Shown here: positions 1-64,000 of the stretch, piece by piece
Numbering within the stretch: position 1 is the stretch's first letter
How the letters are laid out: every line of letters begins with the position of its first letter
IMG/VR virus record: IMGVR_UViG_3300025158_000005
Direction: 5' to 3' (one strand)
DNA: 64,000 nt
Origin: a virus
Notes under the pieces: generated by a model
What the model was told of the DNA's origin: nothing
The model's input: only the letters and a program-made list of their open reading frames with translations
Database searches by the model: none
Program-made: the position numbers and the translations under genes

Positions 1-228
1 ATGGCACATAAATGGTGCCAAAATGAAGCACGCGGTGCTCTTGAAGCTGGCAAGACAGTTGCCGTATCCAACACGTTCACCAAGCGGTGGGAACGTACTG
101 AGTATTACAAAATGGCAGCGGAATTCGGTGTTGATGTTATTCTGATTCATTGTACGGGCGAATTCGAGAACGTACATGGTGTTCCTGCTGAAAAGGTTCA
201 ACAAATGCGCGATCGTTGGGAAGATTGA
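1..228 (+). CDS. P-loop kinase (AAA_33/polynucleotide-kinase-like), C-terminal part; probably truncated by the window edge
   Basis: AHKWCQ...VAVSNTF...WE...Y...HGVP..KVQQMRDRWE motifs typical of phage AAA_33 kinases; Walker A is not in the window. Confidence 0.75.
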   Translation: MAHKWCQNEARGALEAGKTVAVSNTFTKRWERTEYYKMAAEFGVDVILIHCTGEFENVHGVPAEKVQQMRDRWED

Positions 229-257
229 TTGACAATAATTCGGCACTCATGTATGAT
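229..257 (+). promoter_or_regulatory. sigma70-type early promoter (TTGACA-17-TATGAT)
   Basis: Near-consensus hexamers with 17-nt spacer; member of the TTGRCAATAA promoter family. Confidence 0.8.
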
Positions 258-846
258 GTAGTCATAGTCACTTAGGAGCAGAAAAAGGCGAGTCCCTCTC
301 GATTTACAAAGCCATGCTCGCCGCTGCGCCGCGATCGGGATCGGGGTCGGGGTCGCGGTCTAGCTAGTAGATGGGGTGAAGTGAACGAAATGAGAGCCTG
401 GGCAGACTAACCGTTTAAGTGGCTAGGAGACATCGAGGGTTAAGAAGCGTCTGCTAGAGAAATCCAAGGGGTGTCTTACGATGATAACAAATAATGCTGA
501 TCAGTGGTTAACTGCTGTACTGATGGGAAGACAATTGTTGAACGAGATGGTTGGTCTTAAATTGGTTGTTGATATCGTACCGAAAAGAGACTCAACATGA
601 AACTATGTAAGGATTGTAAACATATTGAAGTTCATCATTAACCGAATGCTCCTATTAGATATGAATATGCGGGTTGCATGATTGGTAATATAAACCCAGT
701 TGACGGACGCCACAGGTGCTTTGTAGTTTTGAATGAAAATATGGAAGCGAGTGCGGTCCAGCAGGCAACATGTTTGAACTTGATGATCGAATACTTGAAC
801 TGAAAGCTGATAAAAAAGATAAACGTTTTTTAAGGTGGTTTTGTAA

Positions 847-1053
847 ATGATACGATTGTACATGTACGAATATGATGCCGGTCTTGGTCCTGATATTACA
901 AACAACTTGACTGGGCGATGGAAAATAATGCGCGACGAAAACAAGTGCGCGGTGTATGTTGAAGTAAGATTTTCTATATTTCGCAGAAAGTGGTTAAGCG
1001 AGAGAGAAGTTTACGAACGAAACGTATACATTAATAAGTGCGGAAGAAAATGA
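847..1053 (+). CDS. hypothetical protein
   Basis: ORF whose stop overlaps the next start (ATGA); weak similarity to 9945..10139. Confidence 0.5.
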   Translation: MIRLYMYEYDAGLGPDITNNLTGRWKIMRDENKCAVYVEVRFSIFRRKWLSEREVYERNVYINKCGRK

Positions 1054-1823
1054 GAACAAGTTATTGGTCGCATAGTAGACTTGCTTTATACCTGAAAAGA
1101 CGAGCAGGATTTTCCATTCCAACAGCATTGTCATGGAAAGACTGGGACTTGCACGACGAACAATGTAAGCAGAAATCGCCGTTCATCTTTTGGTTGACAG
1201 ATGAATTTTTCAATGACATTCAAAGTTTCGTTTATTGGCCATATGATAAGATTAGAAATCTTACCTATTACTTCAAAAATAGATTCGTAACGAAAAGTCA
1301 TATGGTCGTCACAACACTGAAACCGGGGAAATGGCATGAATCTGACGATTTAATGTTGCATTCCATGATGGCGATTATGAATGATTTTGTTCGAAATCAG
1401 AAAGCATGGATGCGGTATATCTGGCATAATAGTGAGAAATTTGATCTTCCTTTTTGGAAAACAAAGTGGCCATTTCGACATTTCTGTGAATTTGATAATG
1501 AAAAACTTGGATTGGAGTATCTTCGCTGGGAAAAGACGCTGACATATGATAACGTATTTGACGGTGTTGATCTTGCTGGAAAGCCGACGGGTCAACCGTC
1601 GGGTCAAGCGATTGCCGCGAAGGAGCTATATACAATCTATCATTGGTGGAATTACGTTCGCCCGGATCGTACCGACGTTTATGGTGAAGATTTGGAGGAA
1701 ATCAAGACAAAGTACGGTAAAGATTACGCAAAACGAATCTTCGAAATCGAAGCAGAATTTGATGCAGAGGATGAAGAAATGATGGTTCGACTTATTAAGA
1801 TTCGTGGGCATCTATGGACATGA
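1050..1823 (+). CDS. conserved phage hypothetical protein (Trp-rich)
   Basis: 257-aa ORF from ATG 1050; C-terminal LY..YHWW...RP.R and EDEEMMVRLIKIRGHLWT motifs. Confidence 0.75.
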   Translation: MRTSYWSHSRLALYLKRRAGFSIPTALSWKDWDLHDEQCKQKSPFIFWLTDEFFNDIQSFVYWPYDKIRNLTYYFKNRFVTKSHMVVTTLKPGKWHESDDLMLHSMMAIMNDFVRNQKAWMRYIWHNSEKFDLPFWKTKWPFRHFCEFDNEKLGLEYLRWEKTLTYDNVFDGVDLAGKPTGQPSGQAIAAKELYTIYHWWNYVRPDRTDVYGEDLEEIKTKYGKDYAKRIFEIEAEFDAEDEEMMVRLIKIRGHLWT

Positions 1824-1992
1824 AATATTTGTATATGTTTTCTGGTAGAACAACATATTCCGATAAAGTTCGAGGTATTGATATCGGTGACGATGATATG
1901 CAAGCAATTATATCAAGTAAATCTGACGATCCTCGAAAACGATGTACTCTGGATGAAGCAGTTTTTATGAGTATGAGATTATTGAATGAAGA

Positions 1993-2184
1993 TTGGCAAA
2001 CAAAATGAACTATGACGAGTACCGAAAAGACTATAAGACGTTCCTAGCGGTTCAGACTGGAATTCTGATGCACGAGCAGACAAAGGACGTTGATAAAGTG
2101 AAGGATTTTTGGAAGCAATATAATGTTCCAGAGGATGTGGCCATCAGGGTTTTGACTTCCCCCAACAAAAGACGTTGGCAATAA
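1993..2184 (+). CDS. small hypothetical protein
   Basis: ORF in operon context. Confidence 0.5.
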   Translation: MANKMNYDEYRKDYKTFLAVQTGILMHEQTKDVDKVKDFWKQYNVPEDVAIRVLTSPNKRRWQ

Positions 2185-2203
2185 ATCAACGTGTCTGTAT
2201 GAT
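2175..2203 (+). promoter_or_regulatory. sigma70-type early promoter (TTGGCA-17-TATGAT)
   Basis: Same family as 229; shares ATAA after the -35 box and GTA after the -10 box. Confidence 0.7.
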
Positions 2204-2233
2204 GTAGCCATATTGAGGTTAGGAGATTTTATT

Positions 2234-2779
2234 ATGAACATCTGGTTTACAAGTGACAATCATCATTATCATAAGAACATTTTGAAGTTCTGCCCTAGAA
2301 CCCGCAAGGGTAAGGATCATATCGAAATGACCGAACTGATGATTGCAAAGTGGAACGAACAAGTTTCACTGGGCGACACAGTTTACTGTCTGGGCGACTT
2401 CTCGTTTACCACGTCAGAAAAGACGAGTGAAATTCTGCGGCGACTGAACGGTGCCATTTATCTGATCAAGGGTAACCACGACAACTGGCTAAATGCGGAA
2501 ACCGCAAAACGATTTGAGCGTGTATCTGATTACATGGAACATAAGATCGATGGCGTTGATGTTTGTCTTTTCCATTACCCGATTATGGAATGGAACAAGA
2601 TGCATCGAGACAGTTTCATGCTTTATGGTCACGTCCATGGTAAGGATATGGGTATCATAGGCAAAGCCATGGACGTTGGTATCGATGCTCGTCCGCAGAG
2701 GGATATGGGGCTTTTTTCTTGGGATGAAGTTCGCAAATACATGAAGAATCGTCCTATCATGACACATCACGGAGACTAA
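2234..2779 (+). CDS. calcineurin-like metallophosphoesterase
   Basis: FTSDNH, LGDF, KGNHD, FHYP and GHVH motifs; RBS AGGAG upstream of ATG 2234. Confidence 0.92.
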   Translation: MNIWFTSDNHHYHKNILKFCPRTRKGKDHIEMTELMIAKWNEQVSLGDTVYCLGDFSFTTSEKTSEILRRLNGAIYLIKGNHDNWLNAETAKRFERVSDYMEHKIDGVDVCLFHYPIMEWNKMHRDSFMLYGHVHGKDMGIIGKAMDVGIDARPQRDMGLFSWDEVRKYMKNRPIMTHHGD

Positions 2780-3004
2780 AATGAGTATTTCGGTTGAAAT
2801 TGTTGGAATTTCTGAAAAAATACGAAGAAATAAAGAATAACGATAAAGATATAATTGCCTCGTATGTTGTGAAAATCATATCTGGTACTGATGAAGTGAG
2901 AATTACACATATGCTTGATTCTGCATATGTTTTATCGTTGAGTAAGTTATTGGCTTCTGCTTCGGTTGAAGTAAATCATTTAAATCTTATTATTGATGAA
3001 CGAA

Positions 3005-3281
3005 ATGATCAAAACAATTAAAGGTGACGTTTTCGCAAATCTTGATCCTGAAAGGGACACTGTCATTGCTCACGGTTGTAATACGGAAGGTGTCATGGGT
3101 GCTGGTATTGCTCTATATATATATATATATCAAGACCAAATATCCAAAGGCATACGAGGATTATAAACGACATCATACGTTGTATGGGCTGAATCTGTGC
3201 GGAGGGGATCCAGAAGTTCTCATGGAAATTTTTGAATTTGCTTTCCGTGTTGTTGACGCATCACTTTATATAAAGGATTAA
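3005..3281 (+). pseudogene. macro-domain (ADP-ribose processing, T4 Tk.4-like) pseudogene
   Basis: MIKTIKGDVF...IAHGCNTEGVMGAGIAL in one frame and YIKTKYPKAYEDY in another; the break is at a (TA)n tract; C-terminal half looks internally deleted. Confidence 0.8.
3114..3130. repeat. (TA)8T microsatellite
   Basis: Directly visible. Confidence 0.95.
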
Positions 3282-3283
3282 AT

Positions 3284-3628
3284 ATGAAAAAGTTTATTGT
3301 TGCTGGTATTTTGTTGTCGCTGATCGGTTGTATGAAGACATCCTCAGCGGATGAATATCATCGATATTATAACTCAGAGCATCGAGTCTATGATACGTAC
3401 CATCGTAATTTCATTACTCATATGAAATATGTTCGTCATAATGATCATTGTCGTGACGGATACCGAATGAACAATCTTGCAGGTATTGCTGCTGGTATGA
3501 TTATCATCGGGGTGACTGCGGATATTATTCGTCGTGAACCGAAACCTCGTGTTATCTACGTTGAACCTCCACAAGAACAACCAAACGTCACAATCAACAA
3601 CAACAACTACTACTACTACGGCGAATAA
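3284..3628 (+). CDS. secreted/membrane hypothetical protein
   Basis: Signal-peptide-like N-terminus MKKFIVAGILLSLIGC and an internal hydrophobic segment. Confidence 0.65.
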   Translation: MKKFIVAGILLSLIGCMKTSSADEYHRYYNSEHRVYDTYHRNFITHMKYVRHNDHCRDGYRMNNLAGIAAGMIIIGVTADIIRREPKPRVIYVEPPQEQPNVTINNNNYYYYGE

Positions 3629-3630
3629 AG

Positions 3631-3819
3631 ATGCCTCTGTATGCTTATAAATGCCCCGCTTGTGGAAATGAAGTCGATATGATGATTCGCTCGGAAGACG
3701 CGAGTAAGACTGTTCCAGTTTGTTCTAAGTGTGGTACGGTGTTACATAAACAATTTTCAGCGCCGTCTTTTGCATTCAAGGGGTCTGGCTTTTATGCTAC
3801 GGAATACAAAGGAAAATAA
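3631..3819 (+). CDS. FmdB-family zinc-ribbon protein
   Basis: MPLYAYKCPACG...CSKCG...FKGSGFYATEY. Confidence 0.9.
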   Translation: MPLYAYKCPACGNEVDMMIRSEDASKTVPVCSKCGTVLHKQFSAPSFAFKGSGFYATEYKGK

Positions 3820-3984
3820 TGACACCTCTACTTTTTCTTTGGAGTTGCTTTCTTTTTGTTTTTGGTGGCAGTATTTTATTAGCAGGTCTAGAAGTTCATG
3901 ATGGTAAGCAGAATTGGGTTTCTTGCTTGGGAATCTTTTAATGAGTCTTCCCATGATCAAACTTATTTTGTGGTACATCGTACA

Positions 3985-4248
3985 ATGAGCATACCCGATC
4001 TGATCAATGGCTCGTTTGAACTGTTAGGTGGTGCATTTATTCTTGATCATTGCCGGCATGTTCTTAAAGATAAAGCGGTTGCTGGTGTGAGTATCGTAAG
4101 CACTATATTCTTCACTGGCTGGGGAATCTGGAACTTATATTTTTACCCGCATCTGGGGCAATGGATTAGTTTCGTTGGCGGCTTGTTTATCATGACTTCA
4201 AACATTTTTTGGATTTATCTACTACTAAAATATAGGAAAGCAACATGA
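3985..4248 (+). CDS. small three-helix membrane protein, PQ-loop/SemiSWEET-like
   Basis: DLINGSFE...KDKAVAGVS...WGIWNLYFY; three hydrophobic helices. Confidence 0.55.
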   Translation: MSIPDLINGSFELLGGAFILDHCRHVLKDKAVAGVSIVSTIFFTGWGIWNLYFYPHLGQWISFVGGLFIMTSNIFWIYLLLKYRKAT

Positions 4249-4785
4249 AAGATGAATTGCGCGTATGGGTTTCGTACCTCTGTATGAATATGACCCTCCA
4301 TTGAAGTCGTATAAGATTGTGTTCGATAATCAAGAGGATAAAGATACGTGCATCAGCGAAGAAGCTTAATTTTGTCGAAAGGAAACGATAAAATATCGTC
4401 GGGCTTGGTCTAAATCTGAACGTAAAGAAGCATTCGCCGACATGTATCATCGTCAATTTGCGGTCATAGTGCAATGGAAGTCTCGTAAAACAAACGTAGA
4501 GAAGGAACTAGCATGATTTGGAAGCCGTTAACCCTTATTATGTGGATCATGGGTATAGTGTATGCTCAAGGATTCTTGAGTACGCTGTTCGCATTTCTAT
4601 TCCCTCTGTGGGCATGGTACTTGACGATTGAGCATGTAATGAAACTTTGGGGTCTGCTATGAAGATGCGTTTGGTTATGTGGATTGGAGCGGTTGTTCTT
4701 TTTGGACTGACAGCATGGGCTCAATGTGTACTATTCGCAGTCGGTGGTGTTGTTCTTGGCGTAGGATCTTTTTTGATGAAAGGCG

Positions 4786-4814
4786 TTGACAATAAATATA
4801 CCTTCATGTAACAT
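4786..4814 (+). promoter_or_regulatory. sigma70-type early promoter (TTGACA-17-TAACAT)
   Basis: Member of the TTGACAATAAAT family. Confidence 0.75.
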
Positions 4815-4845
4815 GTAATCATCGTAAAACGAAAGACAACACAAA

Positions 4846-5277
4846 ATGGCAACTCGCTCAACAGTGGCATTCGAATGCGGAGATGGCTCAATCGAACAGA
4901 TTTACGTTCACTGGGATGGTTACATTTCTTGGAATGGTAAGATTTTGTTCAATCATTATCAAGACCCGAAAAAGATTCGTGATCTGATTTCATGCGGCGC
5001 CTGCTCTGTCTTGGCAGAGGAAATTGGGCGTAAGCACGAGTTTGATAAGTCTCATGATGGTATCTGCAAGTTTTATCATCGTGACCGCGGGGATGAATTG
5101 CAAGTGCATCGTCATCCGTCTTTCGAACACTATCAAAATCATGGCAACTTCGAAGAATACGACTACATTTATCGAAAAGGCGAATGGTTGGTTAGCGCAG
5201 ATTCTGCCAAAACTTTCGCGCGTCTGGAAGATGCTTTGAAACTCGAACAAGAAGAAAACGTTTTCCCTTATCTCTGA
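4846..5277 (+). CDS. conserved phage early protein (TRS...IYxHWDGY family)
   Basis: MATRS...IYVHWDGY...G..L..HY...EEYDY motifs. Confidence 0.8.
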   Translation: MATRSTVAFECGDGSIEQIYVHWDGYISWNGKILFNHYQDPKKIRDLISCGACSVLAEEIGRKHEFDKSHDGICKFYHRDRGDELQVHRHPSFEHYQNHGNFEEYDYIYRKGEWLVSADSAKTFARLEDALKLEQEENVFPYL

Positions 5278-5508
5278 ACAAAGGAATTTTATATTACGGA
5301 TCTCTTGACTAAATTCTCTCTCTTACCGTATTGATCATGCTCGTAATTGGGCTGATGGTTTCTCTGCCTGTGATGCGGCTTTGGAACTTCTGCTTGGTGC
5401 AGGCTGTTATAGGTCTTGTGACAATTGGTTGGCTGCAAGCATGGGGCATTACCGCTCTCTGTGGCATTCTGTTCAAGACCGACGTGACTGTAAAAACATC
5501 ATAAAAGT

Positions 5509-5537
5509 TTGACGAAAAATAAGTTTTACTATATAAT
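5509..5537 (+). promoter_or_regulatory. strong sigma70 promoter (TTGACG-17-TATAAT) for the ncRNA array and DUF2828 operon
   Basis: Consensus -10, 5/6 match at -35, 17-nt spacer. Confidence 0.88.
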
Positions 5538-5556
5538 AGATGTATAAGTTATAAAC

Positions 5557-5566
5557 TGCTCTTTAA
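5557..5566 (+). promoter_or_regulatory. boxA antitermination element (TGCTCTTTAA)
   Basis: Matches the first 10 nt of rrn boxA TGCTCTTTAACA; lies about 13 nt after the predicted TSS. Confidence 0.75.
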
Positions 5567-5574
5567 TGATATAT

Positions 5575-5775
5575 TAGGATAGATACAGCAACAAATTTTA
5601 AAAGACCTACTAAGATTGCCCTAACTTGTGTGAAAGGCTGACTACCGGGAAAGACGGTGACAACTTGGAAAGACACGTTAGAGCCAACGTCGAATCAGTT
5701 GGTGATGTTCAAGGAAATTACTTGATGACACTTGAAAAGACAAGTGCTAAGGGGAAAGCCATGATCTCTATCCTG
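5575..5775 (+). ncRNA. structured ncRNA unit 1 (CAGCA-stem, Y-RNA-like candidate)
   Basis: AGGATAGA (5576-83) pairs with TCTATCCT (5767-74), followed by TACAGCA; at least five internal hairpins. Confidence 0.7.
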
Positions 5776-5791
5776 TTAAAGTTGTAAAATT

Positions 5792-5896
5792 TAGGATGAC
5801 TACAGCATACACTTAAAATATCGCTAATGCCTAGAAGTTATAAGGGTCCGGCGCCGAGTATATACGGACGTGGGACCTAGGGCTTCTGTTATCCTG
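5792..5896 (+). ncRNA. structured ncRNA unit 2 (CAGCA-stem)
   Basis: AGGATGAC pairs with GTTATCCT (one G-U), followed by TACAGCA; long internal hairpin AGAAG..GGTCC...GGACC..CTTCT. Confidence 0.7.
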
Positions 5897-5913
5897 TCAA
5901 AATGAAGTAGTTT

Positions 5914-5983
5914 TAGAATGTTTGCAGCAAACACTATCTGCAAAGCGATTCCGAGGGACTTATAAATCCCCTCAAACATTCTG
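5914..5983 (+). ncRNA. structured ncRNA unit 3 (CAGCA-stem), next to the RBS
   Basis: AGAATGTT pairs with AACATTCT, followed by TGCAGCA; internal GAGGGA/TCCCCTC hairpin. Confidence 0.65.
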
Positions 5984-6003
5984 TTAATTATTGGAGTAAT
6001 ACA

Positions 6004-6492
6004 ATGAACACTTTTGCACAAGCAGTAAACGCTCCCGCAGTTACCTCAACCACCAACGGCATGAAGGCTTTTACCAACACTGGCAAGTCTATTGTCGACC
6101 TGTTTTATTCGATCGGCTCGTCACGTAATGCACAACCTAAGATTGCTGCTGAATTCTCTCGCGCATTCGCCGAGGACAAGACCCTAGCGGCTCGTACCCT
6201 ATTTTGGGCACGTGATATTCGTGGCGGCGCGGGCGAACGTTTGACGTTCCGTAATCTGATGTTACAGTTGGAAAAGACTGACGTGAACGCATGTAAGCGG
6301 CTAATTCCGTTGATCCCCGAATATGGTCGTTGGGATGATCTGTTGATCTTCACCGCGGCTGATACCAAGGAAGTTGCATATAAAATTATATCAAAAACTC
6401 TCAAAAATGGGATAAAATCCCGTCACATATTGGAAATAATTGAATCGTTGTCTGAAGATGATTGTAAAGAATTGTTGGAGCATTTTGAATAA
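6004..6492 (+). CDS. DUF2828 / Ro60-TROVE-like protein, N-terminal fragment
   Basis: TTNGM, VDLFY, WARDIRGGAGER and EYGRWDDL signatures; ends in an atypical AT-rich tail. Confidence 0.85.
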   Translation: MNTFAQAVNAPAVTSTTNGMKAFTNTGKSIVDLFYSIGSSRNAQPKIAAEFSRAFAEDKTLAARTLFWARDIRGGAGERLTFRNLMLQLEKTDVNACKRLIPLIPEYGRWDDLLIFTAADTKEVAYKIISKTLKNGIKSRHILEIIESLSEDDCKELLEHFE

Positions 6493-7232
6493 TGTCTAAC
6501 GATGTTTGCATTATCAATTTCTTTTTTGCATATCATACAGCAGCACAATAATGGTTTAACTCTACATTTACTCATCTCACCAGTAAAATGTGGGCAATTA
6601 TTAAAATGATGTTGTTTCATTGCACCGTAATTGGTTCCAATTTTGCCGCAATGTGGACAAGTAAATTCTCCAACTAACGGTTTAGGTTTTGAATATGTAT
6701 TATTCTCAATCAGTTTCATAATATTCAATTTCGCGGCATCTGATCTATTTTTGATATGTTCTTGATCTACGGCTGGATTAAATTTACAATTATCACCATG
6801 AAATCTAATATAATTTCCAGGATCAGTTTCTCGATTACAATGTGGGCACAATTTCTTTTGAGTGTGTTTTCTAGCTTGACTTATATTAAATCGTCTCTCG
6901 TCAGAACATGGTTTATGTTTAAACGGCAACATTATTTTAATCTCAAATGGAGTTAAAGATTGTCTTTTTGTAAAAAATGTCATAGCGTGTTCCATTTTGT
7001 ATTTGTCTGATCCACTGGTCATTTTAGTCAGCAACCAATGACAAACAAAATGTTCTTTAATGCTAAGATAAACAAGTTGATTATTTTTAATAATAGATTT
7101 AGGATAAATGTGATGACCTTCTACTTCTCCTAGCATTAATTTAGCATCTTTTCTTGTTTTCGCCCGGGCAATAGCTTTATCTATTATTTGAAAATACCAC
7201 TTAGTGTATTTGTTGTCTATAAAATGAATCAT
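6423..7232 (-). mobile_element. free-standing HNH homing endonuclease (Mob-like) with NUMOD3-like and CPHC zinc-ribbon modules, interrupting the DUF2828 gene
   Basis: KYTKWY..II, EGHHIYPKS, NQLVYLSIKEHFVCHWLL; repeated CPHC...H..NC; AT-rich. Confidence 0.88.
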
Positions 7233-7241
7233 TATTTGTCA

Positions 7242-7270
7242 TTGACTTAAATTATTAATTGATATATTAT
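7242..7270 (+). promoter_or_regulatory. sigma70 promoter (TTGACT-17-TATTAT) for the downstream DUF2828 fragment
   Basis: Located in the 67-nt gap between the divergent starts at 7232 and 7300. Confidence 0.6.
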
Positions 7271-7299
7271 ATATAAATGGATACCTTGAAAGGGTTAAA

Positions 7300-8331
7300 A
7301 TGTCTTACAAAACACAATTAGAATCAATCTGTCGTCAAAATTTGTCTAGCGCGCAGTTGTGCGCTAAGTGGCAAGATCGTAAAGGGCTGGCAGCAGTCGA
7401 ATTGCGTAAGTTCATGAAGATGACGCCAAAGCAGTATCGCAAGACTTTGGTTTCAATGACTAACGTCGTTGAACAGTCAATGTGTGCCCAAGAATGGGAT
7501 AAGATCGAATTTGACAAGTTGCCTTCTGTTGCGTCAAAGATTTACATGAAGGCATTCACCAAGAATGCGACCGCGCAATATATGAAGTACAAGGAAGCCT
7601 TGACGAAGGGCGAAGCGAAGATCAATGCATCGGCGATCTTCCCGTACCAAGTTATTCAAGGTATGCGCCGTGGTGACGCAACCGTTGGTATGGCGCAATG
7701 GGGCGCACTGCCTAACTATTTGGGCGATGATAAGATTCTGACTATGGTAGACGTGTCGGGGTCAATGAACTGCCCTGCTGGCAGCAACGTGAGTTGTATG
7801 GATATTGCAGTGTCTCTTGGTCTGTATATTGCAGATAAGCAACAAGGCGCATTCAACGGCATGTTCTTGACGTTCTCGGAGAAGCCTCAATTGGTGCAGT
7901 TGACCGGTAACATTCAACAAAAGATGTCGCAAATGCAACGCTCCGACTGGGGTATGAACACCAACATCACCGCGGCATTCGATGAAGTATTGGAGGTGGC
8001 AACTCGTAACAAGGTTGAAGTATCTGAAATGCCCAAGTTCATCTTGATCATGTCAGATATGCAGTTTGATAGATGCTCCAACATGTCTGGGCTGGAAATG
8101 ATTCGTACAAAGTATGAAGCGGCAGGGTACGAAGTTCCGAAGATTGTTTTCTGGAACTTGAATGCAATACACGCAAACGCGCCGACGACGGTCCGTACAG
8201 ATGGTGTTGCATTGATTTCAGGATTCTCGCCTGCAATCATGAAGTCCGTGTTGAAAGCAGAAAACTTTGATCCATTGTCGATTGTTATGCAAACGATTAA
8301 CGGTCCTCGTTATCAGATGATTGAACTGTAA
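7300..8331 (+). CDS. DUF2828 / Ro60-like protein, C-terminal fragment with vWA (MIDAS) domain
   Basis: LCAKW, YRKTL, VEQSMCA..W..IEFDKLPS, DVSGSM, MNTN, SDMQFD, VFWNL, ISGFSP. Confidence 0.9.
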   Translation: MSYKTQLESICRQNLSSAQLCAKWQDRKGLAAVELRKFMKMTPKQYRKTLVSMTNVVEQSMCAQEWDKIEFDKLPSVASKIYMKAFTKNATAQYMKYKEALTKGEAKINASAIFPYQVIQGMRRGDATVGMAQWGALPNYLGDDKILTMVDVSGSMNCPAGSNVSCMDIAVSLGLYIADKQQGAFNGMFLTFSEKPQLVQLTGNIQQKMSQMQRSDWGMNTNITAAFDEVLEVATRNKVEVSEMPKFILIMSDMQFDRCSNMSGLEMIRTKYEAAGYEVPKIVFWNLNAIHANAPTTVRTDGVALISGFSPAIMKSVLKAENFDPLSIVMQTINGPRYQMIEL

Positions 8332-8335
8332 TTTA

Positions 8336-8364
8336 TTGACAATAAATGCCACGTATGCGACAAT
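8336..8364 (+). promoter_or_regulatory. sigma70-type early promoter (TTGACA-17-GACAAT)
   Basis: TTGACAATAAAT family; the -10 box is flanked by an inverted repeat CACGTATGC/GTATACGTG. Confidence 0.65.
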
Positions 8365-8522
8365 GTATACGTGTCGTTTTTACATCATGAAGAATGAAAT
8401 GAATTGTCAAGAAAAACCAAAGAACACACTCTGTCCGAATCAGGGGCACACTAATTGATCCTCCTGTTTCAGCAACGAGACAAAAGGATTTCTATGACAA
8501 TCAACCCAGCGGAGAAATCTAA

Positions 8523-8831
8523 ATGCAAGTAGTAATTAACAAACTGTCAACCTATGACGAAATTATCGGTCAAGTATGCGGTGGTTTTCTGCCAGCAACT
8601 ACTAATATGGAGGGTATATGGTTGTACCAGCCTTGCGCCTTGTGGATGATGCAAACTCAGCAAGGTACTGGTGCATCATTCGAGACCCCGTTGCTCCTAG
8701 CTGACGATGATCACCCAGCTTTCTTCCCGTACCACGCAATCAATATGTACACCGAGAGCGTAACCGAGTACGAAAAGCGTTATCTTGAATCGGTCTCTGG
8801 AATTTCTCTAGCAACATCACTGAACGGGTAA
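8523..8831 (+). CDS. small conserved T4-like phage protein (possible Sm-like fold)
   Basis: KLSTYDEIIG...Y...VSGI pattern; RBS GGAG. Confidence 0.6.
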   Translation: MQVVINKLSTYDEIIGQVCGGFLPATTNMEGIWLYQPCALWMMQTQQGTGASFETPLLLADDDHPAFFPYHAINMYTESVTEYEKRYLESVSGISLATSLNG

Positions 8832-8835
8832 TAAA

Positions 8836-9195
8836 ATGTTTCGGATTCCTACGTCCCTTCTTTCTCATGGTGTATCTGTTGTGACAACGGACACACCTAA
8901 CACCACATTGAAACTGAAAACTCTTGAAGGAGTAAATCTGTTTCAAAAACGTTGTAAGTTGTTGGACTACGCAAAAAAGAACGGCAATGAGGAAACTTAC
9001 ATGAATTATATGCGCCAGGAATTCAATGATGTGAGACAAGAAATGTCAAACTTTATCAACGATCAAGATACAGCACGAAAGTACAAGATGGACGAAAGTG
9101 ATCCGTACGGATGGGCAATCTATTATGAACTTCTGGATCGGTGGGTCGTTGCTGACTGGTTTGCGAATAAAATTCCTTTGATGAAAGGTGCATAA
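8836..9195 (+). CDS. hypothetical protein
   Basis: 119-aa ORF in operon. Confidence 0.6.
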   Translation: MFRIPTSLLSHGVSVVTTDTPNTTLKLKTLEGVNLFQKRCKLLDYAKKNGNEETYMNYMRQEFNDVRQEMSNFINDQDTARKYKMDESDPYGWAIYYELLDRWVVADWFANKIPLMKGA

Positions 9196-9400
9196 CATGA
9201 CCGAATTTCGTGCATTGAGTAAGGGTGATCAAATTGAACTTCAAGTAAAAGTGCGTCGATTGGAAGAAGAAATTGCTTACATGAAACGTCAACTTATTGA
9301 ACTTGCATATGAACGTGACGGTATTGTCGAAGAAATTATCGACATTCAAATGAAGGAAATGGAACGCGAAATGGAGGCACAACTTCATGAAGGAACATGA
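9188..9400 (+). CDS. small acidic coiled-coil protein
   Basis: ORF overlapping both neighbours. Confidence 0.55.
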   Translation: MHNMTEFRALSKGDQIELQVKVRRLEEEIAYMKRQLIELAYERDGIVEEIIDIQMKEMEREMEAQLHEGT

Positions 9401-9617
9401 TCTATTTTTGACTCCCGAGGCATTCTTGAGTATAATTCAAGATCGAATGATAGAAAAGCGTATCAACATGATCGATGCAGTTCTCGATTATTGCACAGAG
9501 TATTGTATTGACGTTGATGATGTTGTGCCTCTGATTACTCGTCCCATGAAAGAACTGATCAAGAATGATGCAATGGAAACGGGTCTTATAATGAAGGAAG
9601 CGAGTCTGCCCGTATGA
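9387..9617 (+). CDS. 33: late transcription coactivator gp33
   Basis: F...I...IDAVLDYC.E..ID...V..LI...KE.I..DA....L....LP; upstream of gp59 and gp32. Confidence 0.85.
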   Translation: MKEHDLFLTPEAFLSIIQDRMIEKRINMIDAVLDYCTEYCIDVDDVVPLITRPMKELIKNDAMETGLIMKEASLPV

Positions 9618-9944
9618 ATATGAGAACTGTATATAACATTTTGTAGCCGATGAACGTCATTGTCGGAATCTTATCGGCAATGACTGACAACGTGTGGTCC
9701 GCGGTGTTCGTCTTTGTGCTGCGATTGCGATATATTATATTTTGGAGTATAATCTAGTATGATTATCTTTCGGTATCTTTCCATGATTAGTATCGGGCTT
9801 GGAATAGGAATGTCTATTGGTGATCTTATTCGCGGAATACAAATAATCGATGGTGCATTGCTTATCATCATCGGTCTTATTATTCAAATCATTTGTATGT
9901 TGAGAATCAAGCAAGTGGAATATTAGTGCAAAGCGCATTATCCA

Positions 9945-10139
9945 ATGCTGAAAATTAACAAGTTTACCGGTCTATGTTATATTGATAACACCTATGATAA
10001 TCCTAGATTAAAAATTCAATGTATCATAACAAAAGCCAAACCAAGGTGGAATTTGGGATTGGGCAGTCATACTGTATCTTACTATACGGAATGGATTAAA
10101 GATATTGATGTTGTTGAGGTTAACTTTTGTGGTGAATAA
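9945..10139 (+). CDS. hypothetical protein
   Basis: ORF coupled to the gp59 start (TAATG). Confidence 0.5.
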   Translation: MLKINKFTGLCYIDNTYDNPRLKIQCIITKAKPRWNLGLGSHTVSYYTEWIKDIDVVEVNFCGE

Positions 10140-10756
10140 TGTTATCAGGTTGGACTTTTTTCAAGATTCACAAGGCGATTGACTTTCATTTCAACGTAGC
10201 ATCATATGACGTGATAAAGTATTCGGGCAAGATAAAGGTTTCACCAGAAAAATACGGAGTTAGAAGTGACAGACACAGATTCGAATATTACGGTGGTAAG
10301 TTCTTTAACCGCGAAAAAGCGGCTCAGTTCTGCATTGCTAACTTTATTCGTGGCAATCGGGACTTTATCTACAACAGTTATGAGGACGCTGAATCTGAAT
10401 ATCTACAGTGGCGCAAGATCCAAGATTCAATCACAAAAGTATTCCAAGACGATCTTAATAAAATAGAATCACGTGCAAAAGGAGTTGATATCTTTTCGGT
10501 AACTCCGAGTGGAAATCAGCCTCCTTTGTTGCAAATGATCAAGGCAAGTTTTATTACTGTCGAAAGTGCTGTTTTGCTATATAATGAAGGCACCAACAAA
10601 TTTTTTGACACGTGGGCAGAAGTATGTAATAATGATCCATATGCAAAAACTTTGGTAATGCGTTGTATGAAGTATCGACCTTTTGTCAAATACCAAAAAG
10701 ACAAGATTCAAACAATAATCAAGGAGCATAAGTTTCAAAATGGGCAAGTCAGTTAA
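10139..10756 (+). CDS. 59: helicase loader gp59
   Basis: AI..HF....YD..KY.GK...R.D...F; ANF; KYRPF; synteny 33-59-32. Confidence 0.88.
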   Translation: MLSGWTFFKIHKAIDFHFNVASYDVIKYSGKIKVSPEKYGVRSDRHRFEYYGGKFFNREKAAQFCIANFIRGNRDFIYNSYEDAESEYLQWRKIQDSITKVFQDDLNKIESRAKGVDIFSVTPSGNQPPLLQMIKASFITVESAVLLYNEGTNKFFDTWAEVCNNDPYAKTLVMRCMKYRPFVKYQKDKIQTIIKEHKFQNGQVS

Positions 10757-10937
10757 GCGGTACGCCAAGTCATTTTATGATGATGACAAGGAAGATAAGC
10801 GTAACAAAAGCAGTCATTATAAGCATTCCACAGCAAGCATAATTAGTAACGTGGATGAATATGATTTTGATGATGACCAAACAGAATTGGCATTAGAACT
10901 AGAATATCATCTGCGAAGAAATAACCGTCGTTTATAA
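10740..10937 (+). CDS. small charged hypothetical protein (MGKS start)
   Basis: RBS AAGGAG; lies between gp59 and gp32. Confidence 0.6.
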   Translation: MGKSVKRYAKSFYDDDKEDKRNKSSHYKHSTASIISNVDEYDFDDDQTELALELEYHLRRNNRRL

Positions 10938-10996
10938 TCGTGTAGTACCAAAAGCGTTTACATTTCGTTTACAATCGTGTATATAGGAGATACAAT

Positions 10997-11965
10997 ATGG
11001 CAATTAATCCTGCCCTACTAGCCGCCGTTCAAAAGTTACAAGCGGGCGGCTATTCAAACCAAGATGATAATAAGGAAGATTTCTGGCGGTGTGAAACAGA
11101 CAGTGCTGGTAATGGTTTCGCTGTCATTCGTTTTCTTCCAGCAAAGTCCGACGATCAACTTCCATTCACCAAAATATTCGACCATGGTTTCCAAGGTCCG
11201 GGCGGCTGGTTCATCGAGAAGTGCCCAACCACAATCGATAAAGAATGCCCGGTATGTGAAGCAAATGGTCCTCTTTGGAATTCGGGTTTGGAATCCGACA
11301 AGGGAGTCGTTCGCAAGCGCAAGCGTCGTACATCATTCATTTCCAACATCAAAGTCATTTCCGATCCAAAGAATCCTCAGAACGAAGGTAAGATTTTCAA
11401 GTTCAAGTATGGCAAGAAAATCTTTGATATGATTGCAACCGCGATGCAGCCTCCGCTGGTTGAACTCGATGCCGGTGAAGCAGTAGCAATCGATCCGTTC
11501 AGTTTAACGGAAGGTGCTAACTTCAAGTTGAAGATTCGCAGGGTTGAAAAATACGCAAACTTTGAGAAGTCGAGTTTCGATAATGTCTCTACATGTGATA
11601 TTGATTGGAAAAAGTTGTTCGATCTTTCCGTCTATAACGACGAGAAGATGTTCAAGAGTTACGAAGACCTGAAAAAGCGTTTCCTAAAGGTAACTGCTGG
11701 TGGGACTGCAAAGCCAACTCAAATGAGCACGTCAACCTCCGATATGACAGAGGAAGATGACAACCCTAAGGTAACTGCTGGTGGGACTGCAAAGCCAACT
11801 CAAATGAGCACGTCAACCTCCGATATGACAGAGGAAGATGACAACCCTTTTGATAACGCGGTAAAGATGAACCAGCCCGTAACAACGGCATCCAAACCCG
11901 CAGTAACCAGTGATGATGACGATGATGATATGTCGTTCTTTCGTAGTCTTGCAGCAGATGACTAA
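10997..11965 (+). CDS. 32: single-stranded DNA-binding protein gp32
   Basis: GNGFAVIRFLP, HGFQGPGGWFIEKCPTT, CPVCE, KYGKKIFD, EGANFKLKIR; acidic tail. Confidence 0.97.
   Translation: MAINPALLAAVQKLQAGGYSNQDDNKEDFWRCETDSAGNGFAVIRFLPAKSDDQLPFTKIFDHGFQGPGGWFIEKCPTTIDKECPVCEANGPLWNSGLESDKGVVRKRKRRTSFISNIKVISDPKNPQNEGKIFKFKYGKKIFDMIATAMQPPLVELDAGEAVAIDPFSLTEGANFKLKIRRVEKYANFEKSSFDNVSTCDIDWKKLFDLSVYNDEKMFKSYEDLKKRFLKVTAGGTAKPTQMSTSTSDMTEEDDNPKVTAGGTAKPTQMSTSTSDMTEEDDNPFDNAVKMNQPVTTASKPAVTSDDDDDDMSFFRSLAADD
11687..11848 (+). repeat. perfect 81-bp tandem duplication within gene 32
   Basis: 11687-11767 is identical to 11768-11848 (KVTAGGTAKPTQMSTSTSDMTEEDDNP twice). Confidence 0.95.
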
Positions 11966-11982
11966 TCAGTAAAGATAGTCAA

Positions 11983-12014
11983 AATAAAAAGGGAGCCTTA
12001 GGCTCCCTTTTATT
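11983..12014. terminator. bidirectional intrinsic terminator between gene 32 and gene 5
   Basis: AAAAGGGAGCC-TTA-GGCTCCCTTTT. Confidence 0.9.
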
Positions 12015-12084
12015 GTGCTACGACTAGCAAAACGTCAATTTTGTAAATTAGATGCGCTGGAAGCGTCTGGCTCCAATGCTTAGA

Positions 12085-14643
12085 TTAATTTATCTGATTT
12101 AAACCATGTGTAGTTTTCCCACCGTTAAAAGTGATCAACATCTTGCGTTGAGTCGGTAATGCGGGATTAAATGACACGTGAATCCATACCGACTTTCCAC
12201 GCACTTCATATATCAATTGGTCGAACGGAACAAGATTCTTTATTTCTTGAGCACGTTTGAATAACTCAGCACGTTTACCATAAATCGAAGTAAACGTCAG
12301 ATCCGCTGCCATTCCTAGTTCATGTTGAGAAGTCTTACCTGTTTCTGTTTTAGAATACCTGTTACCAGAAGGTCTCCAACCAGAATTCAATTTCATGTCA
12401 GGATAAGCGGCCAGAATTGGCTCAAGACAATTCACGGCTAGAGCATACATGTTACATGCTTGTTGTGCTACCGTTAGCCCATGTTGAGGCAGAATCATTC
12501 CGCCGACCGCCCTGGCCTCTTCGCCAGAGCACAGTTTACCGATAGTGAAGTTAGGTGTAAGTCTAGTACTCTTAGTTAGTGTTGCGGGTAGTTGTGAACA
12601 CGAAACAATCCGGGCTGGCGGAGGATTCGTCGGAGTCGTATCTGGATCGCCAGGTGTGCCGCCGGCGAATTCTGGATTAGTAGGATCGATTCCTACCGCA
12701 ATCATTTCATCGGTAGTCATTTCTTCAATCTGCATGTTCGCGTTATTTTCTGCTGACGGGGTATGCAACAATATGAACTCTGGTGAATTAGAATCAAACT
12801 GTAACGCTGGTACCAACGGCGCAGCAGATTTTGCAACACCCGACATGTTGATTACCTTGGTTCCATCAAACGCAATAATTCCAGATGATCGACCAGAAAT
12901 AGTTGAACCTAGAAGATTCATATCTGACCCGGATTTTATCTGTGTCTTGCCAGTTGACGCTACGTTGAACGTGTCGCACTTCAACTTGAAGTCTGTACAT
13001 TCAATTTCCAGAGAATCATCACATTGAAACGAAATCTGACCCTCAGAATGAAGATTCGTGGTTCCTGCTGCGTGGACGTTTATGTCGCCTTGAACGTCTA
13101 GATGACAGTCAGCAGCAACGAAGATAGAACAATTTCCGGTTACCGAAACTGTTGCTTGCCCGCCGATTGAGATATAACCATCGCTATCGATGATCGTATA
13201 TCCGTTGCCCACAATCTTGTTGACTTGCGTACCATTACAATCAATCTCAGTGAACGTTCCCGTCTTATGATACAAGTGAATACGTTCTGCGCCGGCTGTA
13301 TCATCAAACTCTAGAAGATGCCCAGACTCAGATTGATACACATGATTATATGGATATTGAGATGCATACGGTACCGTTGGTTGATCCCATGCACCACCGC
13401 CGTTAGCGACAACGTTGCCTGTAGTTCTTCCGTCACGCTTATCTGATACTACGGTTTGGTCAATCTTTTCGTTACGAGCAAGACGATTACAATCTGCCTC
13501 ATTCAAGAAATCCGATTGAGGATATTTTCCGTTAGGATCAACGAATCCCATGTTAGGTGAAACTGCAACTGGCGGATTTGACGGGGCGGGCGTTGATGAA
13601 CTTGTTGGATCGACAATAATAGGAGTCGCTGGAGCAGGAGTCGAAGGAGGAGCAGTAGAAGCAACGGCAGCACTGTGAAGATTTTCTCTTGTTGGTATCT
13701 CGTTAGTTGAAGTGCCCGCGATTGCTGCATATCCAGCCTTATAATACGTTGAACAATTCGTACCGTACTTGTCAGATTTTGTTGGTCCACCCGCCAGCCA
13801 TTTATTGACTGGACCTGCTCCCACAAGATGACATGCAGCGAGTACACCAGCAGTCTTCTCAGGCGGAACACCAGAGTCAAGTTTCGCGTAGCGATATTCT
13901 TTTCCGAGAAGAATATTCATGGCATTTTCTTGAGCAGCAGGTGAGTTGAACCATGCTTGTTTAGACGTTACTCCGTCTTTACCTGTCCAGTTCGCTGGGT
14001 TTCCAGTGATCGGAGCAAGTTTCTTTCCCCTCCATGGCATGTTCTTGATGTAACCAGTGTCAATTAATGCGCCCACACCAAACTGATACTTGCCAATATA
14101 ACCGATACTGTTCTCAACAGAATACGGATTTGGTTTACCACCAGATTCATATTTCGCAATCTCTGCTTTCAGTTTGCATACCTGAGCGCCAGATAAAGAC
14201 CCCAAAGAAAACGAACAATCGCTTGGATTCGATGGCGCTGGCGCAGTAGGATTCACTCCAGGAGGTGGAGCAACTGATGATGGTAAATCTGATGATGTTG
14301 TTGGGCTAGCTGGCGGAACAATTGATCCGGCTGTAACCGATTGTACATTGCCTGGAGTTGACATGGGCCAGCCCGGAAAAGTACCCATCATCACAGGTTT
14401 TTGTTTATCATTACCATCAAGGAAAAATACTGCAACATACGTTCCTTCAACAACACCAGTTGGGGATTCACCGATACCGTTCATGCTTGCAGAGGTAATC
14501 GGAGTCATAGGCATCGCCCATGGAAGATCATCCGTAGGAAGAATAACACGATCCGGGCAATGAACCCCGATTACCCGCACCTTACAACGCCCCATCTTTA
14601 GCGGATCTTTACGTGATTCAACTACTCCAAAATATAATTCCAT
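12085..14643 (-). CDS. 5: baseplate central spike gp5 with a lysozyme-like domain and a C-terminal peptidase M15
   Basis: GVVE.R.DPLKMGRCKVRVIG.H (OB fold), YPYNHV..SESGH..EFDDT.GAERI, beta-helix repeats, SGWR...SQH..G.AAD...WIHVS; likely start ATG 14643. Confidence 0.93.
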   Translation of the reverse strand: MELYFGVVESRKDPLKMGRCKVRVIGVHCPDRVILPTDDLPWAMPMTPITSASMNGIGESPTGVVEGTYVAVFFLDGNDKQKPVMMGTFPGWPMSTPGNVQSVTAGSIVPPASPTTSSDLPSSVAPPPGVNPTAPAPSNPSDCSFSLGSLSGAQVCKLKAEIAKYESGGKPNPYSVENSIGYIGKYQFGVGALIDTGYIKNMPWRGKKLAPITGNPANWTGKDGVTSKQAWFNSPAAQENAMNILLGKEYRYAKLDSGVPPEKTAGVLAACHLVGAGPVNKWLAGGPTKSDKYGTNCSTYYKAGYAAIAGTSTNEIPTRENLHSAAVASTAPPSTPAPATPIIVDPTSSSTPAPSNPPVAVSPNMGFVDPNGKYPQSDFLNEADCNRLARNEKIDQTVVSDKRDGRTTGNVVANGGGAWDQPTVPYASQYPYNHVYQSESGHLLEFDDTAGAERIHLYHKTGTFTEIDCNGTQVNKIVGNGYTIIDSDGYISIGGQATVSVTGNCSIFVAADCHLDVQGDINVHAAGTTNLHSEGQISFQCDDSLEIECTDFKLKCDTFNVASTGKTQIKSGSDMNLLGSTISGRSSGIIAFDGTKVINMSGVAKSAAPLVPALQFDSNSPEFILLHTPSAENNANMQIEEMTTDEMIAVGIDPTNPEFAGGTPGDPDTTPTNPPPARIVSCSQLPATLTKSTRLTPNFTIGKLCSGEEARAVGGMILPQHGLTVAQQACNMYALAVNCLEPILAAYPDMKLNSGWRPSGNRYSKTETGKTSQHELGMAADLTFTSIYGKRAELFKRAQEIKNLVPFDQLIYEVRGKSVWIHVSFNPALPTQRKMLITFNGGKTTHGLNQIN

Positions 14644-14649
14644 CTTGTT

Positions 14650-14686
14650 TGTAACATCCTGTAACAAGTTGTAACATTTTGTTACA
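14650..14686. repeat. four TGTWACA repeats at an exact 10-bp period (iteron-like)
   Basis: TGTAACA at 14650, 14660 and 14670; TGTTACA at 14680. Confidence 0.85.
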
Positions 14687-14715
14687 ATTGAGAAATAATT
14701 TGTACCAAAATAAAT

Positions 14716-14743
14716 TTGACATCCGTACAAAAAAGAGTACGAT
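14716..14743 (+). promoter_or_regulatory. sigma70-type promoter (TTGACA-16-TACGAT) facing the structured element
   Basis: Perfect -35, plausible -10, suboptimal spacer. Confidence 0.55.
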
Positions 14744-14746
14744 AGA

Positions 14747-15404
14747 GTAACGGTTAGATGATTGCATTTTGAAGGAGATCAATCAGCAAGGACATTGCAT
14801 CCCTGTCCCGTTACGAAACTATTTATGCAGTAATTTGAATGACGCGAAAGCCTGGGCCATGCGGTACAATCCCCGATGGATCATAAAAATTGCTGAAGGC
14901 ATGAATAGTTGCTTCCGACTTAAATCCGTTTACAAATTCGTTTACCGACGTGCATCACCAAAATTACATAGCCACAAGCCGATAGATCGGTGTGAGAGAA
15001 AGTGAATTATCGGATGTTCCGATAGTTTATTCGTTGACAACTCCGCATATATGCGAGGGGGACCACGGCAAAACGTAAAATATAAAAGAGAGCGACAGTT
15101 CTCATGAGGTGGGGAGGTGCCACCAAATCATATAGCGTTATGTGTTCCAAAGACTAGCTATATGGTTCCGCCGGGATTAAATTCCGACTACATGTGTAAA
15201 AGCCTACAGGACGACCAGGGCTTACCTTATTATACAAGGTTTCATTCTTTGGATGCCAGTTGCGATGTCATGCATCGCCAGGTATAGCCCCTGGAATGGG
15301 AAACTATGCCTGTGCTCCATCGTGCATCAATTATCTAATTTATAGATTAAAACTAAACAAATAACATCACTCTTACGAAGTAAGAGGGATAATGCGAAGC
15401 ATTA
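14747..15404 (+). ncRNA. candidate large structured ncRNA or origin-associated transcript
   Basis: No credible ORF; more than ten helices, with G-U wobbles on the + strand. Confidence 0.6.
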
Positions 15405-15501
15405 GATAGTAACTGTATGATGCGTGGGAAATATTCATTCTTGACTTTTATTTGACACTCATACATATAATAATCATACTGCACTTATTATGGTTCATTC
15501 T

Positions 15502-16958
15502 ATGTTTATTCCATCAGACCAACAAGTTGCATTCTTCGACTGGATTAAGACTGGTAAGTGATCGTGTGTTCTTGAAGCTGTTGCAGTAGCAGGCAAAACA
15601 ACTACGCTTGTTAAAGCGTTACATCTAATGGAAGGTAATGTTTTGTTTGGTGCTTATAATAAAGCAATTGTTGAAGATATTAAATCTAAAGCTCCCAAGA
15701 GTAAGAATATAACAATTTCAACGTTACATACGGTAGGTATTGTCGCATGTTACAAGATTACTCCTTCGCTTAAAGTGGATTCGTATAAATGTTCGAATAT
15801 TTTAGAAATATGATTCCTAAAAAATATGCATTGGCCGAACTAGAATCTGATGTGCTGAAGTTAGTATCATGGGCAAAACAGTTTGGTGTGGGGTATCACT
15901 ACCTCATTTGAAGATTCTCACTGGAATGATATTTTGGTTCACATCGGAGGTGTTGACGATGATACTATCGTTATTAACCTAGCGCGGGACGTTTTGCTTG
16001 AATCAAATAAGATTCTTGTTATTGTTGACTTTGTTGTCATGATTTATCTGCCCTTGTTATTTAACTGCAATCTTAAAAAAAATATGATTGGTTGCTTATT
16101 GATGAAGCTCGGGATACGAATGGCATTCGTAGAATGATTTCGTTAAAGTCGTTGAAAGATGACGGAAGACTTGTCGCAGTTGGTGATAAACATCAAGCTA
16201 TTTACGGATTTACTGGAGCAAATTCCAATGCGCTGGATTTAATTGCGGCCGAATGCGGCGCTGTTAGACTTGGGTTGGCAACAACGTATCGTTGCCCAAA
16301 GAGTGTAGTTGCTTATGCACAGTCGTTTGTGAGTCATATTAGACCTGCTGATGCCGCGAAAGAAGGAACAGTAGAATTCATTTCTCATGATGATGTTACA
16401 AAATCGAAGCTGGGTGACGTTATTTTGTGCAGATTTAATGCTCCTCTTGTTAATCTCGCCTACAAATTTATAAACGCTGGAGTATCTGCTAAGGTAGAAG
16501 GTTGCGACATTGGAGTTGGGCTGGAATCTATCGTGAAGAAGATGGGTACGGTACATGATCTTGATGAGTTGCTACTGAGACTTGAGAAATTTCGAACCAA
16601 ATATGTTGCAAAATACACAAAATTAGAGAGAATGTCTGACGTTGCGAGTATTAATGAACAGGTTGATTAATATAATTATTCGCCGGGTCAAATACAAAGG
16701 AGGCCGATCCGTTGATTCTCTATTGGCCGAAATAAACAGAATGTTCGGAAGTAAGCTGGACAGTAGATATGCCATTCTTTCGTCTATCCACAAGGCTAAG
16801 GGTCGGGAGTGGAAGACTGACTACTGGCAAAAGTTAACGAAAATTACGCTTCCCGCGATTGGGAACTGGATCAAGAGAATAATTTATGTTACGTCGCGGT
16901 GACCAGAACATTGAGCAGACTCGTGGTAGTTGATGCTCCCATAAAAAGAAAAACCTAG
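15502..16958 (+). pseudogene. UvrD/Rep-like SF1 helicase pseudogene
   Basis: PSDQQ, AVAVAGKTTT, AYNKAI, IDEARD, VGDKHQAIYGFTGA, TYRCPKSVV, SIHKAKGREW and YVAVTR spread across frames; in-frame TGA at 15559 plus several frameshifts. Confidence 0.9.
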
Positions 16959-18400
16959 GAAGCAACCAACGGCGTTACGGCTTGTTCAGTCGAATTTCTA
17001 ACGCATTGAACGGTCATCTTATGTTGGTTAGGTGACAATCTATGATGAATGGCTGTTACTAACCAGTTACCACTTGTCTTTGTATCATCCACATTCAATG
17101 ATTGCCCGGTGGCGGGATCAACGTCTTGAGTATAATTACCTTGATTTATATTGATCATGTCACCAACTTCTAGCCAACTTCTTCCCCATATGTCGATATC
17201 AATCTGATTCATTTCTAGGAAATTGAATGCGGGAATTCGACTCAAGGTGGAATATTTTTCATAATCATCTGGTAGATCATGAGTCAATCGATTCATGTCC
17301 GTGACGGCAATGTTCGCATCTGGAGCGATGTTGTATAGTTGTGGATTTGACGGGTCTGCTAGTGACTTTGGATATTCAGGAAGAATTGAGGTGCTACTAT
17401 CAGAAGTTGCCCCAAAGTTGTAAGTATACGTATCATGATATGACCAGACGGAGGTATTCAATGTCTTCAAGAACATGTCATTATTGAAAGAGGTCTGCCC
17501 GTATGCTCTGTTCAAGAATGCTGTCAGATTGTCAACGATCTTTCGGTGTCTTAGATCGATTATTTTGATCATCATTTCTTGTGGGACGCCATTCGATTGT
17601 GAGTGATCCCAGTTGAAGTAATCGACAGGATCATCACGGAATAGTTCACCGAATGCTTGAAAGTAGTATGCTTGACTTGATTCATAGAATACGTAGTCTG
17701 CCACAGGAAATTGGGTATTACCATCGTCTCTAACTGCCATTTTTTCACACCACTTGATGCACTCGAAGGTGGACCATTGCGGGGATACGAATTTGACCTG
17801 GTTCAATTGATCTGTTTCGATTGTTGCTCCGTCTTCGGTTGTACCCTGATTCCAATACGTTGCTCCTGGACCGTTAGTATTTCCTTGAGAAGACGAATTC
17901 ATAGGAACAGTCTTATCGTAGGCATCCCAGTTTTGTGCGATTGTCAGAATCTGGGCGATGATCTGCCCTGGTGTTCCCTTGAATGCTCCATTGATCGAAT
18001 TTCTCACGTCTGCATATGCATCATTGGAAATGAAGTGTAGTTTGTACGTTTGCTTATTACCTGTGATCGTTCTGTCAGAGACTTTGAAGACCTTGAACAC
18101 TTTTTCGACTGTATTGGTTACACCGGGGGTTCTGAAACCTAGAAAAAGAGTTTCCATTCCGATGATGGGCAATCTCGAAATCAAGTTATGTGTGTCTACG
18201 ATAACCATGTTGCCGTACATCGTCGGGCTCATGATATCTTCATAGAGATTTATTTCTGGAGACAAACCCAGAAGATCGACCGTATACGCAGGATCAATCG
18301 GCACTGAACCGAAGTTGGTCAGACTGCAATATAACCAAGTAACGTCACCTCCAGCAGTTAATGTGCCAGCGGATCCCGTCGAATCATAACTGGGGGTCAT
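16955..18400 (-). CDS. baseplate hub protein (gp27-like)
   Basis: INLYEDI.SP...G...I.D...LPIIG.E, Y.LHF.S, FYES...Y.F, SGNWLVTAIHH. Confidence 0.8.
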   Translation of the reverse strand: MTPSYDSTGSAGTLTAGGDVTWLYCSLTNFGSVPIDPAYTVDLLGLSPEINLYEDIMSPTMYGNMVIVDTHNLISRLPIIGMETLFLGFRTPGVTNTVEKVFKVFKVSDRTITGNKQTYKLHFISNDAYADVRNSINGAFKGTPGQIIAQILTIAQNWDAYDKTVPMNSSSQGNTNGPGATYWNQGTTEDGATIETDQLNQVKFVSPQWSTFECIKWCEKMAVRDDGNTQFPVADYVFYESSQAYYFQAFGELFRDDPVDYFNWDHSQSNGVPQEMMIKIIDLRHRKIVDNLTAFLNRAYGQTSFNNDMFLKTLNTSVWSYHDTYTYNFGATSDSSTSILPEYPKSLADPSNPQLYNIAPDANIAVTDMNRLTHDLPDDYEKYSTLSRIPAFNFLEMNQIDIDIWGRSWLEVGDMININQGNYTQDVDPATGQSLNVDDTKTSGNWLVTAIHHRLSPNQHKMTVQCVRNSTEQAVTPLVAS

Positions 18401-18933
18401 ATAGCGGAACTCATTTTCTTCAAGTACATATTGACAAAGGTTGCCAGATATGATGGTTGCAGGACTCTAATGACTCGCTTCTTTTCGTTAAGAATACTTT
18501 CCCATTGAAAGTTTGAGACTGCGGTAACTGGTCCAGAATATGTCGTTGCGGTACTTACATCATTAATTCCATAAGGTGCAACAATATTATTATAATCGTC
18601 AATGAGATAAACCAATGCATTTATTGAATCTCCGTATATGTCGGTACAATAATCGACTAATTCATTTTGAGAAAGACACCAATCAGAATATACATCATAT
18701 ATGTTATTGATAATTAGAATAACCCAGAAATAGTGTGGATTTCCATAAAGTTTATTGGAAATGTCTTCGGGTGCCTCACCGTCGAGAATGGTGTATGGAC
18801 TTGTAACCGAAATGAGGTCTTTGTCCGACATGTTGAGTAGGACACGTGCTGTAATATCTCTGACGCTGAACGGAACTGTGGTGTTGCCGTCAAGCAATGG
18901 AAATATGATAGGATTGAGTGTGTCTAGGTACAT
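18397..18933 (-). CDS. 53: baseplate wedge protein gp53
   Basis: Y.I.DGE.PE.IS.KLYGNPHYFWVILIINNI...W (LysM-like); NEKKR.IRVL. Confidence 0.9.
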   Translation of the reverse strand: MYLDTLNPIIFPLLDGNTTVPFSVRDITARVLLNMSDKDLISVTSPYTILDGEAPEDISNKLYGNPHYFWVILIINNIYDVYSDWCLSQNELVDYCTDIYGDSINALVYLIDDYNNIVAPYGINDVSTATTYSGPVTAVSNFQWESILNEKKRVIRVLQPSYLATFVNMYLKKMSSAI

Positions 18934-18960
18934 ATCTGATTGATTCTTATGATGTTCTGA

Positions 18961-18995
18961 TATTTATTGGCAATAAATGTGTTGATGTGTAAAAT
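18961..18995. promoter_or_regulatory. overlapping divergent promoters: late ATAAATA (- strand, gene 53) and early TTGGCA-17-TAAAAT (+ strand, denV)
   Basis: TATTTAT at 18961-18967; TTGGCAATAAAT family member starting at 18967. Confidence 0.65.
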
Positions 18996-19039
18996 GAACA
19001 CACTACTTGAATGCATGAAGAATGCGTTGAATATTCTAA

Positions 19040-19462
19040 ATGACCAGAATCAATCTAGTACCTCCATCTGAACTTTACGATCAGCATTTGTTCGCGGAAT
19101 TTCGTGAAATCAAGATGGTGCCGAAAGCGCTGTCAAGAAGAATAAATGCACATGGATTCCATGGCGTACTTTCTCGAATTCCAAAAGAATTCACCCTAGG
19201 CAAGGGCCATGTCATGTTCTTCTATGATAAGGGCAGGTATCTTAAATTTAGATATCAAAGTATTAGGGAGGAGTTAGACCGTCGCGGTATTTGTTTCAAC
19301 AGAGAGTCCAGATTGGATCCTGACTTGATATTTGAAAATCCGTTGTTCAATAAAGGATATACTCCAACAAATGGAGCACTTGATCTTATTCAAGCAAAGA
19401 ACAGAGAAAAGATCGCACTCAAACCGGATTGGTACAGAATGGCAAACGGAAGATTCTTATGA
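19040..19462 (+). CDS. denV: pyrimidine-dimer DNA glycosylase / endonuclease V
   Basis: MTRINLVPPSEL.DQHL.AE.REI, FTLGKGHVMFFYDK, EL.RRG, KPDWY. Confidence 0.95.
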   Translation: MTRINLVPPSELYDQHLFAEFREIKMVPKALSRRINAHGFHGVLSRIPKEFTLGKGHVMFFYDKGRYLKFRYQSIREELDRRGICFNRESRLDPDLIFENPLFNKGYTPTNGALDLIQAKNREKIALKPDWYRMANGRFL

Positions 19463-19523
19463 CAATATTATTTGTGATAATTATTATCTTGTTTATCGTA
19501 AGTCTTTATTACGATTTTCTAGA

Positions 19524-20597
19524 TTAAAATCCTCGCGCCACGTCGTTTTTGAGCAATGGCTGGGTTTCTGAGATGGTCAGAGCCAAATCAATTTGTGCAG
19601 GTGCACCGCTATTCGCCAAGAACGAATATTGGTTATTAGGTGAATAATCCGTGTCCACACTCAGAATAACGCAGGTTGATATCTTAGGCAGCCATGCATT
19701 CTGAGTATAATTATTTCCGTTTTTGGTATACCATTCAACGTCAATATGCCCTGGGAATGTCAAGTACGTGCCTTGTGCGCCAACATCATCATATGATGGA
19801 GACGCATGGAAGCGCATCAGACGAATGATAAGATCAATCGAATATAACTCTGTCATATTTCGAGGAACGAGCGTCCAAGAGAACTGGAACTTTCTTCGTT
19901 GCATGTTATTGAACGTCATGTCGTTATAGGTATTCTGAACAGACTTTGTTATCGCGTTTCCAAGACCAGTTCCTTTACTTGTCGCATTCAAACCAGCAAT
20001 TGCGCCCTCTCGGGCTAACGTGCTAGTCATATTGCCAATACCAAGACCACCTTCGGAAGACTGCGTACCAAGCAGACCAATCGCGTTTGGTTCAGAATTC
20101 AACTCCGCCCAGTTTGCACCAGTATCGTACTTGATTGAGTTTGGATAGAGCATCCAGATTCCAGATGATGTACGTTCATAATTCTTTACTCCAGACTGCA
20201 AATAATCGGAGATGGTCGATCCTTTTTGACCTACCAGTTTATTCATTAACGCACCCATTTGTGCCTGTTGCAACATGTCTTGATACGCCATGTTGCCGGG
20301 CGGTACTGGTCCGCTATCTCCACCAAGCATGGACAGATAATTAACGTTCATCGAACCGCTGTTCGACTGCTGGAATACATTCGTCACTTCATCAAAGTAA
20401 ATCATCATCATATTTGTCAGAGAATCTCCTTGAGGATACTGATATATGCCGTCCAGATCGGGATTTAGGTATGGGATCGTATAGTTCGCGGGATTAATCG
20501 AACTATTATACTCAACCGTAGGAGTATTTCCCTTGCCGTCAGCAGTAGGAACAGTAACAGAAGCGTTGCTGGTCCATTTGGGTTGAAGTAGTGCCAT
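19524..20597 (-). CDS. 48: baseplate tail-tube cap gp48
   Basis: F....RRKFQFSWTLVPRN..E...I..II..MRFHA.P, CV...V..DYSPN, L...E; start ATG 20597. Confidence 0.8.
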   Translation of the reverse strand: MALLQPKWTSNASVTVPTADGKGNTPTVEYNSSINPANYTIPYLNPDLDGIYQYPQGDSLTNMMMIYFDEVTNVFQQSNSGSMNVNYLSMLGGDSGPVPPGNMAYQDMLQQAQMGALMNKLVGQKGSTISDYLQSGVKNYERTSSGIWMLYPNSIKYDTGANWAELNSEPNAIGLLGTQSSEGGLGIGNMTSTLAREGAIAGLNATSKGTGLGNAITKSVQNTYNDMTFNNMQRRKFQFSWTLVPRNMTELYSIDLIIRLMRFHASPSYDDVGAQGTYLTFPGHIDVEWYTKNGNNYTQNAWLPKISTCVILSVDTDYSPNNQYSFLANSGAPAQIDLALTISETQPLLKNDVARGF

Positions 20598-20612
20598 TCC
20601 GCGAATACCTTG

Positions 20613-20645
20613 ATAAATAGTAAGATGATTGTATGGAGTATTTAT
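20613..20645. promoter_or_regulatory. crossed late promoters ATAAATA (+ at 20613, - at 20639-45)
   Basis: T4-type late -10 boxes serving the divergent genes 4 and 48. Confidence 0.6.
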
Positions 20646-21108
20646 GAGTAAGTTTCTACAAGGCAAGTTCAATCCTAAGCATCCTGAAAAGTATGTCGGA
20701 GACCCTAAGAATATTCAGATTAGATCGTCATATGAACTCCGAGCAATGATGTGGTTAGATGATAATCCGGCAGTCATAAAATGGGGTAGCGAAGAATTTC
20801 ATATTCCCTATGTGAAACCAACTGACGGGAAAATTCACCGGTACTTCCCAGACATTGTTTTCCAATATAAAGCAGCAGACGGTTCGATTAGAAAAGTCTT
20901 GGTGGAGATAAAGCCGGAGGTTCAGACAAGACCTCCTAAACTTGCGACAACCAAGACGGGTAAAGCGAGTAGACGGTATTTGAATGAAGCAATGACATAT
21001 GCCACTAACATGGCAAAATGGGAAGCGGCTCAATCGTGGTGCAAGAAGAACGGTTTTGAGTGGATGATTTGGGATGAATACGCACTAGGAATAAAGACGA
21101 GAAAATGA
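20644..21108 (+). CDS. 4: head completion nuclease gp4
   Basis: GKFNPKHPEKYVGD, RSSYE, WGSEE..IPY, HRYFPD, VEIKP, NMAKWEAA. Confidence 0.95.
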   Translation: MSKFLQGKFNPKHPEKYVGDPKNIQIRSSYELRAMMWLDDNPAVIKWGSEEFHIPYVKPTDGKIHRYFPDIVFQYKAADGSIRKVLVEIKPEVQTRPPKLATTKTGKASRRYLNEAMTYATNMAKWEAAQSWCKKNGFEWMIWDEYALGIKTRK

Positions 21109-21800
21109 GTGACAACCAACTATTTGATAGAATAAAGAAGGATCCTAACTACACCAACAGAAATTCGTGGATGTGGTTTCGTGGCAAGGTGCAGACTCTC
21201 TTGGGAGGCGGCAAGATATCGTCTATGCAAATGCTTTCCATGAGTCAAGATCAACTGACTGCGCAAATTCTACCAGGAAAAATGTACGCATTTGTTTATG
21301 ACCCTAAGTACAAGGAAACGCTGCCATACTACGATAACTTTCCGTTAGTACTTCCGTTTCACATGGACGCGAAACACGTATGGGCGTTGAATCTGCATTA
21401 TCTACCCTATCAACATCGTCTTATTCTCTTGAATAAATTGATGCAGTTCGCGGTGCATTACAAGGAAGGCACTACGCTAAGACCTAACCCTAACAGAAAG
21501 ACGAATCAAGAGGGAAGCGTGATCAGACCTAAACCTGCTAGAACAGCCACACCAACGGTAGGACCAGAGAACGTTGCACAATTAAAATTCTCGTGGAATC
21601 TAATCAGCAACTACGCAAAGTTCCCTGAGGTACAATCTGCTGTCAAGTGTTATTTGAAAGGTCGCGTAAAGTCCAGATTCATCTTGATTCCTCCTGATGA
21701 CTGGGCAATCGCAGCCATGATGCCAATGGCTAACTTCAAAAAGCAATCGGAAGCAAACGTCTGGAAAGCAACGATGGATATTATCAAGGGTAGAGAATGA
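21105..21800 (+). CDS. 2: DNA end protector gp2
   Basis: GKMY.F.YDPKYKETLPYYD.FPLV, LNLHYLP, VKCYL...VKS.F. Confidence 0.93.
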   Translation: MSDNQLFDRIKKDPNYTNRNSWMWFRGKVQTLLGGGKISSMQMLSMSQDQLTAQILPGKMYAFVYDPKYKETLPYYDNFPLVLPFHMDAKHVWALNLHYLPYQHRLILLNKLMQFAVHYKEGTTLRPNPNRKTNQEGSVIRPKPARTATPTVGPENVAQLKFSWNLISNYAKFPEVQSAVKCYLKGRVKSRFILIPPDDWAIAAMMPMANFKKQSEANVWKATMDIIKGRE

Positions 21801-22384
21801 GCAGTTATAACGCATTTCATAATCTGATCAACAAGTTCAATCTTGCACGAGCGAATCAGTATATGGTCTTTATTGAACCTCCCTCTGCACTTGGTGCGAC
21901 CTCTGATCAACTCGACCTAACAAAACTATTTTGTGAGTCCGCATCGATTCCTCCAAAGAATATGATGACTTCTCCGGTGAGAATCGAACATGCGCATTTT
22001 GAAGTTCCATACGGTATTTCTTATGACCCAGTTATCTTGAATTTCTATCTGGACGAAAAGTTCTTGATCAGAGACTTTTTCGTGAGATGGCACGATCTAG
22101 TCTATTCTGACGGTGATCATTCTCTAGGATTTTATGATAATTACGTGGGTAACGTCACGATTGCCGCGAAGGATAAATTACAACTGGGAACAATCTCCAG
22201 CGGTAATCCTGATTCGGGTTCGAACGTGGAATCATTCAACCAAAACGATAGTAATTATAGATCAATGTTGATCCAAGCATATCCAAAAACTGTTGGATCT
22301 GTTCAGTTTTCCGCAACTGGACAAGGAGAAGTCGCAACCATGCAAGTCGAATTCGTTTATCAAGAATTGGTAGAAATGCAATGA
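21797..22384 (+). CDS. tail-tube initiator gp54-like (gp19 fold)
   Basis: ARANQY.V, CESASIP, PY...Y..V.L.F, FF..W, AYP..V. Confidence 0.75.
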   Translation: MSSYNAFHNLINKFNLARANQYMVFIEPPSALGATSDQLDLTKLFCESASIPPKNMMTSPVRIEHAHFEVPYGISYDPVILNFYLDEKFLIRDFFVRWHDLVYSDGDHSLGFYDNYVGNVTIAAKDKLQLGTISSGNPDSGSNVESFNQNDSNYRSMLIQAYPKTVGSVQFSATGQGEVATMQVEFVYQELVEMQ

Positions 22385-22551
22385 CTACACTAGAACAACA
22401 AGCACCACAGACGCTTCCGGGAATTCCCACTATCGCTGGCATCTATAACACAGAAGATCCAGAATTGACTCCTCTTACCCAGGAGCAGATTCTGAACTTA
22501 ATACGTAAGCAACAAGCAGACATAAACGACACATTCAACAAAGAAAAGTGA
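22381..22551 (+). CDS. 56-aa hypothetical protein
   Basis: MTTLEQQAPQTLPG...; ATGA overlap with the upstream gene. Confidence 0.5.
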   Translation: MTTLEQQAPQTLPGIPTIAGIYNTEDPELTPLTQEQILNLIRKQQADINDTFNKEK

Positions 22552-22559
22552 GTATAAAC

Positions 22560-23237
22560 ATGAGCATTCCAGTTCCAGTAGTTCCAAAATATGACGTAGT
22601 TCTTCCCGTTTCCAAGAAGAAAGTACAGTATCGTCCATTTCTAGTCCGTGAGGAGAAAATTCTTCTCATGGCATCCGGCAACATTCAAGAAATGGAACTT
22701 GCTGTCAAGCAGGTCCTTGAGAATTGCACGTTCAACGCAATTGACGTTGGTTCGCTGCCGATGGCAGACGTTGAGCTACTTTTCATTAAGATTCGCGCAC
22801 GTAGCATTGCCGAAACGATTGATTCTACTGTCGAATGCAACAAGTGTAAAACCAAGATTGGATACACGATTGAACTTGACAAGACCGCCGTTGTCAATAA
22901 CGTCACCACAAATGACGTAAAGATCGATGATAATATCATCGTGACAATGGGATATCCTACGCTTGATATGTCAATGGGGTCCGTGGGTGAACCGTTGATC
23001 GTAACCGCTGAGTTGATCCAGATGATTACCATGGGTGAAAACGTATTCGAAGGTAGAGATTTCACGACCGATCAACGGGTTGAATGGTTGAACAATCTAA
23101 CAAAACACCAACTTGATAAATTGACAGAATATCTGAATACGCTTCCTAAGTTGGTGTATGATGATCATATCAAGTGCACATGCGGTAATCCCATTCATGT
23201 CCATATGGAGGGCATATCCGATTTTTTCGGACTATAG
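22560..23237 (+). CDS. 26: baseplate hub / tail assembly protein gp26
   Basis: PKYDVVLP..KKKVQYRPFLVREEKILLMA, D.E.LF.KIRARS..E, CxxC, C.CG, EG..DFF. Confidence 0.9.
   Translation: MSIPVPVVPKYDVVLPVSKKKVQYRPFLVREEKILLMASGNIQEMELAVKQVLENCTFNAIDVGSLPMADVELLFIKIRARSIAETIDSTVECNKCKTKIGYTIELDKTAVVNNVTTNDVKIDDNIIVTMGYPTLDMSMGSVGEPLIVTAELIQMITMGENVFEGRDFTTDQRVEWLNNLTKHQLDKLTEYLNTLPKLVYDDHIKCTCGNPIHVHMEGISDFFGL
23222..23228 (+). promoter_or_regulatory. putative -1 ribosomal frameshift site T TTT TTC
   Basis: In-frame X XXY YYZ heptamer just before the gp26 stop; the -1 frame reads into the gp51-like ORF. Confidence 0.65.
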
Positions 23238-23398
23238 TGGACAGCCACAATGACTTAGAAAACTACATCAAGACGGTATTCAACATGCAGTATTTTCATC
23301 GTTGGTCCGTCACAGAAATCGAAAACCTAATTCCTTTTGAGTTGGACGTTTATATCGCATTACTACAGCAGCAAAAAGAAAAAGAGAAGAAGAAATGA
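23237..23398 (+). CDS. gp51-like baseplate hub assembly protein (probably the frameshift extension of gp26)
   Basis: LENYIKTVFNMQYFHRWSVTEIENLIPFELDVYIALL; only a GTG start and no clear RBS. Confidence 0.8.
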   Translation: MDSHNDLENYIKTVFNMQYFHRWSVTEIENLIPFELDVYIALLQQQKEKEKKK

Positions 23399-25860
23399 CA
23401 CCCCAGCAAAATACCGTTGATGAACTGAATTTTTTAGAAGCACTCAACGAACCAAAGTTTCAGATCACGACTCCTGAGGAGATCGGGCGTCTGTTGGATA
23501 TCATTTTTGACGATAGACTAAACAAGGAAATTCTTGCTATCGCCTCAATGCTTGTTTCTGCTAAGTTGGATGAATTCAAGGGATTGAAAAGGGGAAATGC
23601 TGCGGCCGCTGGCTTCATCAAAGACAAAGTGAAGGAAGCATGGAAGAAATCCGAAGAACGTTCTGGGCTACTAGGTAGATTCGTATTCGTAAAGAAGCAT
23701 CCGGATCAACGATCAGAGTTTATCAAAAACGTGATTGGTAAGTACGGATTCGACCCATTAGAATTCGCTGAGGACACATTCATTCATGGTGTTATCGATG
23801 AAGATTCTGACCCAGAGACTGATGCACAACGTGACGCGGTTCTGACTAGAATTCCGTCTCCTGCTAATGATTCTGATGAAAAAGCAAAAGCGAAGGGTAA
23901 GATAGGAAGACGCAAGAGTGGTACTCCACAACCAGGCGACCCAGATTATTGTGCCAAGGATGATCACGTATGTAAGAGAAGAAGATATGCATCCAAGTTT
24001 GGTAAGAATGCGTTATCTGGTGTTGGGGGTTCAATTGCGGCTGTTGCATTGGGTCATGGTGGATTGATTGGTGGTGTAGCATCGTCAATTATTGCTCTCA
24101 AGAAATTGCGTGATTGGTCAACCACTAAGGATTCATATGATGAAGAAACTACTCCAGAAGCAACCGCTGAGAAGATTCAAGCACCCGCTGAAACTCCTGC
24201 AACAACCAATGATCAACCTGCTCCAGAGAAACCGAAGTCACTATGGCAGAAGACTAAAGATTATCTAAAGAGCCAACATGAAGACTACAAGACTGCACTG
24301 GCTAAGACCTCAGAGCAGCGGGAGAGACAGATTGAGCAGCAACTAAACACCACGACAAATAGTGCATCAAATCAATCAGTTACGAACAACGACAACTCCA
24401 GTAACGACAACTCCAGTTCCTTTTCGAATACGGTTTCGCCTATCGTAACGAACAACAATCTTCAGGTTGCATCTGAGCAAGCAAGGGAAGATCGCGTCGC
24501 ACCTGCACCCATTGAGAATGCAGAGAAGAAAGTTATTCCAGAAGGAAAGGTTCTTCAGCACGTTTCTGGACACACGAGAAAGAGCGGAACCGAAGTCGAT
24601 GGTTATGATCGATATGTGAAGCCAAAAAAGGCCGAGACAGAAGAAGAACGTCTGAATGAAATGGAAAACGCGGAACGTATGCATGAAACGCATACCGCAA
24701 AAGAAAATGAGCCCAACGCATTTAAAAATATAGTCGCCCCTGATACGGGTTCAGAAATCAGTCGAGAAGAAGCGATTGAAGAAAAATCCGACGAGCAAAA
24801 AAAGATGCTTGGTGTATTGACTAAGATCGAGGAAAACACTCGCAAAGACAGCAAGGGATCGTTCGGATCATCCAGTGATAAGTCTTCTGATAAAGAATCA
24901 ACTGCGTCCAAAGCGGGTTCCTTGGCCAAGGAATTCGGTGAAGACATTCTAGAATATCTTGGCATGAAGAAACTGGTTGGCAAGTTCAAGGGAGCAAAGA
25001 AGACATTCGATAAAGTCAAGGGCAGATTCACTAAGCCGAAGATCAATCCTATGGAAGCAGCGAAGATTCCGAAGGGTTTGCCAGCGCGCGCGGTCGGTGG
25101 ATTAGCTGCTGGCGGTGAAGCTGCCGCCGGCGCAGGAGTACTAGGTTTACTAGGTACCGCAGTTGGATCAGTAGGTGCGGGCACACTTGCTCTTGGAGTA
25201 GCGGGCGCTGGGTTGATTGGTTACGGCATTGGGGGATTGATCAACGATAATATGGATAAGGGACCCGGCAGTACGTATGATAAAATAATTAGGTCTCTCG
25301 TATCGGAAGATGATGCTAAGAAAGCGACGGCACCGGTATCAAAGAAAGAAATGGAAGCGTATCGAAACTCGCCTGAGGGCAAGGCCAAGATTGCTGCTAG
25401 AAATGCTGCAAAGACAAGCCCTGCGACTGATGTAGTAAAACCACAACCTGCTCCAACTGCTAAAACTGATCGCAGTAAAATGACGCATGTTGAGTTAGCG
25501 GATGATATTGATAAGAACAACGACGAAACCGATACGGTAACTGTAAATGGTAAAAAGGTCTCCTTGAGTTCGCCAGAAGCCGTTGCTGCTAGAAATAAAC
25601 TACAAAGTCAACTATCTCAACAGACTACCCCTGCACCTAATGCCTTGGGTAATATCAGATCATCTATGTCCGACGGAACGAAGTATATCTCCAATGTAGG
25701 AGGAACTACTGGCAATACCACGATTATCAATCAAGCACCTCCAGCAGCAACCACCGGTTCGAAAGAAACGACCACGACTGATTATCCAAAATCAAGTGAT
25801 TCGTCATTCATGAGATACCTTGACCGTCGTTCCAACTTTGTACCCAATGGTTCATTCTAG
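23395..25860 (+). CDS. tail tape measure / gp29-like protein
   Basis: Long helical, low-complexity protein with Gly/Ala hydrophobic segments; lies between gp51 and gp25. Confidence 0.7.
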   Translation: MTPQQNTVDELNFLEALNEPKFQITTPEEIGRLLDIIFDDRLNKEILAIASMLVSAKLDEFKGLKRGNAAAAGFIKDKVKEAWKKSEERSGLLGRFVFVKKHPDQRSEFIKNVIGKYGFDPLEFAEDTFIHGVIDEDSDPETDAQRDAVLTRIPSPANDSDEKAKAKGKIGRRKSGTPQPGDPDYCAKDDHVCKRRRYASKFGKNALSGVGGSIAAVALGHGGLIGGVASSIIALKKLRDWSTTKDSYDEETTPEATAEKIQAPAETPATTNDQPAPEKPKSLWQKTKDYLKSQHEDYKTALAKTSEQRERQIEQQLNTTTNSASNQSVTNNDNSSNDNSSSFSNTVSPIVTNNNLQVASEQAREDRVAPAPIENAEKKVIPEGKVLQHVSGHTRKSGTEVDGYDRYVKPKKAETEEERLNEMENAERMHETHTAKENEPNAFKNIVAPDTGSEISREEAIEEKSDEQKKMLGVLTKIEENTRKDSKGSFGSSSDKSSDKESTASKAGSLAKEFGEDILEYLGMKKLVGKFKGAKKTFDKVKGRFTKPKINPMEAAKIPKGLPARAVGGLAAGGEAAAGAGVLGLLGTAVGSVGAGTLALGVAGAGLIGYGIGGLINDNMDKGPGSTYDKIIRSLVSEDDAKKATAPVSKKEMEAYRNSPEGKAKIAARNAAKTSPATDVVKPQPAPTAKTDRSKMTHVELADDIDKNNDETDTVTVNGKKVSLSSPEAVAARNKLQSQLSQQTTPAPNALGNIRSSMSDGTKYISNVGGTTGNTTIINQAPPAATTGSKETTTTDYPKSSDSSFMRYLDRRSNFVPNGSF

Positions 25861-25863
25861 CAG

Positions 25864-25870
25864 ATAAATA
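25864..25870 (+). promoter_or_regulatory. late promoter ATAAATA (similar boxes at 32618, 34124, 44112, 44761, 49946, 59112, 59180 and 61264)
   Basis: Recurrent (A/C)TAAATA boxes upstream of structural genes, typical of gp55 late promoters. Confidence 0.7.
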
Positions 25871-25876
25871 TCTAAT

Positions 25877-26257
25877 ATGGCATATTATCAAGATATAAAT
25901 CAGAGCATTCTCCGTAATCCCGGGTCGCATGATATCGTCAAAAAATTTGATGTTGAGTCGGTGAAACAGTCCATTAGAAACATTCTGCTAACCGCCCCGG
26001 GCGAGAAGTTATTCAATCCGCAATTCGGCGTCAATCTGAATGCCCTCTTGTTTGAATTGATGACGCCGGCGACCAAGATACTCGCTCAGAGACAAATTAT
26101 TCAAGCGATTCAGTTATGGGAACCTAGAGTGAATGTTGTCTCATGTGTGGTCGATACGACTGAGACTACATTGACCGTTGACCTAGAATTTTACGTTGTT
26201 GCTGTACCAATGACTACACCAGCAACGGTTACTATCTCCATGAATAGAGTTCGTTGA
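25877..26257 (+). CDS. 25: baseplate wedge protein gp25
   Basis: SVKQSIRNILLT.PGEK.FNP.FG, LLFE, WEPRV. Confidence 0.93.
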   Translation: MAYYQDINQSILRNPGSHDIVKKFDVESVKQSIRNILLTAPGEKLFNPQFGVNLNALLFELMTPATKILAQRQIIQAIQLWEPRVNVVSCVVDTTETTLTVDLEFYVVAVPMTTPATVTISMNRVR

Positions 26258-26258
26258 A

Positions 26259-28040
26259 ATGACACAAATACAAGTTACCTCGTTAGATTTCCCTACGATC
26301 AAGGCGAATCTTATTGCCTTCATGAAGCAGAATCCAACGTTTTCGGATTATGACTTTACAGCATCTGGCCTGAATTTCCTCACAGATGTCCTTGCGTACA
26401 ACACCTCATATAATGCCGTTCTTGCTAACTTTGTGGCTAACGAATCATTTTTGGACTCTGCTGTAAAACGTTCCTCTGTTATCTCTCATGCTCTAGCCCT
26501 TGGATATCATTCTAAGGGACACGTTGGTGCTCGTGCAAAGATCAATATCACCATCAGTACAGTAAACGGCGCTTCCCTAAACAATTTCATCATTCGACGT
26601 GGTGCTCAGTTCACTTGTAATATCAATGGGCAGCCATATTCATTTGTTACCGTGAAAGACGAAACGGCTGCATTGATCGACGGCAAGTATAGTTTCTATA
26701 ACGTCGAAATCGTAGAAGGCACGTATAATACGTTCTCGTGGTATGCAGGTGCGACTGGTTCATTCTATACGATTCCTAATCCAAAGGTTGACACCAGCAC
26801 GATTATGGTTCAAACGTATGCTACTACTAACTCTGTGCTACCAACGAATTGGCAATTATCGACCACTTTATACGATCTAACTTCCACATCCAAGGCTTTC
26901 TTTACCCAAGAGCAAGCGGGTTACACTACCCAGATTTACTTCGGTAACGGTACGATTGGCGCGACACCTGATTCCGGTTCTGTTATCAGAATTGAATATG
27001 TAACGTGTAATGGTTCTGCTGGCAACGGCGCGAATACGTTTACACCTGTTGGAAGCATACTGAATAACAGTGACCCTAACGTGTATGCTGTAGGGTATAG
27101 TATAAGCACTGTCATTGGTTCCATGGGTGGTGTTGATCCAGAATCTGTTGACTCTATCAAGTATAACGCATCTAAACATTTCACGGTACAAAATCGTGCT
27201 GTCACCGCTTATGATTATGCATCGATTATTCGTGAGGGATTCAATAACGTTGGTGCGATCAAGGTCTGGGGCGGAGAAGATAACGTACCTCCACAATATA
27301 ACTCTGTGATGATCTGCATCAAGCCAAGCACACCTTACCAAAACGTGTTGACAATCGCCGAAAAGAACGAAATCGCGTCCTCACTCAAGGGCACCAGTAT
27401 CATGAATATTCGACCAGTCTTCGTTGATCCAGAATATGTGAACGTGTTGGTCAATACTAGCGTAACATATAATCCGTCTGCACTACCACAGGGGGCTAAT
27501 CTAACCTCTTCGATTGTCCAAGCAATTACGAATTATTCGACTACCCAACTTGAACAGTTCAATAATACTCTAGCCTATTCTACCTTGGTTGGTGTTATCA
27601 ATAATGCATCATCAGCTATCACTAGTAACCTAACGAGTATATCACTGTATAAGACAATCGCGCCTCAATTGGGTAAGAGTATGACATATCAAATCAGTTT
27701 CATGAACGGATTATTAAATACCGACGGATACATTTCGTCTAGCTCATTCACTGTTATCGGTGTTCAGAATCTGGTTACGCTTGAGAATCGCGGTTCTGAT
27801 ATGGTTCTAGTCTCCGTGGATTATGTTGGCAAGAAGACTGTAATGAGTACCGTTGGAACGATTGATTACGTCAACGGATTCATTACGTTGAATGCAATCA
27901 ACATTACATCGTTCACTAACGTCAACGGCGGAATTCAAATCAATGCAACTCCGTTGGTCAATGACGTTCAATCACAACAAAATAACGTAATTAGAATCAA
28001 CACACAAGACGTAAACGTTTCACTTATCTCCGGAAACTAA
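26259..28040 (+). CDS. 6: baseplate wedge protein gp6
   Basis: LDF..IK.NL, FSDYDF..SGL, LAYNT.YN, NESFLDSA, QNRAVT..DY, VWGGE.N.PP. Confidence 0.95.
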   Translation: MTQIQVTSLDFPTIKANLIAFMKQNPTFSDYDFTASGLNFLTDVLAYNTSYNAVLANFVANESFLDSAVKRSSVISHALALGYHSKGHVGARAKINITISTVNGASLNNFIIRRGAQFTCNINGQPYSFVTVKDETAALIDGKYSFYNVEIVEGTYNTFSWYAGATGSFYTIPNPKVDTSTIMVQTYATTNSVLPTNWQLSTTLYDLTSTSKAFFTQEQAGYTTQIYFGNGTIGATPDSGSVIRIEYVTCNGSAGNGANTFTPVGSILNNSDPNVYAVGYSISTVIGSMGGVDPESVDSIKYNASKHFTVQNRAVTAYDYASIIREGFNNVGAIKVWGGEDNVPPQYNSVMICIKPSTPYQNVLTIAEKNEIASSLKGTSIMNIRPVFVDPEYVNVLVNTSVTYNPSALPQGANLTSSIVQAITNYSTTQLEQFNNTLAYSTLVGVINNASSAITSNLTSISLYKTIAPQLGKSMTYQISFMNGLLNTDGYISSSSFTVIGVQNLVTLENRGSDMVLVSVDYVGKKTVMSTVGTIDYVNGFITLNAINITSFTNVNGGIQINATPLVNDVQSQQNNVIRINTQDVNVSLISGN

Positions 28041-28045
28041 TTCCC

Positions 28046-31000
28046 ATGACGCTATCCGTAAGACCAAAAGTTTCTACGCTTGTCAAATATCAAGTTCCTG
28101 AGGCATTCAGAGACAATAATCCGAACTTTGCCGAGTTCCTAGAACAGTATTATCGGTTTATGGATCAGAATACTGGAGCAGAGAGTTTCATTAGAGGTCT
28201 GCCTAATGAATTCGATCCAGACTCCGCGGATGAACAGTTTATTGCTATGATGAAGAAGCACGTATTCCCATACGTGTTGAATAACGTTTCGCCTATTATC
28301 TCCGATGCTGAGCTGATTAAGTTCATCCGTGAGTTATACTTGATGAAGGGCACAGAGCCATCGTTCAAATACGTATTCGAGGTTCTATTCAACACCAAGG
28401 CGGAACTTGATTATGGTAGAAAATACGTTTTTAGATCATCAGACAACGACTACAATAATCTGTCATATATCATTCTGAATGATCCGAACAATAACAGTAT
28501 TTTGTTCTCCTTGTTGGGTAAGACGCTTGAGCAGAGTCAATCATCCGCGGTTGTCGAAGACGTTCAACTGTATAATACAGGTATCACTGCCGGAAACTAT
28601 ACGGGCAATTTCGTAGAAGGAACCAATGTCATTTACAATGCGACCTCTGATGAATATACTATAGATGGTTACATTGATTCTGGATTCTCGATTGGTACGC
28701 TAAATGTCTCCGTGGGTGATATTGTTATCGCCCCTACTTGGTTGATTCCTGCTGACACTATCGTTATTGCCGTTCAGGGTAATACGATCACACTATCAAA
28801 TACTGTGCTAATGACACCCTCATCTAGGGTATCGTTTAGCACGTCAAAGTCGTATTACAAATGCATTCTGAACACAGAATCCATCATCAATACGTTCGAT
28901 GATAGGCTGCCAATTTATGCTTCATTCTTGGGTGTTCCGACCGCATTCAACATCATATCGTTAATCACAAATACCGTGGTGACTGATTCTGGTGCGTTGT
29001 ACTCACCTGGTCAGAAACTGAGTATAATTGGTGGTTCAGGAACAAACCTTGATCTAGAGGTGCATCAAGTATCTGCTGGATCGATTGATGGTGTCAACAT
29101 TGCGGTAACAGGTTCCGGATATAGCGTCGGAGACAAGATCACGTTCACCCCCTCTGTTGACGAATTAGTGGTGCCTGCCGAGGCGACTGTTACCGCTGTT
29201 GATGGATTCGGATGTGAAGTGTCCACGCTAATGAATATTGACACAATCACGATTAGTGATCCTGGTTGGAACTATCAGCTCGGCGATCACGTTAACCTTG
29301 ATATCTACGATCATACTGGGCTACCAGTGACTGCTACCGTTGCGTCTGTTTCTTCCGGGCAATTGACCAACGTTAGAGTAACTTCCGGGGGTCATGGATA
29401 CCAATACGCCCGCGCCTTATTCTATATCGATTCGACACATTATTACACCACGTCTTGCGTATTGGACGGCACGGCCATAAAGTCTGTAGCAATACCAAGC
29501 ACTTCGATTACCGCGACTCCAACGCTTTACATCAATGGCTCCGGTGCATCAGGAAACATGACTGTTTCTGGATCAACAATTACGTGGAGCATTACCTCTG
29601 GTGGATTCAATTACGCTGATCCCGTTCTATCCTTGTCTGTTACCGGAGTAACTCCACAATTTAACTTCACGTCGAATGCCAAGGGAACGATTACCGATAT
29701 CACTACGTCCGGAGCATTCTCTATTCCTAACGGAACCTATCCGTTCACAGTAGTAGAACGATATGGCTCGGGTGCAGATGTTATCCCTGAAATGGGTGGA
29801 AGATTGACGGGAATAACCGTAACAGGTACTCCGCTACTGAGTTCCGGCAAACAAACATCATATCTAACATCAACTTCCGGTGTTGGTGTTCAGGGTGCGT
29901 TGAATATGACGTATAAGTTCCATTCTGTTGGTGTTACCTCACCTGGGCGTGGATATGATACACCAACGCTGTCCGTCGTTGGTGGCACTGGCTCTGGATT
30001 GAAACTGCGTTTTGCTGTTGATGTTACAGGAGCAATCACTGGAGTCTATGTCGATAACTCGGGTTCTGGATATCCGCAATCATCAACGATCACGCTTACT
30101 GATCCAGCAGGGTCAAGCGGCAGTCTATCGCTAAACATAAACGATTATGGGCAAGTCACTTCCGTGAATGTTGCCGCATCCGGCACAGGATACTCCGAAA
30201 ACAGTTCATTCTCTGTGACCACTGGGCAACTACCTCTGGTTGCAACCGTCAATTCTCTTAATGGTTCGATTACATCTATATCAATATCAAACAATGGCGA
30301 TTATTATACTAGCGTTCCTACTGTCTCTGTTGTGGACGATACTCCTGGTTCATATCTCGTAAACAACTGTCAACTAGCACAGGGTTCTACGTTAGTGTCC
30401 ACAACCAACTCGTTCTCAATGGTAAAGCCTGGGCATGAGGTATTCTATATCTCTGGAGGCAGTGTCCTGTTTTATGCTACGGTTGTTTCTGTTACCGATA
30501 GTCAGAATATCGTTATTGATACACCCGCGTATGATAACGCTTGGTCTAACGTACAACTAGAATTCACTGTTCAACGTGGCAAGATTTCACAGGTGACTGT
30601 GACGAATCCTGGGCTTGGATATCATTATCTACCTCTTGTAACTGCGCCCGCTATTCCGTCAACAAGCGTTGCGGGTACACCGACGTATCGCAGACAAGCG
30701 AAATTGACTGCGTTGAGTTCAAGCATCGGCGGTATCCTATCGGTAAAGATCGTTGATTCTGGCGTGAACTATGAAGAAACTCCTATACTTGCGACTCCTA
30801 TATCAGGTATAACAAATGAACTTGCTCAACAATTTCAACTGGGTGAACTGGTTTTTGATAGTAACTGGTCTTATACTGATACAACTAACTACTCTGACGG
30901 TCCTCATGCTCGTGTATATGCATTTGACGGAGCTAAAAATCTTCTTCAACTGGATAATGCAACGGATCAGTTCGATCTTTTCACAGAAAACAACATCGAA

Positions 31001-31999
31001 ATAGTAGCTGAGGACGGTTCACTGATTATCCATGAACAGAGTTTCCCATTTGATACGAATACGATAATGAATGGGCAAAACTCTAACGCAACTGGAATGT
31101 TCCTGGTTATTCAACGCGGCAGCACCATCGCTCAAGCGGATGCTGTATGCTTCTCCAAGGAAGACTTCCAAAATAACTCAGGTATGTTGAGTGATCCAGC
31201 GATCAAACTGCATGATGGTAAGCGTATTCAGGATTATTCATATTACGTAAAGACATTCGAACAGATTGTGAACGGTCAAAAGAACGGCATGCAACTGCGC
31301 GACTATAAGGGCACGTTGACACAAATCGTTCACCCCGCTGGTTATAAGATGTGCGGTGACGTAATGTTGGAAGACTTCCAGAAGATCATATTCAACCTAT
31401 TCCGGAAATACGATAAGAACGGTAACGCTGTTGGTACTGGTATCATTCTGTCATTTGTGTTGGATACGATGATGATGTTTACTGCAACTAACTATAACGC
31501 ATTGAATTCAAACGGCAATCTGCTGCGTAGACAATTTGAAATCATTCTGGAGCATTACGTTTCTGTTATCAATTCTGTTGATATGAACGAAGTTGGTGTA
31601 TATGGGCAATTTAAGCGACATATGATCGAATTGATGAGGTCTATGGCAGTCACGTTCGCTCCAACGCGATCAACGACACACGGCACTGGAATAAACATCT
31701 ATCTTGATATTCTGTATCCGTTTGGGTTTAAACCAAGTGAACTAGAACGTGCCAAGTACAAGTTTAAACCTTATGCTGGTATGGCTGAACAGATGGATGT
31801 TCTTTCTCTGTGGACTGGATTCTCTTACGTGAACGATATCAATTATTATGGCGCAAACTCAACGTATTGGAACTATCCAAACACAACGATTGGTAATTTC
31901 AAGTACGTAACGATTAATGAGATAATAAATAATCACTGGGCCAATCATAATAATCAAGCATACGTTCTTGACTCATACATGACAATCGCCAAACTATAA
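28046..31999 (+). CDS. baseplate wedge initiator gp7-like
   Basis: QVPE..R...P.F.EFLEQYY.F, IRELY..KGTE.S, QDYSY.VK, VHPAG; inserted GSGY beta repeats. Confidence 0.8.
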   Translation: MTLSVRPKVSTLVKYQVPEAFRDNNPNFAEFLEQYYRFMDQNTGAESFIRGLPNEFDPDSADEQFIAMMKKHVFPYVLNNVSPIISDAELIKFIRELYLMKGTEPSFKYVFEVLFNTKAELDYGRKYVFRSSDNDYNNLSYIILNDPNNNSILFSLLGKTLEQSQSSAVVEDVQLYNTGITAGNYTGNFVEGTNVIYNATSDEYTIDGYIDSGFSIGTLNVSVGDIVIAPTWLIPADTIVIAVQGNTITLSNTVLMTPSSRVSFSTSKSYYKCILNTESIINTFDDRLPIYASFLGVPTAFNIISLITNTVVTDSGALYSPGQKLSIIGGSGTNLDLEVHQVSAGSIDGVNIAVTGSGYSVGDKITFTPSVDELVVPAEATVTAVDGFGCEVSTLMNIDTITISDPGWNYQLGDHVNLDIYDHTGLPVTATVASVSSGQLTNVRVTSGGHGYQYARALFYIDSTHYYTTSCVLDGTAIKSVAIPSTSITATPTLYINGSGASGNMTVSGSTITWSITSGGFNYADPVLSLSVTGVTPQFNFTSNAKGTITDITTSGAFSIPNGTYPFTVVERYGSGADVIPEMGGRLTGITVTGTPLLSSGKQTSYLTSTSGVGVQGALNMTYKFHSVGVTSPGRGYDTPTLSVVGGTGSGLKLRFAVDVTGAITGVYVDNSGSGYPQSSTITLTDPAGSSGSLSLNINDYGQVTSVNVAASGTGYSENSSFSVTTGQLPLVATVNSLNGSITSISISNNGDYYTSVPTVSVVDDTPGSYLVNNCQLAQGSTLVSTTNSFSMVKPGHEVFYISGGSVLFYATVVSVTDSQNIVIDTPAYDNAWSNVQLEFTVQRGKISQVTVTNPGLGYHYLPLVTAPAIPSTSVAGTPTYRRQAKLTALSSSIGGILSVKIVDSGVNYEETPILATPISGITNELAQQFQLGELVFDSNWSYTDTTNYSDGPHARVYAFDGAKNLLQLDNATDQFDLFTENNIEIVAEDGSLIIHEQSFPFDTNTIMNGQNSNATGMFLVIQRGSTIAQADAVCFSKEDFQNNSGMLSDPAIKLHDGKRIQDYSYYVKTFEQIVNGQKNGMQLRDYKGTLTQIVHPAGYKMCGDVMLEDFQKIIFNLFRKYDKNGNAVGTGIILSFVLDTMMMFTATNYNALNSNGNLLRRQFEIILEHYVSVINSVDMNEVGVYGQFKRHMIELMRSMAVTFAPTRSTTHGTGINIYLDILYPFGFKPSELERAKYKFKPYAGMAEQMDVLSLWTGFSYVNDINYYGANSTYWNYPNTTIGNFKYVTINEIINNHWANHNNQAYVLDSYMTIAKL

Positions 32000-32007
32000 G
32001 GTAAAGA

Positions 32008-32376
32008 ATGACAATTACATATCGTCAATCAAAAGGTTCTCCGCTATCATTCGCTGAAATGGACGAGAATCTTACGGAGCTGGCCGCGGGCATTCTACAT
32101 TGGGCAGTGAAAACTGGCGCAGTAACTGCGACTCATACGGATCAAATTGTGGCTGACGTAACGTCCGGTTCATTCACGATTACGCTTCCGGCAGCCCCAA
32201 CGAATAATCAATGGGTATCTGTCATGCTTTGGTTGGGTGGCACTACAAATACAGTAACCATCGATCCTGGTTCTGTAAAAATCATGGGTATAAACAGTAC
32301 CTTTGGCATGAGCACTGGAAATGCGGTCGTTACGTTAGTTTATATCGATTCAACTAAGGGATGGATTATCGCATGA
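32008..32376 (+). CDS. short fibre/adaptor structural protein
   Basis: KGSPLSFAEMDEN N-terminus plus a TLPAAP...IMG...Y...GW domain. Confidence 0.7.
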   Translation: MTITYRQSKGSPLSFAEMDENLTELAAGILHWAVKTGAVTATHTDQIVADVTSGSFTITLPAAPTNNQWVSVMLWLGGTTNTVTIDPGSVKIMGINSTFGMSTGNAVVTLVYIDSTKGWIIA

Positions 32377-32621
32377 GTCATAAAATAGAAGAATTTTTTA
32401 GAACGAGTTCCAGCGGCGGTGGAACAACTATGGGTGGTTCTGCGGGCATTGATATTGGTGGAATTATGTTTTCTCCTATCAACGATACTTACTTGATTAT
32501 AGGCGATAGGGAATATCTAAAGGTGGGAAGTCTCGTTGAGGATGATGGGGTTCGTATGTTGGAAAAAGAAACAATAATTGGCTCTGGTAGAGCATCACAA
32601 ATACTCTCAACCAGAGCATAA
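32373..32621 (+). pseudogene. deletion-fused remnant of fibre-tip and chaperone-like genes
   Basis: N-terminus MSHKIEEFF.. resembles 42734 MSTLSQFF; C-terminus LE...IGSGRASQIL resembles the end of 43744..44115. Confidence 0.5.
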
Positions 32622-32652
32622 ATACTAAGATATAAACAAGGAGTTTTACACA

Positions 32653-34092
32653 ATGAGTGCCATTATTACAAACAAATTTAGAGTGAAGAATGCTTCTTCA
32701 TTCATCGGCTCTACTGATTCATACTACATGTTCATCGGAAAGCCCGCCACATGGACCAGTGACTATGCTCCTGATACTCCTGTTGATAATATTGACAACG
32801 AAGCACAAATATGGAATGACATGATGGCTATGAAGAAGATCGATTCTTCAAACATGTCTCATGGTATCACTAAGCGCATGTGGACCTCCGGTCAATTCTA
32901 TGACATTTATCGTCATGATTATGGTTCAGTTGGCGTCACGGGTCTTGATATCAACACAGGAGCAGCAACTACTCCGGCTACTCTGTTCGATACAAATTAT
33001 TTTGTCGTTGATGGTGACTTTTCAATATGGATTTGTATAGCTAATCCTCATGGTGTTGCTAGTACAGTTGACCCTAGCACCATGACTCTAAATTCGACCA
33101 CAAAATTAACGTCAGGTTCAGCCGACGGTTACGTTTGGAAAAAGATCGCTGTTACTTCTGCGTCAGATATAATCAACTTTTCAACCTCTGATTTTCATCC
33201 AGTAAAAACTCTAACATCTGCTCCTCTTGCTGGTGATGTATATTATGAACAGTGGGGACTTCAAACAAGTTCTGCGGCAAATGCTGGTGCAATATTCAAT
33301 GTGGTAATTAATACTGCTGGTTCAGGATATGGTGCTAACCTATCAGGAAGCACGACCATTGCGAGCATCGTTGGTGATGGTACCGGAGCAACTGTTTCTG
33401 TTGACACCAACGGTTCTGGTGCGATTACTGCAATTAACGTAACCAACGTAGGCTCAGGATACACCTGGGCAAATGTCGTGTTGGGCGGTACCGGTACGCT
33501 TGCTACTGCAACCGCGATCATGACTCCTCTACTGGGTCTTGGTGCTGACCCAATCAATGATCTATGCGCTTCCAACGTTATCGTAAACGTGAAGTTCCAA
33601 TATGCAGATGGCAACGTGTTCACTGTACAAAATGATTATCGGCGCGTCGGGCTGGTTGTGAATCCTCTCCAATACGGTTCTTCAATTCTGTTGTCTTCCG
33701 CTGCCGCAACAACCATGACTACGATCAAGGTTACTGGCACCGTTGCGTTCCAGCCCGAGATGGTTGTGAAAGACTCGACGACCAATGCATATGGTTTTGT
33801 TGTTGACGTAACCGCAGGAACGGGTGGCGATGCAGATAAGACTATCGTTCGCGTAGTAAGAACCCGTACCGAAAATGCTCTCGTTGGAGCCAATGCTAAT
33901 GCATCATTCGGTGTTGGTAATACATTGACTGCCGTTTCTGGTGGTGTTGCCTCTGGTGTGATTGCTACCGCTGGTGTCGTATCTTCTGACGTTCAACCAT
34001 ACAGTGGTACATTGTGCTATGTTGAAAATCGTCGCCCAGTTATGCGTAGCGTTGACCAAGTCGAAAGCATCTCCGTAGTCTTTGAATGGTAA
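32653..34092 (+). CDS. 8: baseplate wedge protein gp8
   Basis: MSAIIT.KFR..NA, Y.FIGKP..W, MM.MKKI, DGYVWK, NDYRRVGLV.NP, SG...YVENR. Confidence 0.93.
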   Translation: MSAIITNKFRVKNASSFIGSTDSYYMFIGKPATWTSDYAPDTPVDNIDNEAQIWNDMMAMKKIDSSNMSHGITKRMWTSGQFYDIYRHDYGSVGVTGLDINTGAATTPATLFDTNYFVVDGDFSIWICIANPHGVASTVDPSTMTLNSTTKLTSGSADGYVWKKIAVTSASDIINFSTSDFHPVKTLTSAPLAGDVYYEQWGLQTSSAANAGAIFNVVINTAGSGYGANLSGSTTIASIVGDGTGATVSVDTNGSGAITAINVTNVGSGYTWANVVLGGTGTLATATAIMTPLLGLGADPINDLCASNVIVNVKFQYADGNVFTVQNDYRRVGLVVNPLQYGSSILLSSAAATTMTTIKVTGTVAFQPEMVVKDSTTNAYGFVVDVTAGTGGDADKTIVRVVRTRTENALVGANANASFGVGNTLTAVSGGVASGVIATAGVVSSDVQPYSGTLCYVENRRPVMRSVDQVESISVVFEW

Positions 34093-34098
34093 TAGCCA

Positions 34099-34125
34099 AG
34101 CGGGAGAACATAGGTTCTCCCTGCT
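34099..34125 (+). terminator. intergenic hairpin after gene 8 (terminator or processing stem)
   Basis: GGGAGAAC-ATAG-GTTCTCCC; no U-tract; abuts a TAAATA box. Confidence 0.5.
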
Positions 34126-34166
34126 AAATATTATCATAGTAACACCCATATAAAATCAGGAAATTC

Positions 34167-37100
34167 ATGACCACGAACTTCAATTTAAGTCCTTATTTCG
34201 ATGACTTTGCAGACTCAAACAACTACTATAAGGTACTGTTTCAGCCTTCGCGCCCTGTTCAAACTAGAGAACTAAACCAACTACAATCCATTCTACAGAA
34301 TCAAATTGCCAAGAACGGCGATTTCATGTTCAAGAATGGAGCGATGATCGTTCCTGGCCAAATATTCTTCGATAATACAGTCACTTATATCACTGTAAAC
34401 TCAGTAAACGGAGTCGGTGTTTCTGCTGACGTTCAATTGTCTTCTGCTGTTGGTAAGACTCTATCGAACGGTTCAACTACCACAGCAATCGTTGTGTTTA
34501 CGGAAGCAAGCACTGATGCTGATCTAACCACGTTGTTCATTCGTTATACAGGTGGTAACGGTACGTTCTCTGCTGGCGATACGTTAACAGCTACTGATTC
34601 GTCTGTTTCGTTCACCGTGTCCGCTGGAACCTCCGCTGTTCCTTATACAGGAACAGGTTCTATCGTTACGATCAATGATGGTGTCTACTACGTAAACGGA
34701 AACTTTGTCAACGTTTCCAAGCAAACTATTTCGCTTGACAAATATTCTAATACTCCTACGTGGACAGTCGGTCTGAACGTAGTTGAGACAATCGTTACCG
34801 CTAACGATGATTCAAGTCTATATGATAATGCTCTTGGATATCCCAACTACGGTGCACCTGGCGCAGACCGTTACAAGATCATGCTAACACTGGGTAAGAA
34901 GGATTACTCAACGACTCGGGTTACCGGTTCCGATCTTCAGTTTATCGATCTTCTTCAAGTTCAGAATGGTGTTATTACCTTTGAAGTAGATGACACCGCA
35001 TTCGCATCGTTTGAACGTATGATGGCAACCCGCACGTATGATGAAGCGGGAGACTTCTTGGTGAATCCGGTTACGTTCTCTGTGACGGACTATCGTTCGA
35101 ACAATCGTGGAAACTGGGCATCGAATACAGCATACCTCGTTGGTGACGTAGTAAAGACTGTGGATGGATCATACTGGGAAGCAAACTCGTCTGGTGTTTC
35201 AAGTACAACAGAGCCGACCACTCTAACGAATACCCAATGGGCTGTTACCGATGGCGACGTAAATTGGGCGTATACGAATACTCCAGTTTATAACAACGGT
35301 ATCAACGTTGATGGTAACACGGTTACCCTTGATACGATGCTTGCTAACGATCAACAAATGGTATACAAGGTGTCTCCAGGTTCTGGTTACATCAAGGGAT
35401 TCCGTGTTGTCAAGCAAGGTCCATCATTCGATGCAACAAGCAAAGCAACTGATCATGTTTATCAACCAGCAGAAATCGTTTCGATCAACGCTGGTAGCAA
35501 CATGCAGGTCACAAACGTATCTGGTATACCAGACATTCACACGTATGAACTACTAAATGTCTATTATACCCAACAAACGGAAACCTGGGCTTCCTTGAAG
35601 CGCACCGCAGTTGGTACATGCAACATCGTTGGCGGTGTCATTGTAAACTCAAGTATTCAACTAACAGACTATGGTTTCGGTTACGATCCACAGAATCCTC
35701 CTACCGTAACGATTACCTCTGGCTCACCATCGACTGCTGCCACGTTCAAGGTCAACATGAGTCTGGACGGGCAGATTCAATCAATCGTGGCAGTAAATGC
35801 CGGCGCAGGCTACACAAACGGAACTGGTCTTTCTCTAACGATTGATGCACCTGGCGCAAATGCTCCCGTTATCGGAACATGTCGTGTTCGCTCAATGGAA
35901 TATTCACAAGGAACAATCGGTATCAGTTCATGTGTATATGACGTTCAGGTATTTGATGTGAATCTGAACCCTGGTTATAACTTCCAAGAACATGCATTCT
36001 CCCTACAAAACGCATCTGGTTCGTTCAAGTGTGATATCAACCGCACTTACACAACGCTTCTTGGTACGGTAAGCATTACGTCCGGTTCGAAGTCTGTTTC
36101 TGGTGTGGGTACAAACTTCATGGCTTCCCTGAATCCTGGGCAGTTGATTCGGATCGGCGGTGCATATTACAATCGTGTTGGTATTGACAATTACTCTAAC
36201 GTAGCATTCACATCAAGCAACAACTTTACCGCCAGTCTTTCAAATACTCTGATTGAATTGGTGACGAACAGTTTTGTCTCGACAGGCGCATTGATTCAAT
36301 CGATGCCTAAGCCATTCGTGCGTAGTCTTCGTGCGGCTGATGATGCAACCTCTACGATGCAATATACCATAGTTCGTCATTACACGACCACAGTAACGTC
36401 AAATAACGCAACGATCACGCTATCGGTTCCAGGCGAAACGTTCACGAATCCTTTGACTACCGGAAACTATCTGGTTGCGATTCAGAATGGTGCAATCTAC
36501 ACGACCGCACAATACACCGTCACACGCACTTCAGACACACAAATAACAATCAACATTCCATCGTTGTCAAGTGGCACGATTGAAGTTCTGACAAAGATTA
36601 CTAAGAACGTCGGAGCGTCTAAGGAGAAGCAAAAGACTCTCAAGATTGGTACCTTGTCAATTACTAACGTGAGTCAGGTTGCTGCTTCTACGATTACCCT
36701 ACCTAACGCAGATATCTACCGTATCGTCAAGATCATGCAGTCAAACGGTATCGGTACCGTAACAGGTGGAAACTACCCGGCTTTCGTTGCCGCTAATGCA
36801 ACCGATCTAACGAATAACTACACGGTGTTTAACGGGCAAAATTCGTTCTACTACGATCTAGGTTCTATCACGTTGAACAAGGGAGCACAAGCACCTAACA
36901 ATACGTTGATGATCGTATATGAGTATTTCCAACATTCAGCGGGAGATTACTGTTCTGTTAACTCATATGGCAATCTTCCATATGAAAAGTTGACTCCGAT
37001 GCAAACGAATACAATTGACTTCCGCCCAGTAAACGGAACAACCGATTTCACTACCGGGCAGATTACCGAACCTCTTGTTTACGGTTCAGATTTTGTGACC

Positions 37101-40100
37101 GACTATTCATACTATCTACCTCGTGCAGACTTGTTAGAGTTGAAGTCTGACGGTTCTATCGTTGTTCTAAACGGAACATCTGGATATGATCTAGTTACTC
37201 CTTCGGCTGATGCTGATGCCATGGGAATTGCAACCGCGGTTGTTGCTCCTGGTAATATTGATATCAACATCAACACTGTTCAGATTACTCCAATCGGGAC
37301 AAAGCGTTACACGATGAAGGATGTTGGTTCTCTTGATCAACGTATCTCCGATCTTGAGTATTACACTCAACTGTCCGTGCTTGAGTCACAAACTTTGAAT
37401 ACCAATGTTACCGACCAAAACGGGCTAGATCGATACAAAGCAGGTATCTTGGTTGATTCCTTAACGAATAACCCTGATTCTGCTGTTGACTCAACGAATC
37501 CGGATCATAACTGTACTGTAGACTATACAAAGGGTATTGGTCGTGCTTCTGTTGACGTAAAGAACATCAACATGAACGAGTTCTTTACCGTTGATTCACA
37601 ACGTTTGACAAACAATTACCAACGTACAGGTAACACAATCACACTACCATACACGAATCAAGTTGCCATTAGTCAAGTCAACGGCAACGCACATTCATTC
37701 GTTAACCCGTTTCAGATTATTTCGTACAACGGTTTCGCAACGCTTTATCCTAACAATGACGTATGGGTTGACCAAACTGTTATCTCCAACAATACAGTTT
37801 ATTCATCAACCTCTGCATATAATGCAGCTATCGCTGCCGGGCACACCAGCGGAACATGGGACTCATGGACTGTCAACTATCAATCCTATCTAACTGGATA
37901 TCAGAATCGTTGGTTGAAAGGAGTCACAAGTGGTTCATTTACGTCTTCCGGTCTTTCTGGTAACACAGGCACAGTAACGCTGTTTGCCGGGCAAGCGAAT
38001 GCGGGTGGAGGTTCATCGAGTTCAAATAACTGGCTGACTGCTGCAAATGCTCAACTATATGCAGCCAACGGTTTGCAACTCGGAACAATGATCGGTAATC
38101 AAGGTGGTAACACTGCTGTCCTTTCTCCTTGGGGGGATGGCGCATCACAATACATTTACAACTTCCAAGGCACGAATACTCGGTATTCTCTGACACAAAA
38201 CGTATCTACCTCAACCAATGTTGTCAATGAAGTTCCTCTAGGATACACACGTACCCGCCCAATCTTCTTCAAGATTGAGGGATGCATGCCTAACACCACG
38301 ATGAACACGATTACGTTTGGTAATACCACGTTACCGATCGATCAGTCTGGTGATATCGAACTCGCAATGACCGTTAGAATTCCGGGAATTGCTCCAATTT
38401 CATCACTAAGAACGTTCTATGATACAAGCGTAGTCTCCGATGCGGAAAAGATAAATCAAGCGTCTGGACGCACTGTGTCTACTAGCGTCCTCCAGAAATA
38501 CACTGACAATTCACCTCTGACGACCATCGTTTGGGACAAGGGCGGATACGTAACCAACAACTATGGCGGTACTGCTGTTCTAGGTGACGTTGTTCAATAT
38601 AGCAATTACTATGAATTGGAGTGTGTGAACGCTCAAGGTACATGGAATACCAGTTGTTATGTCGCATCTGATGGATACAATCTAGGATATCCGACGGCTG
38701 TTGTCGCAGGCGCTGTGTCGCATACGATTACGTTGAATGCATCCGGTCGCGGTTTCGGTGTGTTCTATCCAATCTGCAACAAGACGAAGCGTTTCCCATC
38801 TGGAACAAATAAACTGACGTTCTCTAACAATACAAATCCGCTTGATGCAACTTCTACAGCCTCAGCCACGTATTATGCAAGCGGATTGTCACAACAAGTC
38901 AATCAGACAACCAACGTAACGAATGACGTAACAAGTCAAGTCATTGGTTATAACTACTTCAGTGAAACTGTCGATTATCATGAACCAATCGCACAGACTT
39001 TCTTGATCGACAAGTCTGTTGATACCGGTTATTACATCACAGGTATTGACTTATTCGTGGCTGTCTCTGATTCAAATACCCCATTGATCGTGAATATTGC
39101 AACTGCTCTGAATGGTTATCCAACTCAGAATTATATCGCAACCAAGGTAGTTTACTCGAGGCAAGTTATTGCTAACGCAACGACTCCTGCGGCTTCATAT
39201 ATCGCATTTGATAATCCTGTGTTCTTGGCATCCGGTCAAGAATATGCGTTGGTTCTAACGGCCGCACAGAGCATCGTGTGGAAGACATGGGTGAATGATC
39301 TTACGATTCCTGGTTCCGTGAACAGTAACACAACTCCTTCGATTGGTTCATTCTTCGAATCACAAAACAGTTCAACATGGACTGCCGATCAAACTAAGGA
39401 CCTAACGTTCAATCTATATCGGGCAAAGTTCAAAACAGCTTATCCTGCTGATGTTACATACGTGAACAACGCATTGACTCCGATTCTATTGGCGTTGAAT
39501 CCTCTTTACAGTATCTCTGGTTCAAGCATTGTTCGTGTACGTCAACCATCGCATGGTTTTACTATTGGTGACAAGGTTACAATGTCTTCATTCTTGCCTG
39601 GTTCGTTTACTACTCTAGGAAGTTCTGCCGTAACAAAGACCTTGACTGTTATCGATACCAAGTATGATTCGTATCTAGTTGATTTCTCTGAGATAGCTGG
39701 TGGCACAGCAACATATACGGGCTACTTTGGTGGTTCTGCCGTGACAGCCACTACTCAGATTCAATTCTCGACAGTGATGCCAAGTGTTGACGTTCAATCG
39801 TTCTCTGGCACAGATTACACAATTGGAATGACTCCAGTTTCATACGTAATGACTCCGACAAAGCAACTAACGGCTCAAGCAGAAGTTATTGCAATCAACA
39901 ATCAGACCGTTGAACTAACAGAATCATGTATCGTTCTCGCTCCTGCTAACGAGGTCGCTTCTTCATCTTACGCTGGCGGCAAGTCATTTAATCTTCGCGT
40001 TACCATGACAAGTACCAAGGATAATCTATCTCCTGCACTGAGAGTGGATCGTGCCAATCTTGTTCTTGTTCGTAACAGAATTAATAGCCCTTCTTACGTA

Positions 40101-40832
40101 TCCTCTGCGGCTGAGCAAGATCATGGTTTCGATGATATAACGTTGTTGACAACACAGACGGTAACGTATGATTATAATCAAGCAGCGCCATCAAACAGTT
40201 CTATTACTATATCCGCCGGATTCGACGCTAATCTGTTTAGCAACGTTGCCGTGGGCAAGTACATTGTCACAACTGGTGGCACTACTGCTAACGTGAACCG
40301 CGCATTCTTGATCAACAACGTGACAAATAACGGAACGAGCATGATCATTGGTGTTGATGGTACTCAAGTTATCAACACAAGTACAGGACTTGTTGTCTCG
40401 AACTTCACGGATGAACTGGCTGCCGGAGGCAAAACAACAACTCTGGTTCTCAAGAATGCGTTGAGTCTAGATGTTGCTCCGTATTACTCAAGTACCCTAA
40501 GCAACTACGTTTCTGCGCCAATGACGCTATCTGTTCCTTCTACTGGAGTTCGCGTTACATTGGATATCAACAACCCAGTTGGAACGTACCTTGAAGTCTA
40601 CTATCGCGGGGTTCAACAAAATGGATTCAATTTCTTGAGCCAGACTCCTTGGGTGAGAATTTCAGATCCTGCGATAAGTAACACCAACGATCTTCTGACG
40701 TTCAAGGAAACGACCTGGGAAGTTTCTAGCGTACCTTCATTTGACAAAGTTCAAATCAAGATCGCCCTGAAAGCGGATGTCGATTCGAATACCCCCAAGT
40801 TCAAGAACGTTAGAGTGATGGCACTAGCATGA
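34167..40832 (+). CDS. large virion structural protein (DUF4815/VrlC-like)
   Basis: N.SPYFDDF...YYKVLF.P.RPVQ.RELN..QSILQNQ, APGADR, RTYDE.GDF, YTMKD...L..RI..LEYY..LS.LE, PIAQTF, SQN.STWT. Confidence 0.85.
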   Translation: MTTNFNLSPYFDDFADSNNYYKVLFQPSRPVQTRELNQLQSILQNQIAKNGDFMFKNGAMIVPGQIFFDNTVTYITVNSVNGVGVSADVQLSSAVGKTLSNGSTTTAIVVFTEASTDADLTTLFIRYTGGNGTFSAGDTLTATDSSVSFTVSAGTSAVPYTGTGSIVTINDGVYYVNGNFVNVSKQTISLDKYSNTPTWTVGLNVVETIVTANDDSSLYDNALGYPNYGAPGADRYKIMLTLGKKDYSTTRVTGSDLQFIDLLQVQNGVITFEVDDTAFASFERMMATRTYDEAGDFLVNPVTFSVTDYRSNNRGNWASNTAYLVGDVVKTVDGSYWEANSSGVSSTTEPTTLTNTQWAVTDGDVNWAYTNTPVYNNGINVDGNTVTLDTMLANDQQMVYKVSPGSGYIKGFRVVKQGPSFDATSKATDHVYQPAEIVSINAGSNMQVTNVSGIPDIHTYELLNVYYTQQTETWASLKRTAVGTCNIVGGVIVNSSIQLTDYGFGYDPQNPPTVTITSGSPSTAATFKVNMSLDGQIQSIVAVNAGAGYTNGTGLSLTIDAPGANAPVIGTCRVRSMEYSQGTIGISSCVYDVQVFDVNLNPGYNFQEHAFSLQNASGSFKCDINRTYTTLLGTVSITSGSKSVSGVGTNFMASLNPGQLIRIGGAYYNRVGIDNYSNVAFTSSNNFTASLSNTLIELVTNSFVSTGALIQSMPKPFVRSLRAADDATSTMQYTIVRHYTTTVTSNNATITLSVPGETFTNPLTTGNYLVAIQNGAIYTTAQYTVTRTSDTQITINIPSLSSGTIEVLTKITKNVGASKEKQKTLKIGTLSITNVSQVAASTITLPNADIYRIVKIMQSNGIGTVTGGNYPAFVAANATDLTNNYTVFNGQNSFYYDLGSITLNKGAQAPNNTLMIVYEYFQHSAGDYCSVNSYGNLPYEKLTPMQTNTIDFRPVNGTTDFTTGQITEPLVYGSDFVTDYSYYLPRADLLELKSDGSIVVLNGTSGYDLVTPSADADAMGIATAVVAPGNIDININTVQITPIGTKRYTMKDVGSLDQRISDLEYYTQLSVLESQTLNTNVTDQNGLDRYKAGILVDSLTNNPDSAVDSTNPDHNCTVDYTKGIGRASVDVKNINMNEFFTVDSQRLTNNYQRTGNTITLPYTNQVAISQVNGNAHSFVNPFQIISYNGFATLYPNNDVWVDQTVISNNTVYSSTSAYNAAIAAGHTSGTWDSWTVNYQSYLTGYQNRWLKGVTSGSFTSSGLSGNTGTVTLFAGQANAGGGSSSSNNWLTAANAQLYAANGLQLGTMIGNQGGNTAVLSPWGDGASQYIYNFQGTNTRYSLTQNVSTSTNVVNEVPLGYTRTRPIFFKIEGCMPNTTMNTITFGNTTLPIDQSGDIELAMTVRIPGIAPISSLRTFYDTSVVSDAEKINQASGRTVSTSVLQKYTDNSPLTTIVWDKGGYVTNNYGGTAVLGDVVQYSNYYELECVNAQGTWNTSCYVASDGYNLGYPTAVVAGAVSHTITLNASGRGFGVFYPICNKTKRFPSGTNKLTFSNNTNPLDATSTASATYYASGLSQQVNQTTNVTNDVTSQVIGYNYFSETVDYHEPIAQTFLIDKSVDTGYYITGIDLFVAVSDSNTPLIVNIATALNGYPTQNYIATKVVYSRQVIANATTPAASYIAFDNPVFLASGQEYALVLTAAQSIVWKTWVNDLTIPGSVNSNTTPSIGSFFESQNSSTWTADQTKDLTFNLYRAKFKTAYPADVTYVNNALTPILLALNPLYSISGSSIVRVRQPSHGFTIGDKVTMSSFLPGSFTTLGSSAVTKTLTVIDTKYDSYLVDFSEIAGGTATYTGYFGGSAVTATTQIQFSTVMPSVDVQSFSGTDYTIGMTPVSYVMTPTKQLTAQAEVIAINNQTVELTESCIVLAPANEVASSSYAGGKSFNLRVTMTSTKDNLSPALRVDRANLVLVRNRINSPSYVSSAAEQDHGFDDITLLTTQTVTYDYNQAAPSNSSITISAGFDANLFSNVAVGKYIVTTGGTTANVNRAFLINNVTNNGTSMIIGVDGTQVINTSTGLVVSNFTDELAAGGKTTTLVLKNALSLDVAPYYSSTLSNYVSAPMTLSVPSTGVRVTLDINNPVGTYLEVYYRGVQQNGFNFLSQTPWVRISDPAISNTNDLLTFKETTWEVSSVPSFDKVQIKIALKADVDSNTPKFKNVRVMALA

Positions 40833-41038
40833 TACCTGTAAAAGACAATCCAAATTGGTTTCGTGATGCCTCCGGCGCAATCGTCAATCATGATAAGAAT
40901 ACGTACATGGCTTATCAAGAGAAAAGACAGATTTCGGCCGCTAACATAGACAGAATTGATCGCTTGGAAGTTGGTTTTGCAGAGATAAATAATAAGATGA
41001 ATCAACTCATTTCACTCTTATCAGGTAGCAAGCAATGA
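40829..41038 (+). CDS. small conserved structural-region protein
   Basis: V.......RD..GAIVN motif and coiled-coil C-terminus. Confidence 0.7.
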   Translation: MIPVKDNPNWFRDASGAIVNHDKNTYMAYQEKRQISAANIDRIDRLEVGFAEINNKMNQLISLLSGSKQ

Positions 41039-42363
41039 CCGATTTCGTAACAGTCCAAAGAACAGACACATTCGACACGTGGAGAGCGCAAACAAACGTT
41101 CTTGGCACAAACGTCGGAGCAATGTCTGGATTGAGCGGTGCGTTTTCTGGGCATAATTCTAACCTTGTTACCGCCATGAACTATCTTCAAACGTCCGCTG
41201 GTGTTTCTGCCGGAGGTATTGAACAACAAACTGCTAGTTCCAGTCAGACGGTATTCACTTTAACAACTCTGTCATATTCGGTTGGCACTGGTTCATTGAA
41301 GGTCTATATTGATGGTATTCGTCAGTTCCCAGGAACATACACGGAAACCAATAGTACCACGGTAACGTTCTCTGCTGGTTTGTCTGCTGCTTCTGTTGCA
41401 GCGTTTGAAGTTGCCGGTTTGCAGCCGATGGAGTTCAATGCGAACGCATTATCTGGAGCTACTCTAGCATCAAGCGTTGTTACATCAAGTCTAACGACCG
41501 TTGGAACGATTGGTACAGGTGTATGGCAAGGTTCTGTTGTCGCAGGTCAATACGGCGGCACCGGTGTAGCAAACACGGGCAAGACGATCACTCTAGGCGG
41601 TAATCTTACAACGTCTGGAGCATTCGCAACCACATTGACGATTACCGCTGCAACCAACGTCACGTTGCCGACAAGCGGAACACTAGCTACAACTGGACAA
41701 CAATTCTACATTGGAACGACCGCGATCGCAATCAATCAAGGTTCGGGAACGGTTACCCTTCCTAACGCGGCGTTAACTAATAGTTCTGTTACGATTGGTT
41801 CGACTGCTGTTTCACTCGGTTCGACAGTCACCGCATTCTCAGGATTGACTACATTGAGAATGTCTGGCCAGTTGACAAGCACTCTAGCTACAGGAACTGC
41901 TCCATTTGTGGTTGCTTCAACAACCAACGTAGCCAATTTGAATGCATCAAGTTTAAAAGGTGCGACATTTGCTGCTCCCGGCGCGATTGGAAGTGCCACC
42001 CCAGCGTCAGGAACATTTACTACACTAACCGCGACAGCGGCAGGAACATTTACTGCACTAACCGCAACTGGTGCGTCAACAATCGAAGGATATACCACAA
42101 GAATTATCAGTACGACCACAACAGCCACGGCTGGCACAACGTATGTAGCTACGGCTTCACTTGCATTCACGTTGCCGGCTTCGCCTGCTGCTGGTGATGT
42201 TGTTGGTTTCGTCAACGCATCAGCAACGACTACATGCACGATTAATCCGGGATCAAATTATATTATGGGGGTATCTGGAACAATGACAGTCGATTCTCTA
42301 AACGCGAATTTCAATCTGCAATATTCTGGCAACAGTACGGCTCCGGGATGGGTGTTCATATGA
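41035..42363 (+). CDS. tail fibre / whisker-like protein
   Basis: TDTFDTWR..TN N-terminus, Thr/Gly fibre repeats, C-terminal TLPA.P..GD...IMG...GW domain. Confidence 0.8.
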   Translation: MTDFVTVQRTDTFDTWRAQTNVLGTNVGAMSGLSGAFSGHNSNLVTAMNYLQTSAGVSAGGIEQQTASSSQTVFTLTTLSYSVGTGSLKVYIDGIRQFPGTYTETNSTTVTFSAGLSAASVAAFEVAGLQPMEFNANALSGATLASSVVTSSLTTVGTIGTGVWQGSVVAGQYGGTGVANTGKTITLGGNLTTSGAFATTLTITAATNVTLPTSGTLATTGQQFYIGTTAIAINQGSGTVTLPNAALTNSSVTIGSTAVSLGSTVTAFSGLTTLRMSGQLTSTLATGTAPFVVASTTNVANLNASSLKGATFAAPGAIGSATPASGTFTTLTATAAGTFTALTATGASTIEGYTTRIISTTTTATAGTTYVATASLAFTLPASPAAGDVVGFVNASATTTCTINPGSNYIMGVSGTMTVDSLNANFNLQYSGNSTAPGWVFI

Positions 42364-42737
42364 TGCAACTACCTAAGCGAAGTCATGAGTTTTTGATAAA
42401 GCGGATTGACAGAACTAAGAAATTCACCACGGTTGATCTAACGGTCGAGTCGGGTGACGAATATGATTATACGTATGTCGTTGATGGTGGTTCGTATTCT
42501 GCAAACACCTTCATGAAGAAGGGTGTATTAGTTCTTCCTACGAAACCACACGTAGGATTTCAAATTTTTGTGAGTGATCAGTTTGGGTCATGGAAATGGT
42601 ATCCGCTGATGATTCATCGTAACGGGCAAAGAATAATGGGTATAGAAGAAAATATGGAGTGCGACATGGAATACGCAGTATTCAAGATGATATATGTAAA
42701 CCCTAGTATTGGTTGGAAAGTGGAGGATGGGCTATGA
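42360..42737 (+). CDS. fibre connector-like protein
   Basis: LP..P.VG.....D....W......RNG.RIMG......Y.....GW. Confidence 0.7.
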   Translation: MMQLPKRSHEFLIKRIDRTKKFTTVDLTVESGDEYDYTYVVDGGSYSANTFMKKGVLVLPTKPHVGFQIFVSDQFGSWKWYPLMIHRNGQRIMGIEENMECDMEYAVFKMIYVNPSIGWKVEDGL

Positions 42738-43747
42738 GCACTCTGAGTCAGTTTTTTAGTGGCGGCGCATCTGCTATATTGACACATGCCATTATCGGAA
42801 TTAGCAGGACTTATGTAGTTCCCGCGACTGGAAAGTATGTTGCTATAGTTTTGGGCGCAGGCGGTTCAGGCGCTCTTGCATATTACCCAGGTAGCGCTTC
42901 TGCAAGTGGTGGCTCTGCTGGTGGATTAGGAGTAAAGCTATTATCTCTTACTGCTGGTGCATCGCTAACAGCTACAATTGGCGCAGGTAGCGCAGGAAGG
43001 GCGGCATCAGCACAAAATGGCGGCGCAGGAGGAGCAACAACACTAGCAGGTTCTGGATTTTCAACAGTGACTGCATATGGCGGCGCAGGAGGATTGTATG
43101 CAGTATCAGCGGGAGTAGCAGGAGTTGCTGGCGGCGGAATTCTAAATTGTGATTTTGGGTTTACTGGCGGCTCTAGCGGATCGTGTTCGTGGACTAATGG
43201 AGGAGGGGCGGCAACTGGAGGAGGGGCGGTAAATATAGGATATAACACTGTTTCTGGCAATGCTACGGTTGTAAGTTCTAGTACCCATGCTGCGTCTGGC
43301 GGTGCTGGCATGGGCGGTTCTAGCGGTAACGTAGTTCTCACTGGCAGCTCTCAAAAAGGTGCATCAGGAGGAGGAGGAACTCATCCGGTATATGGCACTA
43401 GTGGTCAGGTAATCGGCGGGGCAACATCAGCTGGTGGACTTCCTATGTGTACTAATGATTCTGTCTATTATCCTCCTTGGTTAATGTTTCCCGGAATTGC
43501 TGTCGGCGCAGGAGGAGATGGAATGAGTACAGCCACCATCACTCCCGGAGGTATTGGCGCAGGAAGCGGAGGTATAGCTAACAACGGCGCCCTCGGCGGC
43601 GGCGGAGGTGGTTTATCCGCATCTAAATCAAACAACGCTGCCTCTGCTGGCAATGGTGGGCTAGGAGCAGGCGGCGGCGGTGACACCGCTTATAACTATT
43701 CAGGCGCTGGTGGCAATGGGTTAATTATTATCTATAGGATTGCATGA
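42734..43747 (+). CDS. glycine-rich fibre-tip adhesin-like protein
   Basis: GAGGSG/GGGG motifs throughout; RBS GGAGG before ATG 42734. Confidence 0.75.
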   Translation: MSTLSQFFSGGASAILTHAIIGISRTYVVPATGKYVAIVLGAGGSGALAYYPGSASASGGSAGGLGVKLLSLTAGASLTATIGAGSAGRAASAQNGGAGGATTLAGSGFSTVTAYGGAGGLYAVSAGVAGVAGGGILNCDFGFTGGSSGSCSWTNGGGAATGGGAVNIGYNTVSGNATVVSSSTHAASGGAGMGGSSGNVVLTGSSQKGASGGGGTHPVYGTSGQVIGGATSAGGLPMCTNDSVYYPPWLMFPGIAVGAGGDGMSTATITPGGIGAGSGGIANNGALGGGGGGLSASKSNNAASAGNGGLGAGGGGDTAYNYSGAGGNGLIIIYRIA

Positions 43748-44115
43748 TGAGATATAACATATTAGATAACACAGGAAATGTTATCAACAGTATTATTGCT
43801 GATCAGTCTTTTGTTGACTCTGCCTATCCGGGAAAGTATGAACTAGTAGAAACTTTCCCCCAACCGGCAAGCATAGTTCCACCAAAAACTGCCTTCACTC
43901 ATCTTGAGATCATGGCCCGATTCACCATGGAAGAACTAGCATCCATATATACCGCAGCAAAAACAACTGCTGACGTAGAAGTTTGGCTAGACATGTTTAA
44001 ACTTGCTCAAGAAATAAATGTGACCGATCCGCAGACTATCTCTGGATTGAATTCTCTTGAAGCTGCCGGATTGCTTGCGTCAGGGCGTGCTGCTCAGATT
44101 CTTGCGACAGCATAA
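43744..44115 (+). CDS. fibre-associated (chaperone-like) protein
   Basis: RFT.EE...I, DP.T..GL..LE..GLL..GRA.QIL. Confidence 0.65.
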   Translation: MMRYNILDNTGNVINSIIADQSFVDSAYPGKYELVETFPQPASIVPPKTAFTHLEIMARFTMEELASIYTAAKTTADVEVWLDMFKLAQEINVTDPQTISGLNSLEAAGLLASGRAAQILATA

Positions 44116-44146
44116 ATAATTGTAATATTAACAACATCTTATTCAT

Positions 44147-44755
44147 ATGGCTAACGAACAACCTGCACTTGATTATGTGATTGATCGTATGGACAAAATT
44201 GAATCTCGCCTTGAACGATTCATCGAAGAAAACACCAAGAGACTCAATACCCTGATTGAATTGACTCGTCATATGTCCGCCATGAATGAGCGTCAACAAC
44301 GACATTCGGATGATATCTCTGACATGAAAGCACGACTAGCTCAGATCGAAACCGATTCAAATGCGTCAGTTGTAAGGATAAATACACGGGTTGATGATAT
44401 CGCCAAGGAATTCGGTAAGGATATGGATGTGATGAAGACTTCCATGATCGAAAAGATGGCTAAGGTATCTGCTGAATGTGAGACTAAACAAAACAAGATT
44501 ATACATGATTGTGATAGTAAATTTGCTACTGCCAATATGAAAAATACAGCAACCGAGAATGAATTAACAAAGTGGTTGAATCGTGGTTTTGGTGCATGGT
44601 TTGTTCTTGCCGCAATCGCAGGTGGGGTTGAGTGGTATATCAAGATATCCATGGATGAACACCATTCCTTGATCACAGAACTTCAACAATCAAATTCTCA
44701 ACTAAGGCAGGCTGTAGATCGCTCAACAATCGCCATCGACAAACAGTCAAAATAA
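44147..44755 (+). CDS. coiled-coil protein with one C-terminal transmembrane helix (possibly lysis-related)
   Basis: Heptad repeats followed by GFGAWFVLAAIAGGVEWY; has its own late promoter. Confidence 0.6.
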   Translation: MANEQPALDYVIDRMDKIESRLERFIEENTKRLNTLIELTRHMSAMNERQQRHSDDISDMKARLAQIETDSNASVVRINTRVDDIAKEFGKDMDVMKTSMIEKMAKVSAECETKQNKIIHDCDSKFATANMKNTATENELTKWLNRGFGAWFVLAAIAGGVEWYIKISMDEHHSLITELQQSNSQLRQAVDRSTIAIDKQSK

Positions 44756-44818
44756 CACAGTATAAATATGGCGTAACTCATGTTGAGTGACTTTTAACTT
44801 TAAGATGGAGAAAATATT

Positions 44819-45022
44819 ATGACGAATGAAACGCCTCTGATTTGGACAACCAAGGGCAATTTGCCTGTTGAGAGTTTGGAATATTCCGCACAATGGTATG
44901 AGACCTCTGATTTTATCAAATTGGTCGAAACCTATGTTTTGGAAGGTGAAGTAGTGAAACAAAACGCACACATCAAGCTAAAAGAGGGTGCTAGTACTAA
45001 CGCGATTCAAGGTGGGTTTTGA
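44819..45022 (+). CDS. small conserved protein
   Basis: LIWTTKGNLPV..L.Y...W; RBS GGAG. Confidence 0.7.
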   Translation: MTNETPLIWTTKGNLPVESLEYSAQWYETSDFIKLVETYVLEGEVVKQNAHIKLKEGASTNAIQGGF

Positions 45023-45055
45023 TCCTACTAATCTAAATTTTAAGGAGATTTAAAC

Positions 45056-45532
45056 ATGGCTAATGTCCAAGGTATTTGTAATTCATTCAAGTCAGAATGT
45101 CTATCTGGTATTCATGCACTCGGCACTACAGTAACTCGTGGTGCCACAACGGCTGATGACGTCATGGCAGCACTTTATCTGACTACGGCTAACATCAGTG
45201 CAACCAAGGCAACCTATGGTGGTACTGTTGGTTCAGTTGCTGATACTGGTGAGGTTAGTGGAACTGGTTACACGGCTGGTGGTGTAGTTGTTACTAACGC
45301 AACGCCGCCTTCGATTTCAGGCACGACTGCAATCTGGACACCTTCCGCTTCAATTGTTTATTCGTCTGTTACTCTGGCAACTTCGTTTGATTGTGTGTTG
45401 TTGTTCAATTCAACCCAAGGAAACAAGGCAATCGCATTATATACCTTCGGCGCTCAGAGGGTGACTGCTGGTACGTTGACGCTGACGATGCCTACCAATG
45501 ACGCATCTAACGCTCTGCTACGTCTTGCCTAA
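45056..45532 (+). CDS. virion structural protein
   Basis: CNSFK.E.L.G.H, ALY, EVSGTGYTAGG, FG...T.GT.T...P. Confidence 0.8.
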   Translation: MANVQGICNSFKSECLSGIHALGTTVTRGATTADDVMAALYLTTANISATKATYGGTVGSVADTGEVSGTGYTAGGVVVTNATPPSISGTTAIWTPSASIVYSSVTLATSFDCVLLFNSTQGNKAIALYTFGAQRVTAGTLTLTMPTNDASNALLRLA

Positions 45533-45535
45533 TAC

Positions 45536-46156
45536 ATGGCAATCGTAACACATGCATCAAAAGCGGCTGCGCTAACTTATGCGGAGATGGATAACAACTT
45601 CGCAGAGTTAGACGACCGTACTGCAACTAAGTGGCAAAACCTTCGTGCTCAGATTGATGTTTCTGGCACAACAACGCCCCCACTAAAAACTTCATACAAG
45701 GGTGCATTCCAGATAAACACGTTCGATGCTAACTCGGTACAGGAATGTACTGCGTTGTTCCATATGCCCCGTGATTTCGTGATTGGTTCAGATTTTTATC
45801 CTCATGGGCATATACTTCAACTAACTGCCAACTCGGGCACGGTTAGATGGGGATTCGATTTCATCTGGGCTAATGAGTTTGGTGATGGGGATTTGGGTGT
45901 TACTTCTGATATGAAGTTTAGTTCGATCATGACAACGTATGTTGAGGTCGCTCTCGACGGAACGACTCAGGATGTAAATTTGGTGGCAGAGACAACAACA
46001 CCGATGAATATTCCAAATATGGGACCAGATGCCGTTATCATGTTGAGAGTATTCCGAGATGCGGGTCATCCAAACGATACATACCCTGACCCGATTGGTC
46101 TGTTGTTTATTGACGCATATTATCAATCTCAGGGATTTGGAACGGCGGAGAGATAA
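45536..46156 (+). CDS. virion structural protein with fibre-anchor N-terminus
   Basis: K...LTYAEMDNNF N-terminus; HMP.D...G....PH.H, RV.RD.....DTY. Confidence 0.75.
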   Translation: MAIVTHASKAAALTYAEMDNNFAELDDRTATKWQNLRAQIDVSGTTTPPLKTSYKGAFQINTFDANSVQECTALFHMPRDFVIGSDFYPHGHILQLTANSGTVRWGFDFIWANEFGDGDLGVTSDMKFSSIMTTYVEVALDGTTQDVNLVAETTTPMNIPNMGPDAVIMLRVFRDAGHPNDTYPDPIGLLFIDAYYQSQGFGTAER

Positions 46157-47069
46157 TACCATACATAGTTGATAGAGTATCAGACACCACAACGAGCACC
46201 GGAACTGGTCCTATTACGTTAAACAACACCCCACCAGATGCGACGTTTCAGACGTTCGCTGCGGGTTTCGGAACTGGTGTTCGGAAGGTTTCTTATTGTA
46301 TCGTAGATGCAACCAACGTAGCGACAGTGTTAAGATTATACATCAACAACGGCTCTGGTCGAATGTCTTCTGTCATTTCTCCTGTTTCAGGTACGCCAAC
46401 TGGCACTCCGTCTAGAAGTGGTGAAACACTTCTAGCCCAATCATATTTCGCAAAAATTGTTGCTTATGACCAGTTTGATGCTCCAACAACAGTATCTACA
46501 GAAACTGCTGCTGTGACTACAACCGGAACAACAAGTTCAATTGTATGGAACTGGACTGATGCCACGGGCGCCGCTTCCTATCGTATTTACGTTGGTAACA
46601 CAACAGGTGGACAACACACATACTTCTCCGCGACAACTAACACTTTTACCCAAACTGCTGCAGTGGGTACTCGCAACTCATTATCTGGATCACTGTTAAA
46701 TAATTTGTTCTTCGGTGAAATATCTCTCCCTGCTACGACAGCAACGACCTCAACTGTTGATGTTGAGTATCCTATTAATATGGCATTACCTCCCGGATAT
46801 CGTATTATTGACGGATTCGGCACGACAGTTGCTGCTGGTTGGTTTATTACTGCATATGGTGGCGACTATTAATGCTTGTTATCTGCAATCTTCCATCAAA
46901 CATAAATGCTGATCAACAGTTCTTCGGAGCAAACTCCGCTGCTGCTGGTGTGTTGGCATACATGGAAGAAGCCGCTGGAGGCGGCGGAACTGGTGGATCA
47001 GATACTGGCTCCGTTGCTTATCCAGCAGGTAACGGCGGCGTTGGTATCATAATAGCAACTTCATGGTAA
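46156..47069 (+). pseudogene. decayed or chimeric fibre-module genes
   Basis: Frame is open from an ATA at 46156 (DRVSDTTTSTGTG...) into 46327..46872; 46872..47069 is a very short glycine-rich remnant. Confidence 0.5.
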
Positions 47070-47079
47070 AAGAGAAAAT

Positions 47080-47499
47080 ATGATTTTATATGATTTTTCA
47101 AGTAAACAATGGTGCCTAAGACAGACTGATCCGTCTGAATGGACCTTGCAAGATGCAATCGCACATATACTCACGATGATTAATCAGTTTGCATATGATT
47201 TGAGGGACTTTTATTGCTCTACAGCATCTCCATATGAAGCATCTTCATGGTCATTAAAGAAAAATGAAGCAAACGGATTCTCAATTGGAAATCCTACACC
47301 AATGTTAGATATTGAAGCACAAGCGAGGGGTGTTACTACGGCTGATTTGGCTTCCAAGATTCTAGCAAAAGCGACTGCACTAGCACAACTTGAAGCAGTT
47401 ATCTCCGGCACATGTGGAAGGCATCAGGATATAGTATCACAACTGACAGACATAAGTAGTGTATTAGACTACGATTGGTCAGTTGGCTGGCCCATCTAA
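47080..47499 (+). CDS. tail fibre assembly-like protein
   Basis: E..SW..K..EA, TPML..EA.ARG....LA.KIL.KA, I.G. Confidence 0.7.
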   Translation: MILYDFSSKQWCLRQTDPSEWTLQDAIAHILTMINQFAYDLRDFYCSTASPYEASSWSLKKNEANGFSIGNPTPMLDIEAQARGVTTADLASKILAKATALAQLEAVISGTCGRHQDIVSQLTDISSVLDYDWSVGWPI

Positions 47500-47508
47500 G
47501 GAGCTTAG

Positions 47509-49611
47509 ATGCCTTCCAAATCAGTACCCCCAGGAAAGCGAAAAAGAGGCGTAACTGTTTCACTTACTGGTGTTGTATCTACGTTTGCTGCTGGCGCACT
47601 TGCTCTAGGTCTGGCGCTAGGTGTTGTTGGTTCATCAGAAAATGCTTATGCAGGGACGATTACTGCATCTGCTGCAACTAACATATCAGTAGCACTCACT
47701 GGTCAACAAAAGACATTCTCGGCTGGTTCTATCCTAGCCAATCGATCTGTTTCAGCAACGGGTCTGCAAGCTACATCTTCATCGGGAACAATCACACCAT
47801 CAACATCAGTTGGTGTGATCGGTCAAGCATTATCAGGATCGTTCGGCTCAACATCAGTTAACGATTCTCTTGCCCTACTTGGGCAATCTCTTACGACCAA
47901 CTATGGCTCACTTACTCCGTCTGCCGACTTCGGTATAACTGGTTATCAGAGTACATTCACCGCAGGCACATTGTCTGCAAGCACGGTTTCAAACGTCACG
48001 ATTAGTATCAGTGGTTCTTTACTTACGTCATACACCGGTAACGTAAGCACCTCTCAAGCTGATTACGCTGCGATCACTGGAACATCTTCGACGTTCCCGT
48101 ATGGTAATGTTGTTGCAACTACCACACTACCATTGCTTGGTCAACAGGTTGTATCAAATTCAGGCACAATTGTACGCAAATTGGATACAACTGTAACGGG
48201 TTACCAAAGTACCTTTGCTGCTGGTACTCCAACAGTTTCAAGTAGTTCAACGGTTGGTCTGACTGGGCAATCTACCTCATTTAATCAGGGAAACCTTGGT
48301 ATAACTGAGTCTGATAACGTAACGCTGGCTGGGCAGGCATTAAGTTCATATGTTGGTAACATTACACCGAGCAATACATTAGGATTAAGTGGTCAATCAA
48401 ACACAATTTCTAGTGGCAGTCTAACTAGAAACGTATCTGTTGGATTAACTGGTTATCAGAGTACGTTTGCCGCTGGGTCAACAATTGCGACTTCTGCAAC
48501 AAATATTGATCTAACGGGTAAATCATTCACGTCATCAACAGGTTCCGTTGGTGCATTTGCTCAAGATTACGCCCAACTAAACGGGCAATCGATCACAACA
48601 ACAAGTGGCAACGTAACGGCTGGAATGGCTGTTGGTGTTACTGGGCAGTCTGTATCGATCATGACAGGTAACGTCGGGCCGAATGATTCGGATGCCCTAA
48701 GTGGTATTGCGCTAACATCTTCTGCGGGTAATCTAGTTGCAATCGTAAGTACCACCGCTAATCTTTCTGGTCAATCTACATCGTTTGGAACTGGTTCGAT
48801 TGGTGCGACCGTCGTTGACAATATCTCCTTAGCGGGGCAACAATCGACGTTCAGCACAGGATCGATTGATAAGGGTGTCTCGATTACACTAATGGGAGCA
48901 GGTATTGTTTCCACGACAGGCGCCGCGAATGCTACCGTTAGAACTACCCTTACTGGCTCACAAATCTCGGCCAGCCAAGGTAATTTTGTAAGTCAAAATG
49001 TTACTGTTGGTCTATCTGGCGCTCAGTCTAGTTTTGCCGCTGGGAACATCAAGGAATTCGATCAGGATTATCTAACTGGTTCTAGCATGACCGCTAGTAC
49101 CGGCACAATCACGACCGGTATTAGTTGTGTAATCGGTTTGACTGGATCACAAGCAACCACTAGTACCGGAACGCTGTGGCAATCACTGTCTGCATTCCAA
49201 GACTACTGTTGGGAAGGTTACTTTGTTACGGGTTACGTATCCGGAACTCAAGTGGCGATGCCTAACGGATTGACTGCGACACAAGACGCATGGCTGGAAG
49301 CAATCGCACGTATTCATGGTGCGGTTGATGGTTATACGATTACGACAACAGATACAACTAGAAGCGATGGCGTATTAACTCAGAGCATCATAACCACAGA
49401 TACCTACACCACGCTTGCCCCGATTACGTTACCAGCAGGAACATCATCAATCACGGGCATTACTCCAAGACAACTTCAATTGCTTGAATCCTTAGCCCGT
49501 GTTCATGGGCTGATCGATCCTTTGACCACGTCAATGACGACCAGAAGCGATGGTGTCTTGAATCAGAGCATCACTTCGACCGACGTTGTCTTCACGATAA
49601 CCAAAGTATGA
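47509..49611 (+). CDS. repetitive Ser/Thr/Gly fibre-like protein
   Basis: Roughly 21-aa LTGQ.ST...G repeats; duplicated C-terminal LE..AR.HG...RSDGVL motif. Confidence 0.75.
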   Translation: MPSKSVPPGKRKRGVTVSLTGVVSTFAAGALALGLALGVVGSSENAYAGTITASAATNISVALTGQQKTFSAGSILANRSVSATGLQATSSSGTITPSTSVGVIGQALSGSFGSTSVNDSLALLGQSLTTNYGSLTPSADFGITGYQSTFTAGTLSASTVSNVTISISGSLLTSYTGNVSTSQADYAAITGTSSTFPYGNVVATTTLPLLGQQVVSNSGTIVRKLDTTVTGYQSTFAAGTPTVSSSSTVGLTGQSTSFNQGNLGITESDNVTLAGQALSSYVGNITPSNTLGLSGQSNTISSGSLTRNVSVGLTGYQSTFAAGSTIATSATNIDLTGKSFTSSTGSVGAFAQDYAQLNGQSITTTSGNVTAGMAVGVTGQSVSIMTGNVGPNDSDALSGIALTSSAGNLVAIVSTTANLSGQSTSFGTGSIGATVVDNISLAGQQSTFSTGSIDKGVSITLMGAGIVSTTGAANATVRTTLTGSQISASQGNFVSQNVTVGLSGAQSSFAAGNIKEFDQDYLTGSSMTASTGTITTGISCVIGLTGSQATTSTGTLWQSLSAFQDYCWEGYFVTGYVSGTQVAMPNGLTATQDAWLEAIARIHGAVDGYTITTTDTTRSDGVLTQSIITTDTYTTLAPITLPAGTSSITGITPRQLQLLESLARVHGLIDPLTTSMTTRSDGVLNQSITSTDVVFTITKV

Positions 49612-49976
49612 ATTTCAAACGTTTCGCCCTGATGGGAATGTTCCCTAAAGCCAATCCACTGAATATCTCAATGATGGGATATCACGTTGTCATTAGTATC
49701 GTTCCTGTTGCCCGTGGCGGCGGAGCAATGGGTCCGTCTAGAATACCCTATGACGAACAGACATATAAGATCGTCGTGGTAATATCTAGAAAAGGTAAAA
49801 CGTGGAGAGAAGAACGAGAATTAAGTTATCTCCAATTGAAATCTCTTGAAAAGGTTGTTGCTGCATACAAAGGAATGACAACTTTTGTTAACAAAATCAA
49901 AGTACAAGCGACACATCTTGGATATACGATTCTAGAATCACTTCGTATAAATATAAGATCAAAGAACAAGGAATGA
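49608..49976 (+). CDS. hypothetical protein
   Basis: ORF coupled to the upstream gene. Confidence 0.6.
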   Translation: MNFKRFALMGMFPKANPLNISMMGYHVVISIVPVARGGGAMGPSRIPYDEQTYKIVVVISRKGKTWREERELSYLQLKSLEKVVAAYKGMTTFVNKIKVQATHLGYTILESLRINIRSKNKE

Positions 49977-49980
49977 CATA

Positions 49981-50526
49981 ATGATTTTAGCAAACTTGAA
50001 ACTGGATGAAGAATCCGAACTTGAATTTTCGATGGATATCTTCGGCACAAGTTCGGCTGCATCTGATACCCGATTAGTGATTGAAGGAAAAGACTTCGAT
50101 ATTGTCTGCCATGGTACATACGCAAACGGTAATCTGAAAGTCAAAATTCCTAAGCTGAAAGGCATCATTGAGTCCGGGCAACATGAATGCAAGATCGAAT
50201 GTCTTATTGATGGCAAGATTTTCTCTCCACTGAATGAATCGATTGAGTTTGAACCTCTCGTAGAATTCGACGTGAAGAAGACCAAGGCTGCTATCATGAA
50301 GGAAGAAGTGAAAGTTTCTCCCGTTAAGGTAACCACCAGAACCACAGAGAAGAATAAGATTGAAGAAGCATTCGCTGCCGGTTATACCATTGCAGAATAT
50401 GCCGGTTATAACGTGCTCAAGAAGAATGACAAGTATCTTGGATTCGTGACAGAATCGAAGATGGTTCTAGCTGACGACACATACGACTCTATCGCCGAAC
50501 TAGTTGATGCTCTAGGAAGTAAGTAG
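49981..50526 (+). CDS. hypothetical (probably structural) protein
   Basis: 181-aa ORF with late promoter at 49946. Confidence 0.7.
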   Translation: MILANLKLDEESELEFSMDIFGTSSAASDTRLVIEGKDFDIVCHGTYANGNLKVKIPKLKGIIESGQHECKIECLIDGKIFSPLNESIEFEPLVEFDVKKTKAAIMKEEVKVSPVKVTTRTTEKNKIEEAFAAGYTIAEYAGYNVLKKNDKYLGFVTESKMVLADDTYDSIAELVDALGSK

Positions 50527-50527
50527 T

Positions 50528-50867
50528 ATGACAGATAAGATAAATCAGGGAAACCTTTAGACATACCTTCTTATGGCGTCAAACAGACGGGGTAACTCCT
50601 ATCGATATCTCGAACTATACCGCTAGAATGCAAATTCGAGCTAAGATCGATGATGTCACACCTAAATTGGAATTGAACACTACCAATAATCGAATCACTA
50701 TCGCCAATCCAATTGCTGGCGAAATACAACTTTATATATCAGCAACAGATACCTCAACCATCAACTGGGTGTCTGGCGTATATGATCTTGAATTAGTTTC
50801 CCCGAGTGGTGATGTTACAAGATTGGTAGAAGGAACAGTATCCATTTCTAGAGAAGTTACCAGATGA
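50528..50867 (+). pseudogene. BppU-like structural gene with a 5' frameshift
   Basis: MTDKINQG in one frame, TFRHTFLW...DISNYTARMQIR...GVYDLEL...RLVEG in another. Confidence 0.6.
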
Positions 50868-51161
50868 GAACATATCGACAAGTAGGTCCAGCCGTTGCAA
50901 CAGGAATGAATATTGCTGTTAATGAGATTCTTCGGGGCGGGGGGGTCTACCGCAGCACAAGATTCAATACAAGAACTTCTGCACCAAATGGTAGCATTAA
51001 TGAAAGTAAATAATCATTACTTATACGAACTTATGTCATCATCGAGTTGTAGTTCTAGAGACATTGTTTATAAGTATGATAATGTTGATGTGATTTATAA
51101 GTATAACTCATCTGACATAATAACGAAGCAACAATCCATCAACATTATCATATCTGAGTAA
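50864..51161 (+). pseudogene. small gene frameshifted at a G7 tract (50939-50945)
   Basis: Removing one G joins MRTYRQVG...ILRGGG to STAAQDSIQELL. Confidence 0.45.
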
Positions 51162-51165
51162 TATA

Positions 51166-51723
51166 GTGCCAACATTTCCGAGTTACCCTGACGTAAATGC
51201 CACTTACACCGATTCTTTGACCGGGGTAACGTACAAGTACGACGGTTCGACTTGGTTAGTGCAATATACTGTTGATCCAGTTTTAGTTACACCCACTCCG
51301 ATTCTAACTGACGTTCCGGTTGGACCTGTTACAGGAACCCCATCACACACAACTGTTTTATTAGGTGATGGTACATGGGGAACATATACCACAGGCGGTG
51401 GTACGCTCGATCTTAGCAGCACATTGACAGGATTTAGTTCAATGACTGGCACAGTCACAGCATCAGATTCGATATTGACTGCACTTGAGAAACTTAATGG
51501 TAACGTAAATCAGGTTGTTTTCTCGGCATCAATCAGTTACACACATACGCAGGTGTCAGCACAAAATACATGGACGATTACTCATAACTTGAACAAATAC
51601 CCATCCGTAACCGTTATTGACTCATTCATGAATACTGTAATTGGGGAGATCGTTTATAATAACTCTAATACATTAACAATCACGTTTACTGCATCGTTTT
51701 CTGGCACAGCATATCTAACATAA
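51166..51723 (+). CDS. virion structural protein
   Basis: FPS.P....TY......Y.YDG.TW; W.I.HNL.KYPSVTV.D; FSGTAYL. Confidence 0.8.
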   Translation: MPTFPSYPDVNATYTDSLTGVTYKYDGSTWLVQYTVDPVLVTPTPILTDVPVGPVTGTPSHTTVLLGDGTWGTYTTGGGTLDLSSTLTGFSSMTGTVTASDSILTALEKLNGNVNQVVFSASISYTHTQVSAQNTWTITHNLNKYPSVTVIDSFMNTVIGEIVYNNSNTLTITFTASFSGTAYLT

Positions 51724-51741
51724 TAAACAGGGAGTAATCTT

Positions 51742-53700
51742 ATGCCAAAATACCTAACCAACATAGACCTACAAAACAATCAATTATTGAATGCCAAAAT
51801 TGGTCTAACGGGAACTGATCCCTCTACTTCTGCAAGCACAGAAGGTCTTATCTGGTGGAACAGTTCGACTCACTTATTAAAGGTTAGCGATCAAGCTGGA
51901 ACAGTTCAAGTCGTCGGTTGGTTGGGTTCATCAACCGCATCATTAGCAGCTAACGGAACAGGCGCAGCCGGTACTGCGACAACAGCCGCACGTTCGGATC
52001 ACACCCACACGTTGCCTGCCAATACGGCAGCATCAACACTTACCGTCGGGGGTGCAGCAACTATTGGTTCAAGTACGGGCGTTGCTCGCGCTGACCACGT
52101 TCACGCTATGCCCGCGGTCGCAACAACTTCTGTTGCTGGTTTCATGTCTGCTGCTGATAAGACGATGTTGACTAATGCACAGGCGGCACAAACAGCTAAT
52201 GCATATCTCGTTCTTCGTGATGCCGATGGTCGATTCCAAGCAACCGATCCTTCTGCTCCCCAAGACGTTGCAACCAAGAATTATGTTGACACCACGGCAC
52301 AAGGTCTAAATGCGAAGTCGTCTGTTCGTGCTGCAACAACCGCAGCCCTAGTCATTACCGCAAGAACATCTAGCACGTTGACGATTGGTGGCACGTCATT
52401 TGCTCTTGATGGTATTACACTTGCAAATAATGATCGTGTTTTGGTTAAGGATTCCACTACTGGTTCTGGTGCTGGTGCGTGGGATAATGGTATATACACT
52501 GTTGGTGGTATTGGAACTTCAGTAGTTCTTACACGCGCCTTAGATCAAGATTTATCATCAGAATTCCCTGCTGCTTATGTATGGATTGATGAGGGTGCGG
52601 TAAACAACGACCAAGGTTGGTTGTGTACTAACACCACAACAGCAGGCGTTACGGTCGGCACAACAGCGATCACATGGGTACAATTCTCTGGTGCAGGTCA
52701 AATTACCGTTACTGCACCGATTCTGAAATCTGGTAACTCTCTGGCTCTTGGCTACGATAACGCCACGATCGGTGTTTCTGGTAATAATATCTACGTCAAG
52801 AATAACAGTATCTCATCAACCCAGATGGCAACATCGTTTACTGCTGCTAACATCTACTCGATTCTGGGCGGCACGTCAACATACGCAACTGGCACCGCAG
52901 GTAAGCTAGTATTTGATACTAGCCCGACTCTTGTTACTCCTACGCTTGGTGTTGCTTCTGCTACCACGATTAACAAGGTAACGATTACTGCGCCTGCTAC
53001 AGGCTCGACATTGACGATCGCCAACGGTAAAACGCTAACTGCAAGTAACACGTTAACATTTACCGGTACAGACTCTTCATCTGTCGCTTTTGGTACTGGT
53101 GGTACGGTTGCTTATACGGCAAACAATTTATCAGTCTTCGCCGCAACTACTTCTGCTCAGTTGTTAGGGGTTATATCAGACGAAACTGGTTCTGGTTCGT
53201 TAGTATTCGCGTCAAGTCCTACTCTAACTACCCCGATTATTGGAACAGTTTATGGCTCAACCGCAGCCTCTGGAACATTAACTCTTTCATCAACAACCCA
53301 TGCGACAAAAGGAACAGTCACTGTAGGCAATTCTAACGCCGGAACATTGACTATGCAAGCGGCAACCATTAATATCAAGGTTGGCGCAGCAGCAACAGGT
53401 GGATACCTCAAGGTAGATGCAACAACTGGACTGTTAAGTATTGACACTACGACCCACGGTGGTGTTAATAAATATGTGACTAGTATTGGTGATGGAACAA
53501 CAACGCAGATTGTTGTGACTCATAACCTTGGTACTGCTGACTTTGTTGCAGAAGTTTATAACAACAGTTCTCCATATGATCGTGTTTATCCTGATATTTG
53601 GCATGCTGATACTGGAGGTATAAATGCAACAACAAAGGCAACATTCGTATTTGCTGTTGCCCCTACATCTAATCAATATCGTGTTGTTATAACTGGTTAA
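51742..53700 (+). CDS. tail fibre-like protein
   Basis: AARSDH.H repeats, DVATKNYVD, K.SVRAATT, DRVLVKD, NGIY, W.QFSGAG, THNLGT. Confidence 0.82.
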   Translation: MPKYLTNIDLQNNQLLNAKIGLTGTDPSTSASTEGLIWWNSSTHLLKVSDQAGTVQVVGWLGSSTASLAANGTGAAGTATTAARSDHTHTLPANTAASTLTVGGAATIGSSTGVARADHVHAMPAVATTSVAGFMSAADKTMLTNAQAAQTANAYLVLRDADGRFQATDPSAPQDVATKNYVDTTAQGLNAKSSVRAATTAALVITARTSSTLTIGGTSFALDGITLANNDRVLVKDSTTGSGAGAWDNGIYTVGGIGTSVVLTRALDQDLSSEFPAAYVWIDEGAVNNDQGWLCTNTTTAGVTVGTTAITWVQFSGAGQITVTAPILKSGNSLALGYDNATIGVSGNNIYVKNNSISSTQMATSFTAANIYSILGGTSTYATGTAGKLVFDTSPTLVTPTLGVASATTINKVTITAPATGSTLTIANGKTLTASNTLTFTGTDSSSVAFGTGGTVAYTANNLSVFAATTSAQLLGVISDETGSGSLVFASSPTLTTPIIGTVYGSTAASGTLTLSSTTHATKGTVTVGNSNAGTLTMQAATINIKVGAAATGGYLKVDATTGLLSIDTTTHGGVNKYVTSIGDGTTTQIVVTHNLGTADFVAEVYNNSSPYDRVYPDIWHADTGGINATTKATFVFAVAPTSNQYRVVITG

Positions 53701-53703
53701 TAA

Positions 53704-54039
53704 ATGCAGTTTTTAAATGGTCTTCAACTTACCAACAGTCAGGTAACTATCAGCGGAACCACAGCGGTATCGCTGTTCAGTTATCCAACATCAACATTGG
53801 TTGGTGGTGAGTTGATGATTTTAGCCGAACAAGGTTCGGCTAAAATGATTACGAAACTTCTGTTCATTACTGATGGTACTGCTACAGCAATAACCGATGA
53901 ATATGCGACGATCACTATAGGAACATTCACAGACGTTCCGACGTTCTATGCATCGTATCTATCCGGAACATGCACAGTCTTCGCAAACTGTCCAACGTCA
54001 ACAACATATAAAACAACTTACTCGATTGTGACAAACTAA
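53704..54039 (+). CDS. small structural protein
   Basis: DG.......EYA.I motif; operon context. Confidence 0.65.
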   Translation: MQFLNGLQLTNSQVTISGTTAVSLFSYPTSTLVGGELMILAEQGSAKMITKLLFITDGTATAITDEYATITIGTFTDVPTFYASYLSGTCTVFANCPTSTTYKTTYSIVTN

Positions 54040-54040
54040 C

Positions 54041-54967
54041 ATGGCAATATATTCAAGACAGGATTTGGCTGATTACGCACTTAGAAAATTAGGTGCTCCG
54101 GTAATCAATATCGAGGTTGCTGATGCACAATTATCTGATGCAATTGACGACACCATCCGAATGTTTCAAGAATATCATCCAGACGGTATCACTCGTGACT
54201 ATGTGAAGCACCAGTTCACCGCTACGAAAATCACTGTTGACTCCGTTACTGGAATTTCTGTAGGAATTCAACTTAGCACGAGTGGTGGCAGTGCTTCCGT
54301 GCTATCGATTTCGGGAAATGACGTATACGTAGCAAAGACTACGGGCAACCTTTTCTTAGTTAACGATATATTGGAGTTTACTGGTGGCACATGTACGGTG
54401 ACTGCGATTGTGTATGGCGACGCGGATAACAAGTATATTCCTATCGGAAATGATATTGTTGGTATTGAGCGTGTTCTACCTTGGCAGCCATCATACGGCG
54501 ATGGATTGTTTGATATTACGTATCAACTACGCATGAATGATCTAAGAAATTTGGCTGGCGGTAACATGAGTTATTTCACCATGTCAATGGAATACATTTC
54601 AATGTTGGACTTCTTCCTACGTAAAGAGAAGCAATTCAGATTCAATCGTCGTATGGGAAACCTATATTTGGACATTGATTGGAATGCCGAGGTCGTCCCT
54701 GGGCAATATGTCGTTATTGAAGTATATCGTATCGTTGATGATGAAACGTATACCGATCTTTATAATGATATCTGGATTAAGAAGTATGCCACAGAGAAGG
54801 TAAAACTTCAATGGGGAAACAATCTTCGCAAGTACAAGGATCTGGCGCTTCCTGGTGGTGCATATCTAAACGGCGAAAACATCATGATAGAGGCCACGGA
54901 AGCACTCAAGGAACTTGAAGCCGACATGATCAATAACCAAGCTCCATTGCAAATGATGTTAGGATAA
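54041..54967 (+). CDS. 13: neck protein gp13
   Basis: SRQ.L.DY.LRKLGAPVINIEV...Q..D.ID, RFNR, W.KKY, QWG.NL.K, LPGG..LNG. Confidence 0.95.
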   Translation: MAIYSRQDLADYALRKLGAPVINIEVADAQLSDAIDDTIRMFQEYHPDGITRDYVKHQFTATKITVDSVTGISVGIQLSTSGGSASVLSISGNDVYVAKTTGNLFLVNDILEFTGGTCTVTAIVYGDADNKYIPIGNDIVGIERVLPWQPSYGDGLFDITYQLRMNDLRNLAGGNMSYFTMSMEYISMLDFFLRKEKQFRFNRRMGNLYLDIDWNAEVVPGQYVVIEVYRIVDDETYTDLYNDIWIKKYATEKVKLQWGNNLRKYKDLALPGGAYLNGENIMIEATEALKELEADMINNQAPLQMMLG

Positions 54968-54970
54968 CGA

Positions 54971-55705
54971 ATGGCAGGTCTAGCCAATCCATACTTCAAT
55001 AAGCAACCGGTGAATGAACAGACTCTGTTACAGGGAATCGTAACGGAAGCCATACAAGTCTCGGGGTTCAATGCATTCTATCTTCCAAGACAAACTCAGA
55101 ATCTTGATCTAGTGTTAGGTGAGGATGTCGTTTCAAAGTTTGACAAGCATATCGAGATTGAAATTTATCAGGACTCGTTCTCTGGATTCCAGGGTCAACA
55201 AGAAATGATTTCGAAGTTCGGTCTTGAAATTCGCAACCAGATCGTGTTTCAAATATCGGTTACTAGATGGGCAGTGGAGAAGGATGCGATTGCTTCCGTC
55301 ATGATGAATGGTGGCGATCGTCCGCAAGAAGGCGATTTGATATATGATCCGATTACTAAACGCCTTTATAATATTGTTTATATAGACTTCGATTGGCAAT
55401 TTGTCCAGTTGGGTAAGATGACGTATTCTTACAAAATAACCACTGAACAATATCAATTTGCTAATGACGTTGGCACCACGGGTATTACCGAACTTGATGA
55501 TGCAATCAATCTAGTCAATACAAATCAATATGACTTCGAATTGATGCAGGAAAGTGGATTTAGACTTCTACAGGAAGATGGTTCATCGATTTTCCAAGAA
55601 CATTCAAATGCATCTCCTCTACAATATGATTCGTCGGCAGCACTCAATATCGCGGTTGGACCGATCAAGTTCAACGACAATGATCCGTTCAATAGTCTAC
55701 TATAA
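54971..55705 (+). CDS. 14: neck protein gp14
   Basis: EQ.L...IV.EAI...G....YLPR, GED..SKF, SKFGL, RP.EGDLIY.P, QLGK. Confidence 0.95.
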   Translation: MAGLANPYFNKQPVNEQTLLQGIVTEAIQVSGFNAFYLPRQTQNLDLVLGEDVVSKFDKHIEIEIYQDSFSGFQGQQEMISKFGLEIRNQIVFQISVTRWAVEKDAIASVMMNGGDRPQEGDLIYDPITKRLYNIVYIDFDWQFVQLGKMTYSYKITTEQYQFANDVGTTGITELDDAINLVNTNQYDFELMQESGFRLLQEDGSSIFQEHSNASPLQYDSSAALNIAVGPIKFNDNDPFNSLL

Positions 55706-56445
55706 TGTTCAAAAATAATCCTTACTACCATAAATCGATACGTAATGCGGTCATTGCATTCGGTAATCTTTTCTCCGGAATTCATCTAGTCGATTATGAA
55801 TCAACAGGAAAGGCTATCAGAAACGTTGAAGTTCCCATTTCATTTGCCAGAAAACAACAGTGGTTACAACGTATTCAAGGTGACCCCGAGTTTCTGAAAA
55901 AGTTCGAAGCGGAGTTGCCTCGAATTTCATTTGATATCATATCAATGGAATATCAAGCAGGAAAGAAAATCGGCAATCACTTCGATCATATGCTTATAAA
56001 CTGTGGAGTACCAAAAACAGTGGGTTCACCTGCACCTTGGAGACTTACATTTGAACTTTCGGCATACTGCAAGACTGTTGATGATTCGCTACAGATTAAG
56101 GAACAAATTCTTCCTTACTTCACTCCATCATTGGCGTTAAATTACTTGCTTCTTCCCGAATACAACTTCTCGATGGACGTACCTGTTACTCTGTTGAGTA
56201 TAACTGATGAAGATAATTATGATGATCTTCATTCAAATAGACGGATAATCGATACATATACGTTTGCGATGGACGTTCAACTGTTCGGACCGACTTCTAA
56301 TAATGTTGGAGTCATTAAGGAAACGATTGCAAATATCAACACGATGGACGGTACTCCAATGGAAACAAATAATTCTGTTGTCGTGCCAAGAACAGCAAAT
56401 AAGACGGATGCTTATACGATTGCTGCAAACTGGACGATACTATGA
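55705..56445 (+). CDS. 15: tail sheath stabiliser / tail terminator gp15
   Basis: YH.SIR..V.AFG.LF, VP..FA.KQ, LPRISF, QI.EQILPYF.P, DVP. Confidence 0.93.
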   Translation: MFKNNPYYHKSIRNAVIAFGNLFSGIHLVDYESTGKAIRNVEVPISFARKQQWLQRIQGDPEFLKKFEAELPRISFDIISMEYQAGKKIGNHFDHMLINCGVPKTVGSPAPWRLTFELSAYCKTVDDSLQIKEQILPYFTPSLALNYLLLPEYNFSMDVPVTLLSITDEDNYDDLHSNRRIIDTYTFAMDVQLFGPTSNNVGVIKETIANINTMDGTPMETNNSVVVPRTANKTDAYTIAANWTIL

Positions 56446-56870
56446 AAGAAATTGAAAAGATGCTCAACATAGTACCATCAGATATTCATTCTGCTGAGCT
56501 AAGTTTGTCTGCGATTATGCCTCAAGAAGTTGAAACTCCAGAGGATCCAGATTTTGCATACGCTCGTCTGAATTTATATTCGATCATGGAACAAGGTAAG
56601 ATGGCGTTAGAAGGTGCCTTGCGCGTGGCCGAACAGTCGGAGAATCCACGTGCATATGAAGTGGTTGGTGGGCTTATTGGTCAAATGGCTGCATTAAATA
56701 AAACACTAATGCAACTAGGTAAGGATAAAGAAGACGTAAAGACCGCTCGGAAGGGCAATAGTTCGCCGACTGCGGCCACGCAAGCCTCAGTAATGAATAA
56801 TACAGCAATATTTGTCGGTTCAGGCAACGATATTAATAAACTAATCGCAGAGAGATTGGGTAATAAATGA
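56442..56870 (+). CDS. 16: terminase small subunit gp16
   Basis: DF.YAR.NL....G..A.E....VA..SE.PRAYEV, NN.AIFVGS. Confidence 0.92.
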   Translation: MKEIEKMLNIVPSDIHSAELSLSAIMPQEVETPEDPDFAYARLNLYSIMEQGKMALEGALRVAEQSENPRAYEVVGGLIGQMAALNKTLMQLGKDKEDVKTARKGNSSPTAATQASVMNNTAIFVGSGNDINKLIAERLGNK

Positions 56871-57145
56871 AAACATTCAAAGAGTTCGTAAAAGAAGCAA
56901 AATGGGTAACCGACCCGGAAGAACCCGCTACAGGGCTAAAACGCGGAGATTCTGTTTATCATAGGGAAAATGGGCATACGCTTAGAACTGCAACGTATCT
57001 TCAAACTGATACTAAGAATGGTGATCATATTATCAAACACAAGGTACAGGATAAAGATGAACTCGCCGGCGGAATCCGGCGAGTAAAAGCAAAGGACGTA
57101 TTCCGGGACCCGGGTGACGCTTGGAAGAATCCGTATAAAGTATGA
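56867..57145 (+). CDS. putative internal head protein with capsid-targeting sequence
   Basis: Starts MKTFKEFVKE, similar to the T4 internal-protein capsid-targeting sequence. Confidence 0.6.
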   Translation: MKTFKEFVKEAKWVTDPEEPATGLKRGDSVYHRENGHTLRTATYLQTDTKNGDHIIKHKVQDKDELAGGIRRVKAKDVFRDPGDAWKNPYKV

Positions 57146-57210
57146 AAACATTCATAGAATTTGTTCTTTCAGTCCGAGTTTATCATGGTCTATATGCGTA
57201 AGAAGGATAA

Positions 57211-58833
57211 ATGATAGAATTATCCCAAATTGAGGAATATTTACAGCATCTTTCCTTTAAATCGAACCCCAATCTTAGACCTGTAAATTCACCCATCGAA
57301 TATACTGAGGAAATGCTTGATGAATATATCAAGTGTTCCCAGGACCCGATATATTTTATATGTAAGTACGTCAAGGTAGTTCACCCTGATCGCGGTGTAG
57401 TCCTTATGGAATTGTACGACTATCAGAAAGAGATGGTCGATTCATATTATCATAACAGATTTTCTATCGTTCGAACAGCCCGGCAGCAGGGCAAAACCCA
57501 AACTGCCGCTGCATTTTTCGTTTGGTATATCATATTCAACGATAATAAGTCTGTTGCTGTTCTCGCCAATAAGCAAGCAACCTCCGATGAAATTCTATCA
57601 CGTATCAGAATGTCATATGAGAATCTTCCTAAGTGGTTGCAGATGGGCGTCAAGGTTTTTAATAGAAGATCGATTGAACTAGAGAATGGTTCAAAGTTAT
57701 TCGGTGCTGCCACATCAAGTTCTGGTATTCGTGGTAAAACAATCAATCTTCTGTATATCGATGAAATGGCGTTCATTCAGAATACAGCCTTTGAGGAATT
57801 CTTCACGTCGGTATATCCAACAATTACGGCTTCACGGGATGCCCGCGTAATTCTTACCAGTACGCCTAATGGTTTCAATCATTTTTACAAGTTCTGGTCT
57901 GATGCAGAAAAAGGAATAAACGGTTTCAATCCAGTTCGTGTTCATTGGTATCAAACTCCTGGAAGAGATCAGAAATGGTTCGAGTCTCAGATGGCGATTC
58001 TGGGTGAACAAAAGGGAGCACAGGAAATTCTTGCTGAGTTCATGGGTTCGAGTAGACAATTACTGTCAGCAACAACCATGGCAACGCTTACATATGACAT
58101 TCCAATAAAGACATATGAAGGCGAATTCGCTGGGCTAAAGGTCTACAAAACTCCAGAGAAAGATCGCGTATATACCATGACTGTTGACGTATCAAGAGGT
58201 CGTCATTTGGATGCCTCTGCATTCTCAATATTCGACGTAACCGAATATCCGCATCGAGTTGCCGCAACATATAAGAACAATGAAGTTCCCCCTTTGATGT
58301 ACGCGGGCATTTGTTTCAATATGGCAAAAAATTATAATGAAGCATTTATTCTAGTAGAAATCAATGATGTTGGTGCCCAGGTGGCTGATGAACTCTTTCA
58401 CACCTACGAATATGAGAATCTTTACTGGACCAAATCCGGTGACGTACTAGGTAAGAAAGGTGCCGACCCGTATCCTGGCATTAGAACGACCAAAAAGACT
58501 AAACGGATTGGTTGTGCAAACTTGAAGGATATCGTAGAGAGAAATCAACTTATCGTAAATGATGCCGATACGATAACCGAACTAAGTACATTCGTTCAAG
58601 CAGACTCTGGTACATGGGAAGCCGATGATGGATTCCATGATGATATGGTTGCAACTTTATGGTTATTCGCTTGGTTGGTAACTCAACCGTGGTTCGTTGA
58701 TCTTACTGATAGAAGCATGAGAAATAAGATGTATCTAGCCAAGGAAAAGGAGATGGAAGACTCCTTGACTCCGTTCGGTTTTATACAAGACGGATTATCT
58801 GATGAACTAGAAGAAGTAAATCTCAACTGGTAA
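57211..58833 (+). CDS. 17: terminase large subunit gp17
   Basis: KC..DP.YF, RQQGKT, LANK, ELENGS, DEMAF, STPNG.NHFY, DVSRG, HDDMV; uninterrupted. Confidence 0.97.
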   Translation: MIELSQIEEYLQHLSFKSNPNLRPVNSPIEYTEEMLDEYIKCSQDPIYFICKYVKVVHPDRGVVLMELYDYQKEMVDSYYHNRFSIVRTARQQGKTQTAAAFFVWYIIFNDNKSVAVLANKQATSDEILSRIRMSYENLPKWLQMGVKVFNRRSIELENGSKLFGAATSSSGIRGKTINLLYIDEMAFIQNTAFEEFFTSVYPTITASRDARVILTSTPNGFNHFYKFWSDAEKGINGFNPVRVHWYQTPGRDQKWFESQMAILGEQKGAQEILAEFMGSSRQLLSATTMATLTYDIPIKTYEGEFAGLKVYKTPEKDRVYTMTVDVSRGRHLDASAFSIFDVTEYPHRVAATYKNNEVPPLMYAGICFNMAKNYNEAFILVEINDVGAQVADELFHTYEYENLYWTKSGDVLGKKGADPYPGIRTTKKTKRIGCANLKDIVERNQLIVNDADTITELSTFVQADSGTWEADDGFHDDMVATLWLFAWLVTQPWFVDLTDRSMRNKMYLAKEKEMEDSLTPFGFIQDGLSDELEEVNLNW

Positions 58834-58976
58834 GCGAACGAAGCGAGTGCGGCGAATTCGCTAATGGTTTAAATTACCATACGCAACGGCAGCGACCGGA
58901 GGGATAGTGCATAAGTAGTAATCAATGGGAGATAATGCACAATCTAGCGAACTTCGTTCGCACTCGCTTCGCTCGT
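58834..58976. repeat. ~30-bp imperfect inverted repeats flanking ~80 bp (REP/MITE-like element)
   Basis: GCGAACGAAGCGAGTGCGGCGAATTCGCTA versus TAGCGAACTTCGTTCGCACTCGCTTCGCTCGT. Confidence 0.8.
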
Positions 58977-59047
58977 AGATTCATTTGGATTTAGATTAGA
59001 ACTTATAAGATGCATCCATGAATTTACCATCTAGCACCCATTCATTA

Positions 59048-59077
59048 ATGCTAACACTGCGCGGTTATTTTTGTCAA
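59048..59077 (-). promoter_or_regulatory. sigma70-type promoter (TTGACA-18-TAGCAT, extended -10 TGn) antisense to the late genes
   Basis: On the - strand: TTGACAAAAATAACCGCGCAGTGTTAGCAT. Confidence 0.55.
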
Positions 59078-59234
59078 ATTTATTTGTTACGGTTCATTGA
59101 AATCAATGACATATAAATATTTGACAATTGCGTTTTCTTGTGATTTTGAAGTCTAAATAAGTGCAAAACAAGAGAAGTGCTAAATATATTTGTGAAAATA
59201 TTCACCAAATGTTATAATTTTAAGGAGTTTTAGA

Positions 59235-61232
59235 ATGCCTATCCAAACAAGCCCAAGTGTGGCCATTGTCGAAACCGACTTTTCTCAAATAGTGCCTCTT
59301 GCGGCTACTGGCGCTGGCGCAATCGTCGGTCAGTTCCCAACTGGGCCACTTCTACAACCTGTTCTATGTACATCAACAACTGATCTACAGAATTACTTCG
59401 GAACACCAAATAACGACAACTACAAAGAATGGTTTACTGCATGGAACTTCCTGCAATATTCCGGTTCTCTTTGGGTTACTCGTATCCAAGCCACTGGTGT
59501 AATGAATGCCGCTGCTAAGAAGTCCGGTTCAACATCTGGAATTCTTCTTGGTAATCAAACTGCATATGATATGTCTACTGAGCTAAGTCTAACTACCGCT
59601 GGCGAGTGGATTTGTAAGCAACCAGGTGCTCTAGGAAATGCACTCGAAGTTATCATGATTGATAACGGAACATGGGCAACCTTTCAAGCAGATTATAACA
59701 AGTCTCTGTCATACAACGTTGCTACGGCTGCAATCGCTACCGACGTTGCTACGATTACTGGTTCAGGTTTCCCATTCGCAACCGGGGATAGCGTGACTCT
59801 TGCTGGATTTATCGGCGACGACGCAGTATTCAACGGCACCCATACTCTTGCATCTGCATCTTCAGGGTCGTTGACGTTTGCGATCACTTCGGTTGATTAT
59901 TCGGCAGCAAGTATCTCTACCGCTTGCACTGTAACAGGTAATGCTCTGTACATGAGTGAAAGCCGTCACCTATATTCATATTTGAAGTTTGGTAAACCAA
60001 CAACAACAACGTTCATGTCAGCTACAAATGCCGCTGTTATGGACGAACTAACGGTTTTCGTTATCGATAAAACTGGTGCAATTACCGGTGTTGCTGGTCG
60101 CATTCTTGAGTTGTGGGAAGGACTATCTAAGGTAGCAGATGCAACGAACTATCTTGGTCAAGGTATCTACTACGCAACGTTCATGAACGTAAATTCAAAC
60201 TGGTGTTACTGGGCTTCTGAACCTTCTACCGGAACTGGTCTTGCATGGGGTAACGTATCTTCAACGTATTCTACTGGCGTTGCTCAACAAATGACTACCC
60301 TGTATGTCGTTTCCATGTCTGCCGGTGATGACGGTTCGTTGACTGGACCTGAAAAGATCGCTGCACTACAAAACGCATATTCAGTATACTCCGATAAAGA
60401 ACAGATTCCTCTCGCATACATCATGACTGTTGATTATCCAGCCAACGTTGTTCAATATGCAGTTGATATCGCCGAAACTCGCCGCGATTGTATCGTGTTT
60501 GTCTCCGCTAACAACAGCGGAGTACCATTCACCGCTGCTTCGACCGTTGTTAATGATCTTCAAACCTTCCGCGGTGTGACGCTGAATGTAAACAGTTCAT
60601 ACGCATTCCTAGACTCCGGTTACAAGTATCAATTCGACGGATTCAACCAAGTTTATCGTTGGATTCCTCTGAACGGTGACACCGCTGGTCTATGCGCAAA
60701 CCTAGATGCAAACTATCAATCTTGGTTCTCTCCAGCCGGTTTCACCCGCGGTCAAATCAAGAATGCTGTCAAGATTTCGACTCCATTGAATCAAGCTGCA
60801 CGTGATATTCTGTATCCTCAGCAAGTCAATGCAGTTGTTTCTTTCCCTACCAAGGGTACAGTCCTGTTTGGTGACCGCACAATGCAATCCAAGCAATCTG
60901 CTTTCCAAAGCTACAACATTCGTAGACTGTTTATCATTCTTAAGAAGTCCATTCAAACTGCCGCTCAATATCAGTTGTTTGAGTTGAATACACCTAACAC
61001 CCGTAATAACTTTGTGGGTATGGTGAAGCCATTCTTGGCAAGCGTAAAAGCAAATCAAGGTTTGGCAGACTTCTTGGTTGTGTGTGACAGTACAAACAAC
61101 ACGGACGCAACAATCGCAGCCGGGCAGTTCATTGCTGATATTTACATCAAGCCACTATATTCAATCCAATACGTTGTATTGAATTTCGTTGCTGTGAAGT
61201 CATCGGTGCAGTTCAACACACTACACGCCTAA
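59235..61232 (+). CDS. 18: tail sheath protein gp18
   Basis: SP.V...E.D, FG.P...N...W..A.NFL.Y, R.DC..F.S, DSGYKY.FD, GD.AGLCA, WFSPAG..RG, RRLF. Confidence 0.97.
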   Translation: MPIQTSPSVAIVETDFSQIVPLAATGAGAIVGQFPTGPLLQPVLCTSTTDLQNYFGTPNNDNYKEWFTAWNFLQYSGSLWVTRIQATGVMNAAAKKSGSTSGILLGNQTAYDMSTELSLTTAGEWICKQPGALGNALEVIMIDNGTWATFQADYNKSLSYNVATAAIATDVATITGSGFPFATGDSVTLAGFIGDDAVFNGTHTLASASSGSLTFAITSVDYSAASISTACTVTGNALYMSESRHLYSYLKFGKPTTTTFMSATNAAVMDELTVFVIDKTGAITGVAGRILELWEGLSKVADATNYLGQGIYYATFMNVNSNWCYWASEPSTGTGLAWGNVSSTYSTGVAQQMTTLYVVSMSAGDDGSLTGPEKIAALQNAYSVYSDKEQIPLAYIMTVDYPANVVQYAVDIAETRRDCIVFVSANNSGVPFTAASTVVNDLQTFRGVTLNVNSSYAFLDSGYKYQFDGFNQVYRWIPLNGDTAGLCANLDANYQSWFSPAGFTRGQIKNAVKISTPLNQAARDILYPQQVNAVVSFPTKGTVLFGDRTMQSKQSAFQSYNIRRLFIILKKSIQTAAQYQLFELNTPNTRNNFVGMVKPFLASVKANQGLADFLVVCDSTNNTDATIAAGQFIADIYIKPLYSIQYVVLNFVAVKSSVQFNTLHA

Positions 61233-61242
61233 CATTATAACG

Positions 61243-61264
61243 GAGAGGGAGTAAAATCCCTCTC
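61243..61264 (+). terminator. intergenic hairpin after gene 18
   Basis: GAGAGGGA-GTAAAA-TCCCTCTC, abutting a TAAATA box. Confidence 0.55.
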
Positions 61265-61294
61265 TAAATAAAACAGTAACAAGGAGAAAGCCAA

Positions 61295-61885
61295 ATGGCA
61301 AATTTGACAAGTTTTAGAGAAACAATTGGTGGTGGTGTTCGCCCTAACCAGTTTGAAGTTCAACTTACCGATTTTGGTGGACCAATGTTTATCGACAACG
61401 GGGTGTTCTCATTCCTGTGTCATGCATCAAGTCTACCGGGCAGCACAATCGGACAAGCAACCGCCTTTCACCGCGGTCGTGCAGTACCTTTAGCAGGTGA
61501 GCGTATATTCGAACCTTGGACAGTCACGATTTATGCTGATCAGGGAATGGAAATTCGTACCGCCTTTGAACAGTGGTCCTCATACATTAACGACTACGCA
61601 AATAACTCTGGCGAAACAACGCCTTCGAATTATTCCGCAAGTGGTTACGTTATGCTTCTTGATCGTGCATCGAATCCTATCAAGACGTATCAAGTTATTG
61701 GTATCTGGCCAATAAATATTTCCGATATGCAACTCGGCTGGCAACAAAATGACGTTCTAGCAGAGTTTACCGTAACTTTCGCTGTAACAAGCATTGATCC
61801 AATGGCATCAACTCCTGGTCTGATTACAGCAGGTGACGATCCTACTATGGGTGGTTCCGCGCGAAACAATCCTGCAATCGCTTAA
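61295..61885 (+). CDS. 19: tail tube protein gp19
   Basis: GG.RPNQFEV, FLC.ASSLP.S.IG, GR....AG.R.FEPWTVT, FE.W, EF.VTF. Confidence 0.95.
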   Translation: MANLTSFRETIGGGVRPNQFEVQLTDFGGPMFIDNGVFSFLCHASSLPGSTIGQATAFHRGRAVPLAGERIFEPWTVTIYADQGMEIRTAFEQWSSYINDYANNSGETTPSNYSASGYVMLLDRASNPIKTYQVIGIWPINISDMQLGWQQNDVLAEFTVTFAVTSIDPMASTPGLITAGDDPTMGGSARNNPAIA

Positions 61886-61904
61886 TTGGAATTAGAATTA
61901 CTTT

Positions 61905-63542
61905 ATGATTAATTTATTTGGATGGCAGTTTGGAAAGAAGACAGCAACCGATGAAATCGAGTCGGTTGCTCATTCTATTGTTGCACCGGATATTGATGAC
62001 GGCACAATGCAAGTTTCCGCGGCCGCATCATATTACGGTTATTATGTTGATATGGATGGTACTGTCAAGGATGAAATCCAAGCCATATCCAAATATCGTG
62101 AGATTTCTCTTTACCCAGAGGTCGATATCGCAATTCAGGATATCGTGAACGAAGCAATACCATACGAAGATGATTCGCCGTTGGTAGAAATCGCCTTGGA
62201 CAGGTTGGAGGTGTCTGATCCCATAAAGGAAATAATAACCAACGAATTTAAGGGTGTCCTTTCTCTACTGAAATTTTCAGAGAAGGCCTCTGACCTTTTT
62301 CGCCGCTGGTATGTTGATGGTAGAATCTACTTTAACGTTCTAACTGGTAAAAATCAAAAAGACGGAATTTTAGAATTGCGTCCAATTGAATCAACAAAGA
62401 TCAAGAAAGTCGCAGAAATATTGAAGGAAAAAGATCCTTCTGGTGTTGAAATCGTCAAGGGTGTGAAGGAGTATTATCTTTATTCTCAGTCGGGTTTCGT
62501 TCAACAGCCTAATTTAGCGCAACAACAAAACAGTGCGCCACAAGCCGGCGCAAGATTATCGCAAGATTCTGTTATCTATATTCCTTCTGGATTCATGGAA
62601 CAGAATACTGGAGTAGTTCTAAGTTATTTGCAAAAGGCACTAAGACCTGCAAATCAACTGAGAATGTTGGAAGACGCGGTTGTTATTTACCGTATGTCTC
62701 GTGCGCCCGAGCGCAGAATATTTTATATTGACGTTGGTAACTTGCCTAAGGGTAAAGCAGAACAATACGTCAAAGATATTATGAATCGTTATCGTAATAA
62801 ACTGGTATATGACACAAAGACTGGTGAAGTACGTGATGATAAGAAATATATGTCTATGATGGAAGATTTCTGGATGCCCCGGCGCGATGGTAATAAGGGC
62901 ACAGAAATTACTACACTTCAAGGTGGACAAAATCTTGGCGAATTGGCTGACGTGGAATATTTCCAAAATAAATTATATAATGCTCTAAATATTCCTATAT
63001 CTAGAATGATGCCAGAAACTGGATTTAGTATGGGTCGTTCTACAGAGATATCGCGTGATGAGGTAAAGTTTCAGAAGTTCATCGGCAAGATTCGTCGTAA
63101 GTTCTCTGAACTGTTCTTTGAAATTCTACGTACTCAGTTGATTCTAAAGGGAATTATTGCTGAGGACGAATGGGACGAAATCAAAGAATCGATTACGTTT
63201 AGATTCCAGAAGGATAATTTCTTCGCCGAACTAAAGAATAACGAGATTTTGTTGCAACGTGTTCAGACCGCACAAGCAATGGACATGATGTTGGGCAAAT
63301 ACTTCTCAGTTGAGTGGGTCGCTAAGAACGTGTTCATGCAATCTGATGAAGAAATTAAAGAAATGCAACAACAGATGGCAGACGAATATGATACGCATCC
63401 TTGGTGGTTTACCGCAGAAGGAATGTATGAACAGCAACAACAAATGGCGTTGCAACAAAGCATGATGTCAATGCCACCAGGGCAAGATGATTCATTACCA
63501 CCGCAACAAGGTCAGGGAATGCCTGATCCAAGTCAACAATAA
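61905..63542 (+). CDS. 20: portal protein gp20
   Basis: PEVD.AI.DIVNEAI, FRRWYVDGR, NQLRMLEDAVVIYR.SRAPERRIFYIDVGNLPK, EDFW.PRR.G.KGTEITTL. Confidence 0.98.
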   Translation: MINLFGWQFGKKTATDEIESVAHSIVAPDIDDGTMQVSAAASYYGYYVDMDGTVKDEIQAISKYREISLYPEVDIAIQDIVNEAIPYEDDSPLVEIALDRLEVSDPIKEIITNEFKGVLSLLKFSEKASDLFRRWYVDGRIYFNVLTGKNQKDGILELRPIESTKIKKVAEILKEKDPSGVEIVKGVKEYYLYSQSGFVQQPNLAQQQNSAPQAGARLSQDSVIYIPSGFMEQNTGVVLSYLQKALRPANQLRMLEDAVVIYRMSRAPERRIFYIDVGNLPKGKAEQYVKDIMNRYRNKLVYDTKTGEVRDDKKYMSMMEDFWMPRRDGNKGTEITTLQGGQNLGELADVEYFQNKLYNALNIPISRMMPETGFSMGRSTEISRDEVKFQKFIGKIRRKFSELFFEILRTQLILKGIIAEDEWDEIKESITFRFQKDNFFAELKNNEILLQRVQTAQAMDMMLGKYFSVEWVAKNVFMQSDEEIKEMQQQMADEYDTHPWWFTAEGMYEQQQQMALQQSMMSMPPGQDDSLPPQQGQGMPDPSQQ

Positions 63543-63556
63543 TTAGGAGTTTAGAA

Positions 63557-64000
63557 ATGACGATTCAAACGATGATTGACAATCTAATGGCTAAGAACAA
63601 GGAAGGGTTTGTTGACTCATTTCTTGCTGTAATGACGGAAAAAGTTGCGGAGGCACTTGACGTGAAGCGCGAAGAAATTGGCGCTACCATGTTTCAAAAG
63701 GAAGGACTAGAAGGTTATTCGAAAGATGACCTTGAAGAAGGCACGAAAGCCGTAATGCGAGTCGGTTTTGACCCAGCCAATCATGCAGAACGACTAATGA
63801 AAGCAGATTATTTCCAGTCAAATCACTTCGATTATGGAGTTCGTTCCGCTAAGAAGCGTCTTGAAAAGGGCACTTTCGATCCTCAGCGGAATTTGAAGAT
63901 GGGAGAAAACCTATCAAAGGTCGGCGAGTTTAGACTTGGTGATAAGACTAAACTGAATGCAGAAGAACACCGTCAGGTTGGTGTACATTTGGCTAAGAAG
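63557..64000 (+). CDS. prohead core protein (gp67-like), truncated by the window end
   Basis: RBS AGGAG; MTIQTMIDNL...F...F...M.EKV.EALD.KR.EI...MF; directly after the portal gene. Confidence 0.7.
   Translation, partial: MTIQTMIDNLMAKNKEGFVDSFLAVMTEKVAEALDVKREEIGATMFQKEGLEGYSKDDLEEGTKAVMRVGFDPANHAERLMKADYFQSNHFDYGVRSAKKRLEKGTFDPQRNLKMGENLSKVGEFRLGDKTKLNAEEHRQVGVHLAKK

What the first reader, a model, noticed from the sequence alone, without database searches (positions are those of the whole stretch)
14747..15404. About 650 nt of densely structured non-coding sequence beside gene 5
Seen helices: GTAACGG/CCGTTAC (14747/14808); AACTATTTATGC/GCATGAATAGTT (14817/14899) enclosing CAGTAATTT/AAATTGCTG; GAATTATCGGA/TCCGATAGTTT (15004/15018); CGCATATATGCG (15044); GGTGG/CCACC (15108/15120); CATATAGC/GCTATATG (15129/15157); GCGATG/CATCGC (15262/15273); CAGGTATAG/CTATGCCTG (15279/15304). 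The non-Watson-Crick pairs in these stems are G-U on the + strand, as expected for a folded + strand RNA, and a promoter at 14716 points into it. Inference: an unannotated large phage ncRNA or an origin primer transcript. I do not recognise the family.
Basis: partly seen in the sequence, partly recalled or inferred. Interest (0 to 1): 0.75.

Follow-up and report, generated by a model that had tools for sequence, protein, structure and literature searches.

The report
Orphan non-coding early unit beside gene 5
An 840-base stretch next to the tail-spike gene of a T4-like groundwater phage is truly non-coding and folds well as RNA on one strand, but it lies in a lineage-specific insert beside a dead helicase gene and nothing yet shows that the RNA has a function.

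Summary
The helices exist at the stated coordinates. The + strand folds better than shuffles (z -4.3; - strand -1.9). This excess is moderate: it ranks 3rd of 194 tile-strands in the window, and a strand-neutral count of local hairpins is not above chance.

The gap 14647-15489 is clearly non-coding. It has no ORF, no codon bias in any frame, no period-3 signal and no protein, Rfam or DNA homolog.

In 53 of 53 distant relatives the 481-aa hub-operon gene abuts gene 5. So 14647-16954 is a lineage-specific 2.3-kb insert. It consists of this gap plus an opposite-strand UvrD/PcrA-like helicase pseudogene.

The gap runs from an early-type sigma-70 promoter with a built-in stem-loop (PeSL-like) to twin GAA-loop hairpins just before the helicase promoter. 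It also holds a late-promoter-like CATAAATA on the gene 5 strand.

Best reading (about 0.4): an ORF-free early transcription unit that makes a hairpin-rich untranslated RNA, possibly vestigial. Rivals are a functionless or merely regulatory spacer (0.3) and an oriE-like origin (0.13).

Covariation could not be tested because the relatives could not be fetched. Metatranscriptome contigs gave no verdict.

The parts
14647..16954 (.). Lineage-specific 2308-nt insert between the 481-aa hub-operon gene (16955-18400, minus) and gene 5 (12085-14646, minus)
   Evidence: In 53 of 53 IMG/VR relatives that have both genes, the 481-aa homolog lies directly upstream of gene 5 on the same strand.
14649..14687 (.). 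Phased TGTAACA / TGTTACA repeats at about 10-bp spacing, between the gene 5 start codon and the early promoter
   Evidence: Five of the six TTGTAACA in the 64-kb window lie inside the insert.
14716..14743 (+). Early-type sigma-70 promoter TTGACA-16-TACGAT, with a CGTAC/GTACG stem-loop between the hexamers (PeSL-like). The predicted start is near 14750.
   Evidence: PeSL anatomy is taken from PMC2839356.
14772..14777 (+). Shine-Dalgarno-like AAGGAG with no start codon at a usable distance
   Evidence: Sequence. No ORF with coding signal follows.
14817..14910 (+). 94-nt imperfect hairpin: a 12-bp and an 8-bp stem, each with one G-U, and an apical GAAA loop
   Evidence: (z -3.2 on +, -1.4 on -).
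14820..14827 (-). Late-promoter-like CATAAATA on the gene 5 strand, 174 nt upstream of the gene 5 ATG. It overlaps the base of the hairpin.
   Evidence: There are four CATAAATA in the window and all are sense to late genes. The other three lie 36-42 nt before start codons. CTAAATA behaves likewise.
14990..15320 (+). Run of local hairpins: 15002-30, 15044-55, 15088-103, 15108-24, 15126-67, 15172-86, 15193-236, 15262-78 and 15279-312
   Evidence: (z -3.95 on +, -1.7 on -). A natural variant, C15273T, turns a G-C pair into G-U.
15321..15368 (.). AT-rich, little-structured spacer
15370..15404 (+). Two adjacent GAA-triloop hairpins with no U tract on the + strand. On the - strand the first is followed by a T-rich tail and looks like a terminator.
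15452..15480 (+). Second early-type promoter, TTGACA-17-CATACT, in front of the helicase pseudogene
15490..16940 (+). UvrD/PcrA-like helicase pseudogene. It has two in-frame TGA, at least five frame changes, and a Walker A motif that reads AVAVAGKT.
   Evidence: One DNA run carries a 1013-nt deletion variant. The nearest intact relatives are at most 56% identical.

Best explanation
The stretch is the ORF-free cargo of an early transcription unit inside a lineage-specific cassette that was inserted, in the opposite orientation, into the baseplate-hub late operon of a T4-like groundwater phage. Host RNA polymerase would start at the sigma-70-type promoter at 14716-14743, near 14750. It would copy the + strand into an untranslated RNA of about 650 nt. 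That RNA folds into one long hairpin (14817-14910) followed by a string of short hairpins (14990-15312), and ends at or is buffered by two GAA-loop hairpins (15370-15404) just before the helicase promoter. The same DNA also serves the other strand. A late-type CATAAATA at 14827-14820 probably restarts gene 5 transcription, which the insert cut off from its operon. The hairpin at 15386-15370 looks like a terminator for late transcripts that run in antisense across the dead helicase gene. Shown: non-coding status, insert status, fold excess with + strand bias, and consensus promoters. Inferred: that the RNA is made, where it ends, and that it has or had a function. It may be a vestige, like the helicase gene beside it.
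For: Non-coding: there is no ORF. Codon-usage log-odds are negative in all six frames, and this is the longest and deepest such stretch in the window. There is no period-3 signal (0.47 against 0.73 in shuffles), whereas the helicase pseudogene keeps 4.2-6.4. No Pfam or PHROG hit appears in six frames with stops read as X. phmmer against 1.84 billion representatives finds only the phage's own spurious ORFs.

Structure: z is -4.3 on the + strand and -1.9 on the - strand. Two separate sub-regions show the same bias. The excess disappears with DNA parameters. The region ranks 3rd of 194 tile-strands.

Unit anatomy: promoter, then SD-like motif, then 650 nt, then twin hairpins, then the next promoter. 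The best sigma-70-like sites in 1-20 kb are nearly all on the + strand. The promoter has a stem-loop between its hexamers, as PeSL cassettes do (PMC2839356; PMC4122927).

Insert: 53 of 53 relatives lack it.
Against: No homolog was found anywhere, so there is no covariation. No Rfam family matches, even at E up to 10. The fold excess is not unique, because coding tiles reach z -3 to -4.3 and other intergenic tiles reach -4 to -5. A strand-neutral hairpin count is at chance level. The first helix starts upstream of the predicted transcription start, and the first domain is not significant. The only gene of the cassette is dead and partly deleted in some genomes, so selection on the insert may be relaxed. 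The promoter scores well below the phage's main early promoters.
Confidence: 0.4

Rival explanations
1. Functionless or merely regulatory spacer. The 840 nt are leftover non-coding DNA of a decaying acquired cassette. Only the promoters, the repeats next to gene 5 and the end hairpins matter, and the apparent RNA structure is the tail of the chance distribution.
For: The neighbouring helicase gene shows that neutral DNA persists in this lineage, and a deletion variant is segregating. The z-score is within the range of other tiles. The local hairpin count is not above shuffles. No family or homolog was found.
Against: The length is unexplained, since PeSL-type intergenic cassettes are about 100 bp. 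G+C is at the coding level (about 0.44) rather than the 0.30-0.33 of the flanking promoter zones. Both independent sub-regions fold better on the strand of the predicted transcript. The largest non-coding gap of the window is also one of its two or three best-folding tiles.
Confidence: 0.3
2. oriE-like replication origin. The phased repeats bind an initiator or a host factor. The early promoter makes a transcript that stays annealed as an R-loop and primes leading-strand synthesis. The helicase gene was once part of the module.
For: [quoted passage not shown] Here there are phased repeats, an early-type promoter firing against the late genes, an AT-rich stretch at 15321-15368 and a helicase gene.
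Against: T4 oriE lies inside gene 5 and its primer RNA is antisense to gene 5. Here the unit lies upstream of gene 5 and points away from it. The repeats are 7-mers at 10 bp, not 12-mers, and they overlap the gene 5 leader, so they could equally be an operator. No role of the T4 iterons in oriE activity has been shown. There is no change in GC skew here. R-loop priming does not need 650 nt of RNA-specific hairpins. The insert is absent from 53 relatives, which must replicate without it.
Confidence: 0.13
3. A decayed protein-coding gene: an ORFan or homing endonuclease that once sat between the two promoters, or a long translated leader.
For: An SD-like AAGGAG follows the promoter. One frame runs 178 codons with only two stops, P 0.047 uncorrected. 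The neighbouring gene is a pseudogene.
Against: There is no period-3 signal although the frameshifted helicase keeps a strong one. That frame has strongly negative codon log-odds. No homolog was found in Pfam, PHROGs or 1.84 billion representatives. tblastx against 83 relatives' loci finds nothing.
Confidence: 0.05

Closest known systems
PeSL (promoter-early stem-loop) cassettes of T4-type phages (Arbiol et al. 2010, PMC2839356; Comeau et al. 2014, PMC4122927)
   Same: Both have a sigma-70-like early promoter with an AT-rich upstream stretch and a stem-loop between or over the hexamers, followed by an SD. Both flank non-essential, lineage-specific inserts, sometimes inside conserved core blocks, and bring their own transcription signals. 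Other early promoters of this phage share an extended consensus and have stem-loops over the -10 hexamer (8336, 18967).
   Different: PeSL cassettes carry an ORF(an). Here the 650 nt behind the promoter have no ORF and no coding signal. The promoter also departs from the phage's own extended consensus.
T4 oriE with its early antisense transcript (Kreuzer and Brister 2010, PMC3016281; T4 record NC_000866)
   Same: Both have an early-mode promoter among late baseplate genes in the gene 5 neighbourhood, evenly spaced short repeats, divergent transcription and a link to an accessory helicase.
   Different: oriE and repEA/repEB lie inside gene 5 and are antisense to it. Here the unit lies outside gene 5 and diverges from it. 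The repeats differ in length and sequence, and no replication data exist.
Large phage-associated structured ncRNAs in Rfam (GOLLD, ROOL and similar)
   Same: These are also several hundred nucleotides long, ORF-free, carried by phages and rich in hairpins.
   Different: No covariance-model match was found at gathering score or at E up to 10. There is only one GNRA loop, and no multi-species alignment or covariation.
Morons and other accessory inserts of tailed phages
   Same: A self-contained transcription unit inserted against the direction of the surrounding late operon.
   Different: Its protein gene is dead and its first part never coded.

Membership tests
Any Rfam 15 family (including GOLLD, ROOL, group I and II introns, tRNA, small ribozymes) | Covariance-model score at or above the gathering threshold | tested here: not met
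   There were 0 matches in the whole window at gathering score. At E up to 10 only noise appeared, at 15-19 bits against thresholds of 32-80.
tRNA cluster (as in T4) | Cloverleaf genes detectable by ARAGORN or the Rfam tRNA model | tested here: not met
   ARAGORN found none in the window and none down to 80% thresholds. There was no Rfam tRNA hit.
Structured ncRNA (generic) | Folding energy below that of dinucleotide shuffles, on one strand | tested here: met
   z is -4.34 on + and -1.92 on -. It ranks 3rd of 194 tile-strands. The excess is absent with DNA parameters.
Structured ncRNA (generic) | Compensatory base changes in homologs | not testable with these tools
   No homolog was found. One natural SNP keeps a pair as G-U, which proves nothing.
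Structured ncRNA (generic) | A discrete transcript | tested here: inconclusive
   Contigs from two metatranscriptomes touch 14640-14800 and 15108-15263, but they are as sparse as on the neighbouring genes and give no strand or ends.
PeSL-type cassette | Sigma-70-like promoter with an adjacent or embedded stem-loop and an AT-rich upstream region | tested here: met
   TTGACA-16-TACGAT, with CGTAC/GTACG between the hexamers and AAATAAAT upstream.
PeSL-type cassette | SD and start codon of a downstream ORF | tested here: not met
   AAGGAG is present at 14772-14777, but there is no start codon and no coding signal.
PeSL-type cassette | Associated with a lineage-specific insertion | tested here: met
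   53 of 53 relatives have the two flanking genes adjacent.
T4 oriE-type origin | Early-mode promoter plus evenly spaced direct repeats | tested here: met
   The repeats are 7-mers at about 10 bp and one is inverted.
T4 oriE-type origin | Position inside gene 5, with a primer RNA antisense to gene 5 | tested here: not met
   The T4 annotation places oriE and repEA/repEB within gene 5. Here the unit lies upstream of gene 5 and diverges from it. Only about 65 nt would overlap a gene 5 leader made from the putative late promoter.
T4 oriE-type origin | Replication initiates there | not testable with these tools
   No replication data exist. GC skew shows no switch.
Protein-coding gene or recent pseudogene | Period-3 signal, codon bias, or a protein homolog | tested here: not met
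   The helicase pseudogene serves as the positive control.

The most novel reading that the evidence does not exclude
A new, orphan class of large (about 650 nt) structured early RNA, carried as the sole live cargo of a mobile promoter cassette in a T4-like phage of groundwater bacteria. It might act with, or have outlived, a cassette-borne helicase. It might instead serve as an R-loop primer of an acquired origin.
Probability: 0.25. Interest if true: 0.65.

Novelty: new member of a known kind. Interest (0 to 1): 0.4.

Why it matters
T4-like phages are tightly packed, so 0.65-0.84 kb that never coded for protein calls for an explanation. If the RNA is real, it would be a large phage ncRNA with no known family, riding in a mobile promoter cassette. 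It would also be a rare case of an RNA gene as the cargo of modular shuffling. If it is junk, the locus still shows how an insert can split a conserved hub operon, how gene 5 seems to regain a late promoter inside the insert, and how long dead DNA survives in a phage that packages by the headful. Either way the claim cannot yet carry weight, because it rests on a single sequence.

Tried and rejected
Fetching relatives:
The contigs of the 20 gp5 variants and of the 71%-identical lineage (P0002) could therefore not be fetched.
- The single metagenome scan chose generic peptides and returned only three distant loci.
- IMG/VR and the GTDB genomes do not hold this phage.

Similarity searches with the gap, none of which found anything:
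- blastn against INPHARED phages.
- blastn, nhmmer and tblastx against 83 gp5 loci.
- BLAST against five whole IMG/VR relatives.
- The leaders of three intact helicase homologs.

RNA data:
- Metatranscriptome contigs cover the gap as sparsely as its neighbours. This gives no verdict on transcription. One contig spans the promoter itself, so it cannot come from that promoter.

Readings rejected:
- tRNA cluster.
- Recoding by TGA. Late genes use TGA as a stop with ATGA overlaps, and the helicase also has TAG stops and frameshifts.
- ssDNA hairpin element. DNA-parameter z-scores are weak on both strands.
- Terminal repeats or a target duplication of a mobile element.
- A DnaA-box-like origin: I saw no such site on reading the sequence.

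Not attempted:
- A single-sequence covariance model was not built, because no candidate sequence space with plausible relatives was at hand.

Full report
CONTEXT. The window is part of a T4-like myophage.
- gp59 lies at 10139-10756 and gp32 at 10997-11965.
- Gene 5 (hub and lysozyme) lies at 12085-14646 on the minus strand.
- A tail and baseplate block follows from 16955 onwards.
- No INPHARED phage is similar at the DNA level, and gp5 is at most 36-48% identical to annotated phages.
- The same DNA is held by 21 groundwater and aquifer metagenome runs.
- Its gp5 forms a cluster of 20 near-identical variants on contigs of up to 166 kb. One further lineage is 71% identical.

THE OBSERVATION.
- With 100 dinucleotide shuffles the + strand of 14747-15404 has z -4.34 (0 of 100 as good). 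The - strand has z -1.92.
- The signal sits in the 94-nt hairpin 14817-14910 (z -3.2 against -1.4) and in the hairpin run 14990-15320 (z -3.95 against -1.7).
- The first domain, counted from the predicted transcription start, is not significant.
- With DNA parameters both strands are weak, z -2.2 and -1.65. The excess is therefore one of RNA-type pairing on the + strand.

Three controls temper this.
- Among 194 tile-strands of equal length over the window (mean z -0.77, sd 1.5) the region ranks about third. Several coding tiles reach -3 to -4.3, and two other intergenic tiles reach -4 to -5 on both strands.
- A strand difference this large is seen in 5% of tiles.
- A strand-neutral count of local inverted repeats is at chance: 7 against 5.2 +/- 1.8. 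The mismatches in those stems are 3 G-T and 0 A-C.

IT IS NON-CODING. The gap between the gene 5 ATG (14646) and the helicase ATG (15490) has the following properties.
- It has no ORF of note.
- Codon log-odds trained on the phage's own genes are negative in all six frames. This is the longest and deepest such stretch in the 64 kb.
- The period-3 signal is absent: 0.47 against 0.73 in shuffles. The badly damaged helicase gene next door keeps 4.2-6.4, and true genes give 1.9-5.8.
- Six-frame translations with stops as X hit nothing in Pfam or PHROGs.
- The one frame with only two stops in 178 codons (P 0.047) finds only the phage's own mis-called ORFs among 1.84 billion representatives. That frame also has the worst codon score.
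- Rfam gives nothing and ARAGORN gives nothing.

THE CONTEXT THAT CHANGES THE READING.
- Immediately to the right lies a UvrD/PcrA-like helicase gene. It is dead. It has two in-frame TGA at conserved glycines, a Walker A motif that reads AVAVAGKT, DYDDM changed to DFVVM, and at least five frame changes.
- One DNA run carries a 1013-nt deletion of this gene at roughly a quarter of the depth. An RNA-run contig has an extra A at 15818.
- The nearest intact helicases are at most 56% identical. They have no long leader.
- In all 53 IMG/VR relatives where both genes are detectable, the homolog of the 481-aa gene (16955-18400) sits directly upstream of gene 5 on the same strand, usually overlapping it.
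- Hence 14647-16954, the gap plus the helicase, is a 2.3-kb lineage-specific insert set against the direction of the hub operon.

ANATOMY OF THE GAP.
- 14649-14687 holds TGTAACA three times and TGTTACA once, at about 10-bp phase. Five of the six TTGTAACA of the window lie in the insert.
- 14716-14743 holds TTGACA-16-TACGAT, with a CGTAC/GTACG stem-loop between the hexamers and an AT-rich upstream stretch.
- The best sigma-70-like sites of the first 20 kb are almost all on the + strand. Several share an extended consensus and carry stem-loops over the -10 hexamer. This is the make-up of the PeSL cassettes that flank plastic genes in T4-type phages (PMC2839356; PMC4122927).
- The promoter at 14716 scores lower than the canonical set.
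- An SD-like AAGGAG follows at 14772, but there is no start codon.
- On the minus strand, CATAAATA at 14827-14820 matches what looks like this phage's late-promoter motif. All four copies in the window are sense to late genes. The other three lie 36-42 nt before start codons, and CTAAATA behaves the same way. Gene 5, cut off from its operon, probably restarts there with a leader of about 165 nt that contains the repeats.
- The gap ends with an AT-rich stretch and two GAA-loop hairpins (15370-15404). They have no U tract on the + strand. The first is terminator-like on the - strand.
- The helicase promoter then follows at 15452.

WHAT IT MOST LIKELY IS. The pieces describe a discrete early transcription unit whose 650-nt body never coded for protein. 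I think it most likely (about 0.4) that it is transcribed early into an untranslated, hairpin-rich RNA. Whether that RNA does anything now is open, because its cassette partner is dead.
- Functionless-spacer reading (about 0.3): this explains the pseudogene context and the modest statistics. It does not explain the length, the coding-level G+C, or why the largest non-coding gap is also among the best-folding tiles with the bias on the promoter's strand.
- Origin reading (about 0.13): this borrows from T4 oriE, which has an early promoter, evenly spaced repeats, a gene 5 neighbourhood and helicase dependence. But oriE lies inside gene 5 and is antisense to it, the role of its iterons is unproven, and 53 relatives do without this insert.
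- Decayed-ORF reading: this is largely excluded by the period-3 and codon tests.

WHAT COULD NOT BE DONE. Covariation is the decisive test and was out of reach. IMG/VR and the GTDB genomes lack the phage. The metatranscriptome contigs touch the gap (14640-14800 and 15108-15263) no more densely than its neighbours, and they give no strand or ends. One natural variant, C15273T, changes a G-C pair of the 15262-15278 hairpin into G-U, which is compatible with the fold but carries no weight.

VERDICT. This is a real, orphan, non-coding early unit in a lineage-specific insert. It is a plausible but unproven structured RNA. Interest is moderate.

Noticed in passing
window 15490-16940: The UvrD/PcrA-like helicase is a pseudogene. 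Several lesions are changes to T at conserved residues: GGA to TGA at two glycines, GGA to GTA in Walker A, and two Asp to Val. A frameshift pair brackets 15818-15895.
   Followed up: partly
window 15738-16752: One groundwater DNA run holds a contig that joins 15738 to 16752. This skips 1013 nt of the helicase pseudogene, at depth 38 against about 133-150. The dead gene appears to be in the process of being lost in the population.
   Followed up: no
window 15818: A contig from an RNA library has one extra A in the A run at 15819-15824 and A>C at 15826. This locally rejoins two helicase frames. It could be a strain variant, polymerase slippage or an error.
   Followed up: partly
window 14649-14687, 15748-15755, 16394-16401: Five of the six TTGTAACA octamers of the 64-kb window lie inside the 2.3-kb insert. 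Two of them lie within the helicase pseudogene on the minus strand. This may be the site of a DNA- or RNA-binding protein. The cluster sits in the probable gene 5 leader, right up to the start codon.
   Followed up: partly
window 14820, 20639, 32617, 44111 (CATAAATA); 34124, 59153, 59180, 61264, 62985 (CTAAATA): This is the candidate late-promoter motif of the phage. All nine copies are on the sense strand of late genes, and most lie 30-45 nt before a start codon. T4's TATAAATA is not enriched.
   Followed up: partly
window 229, 2175, 4786, 8336, 18967: A family of early promoters shares an extended consensus: TTGACAATAAAT, then TG, then TATGAT-like, then GTA. Stem-loops overlap the -10 hexamer, for example at 8350-8373. 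These look like PeSL-type recombination and regulation cassettes.
   Followed up: partly
window 53299-53956 and 58563-59220: These two tiles fold far better than expected on both strands (z about -4 to -5). They contain the intergenic regions 53700-54041 and 58833-59235.
   Followed up: no
window 36849-37506: A tile inside the 2221-aa late gene has + strand z -4.3 and - strand z -1.9. It is as extreme as the finding itself.
   Followed up: no
window 5537-6004 and 7300-8331: There is a second long ORF-free early leader of about 460 nt with no significant period-3 signal.
   Followed up: no
window 14529-14552 vs 14720-14743: A 24-nt stretch inside gene 5 is 75% identical to the spacer and -10 part of the early promoter. 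This may be chance or a trace of the recombination that made the insert.
   Followed up: no
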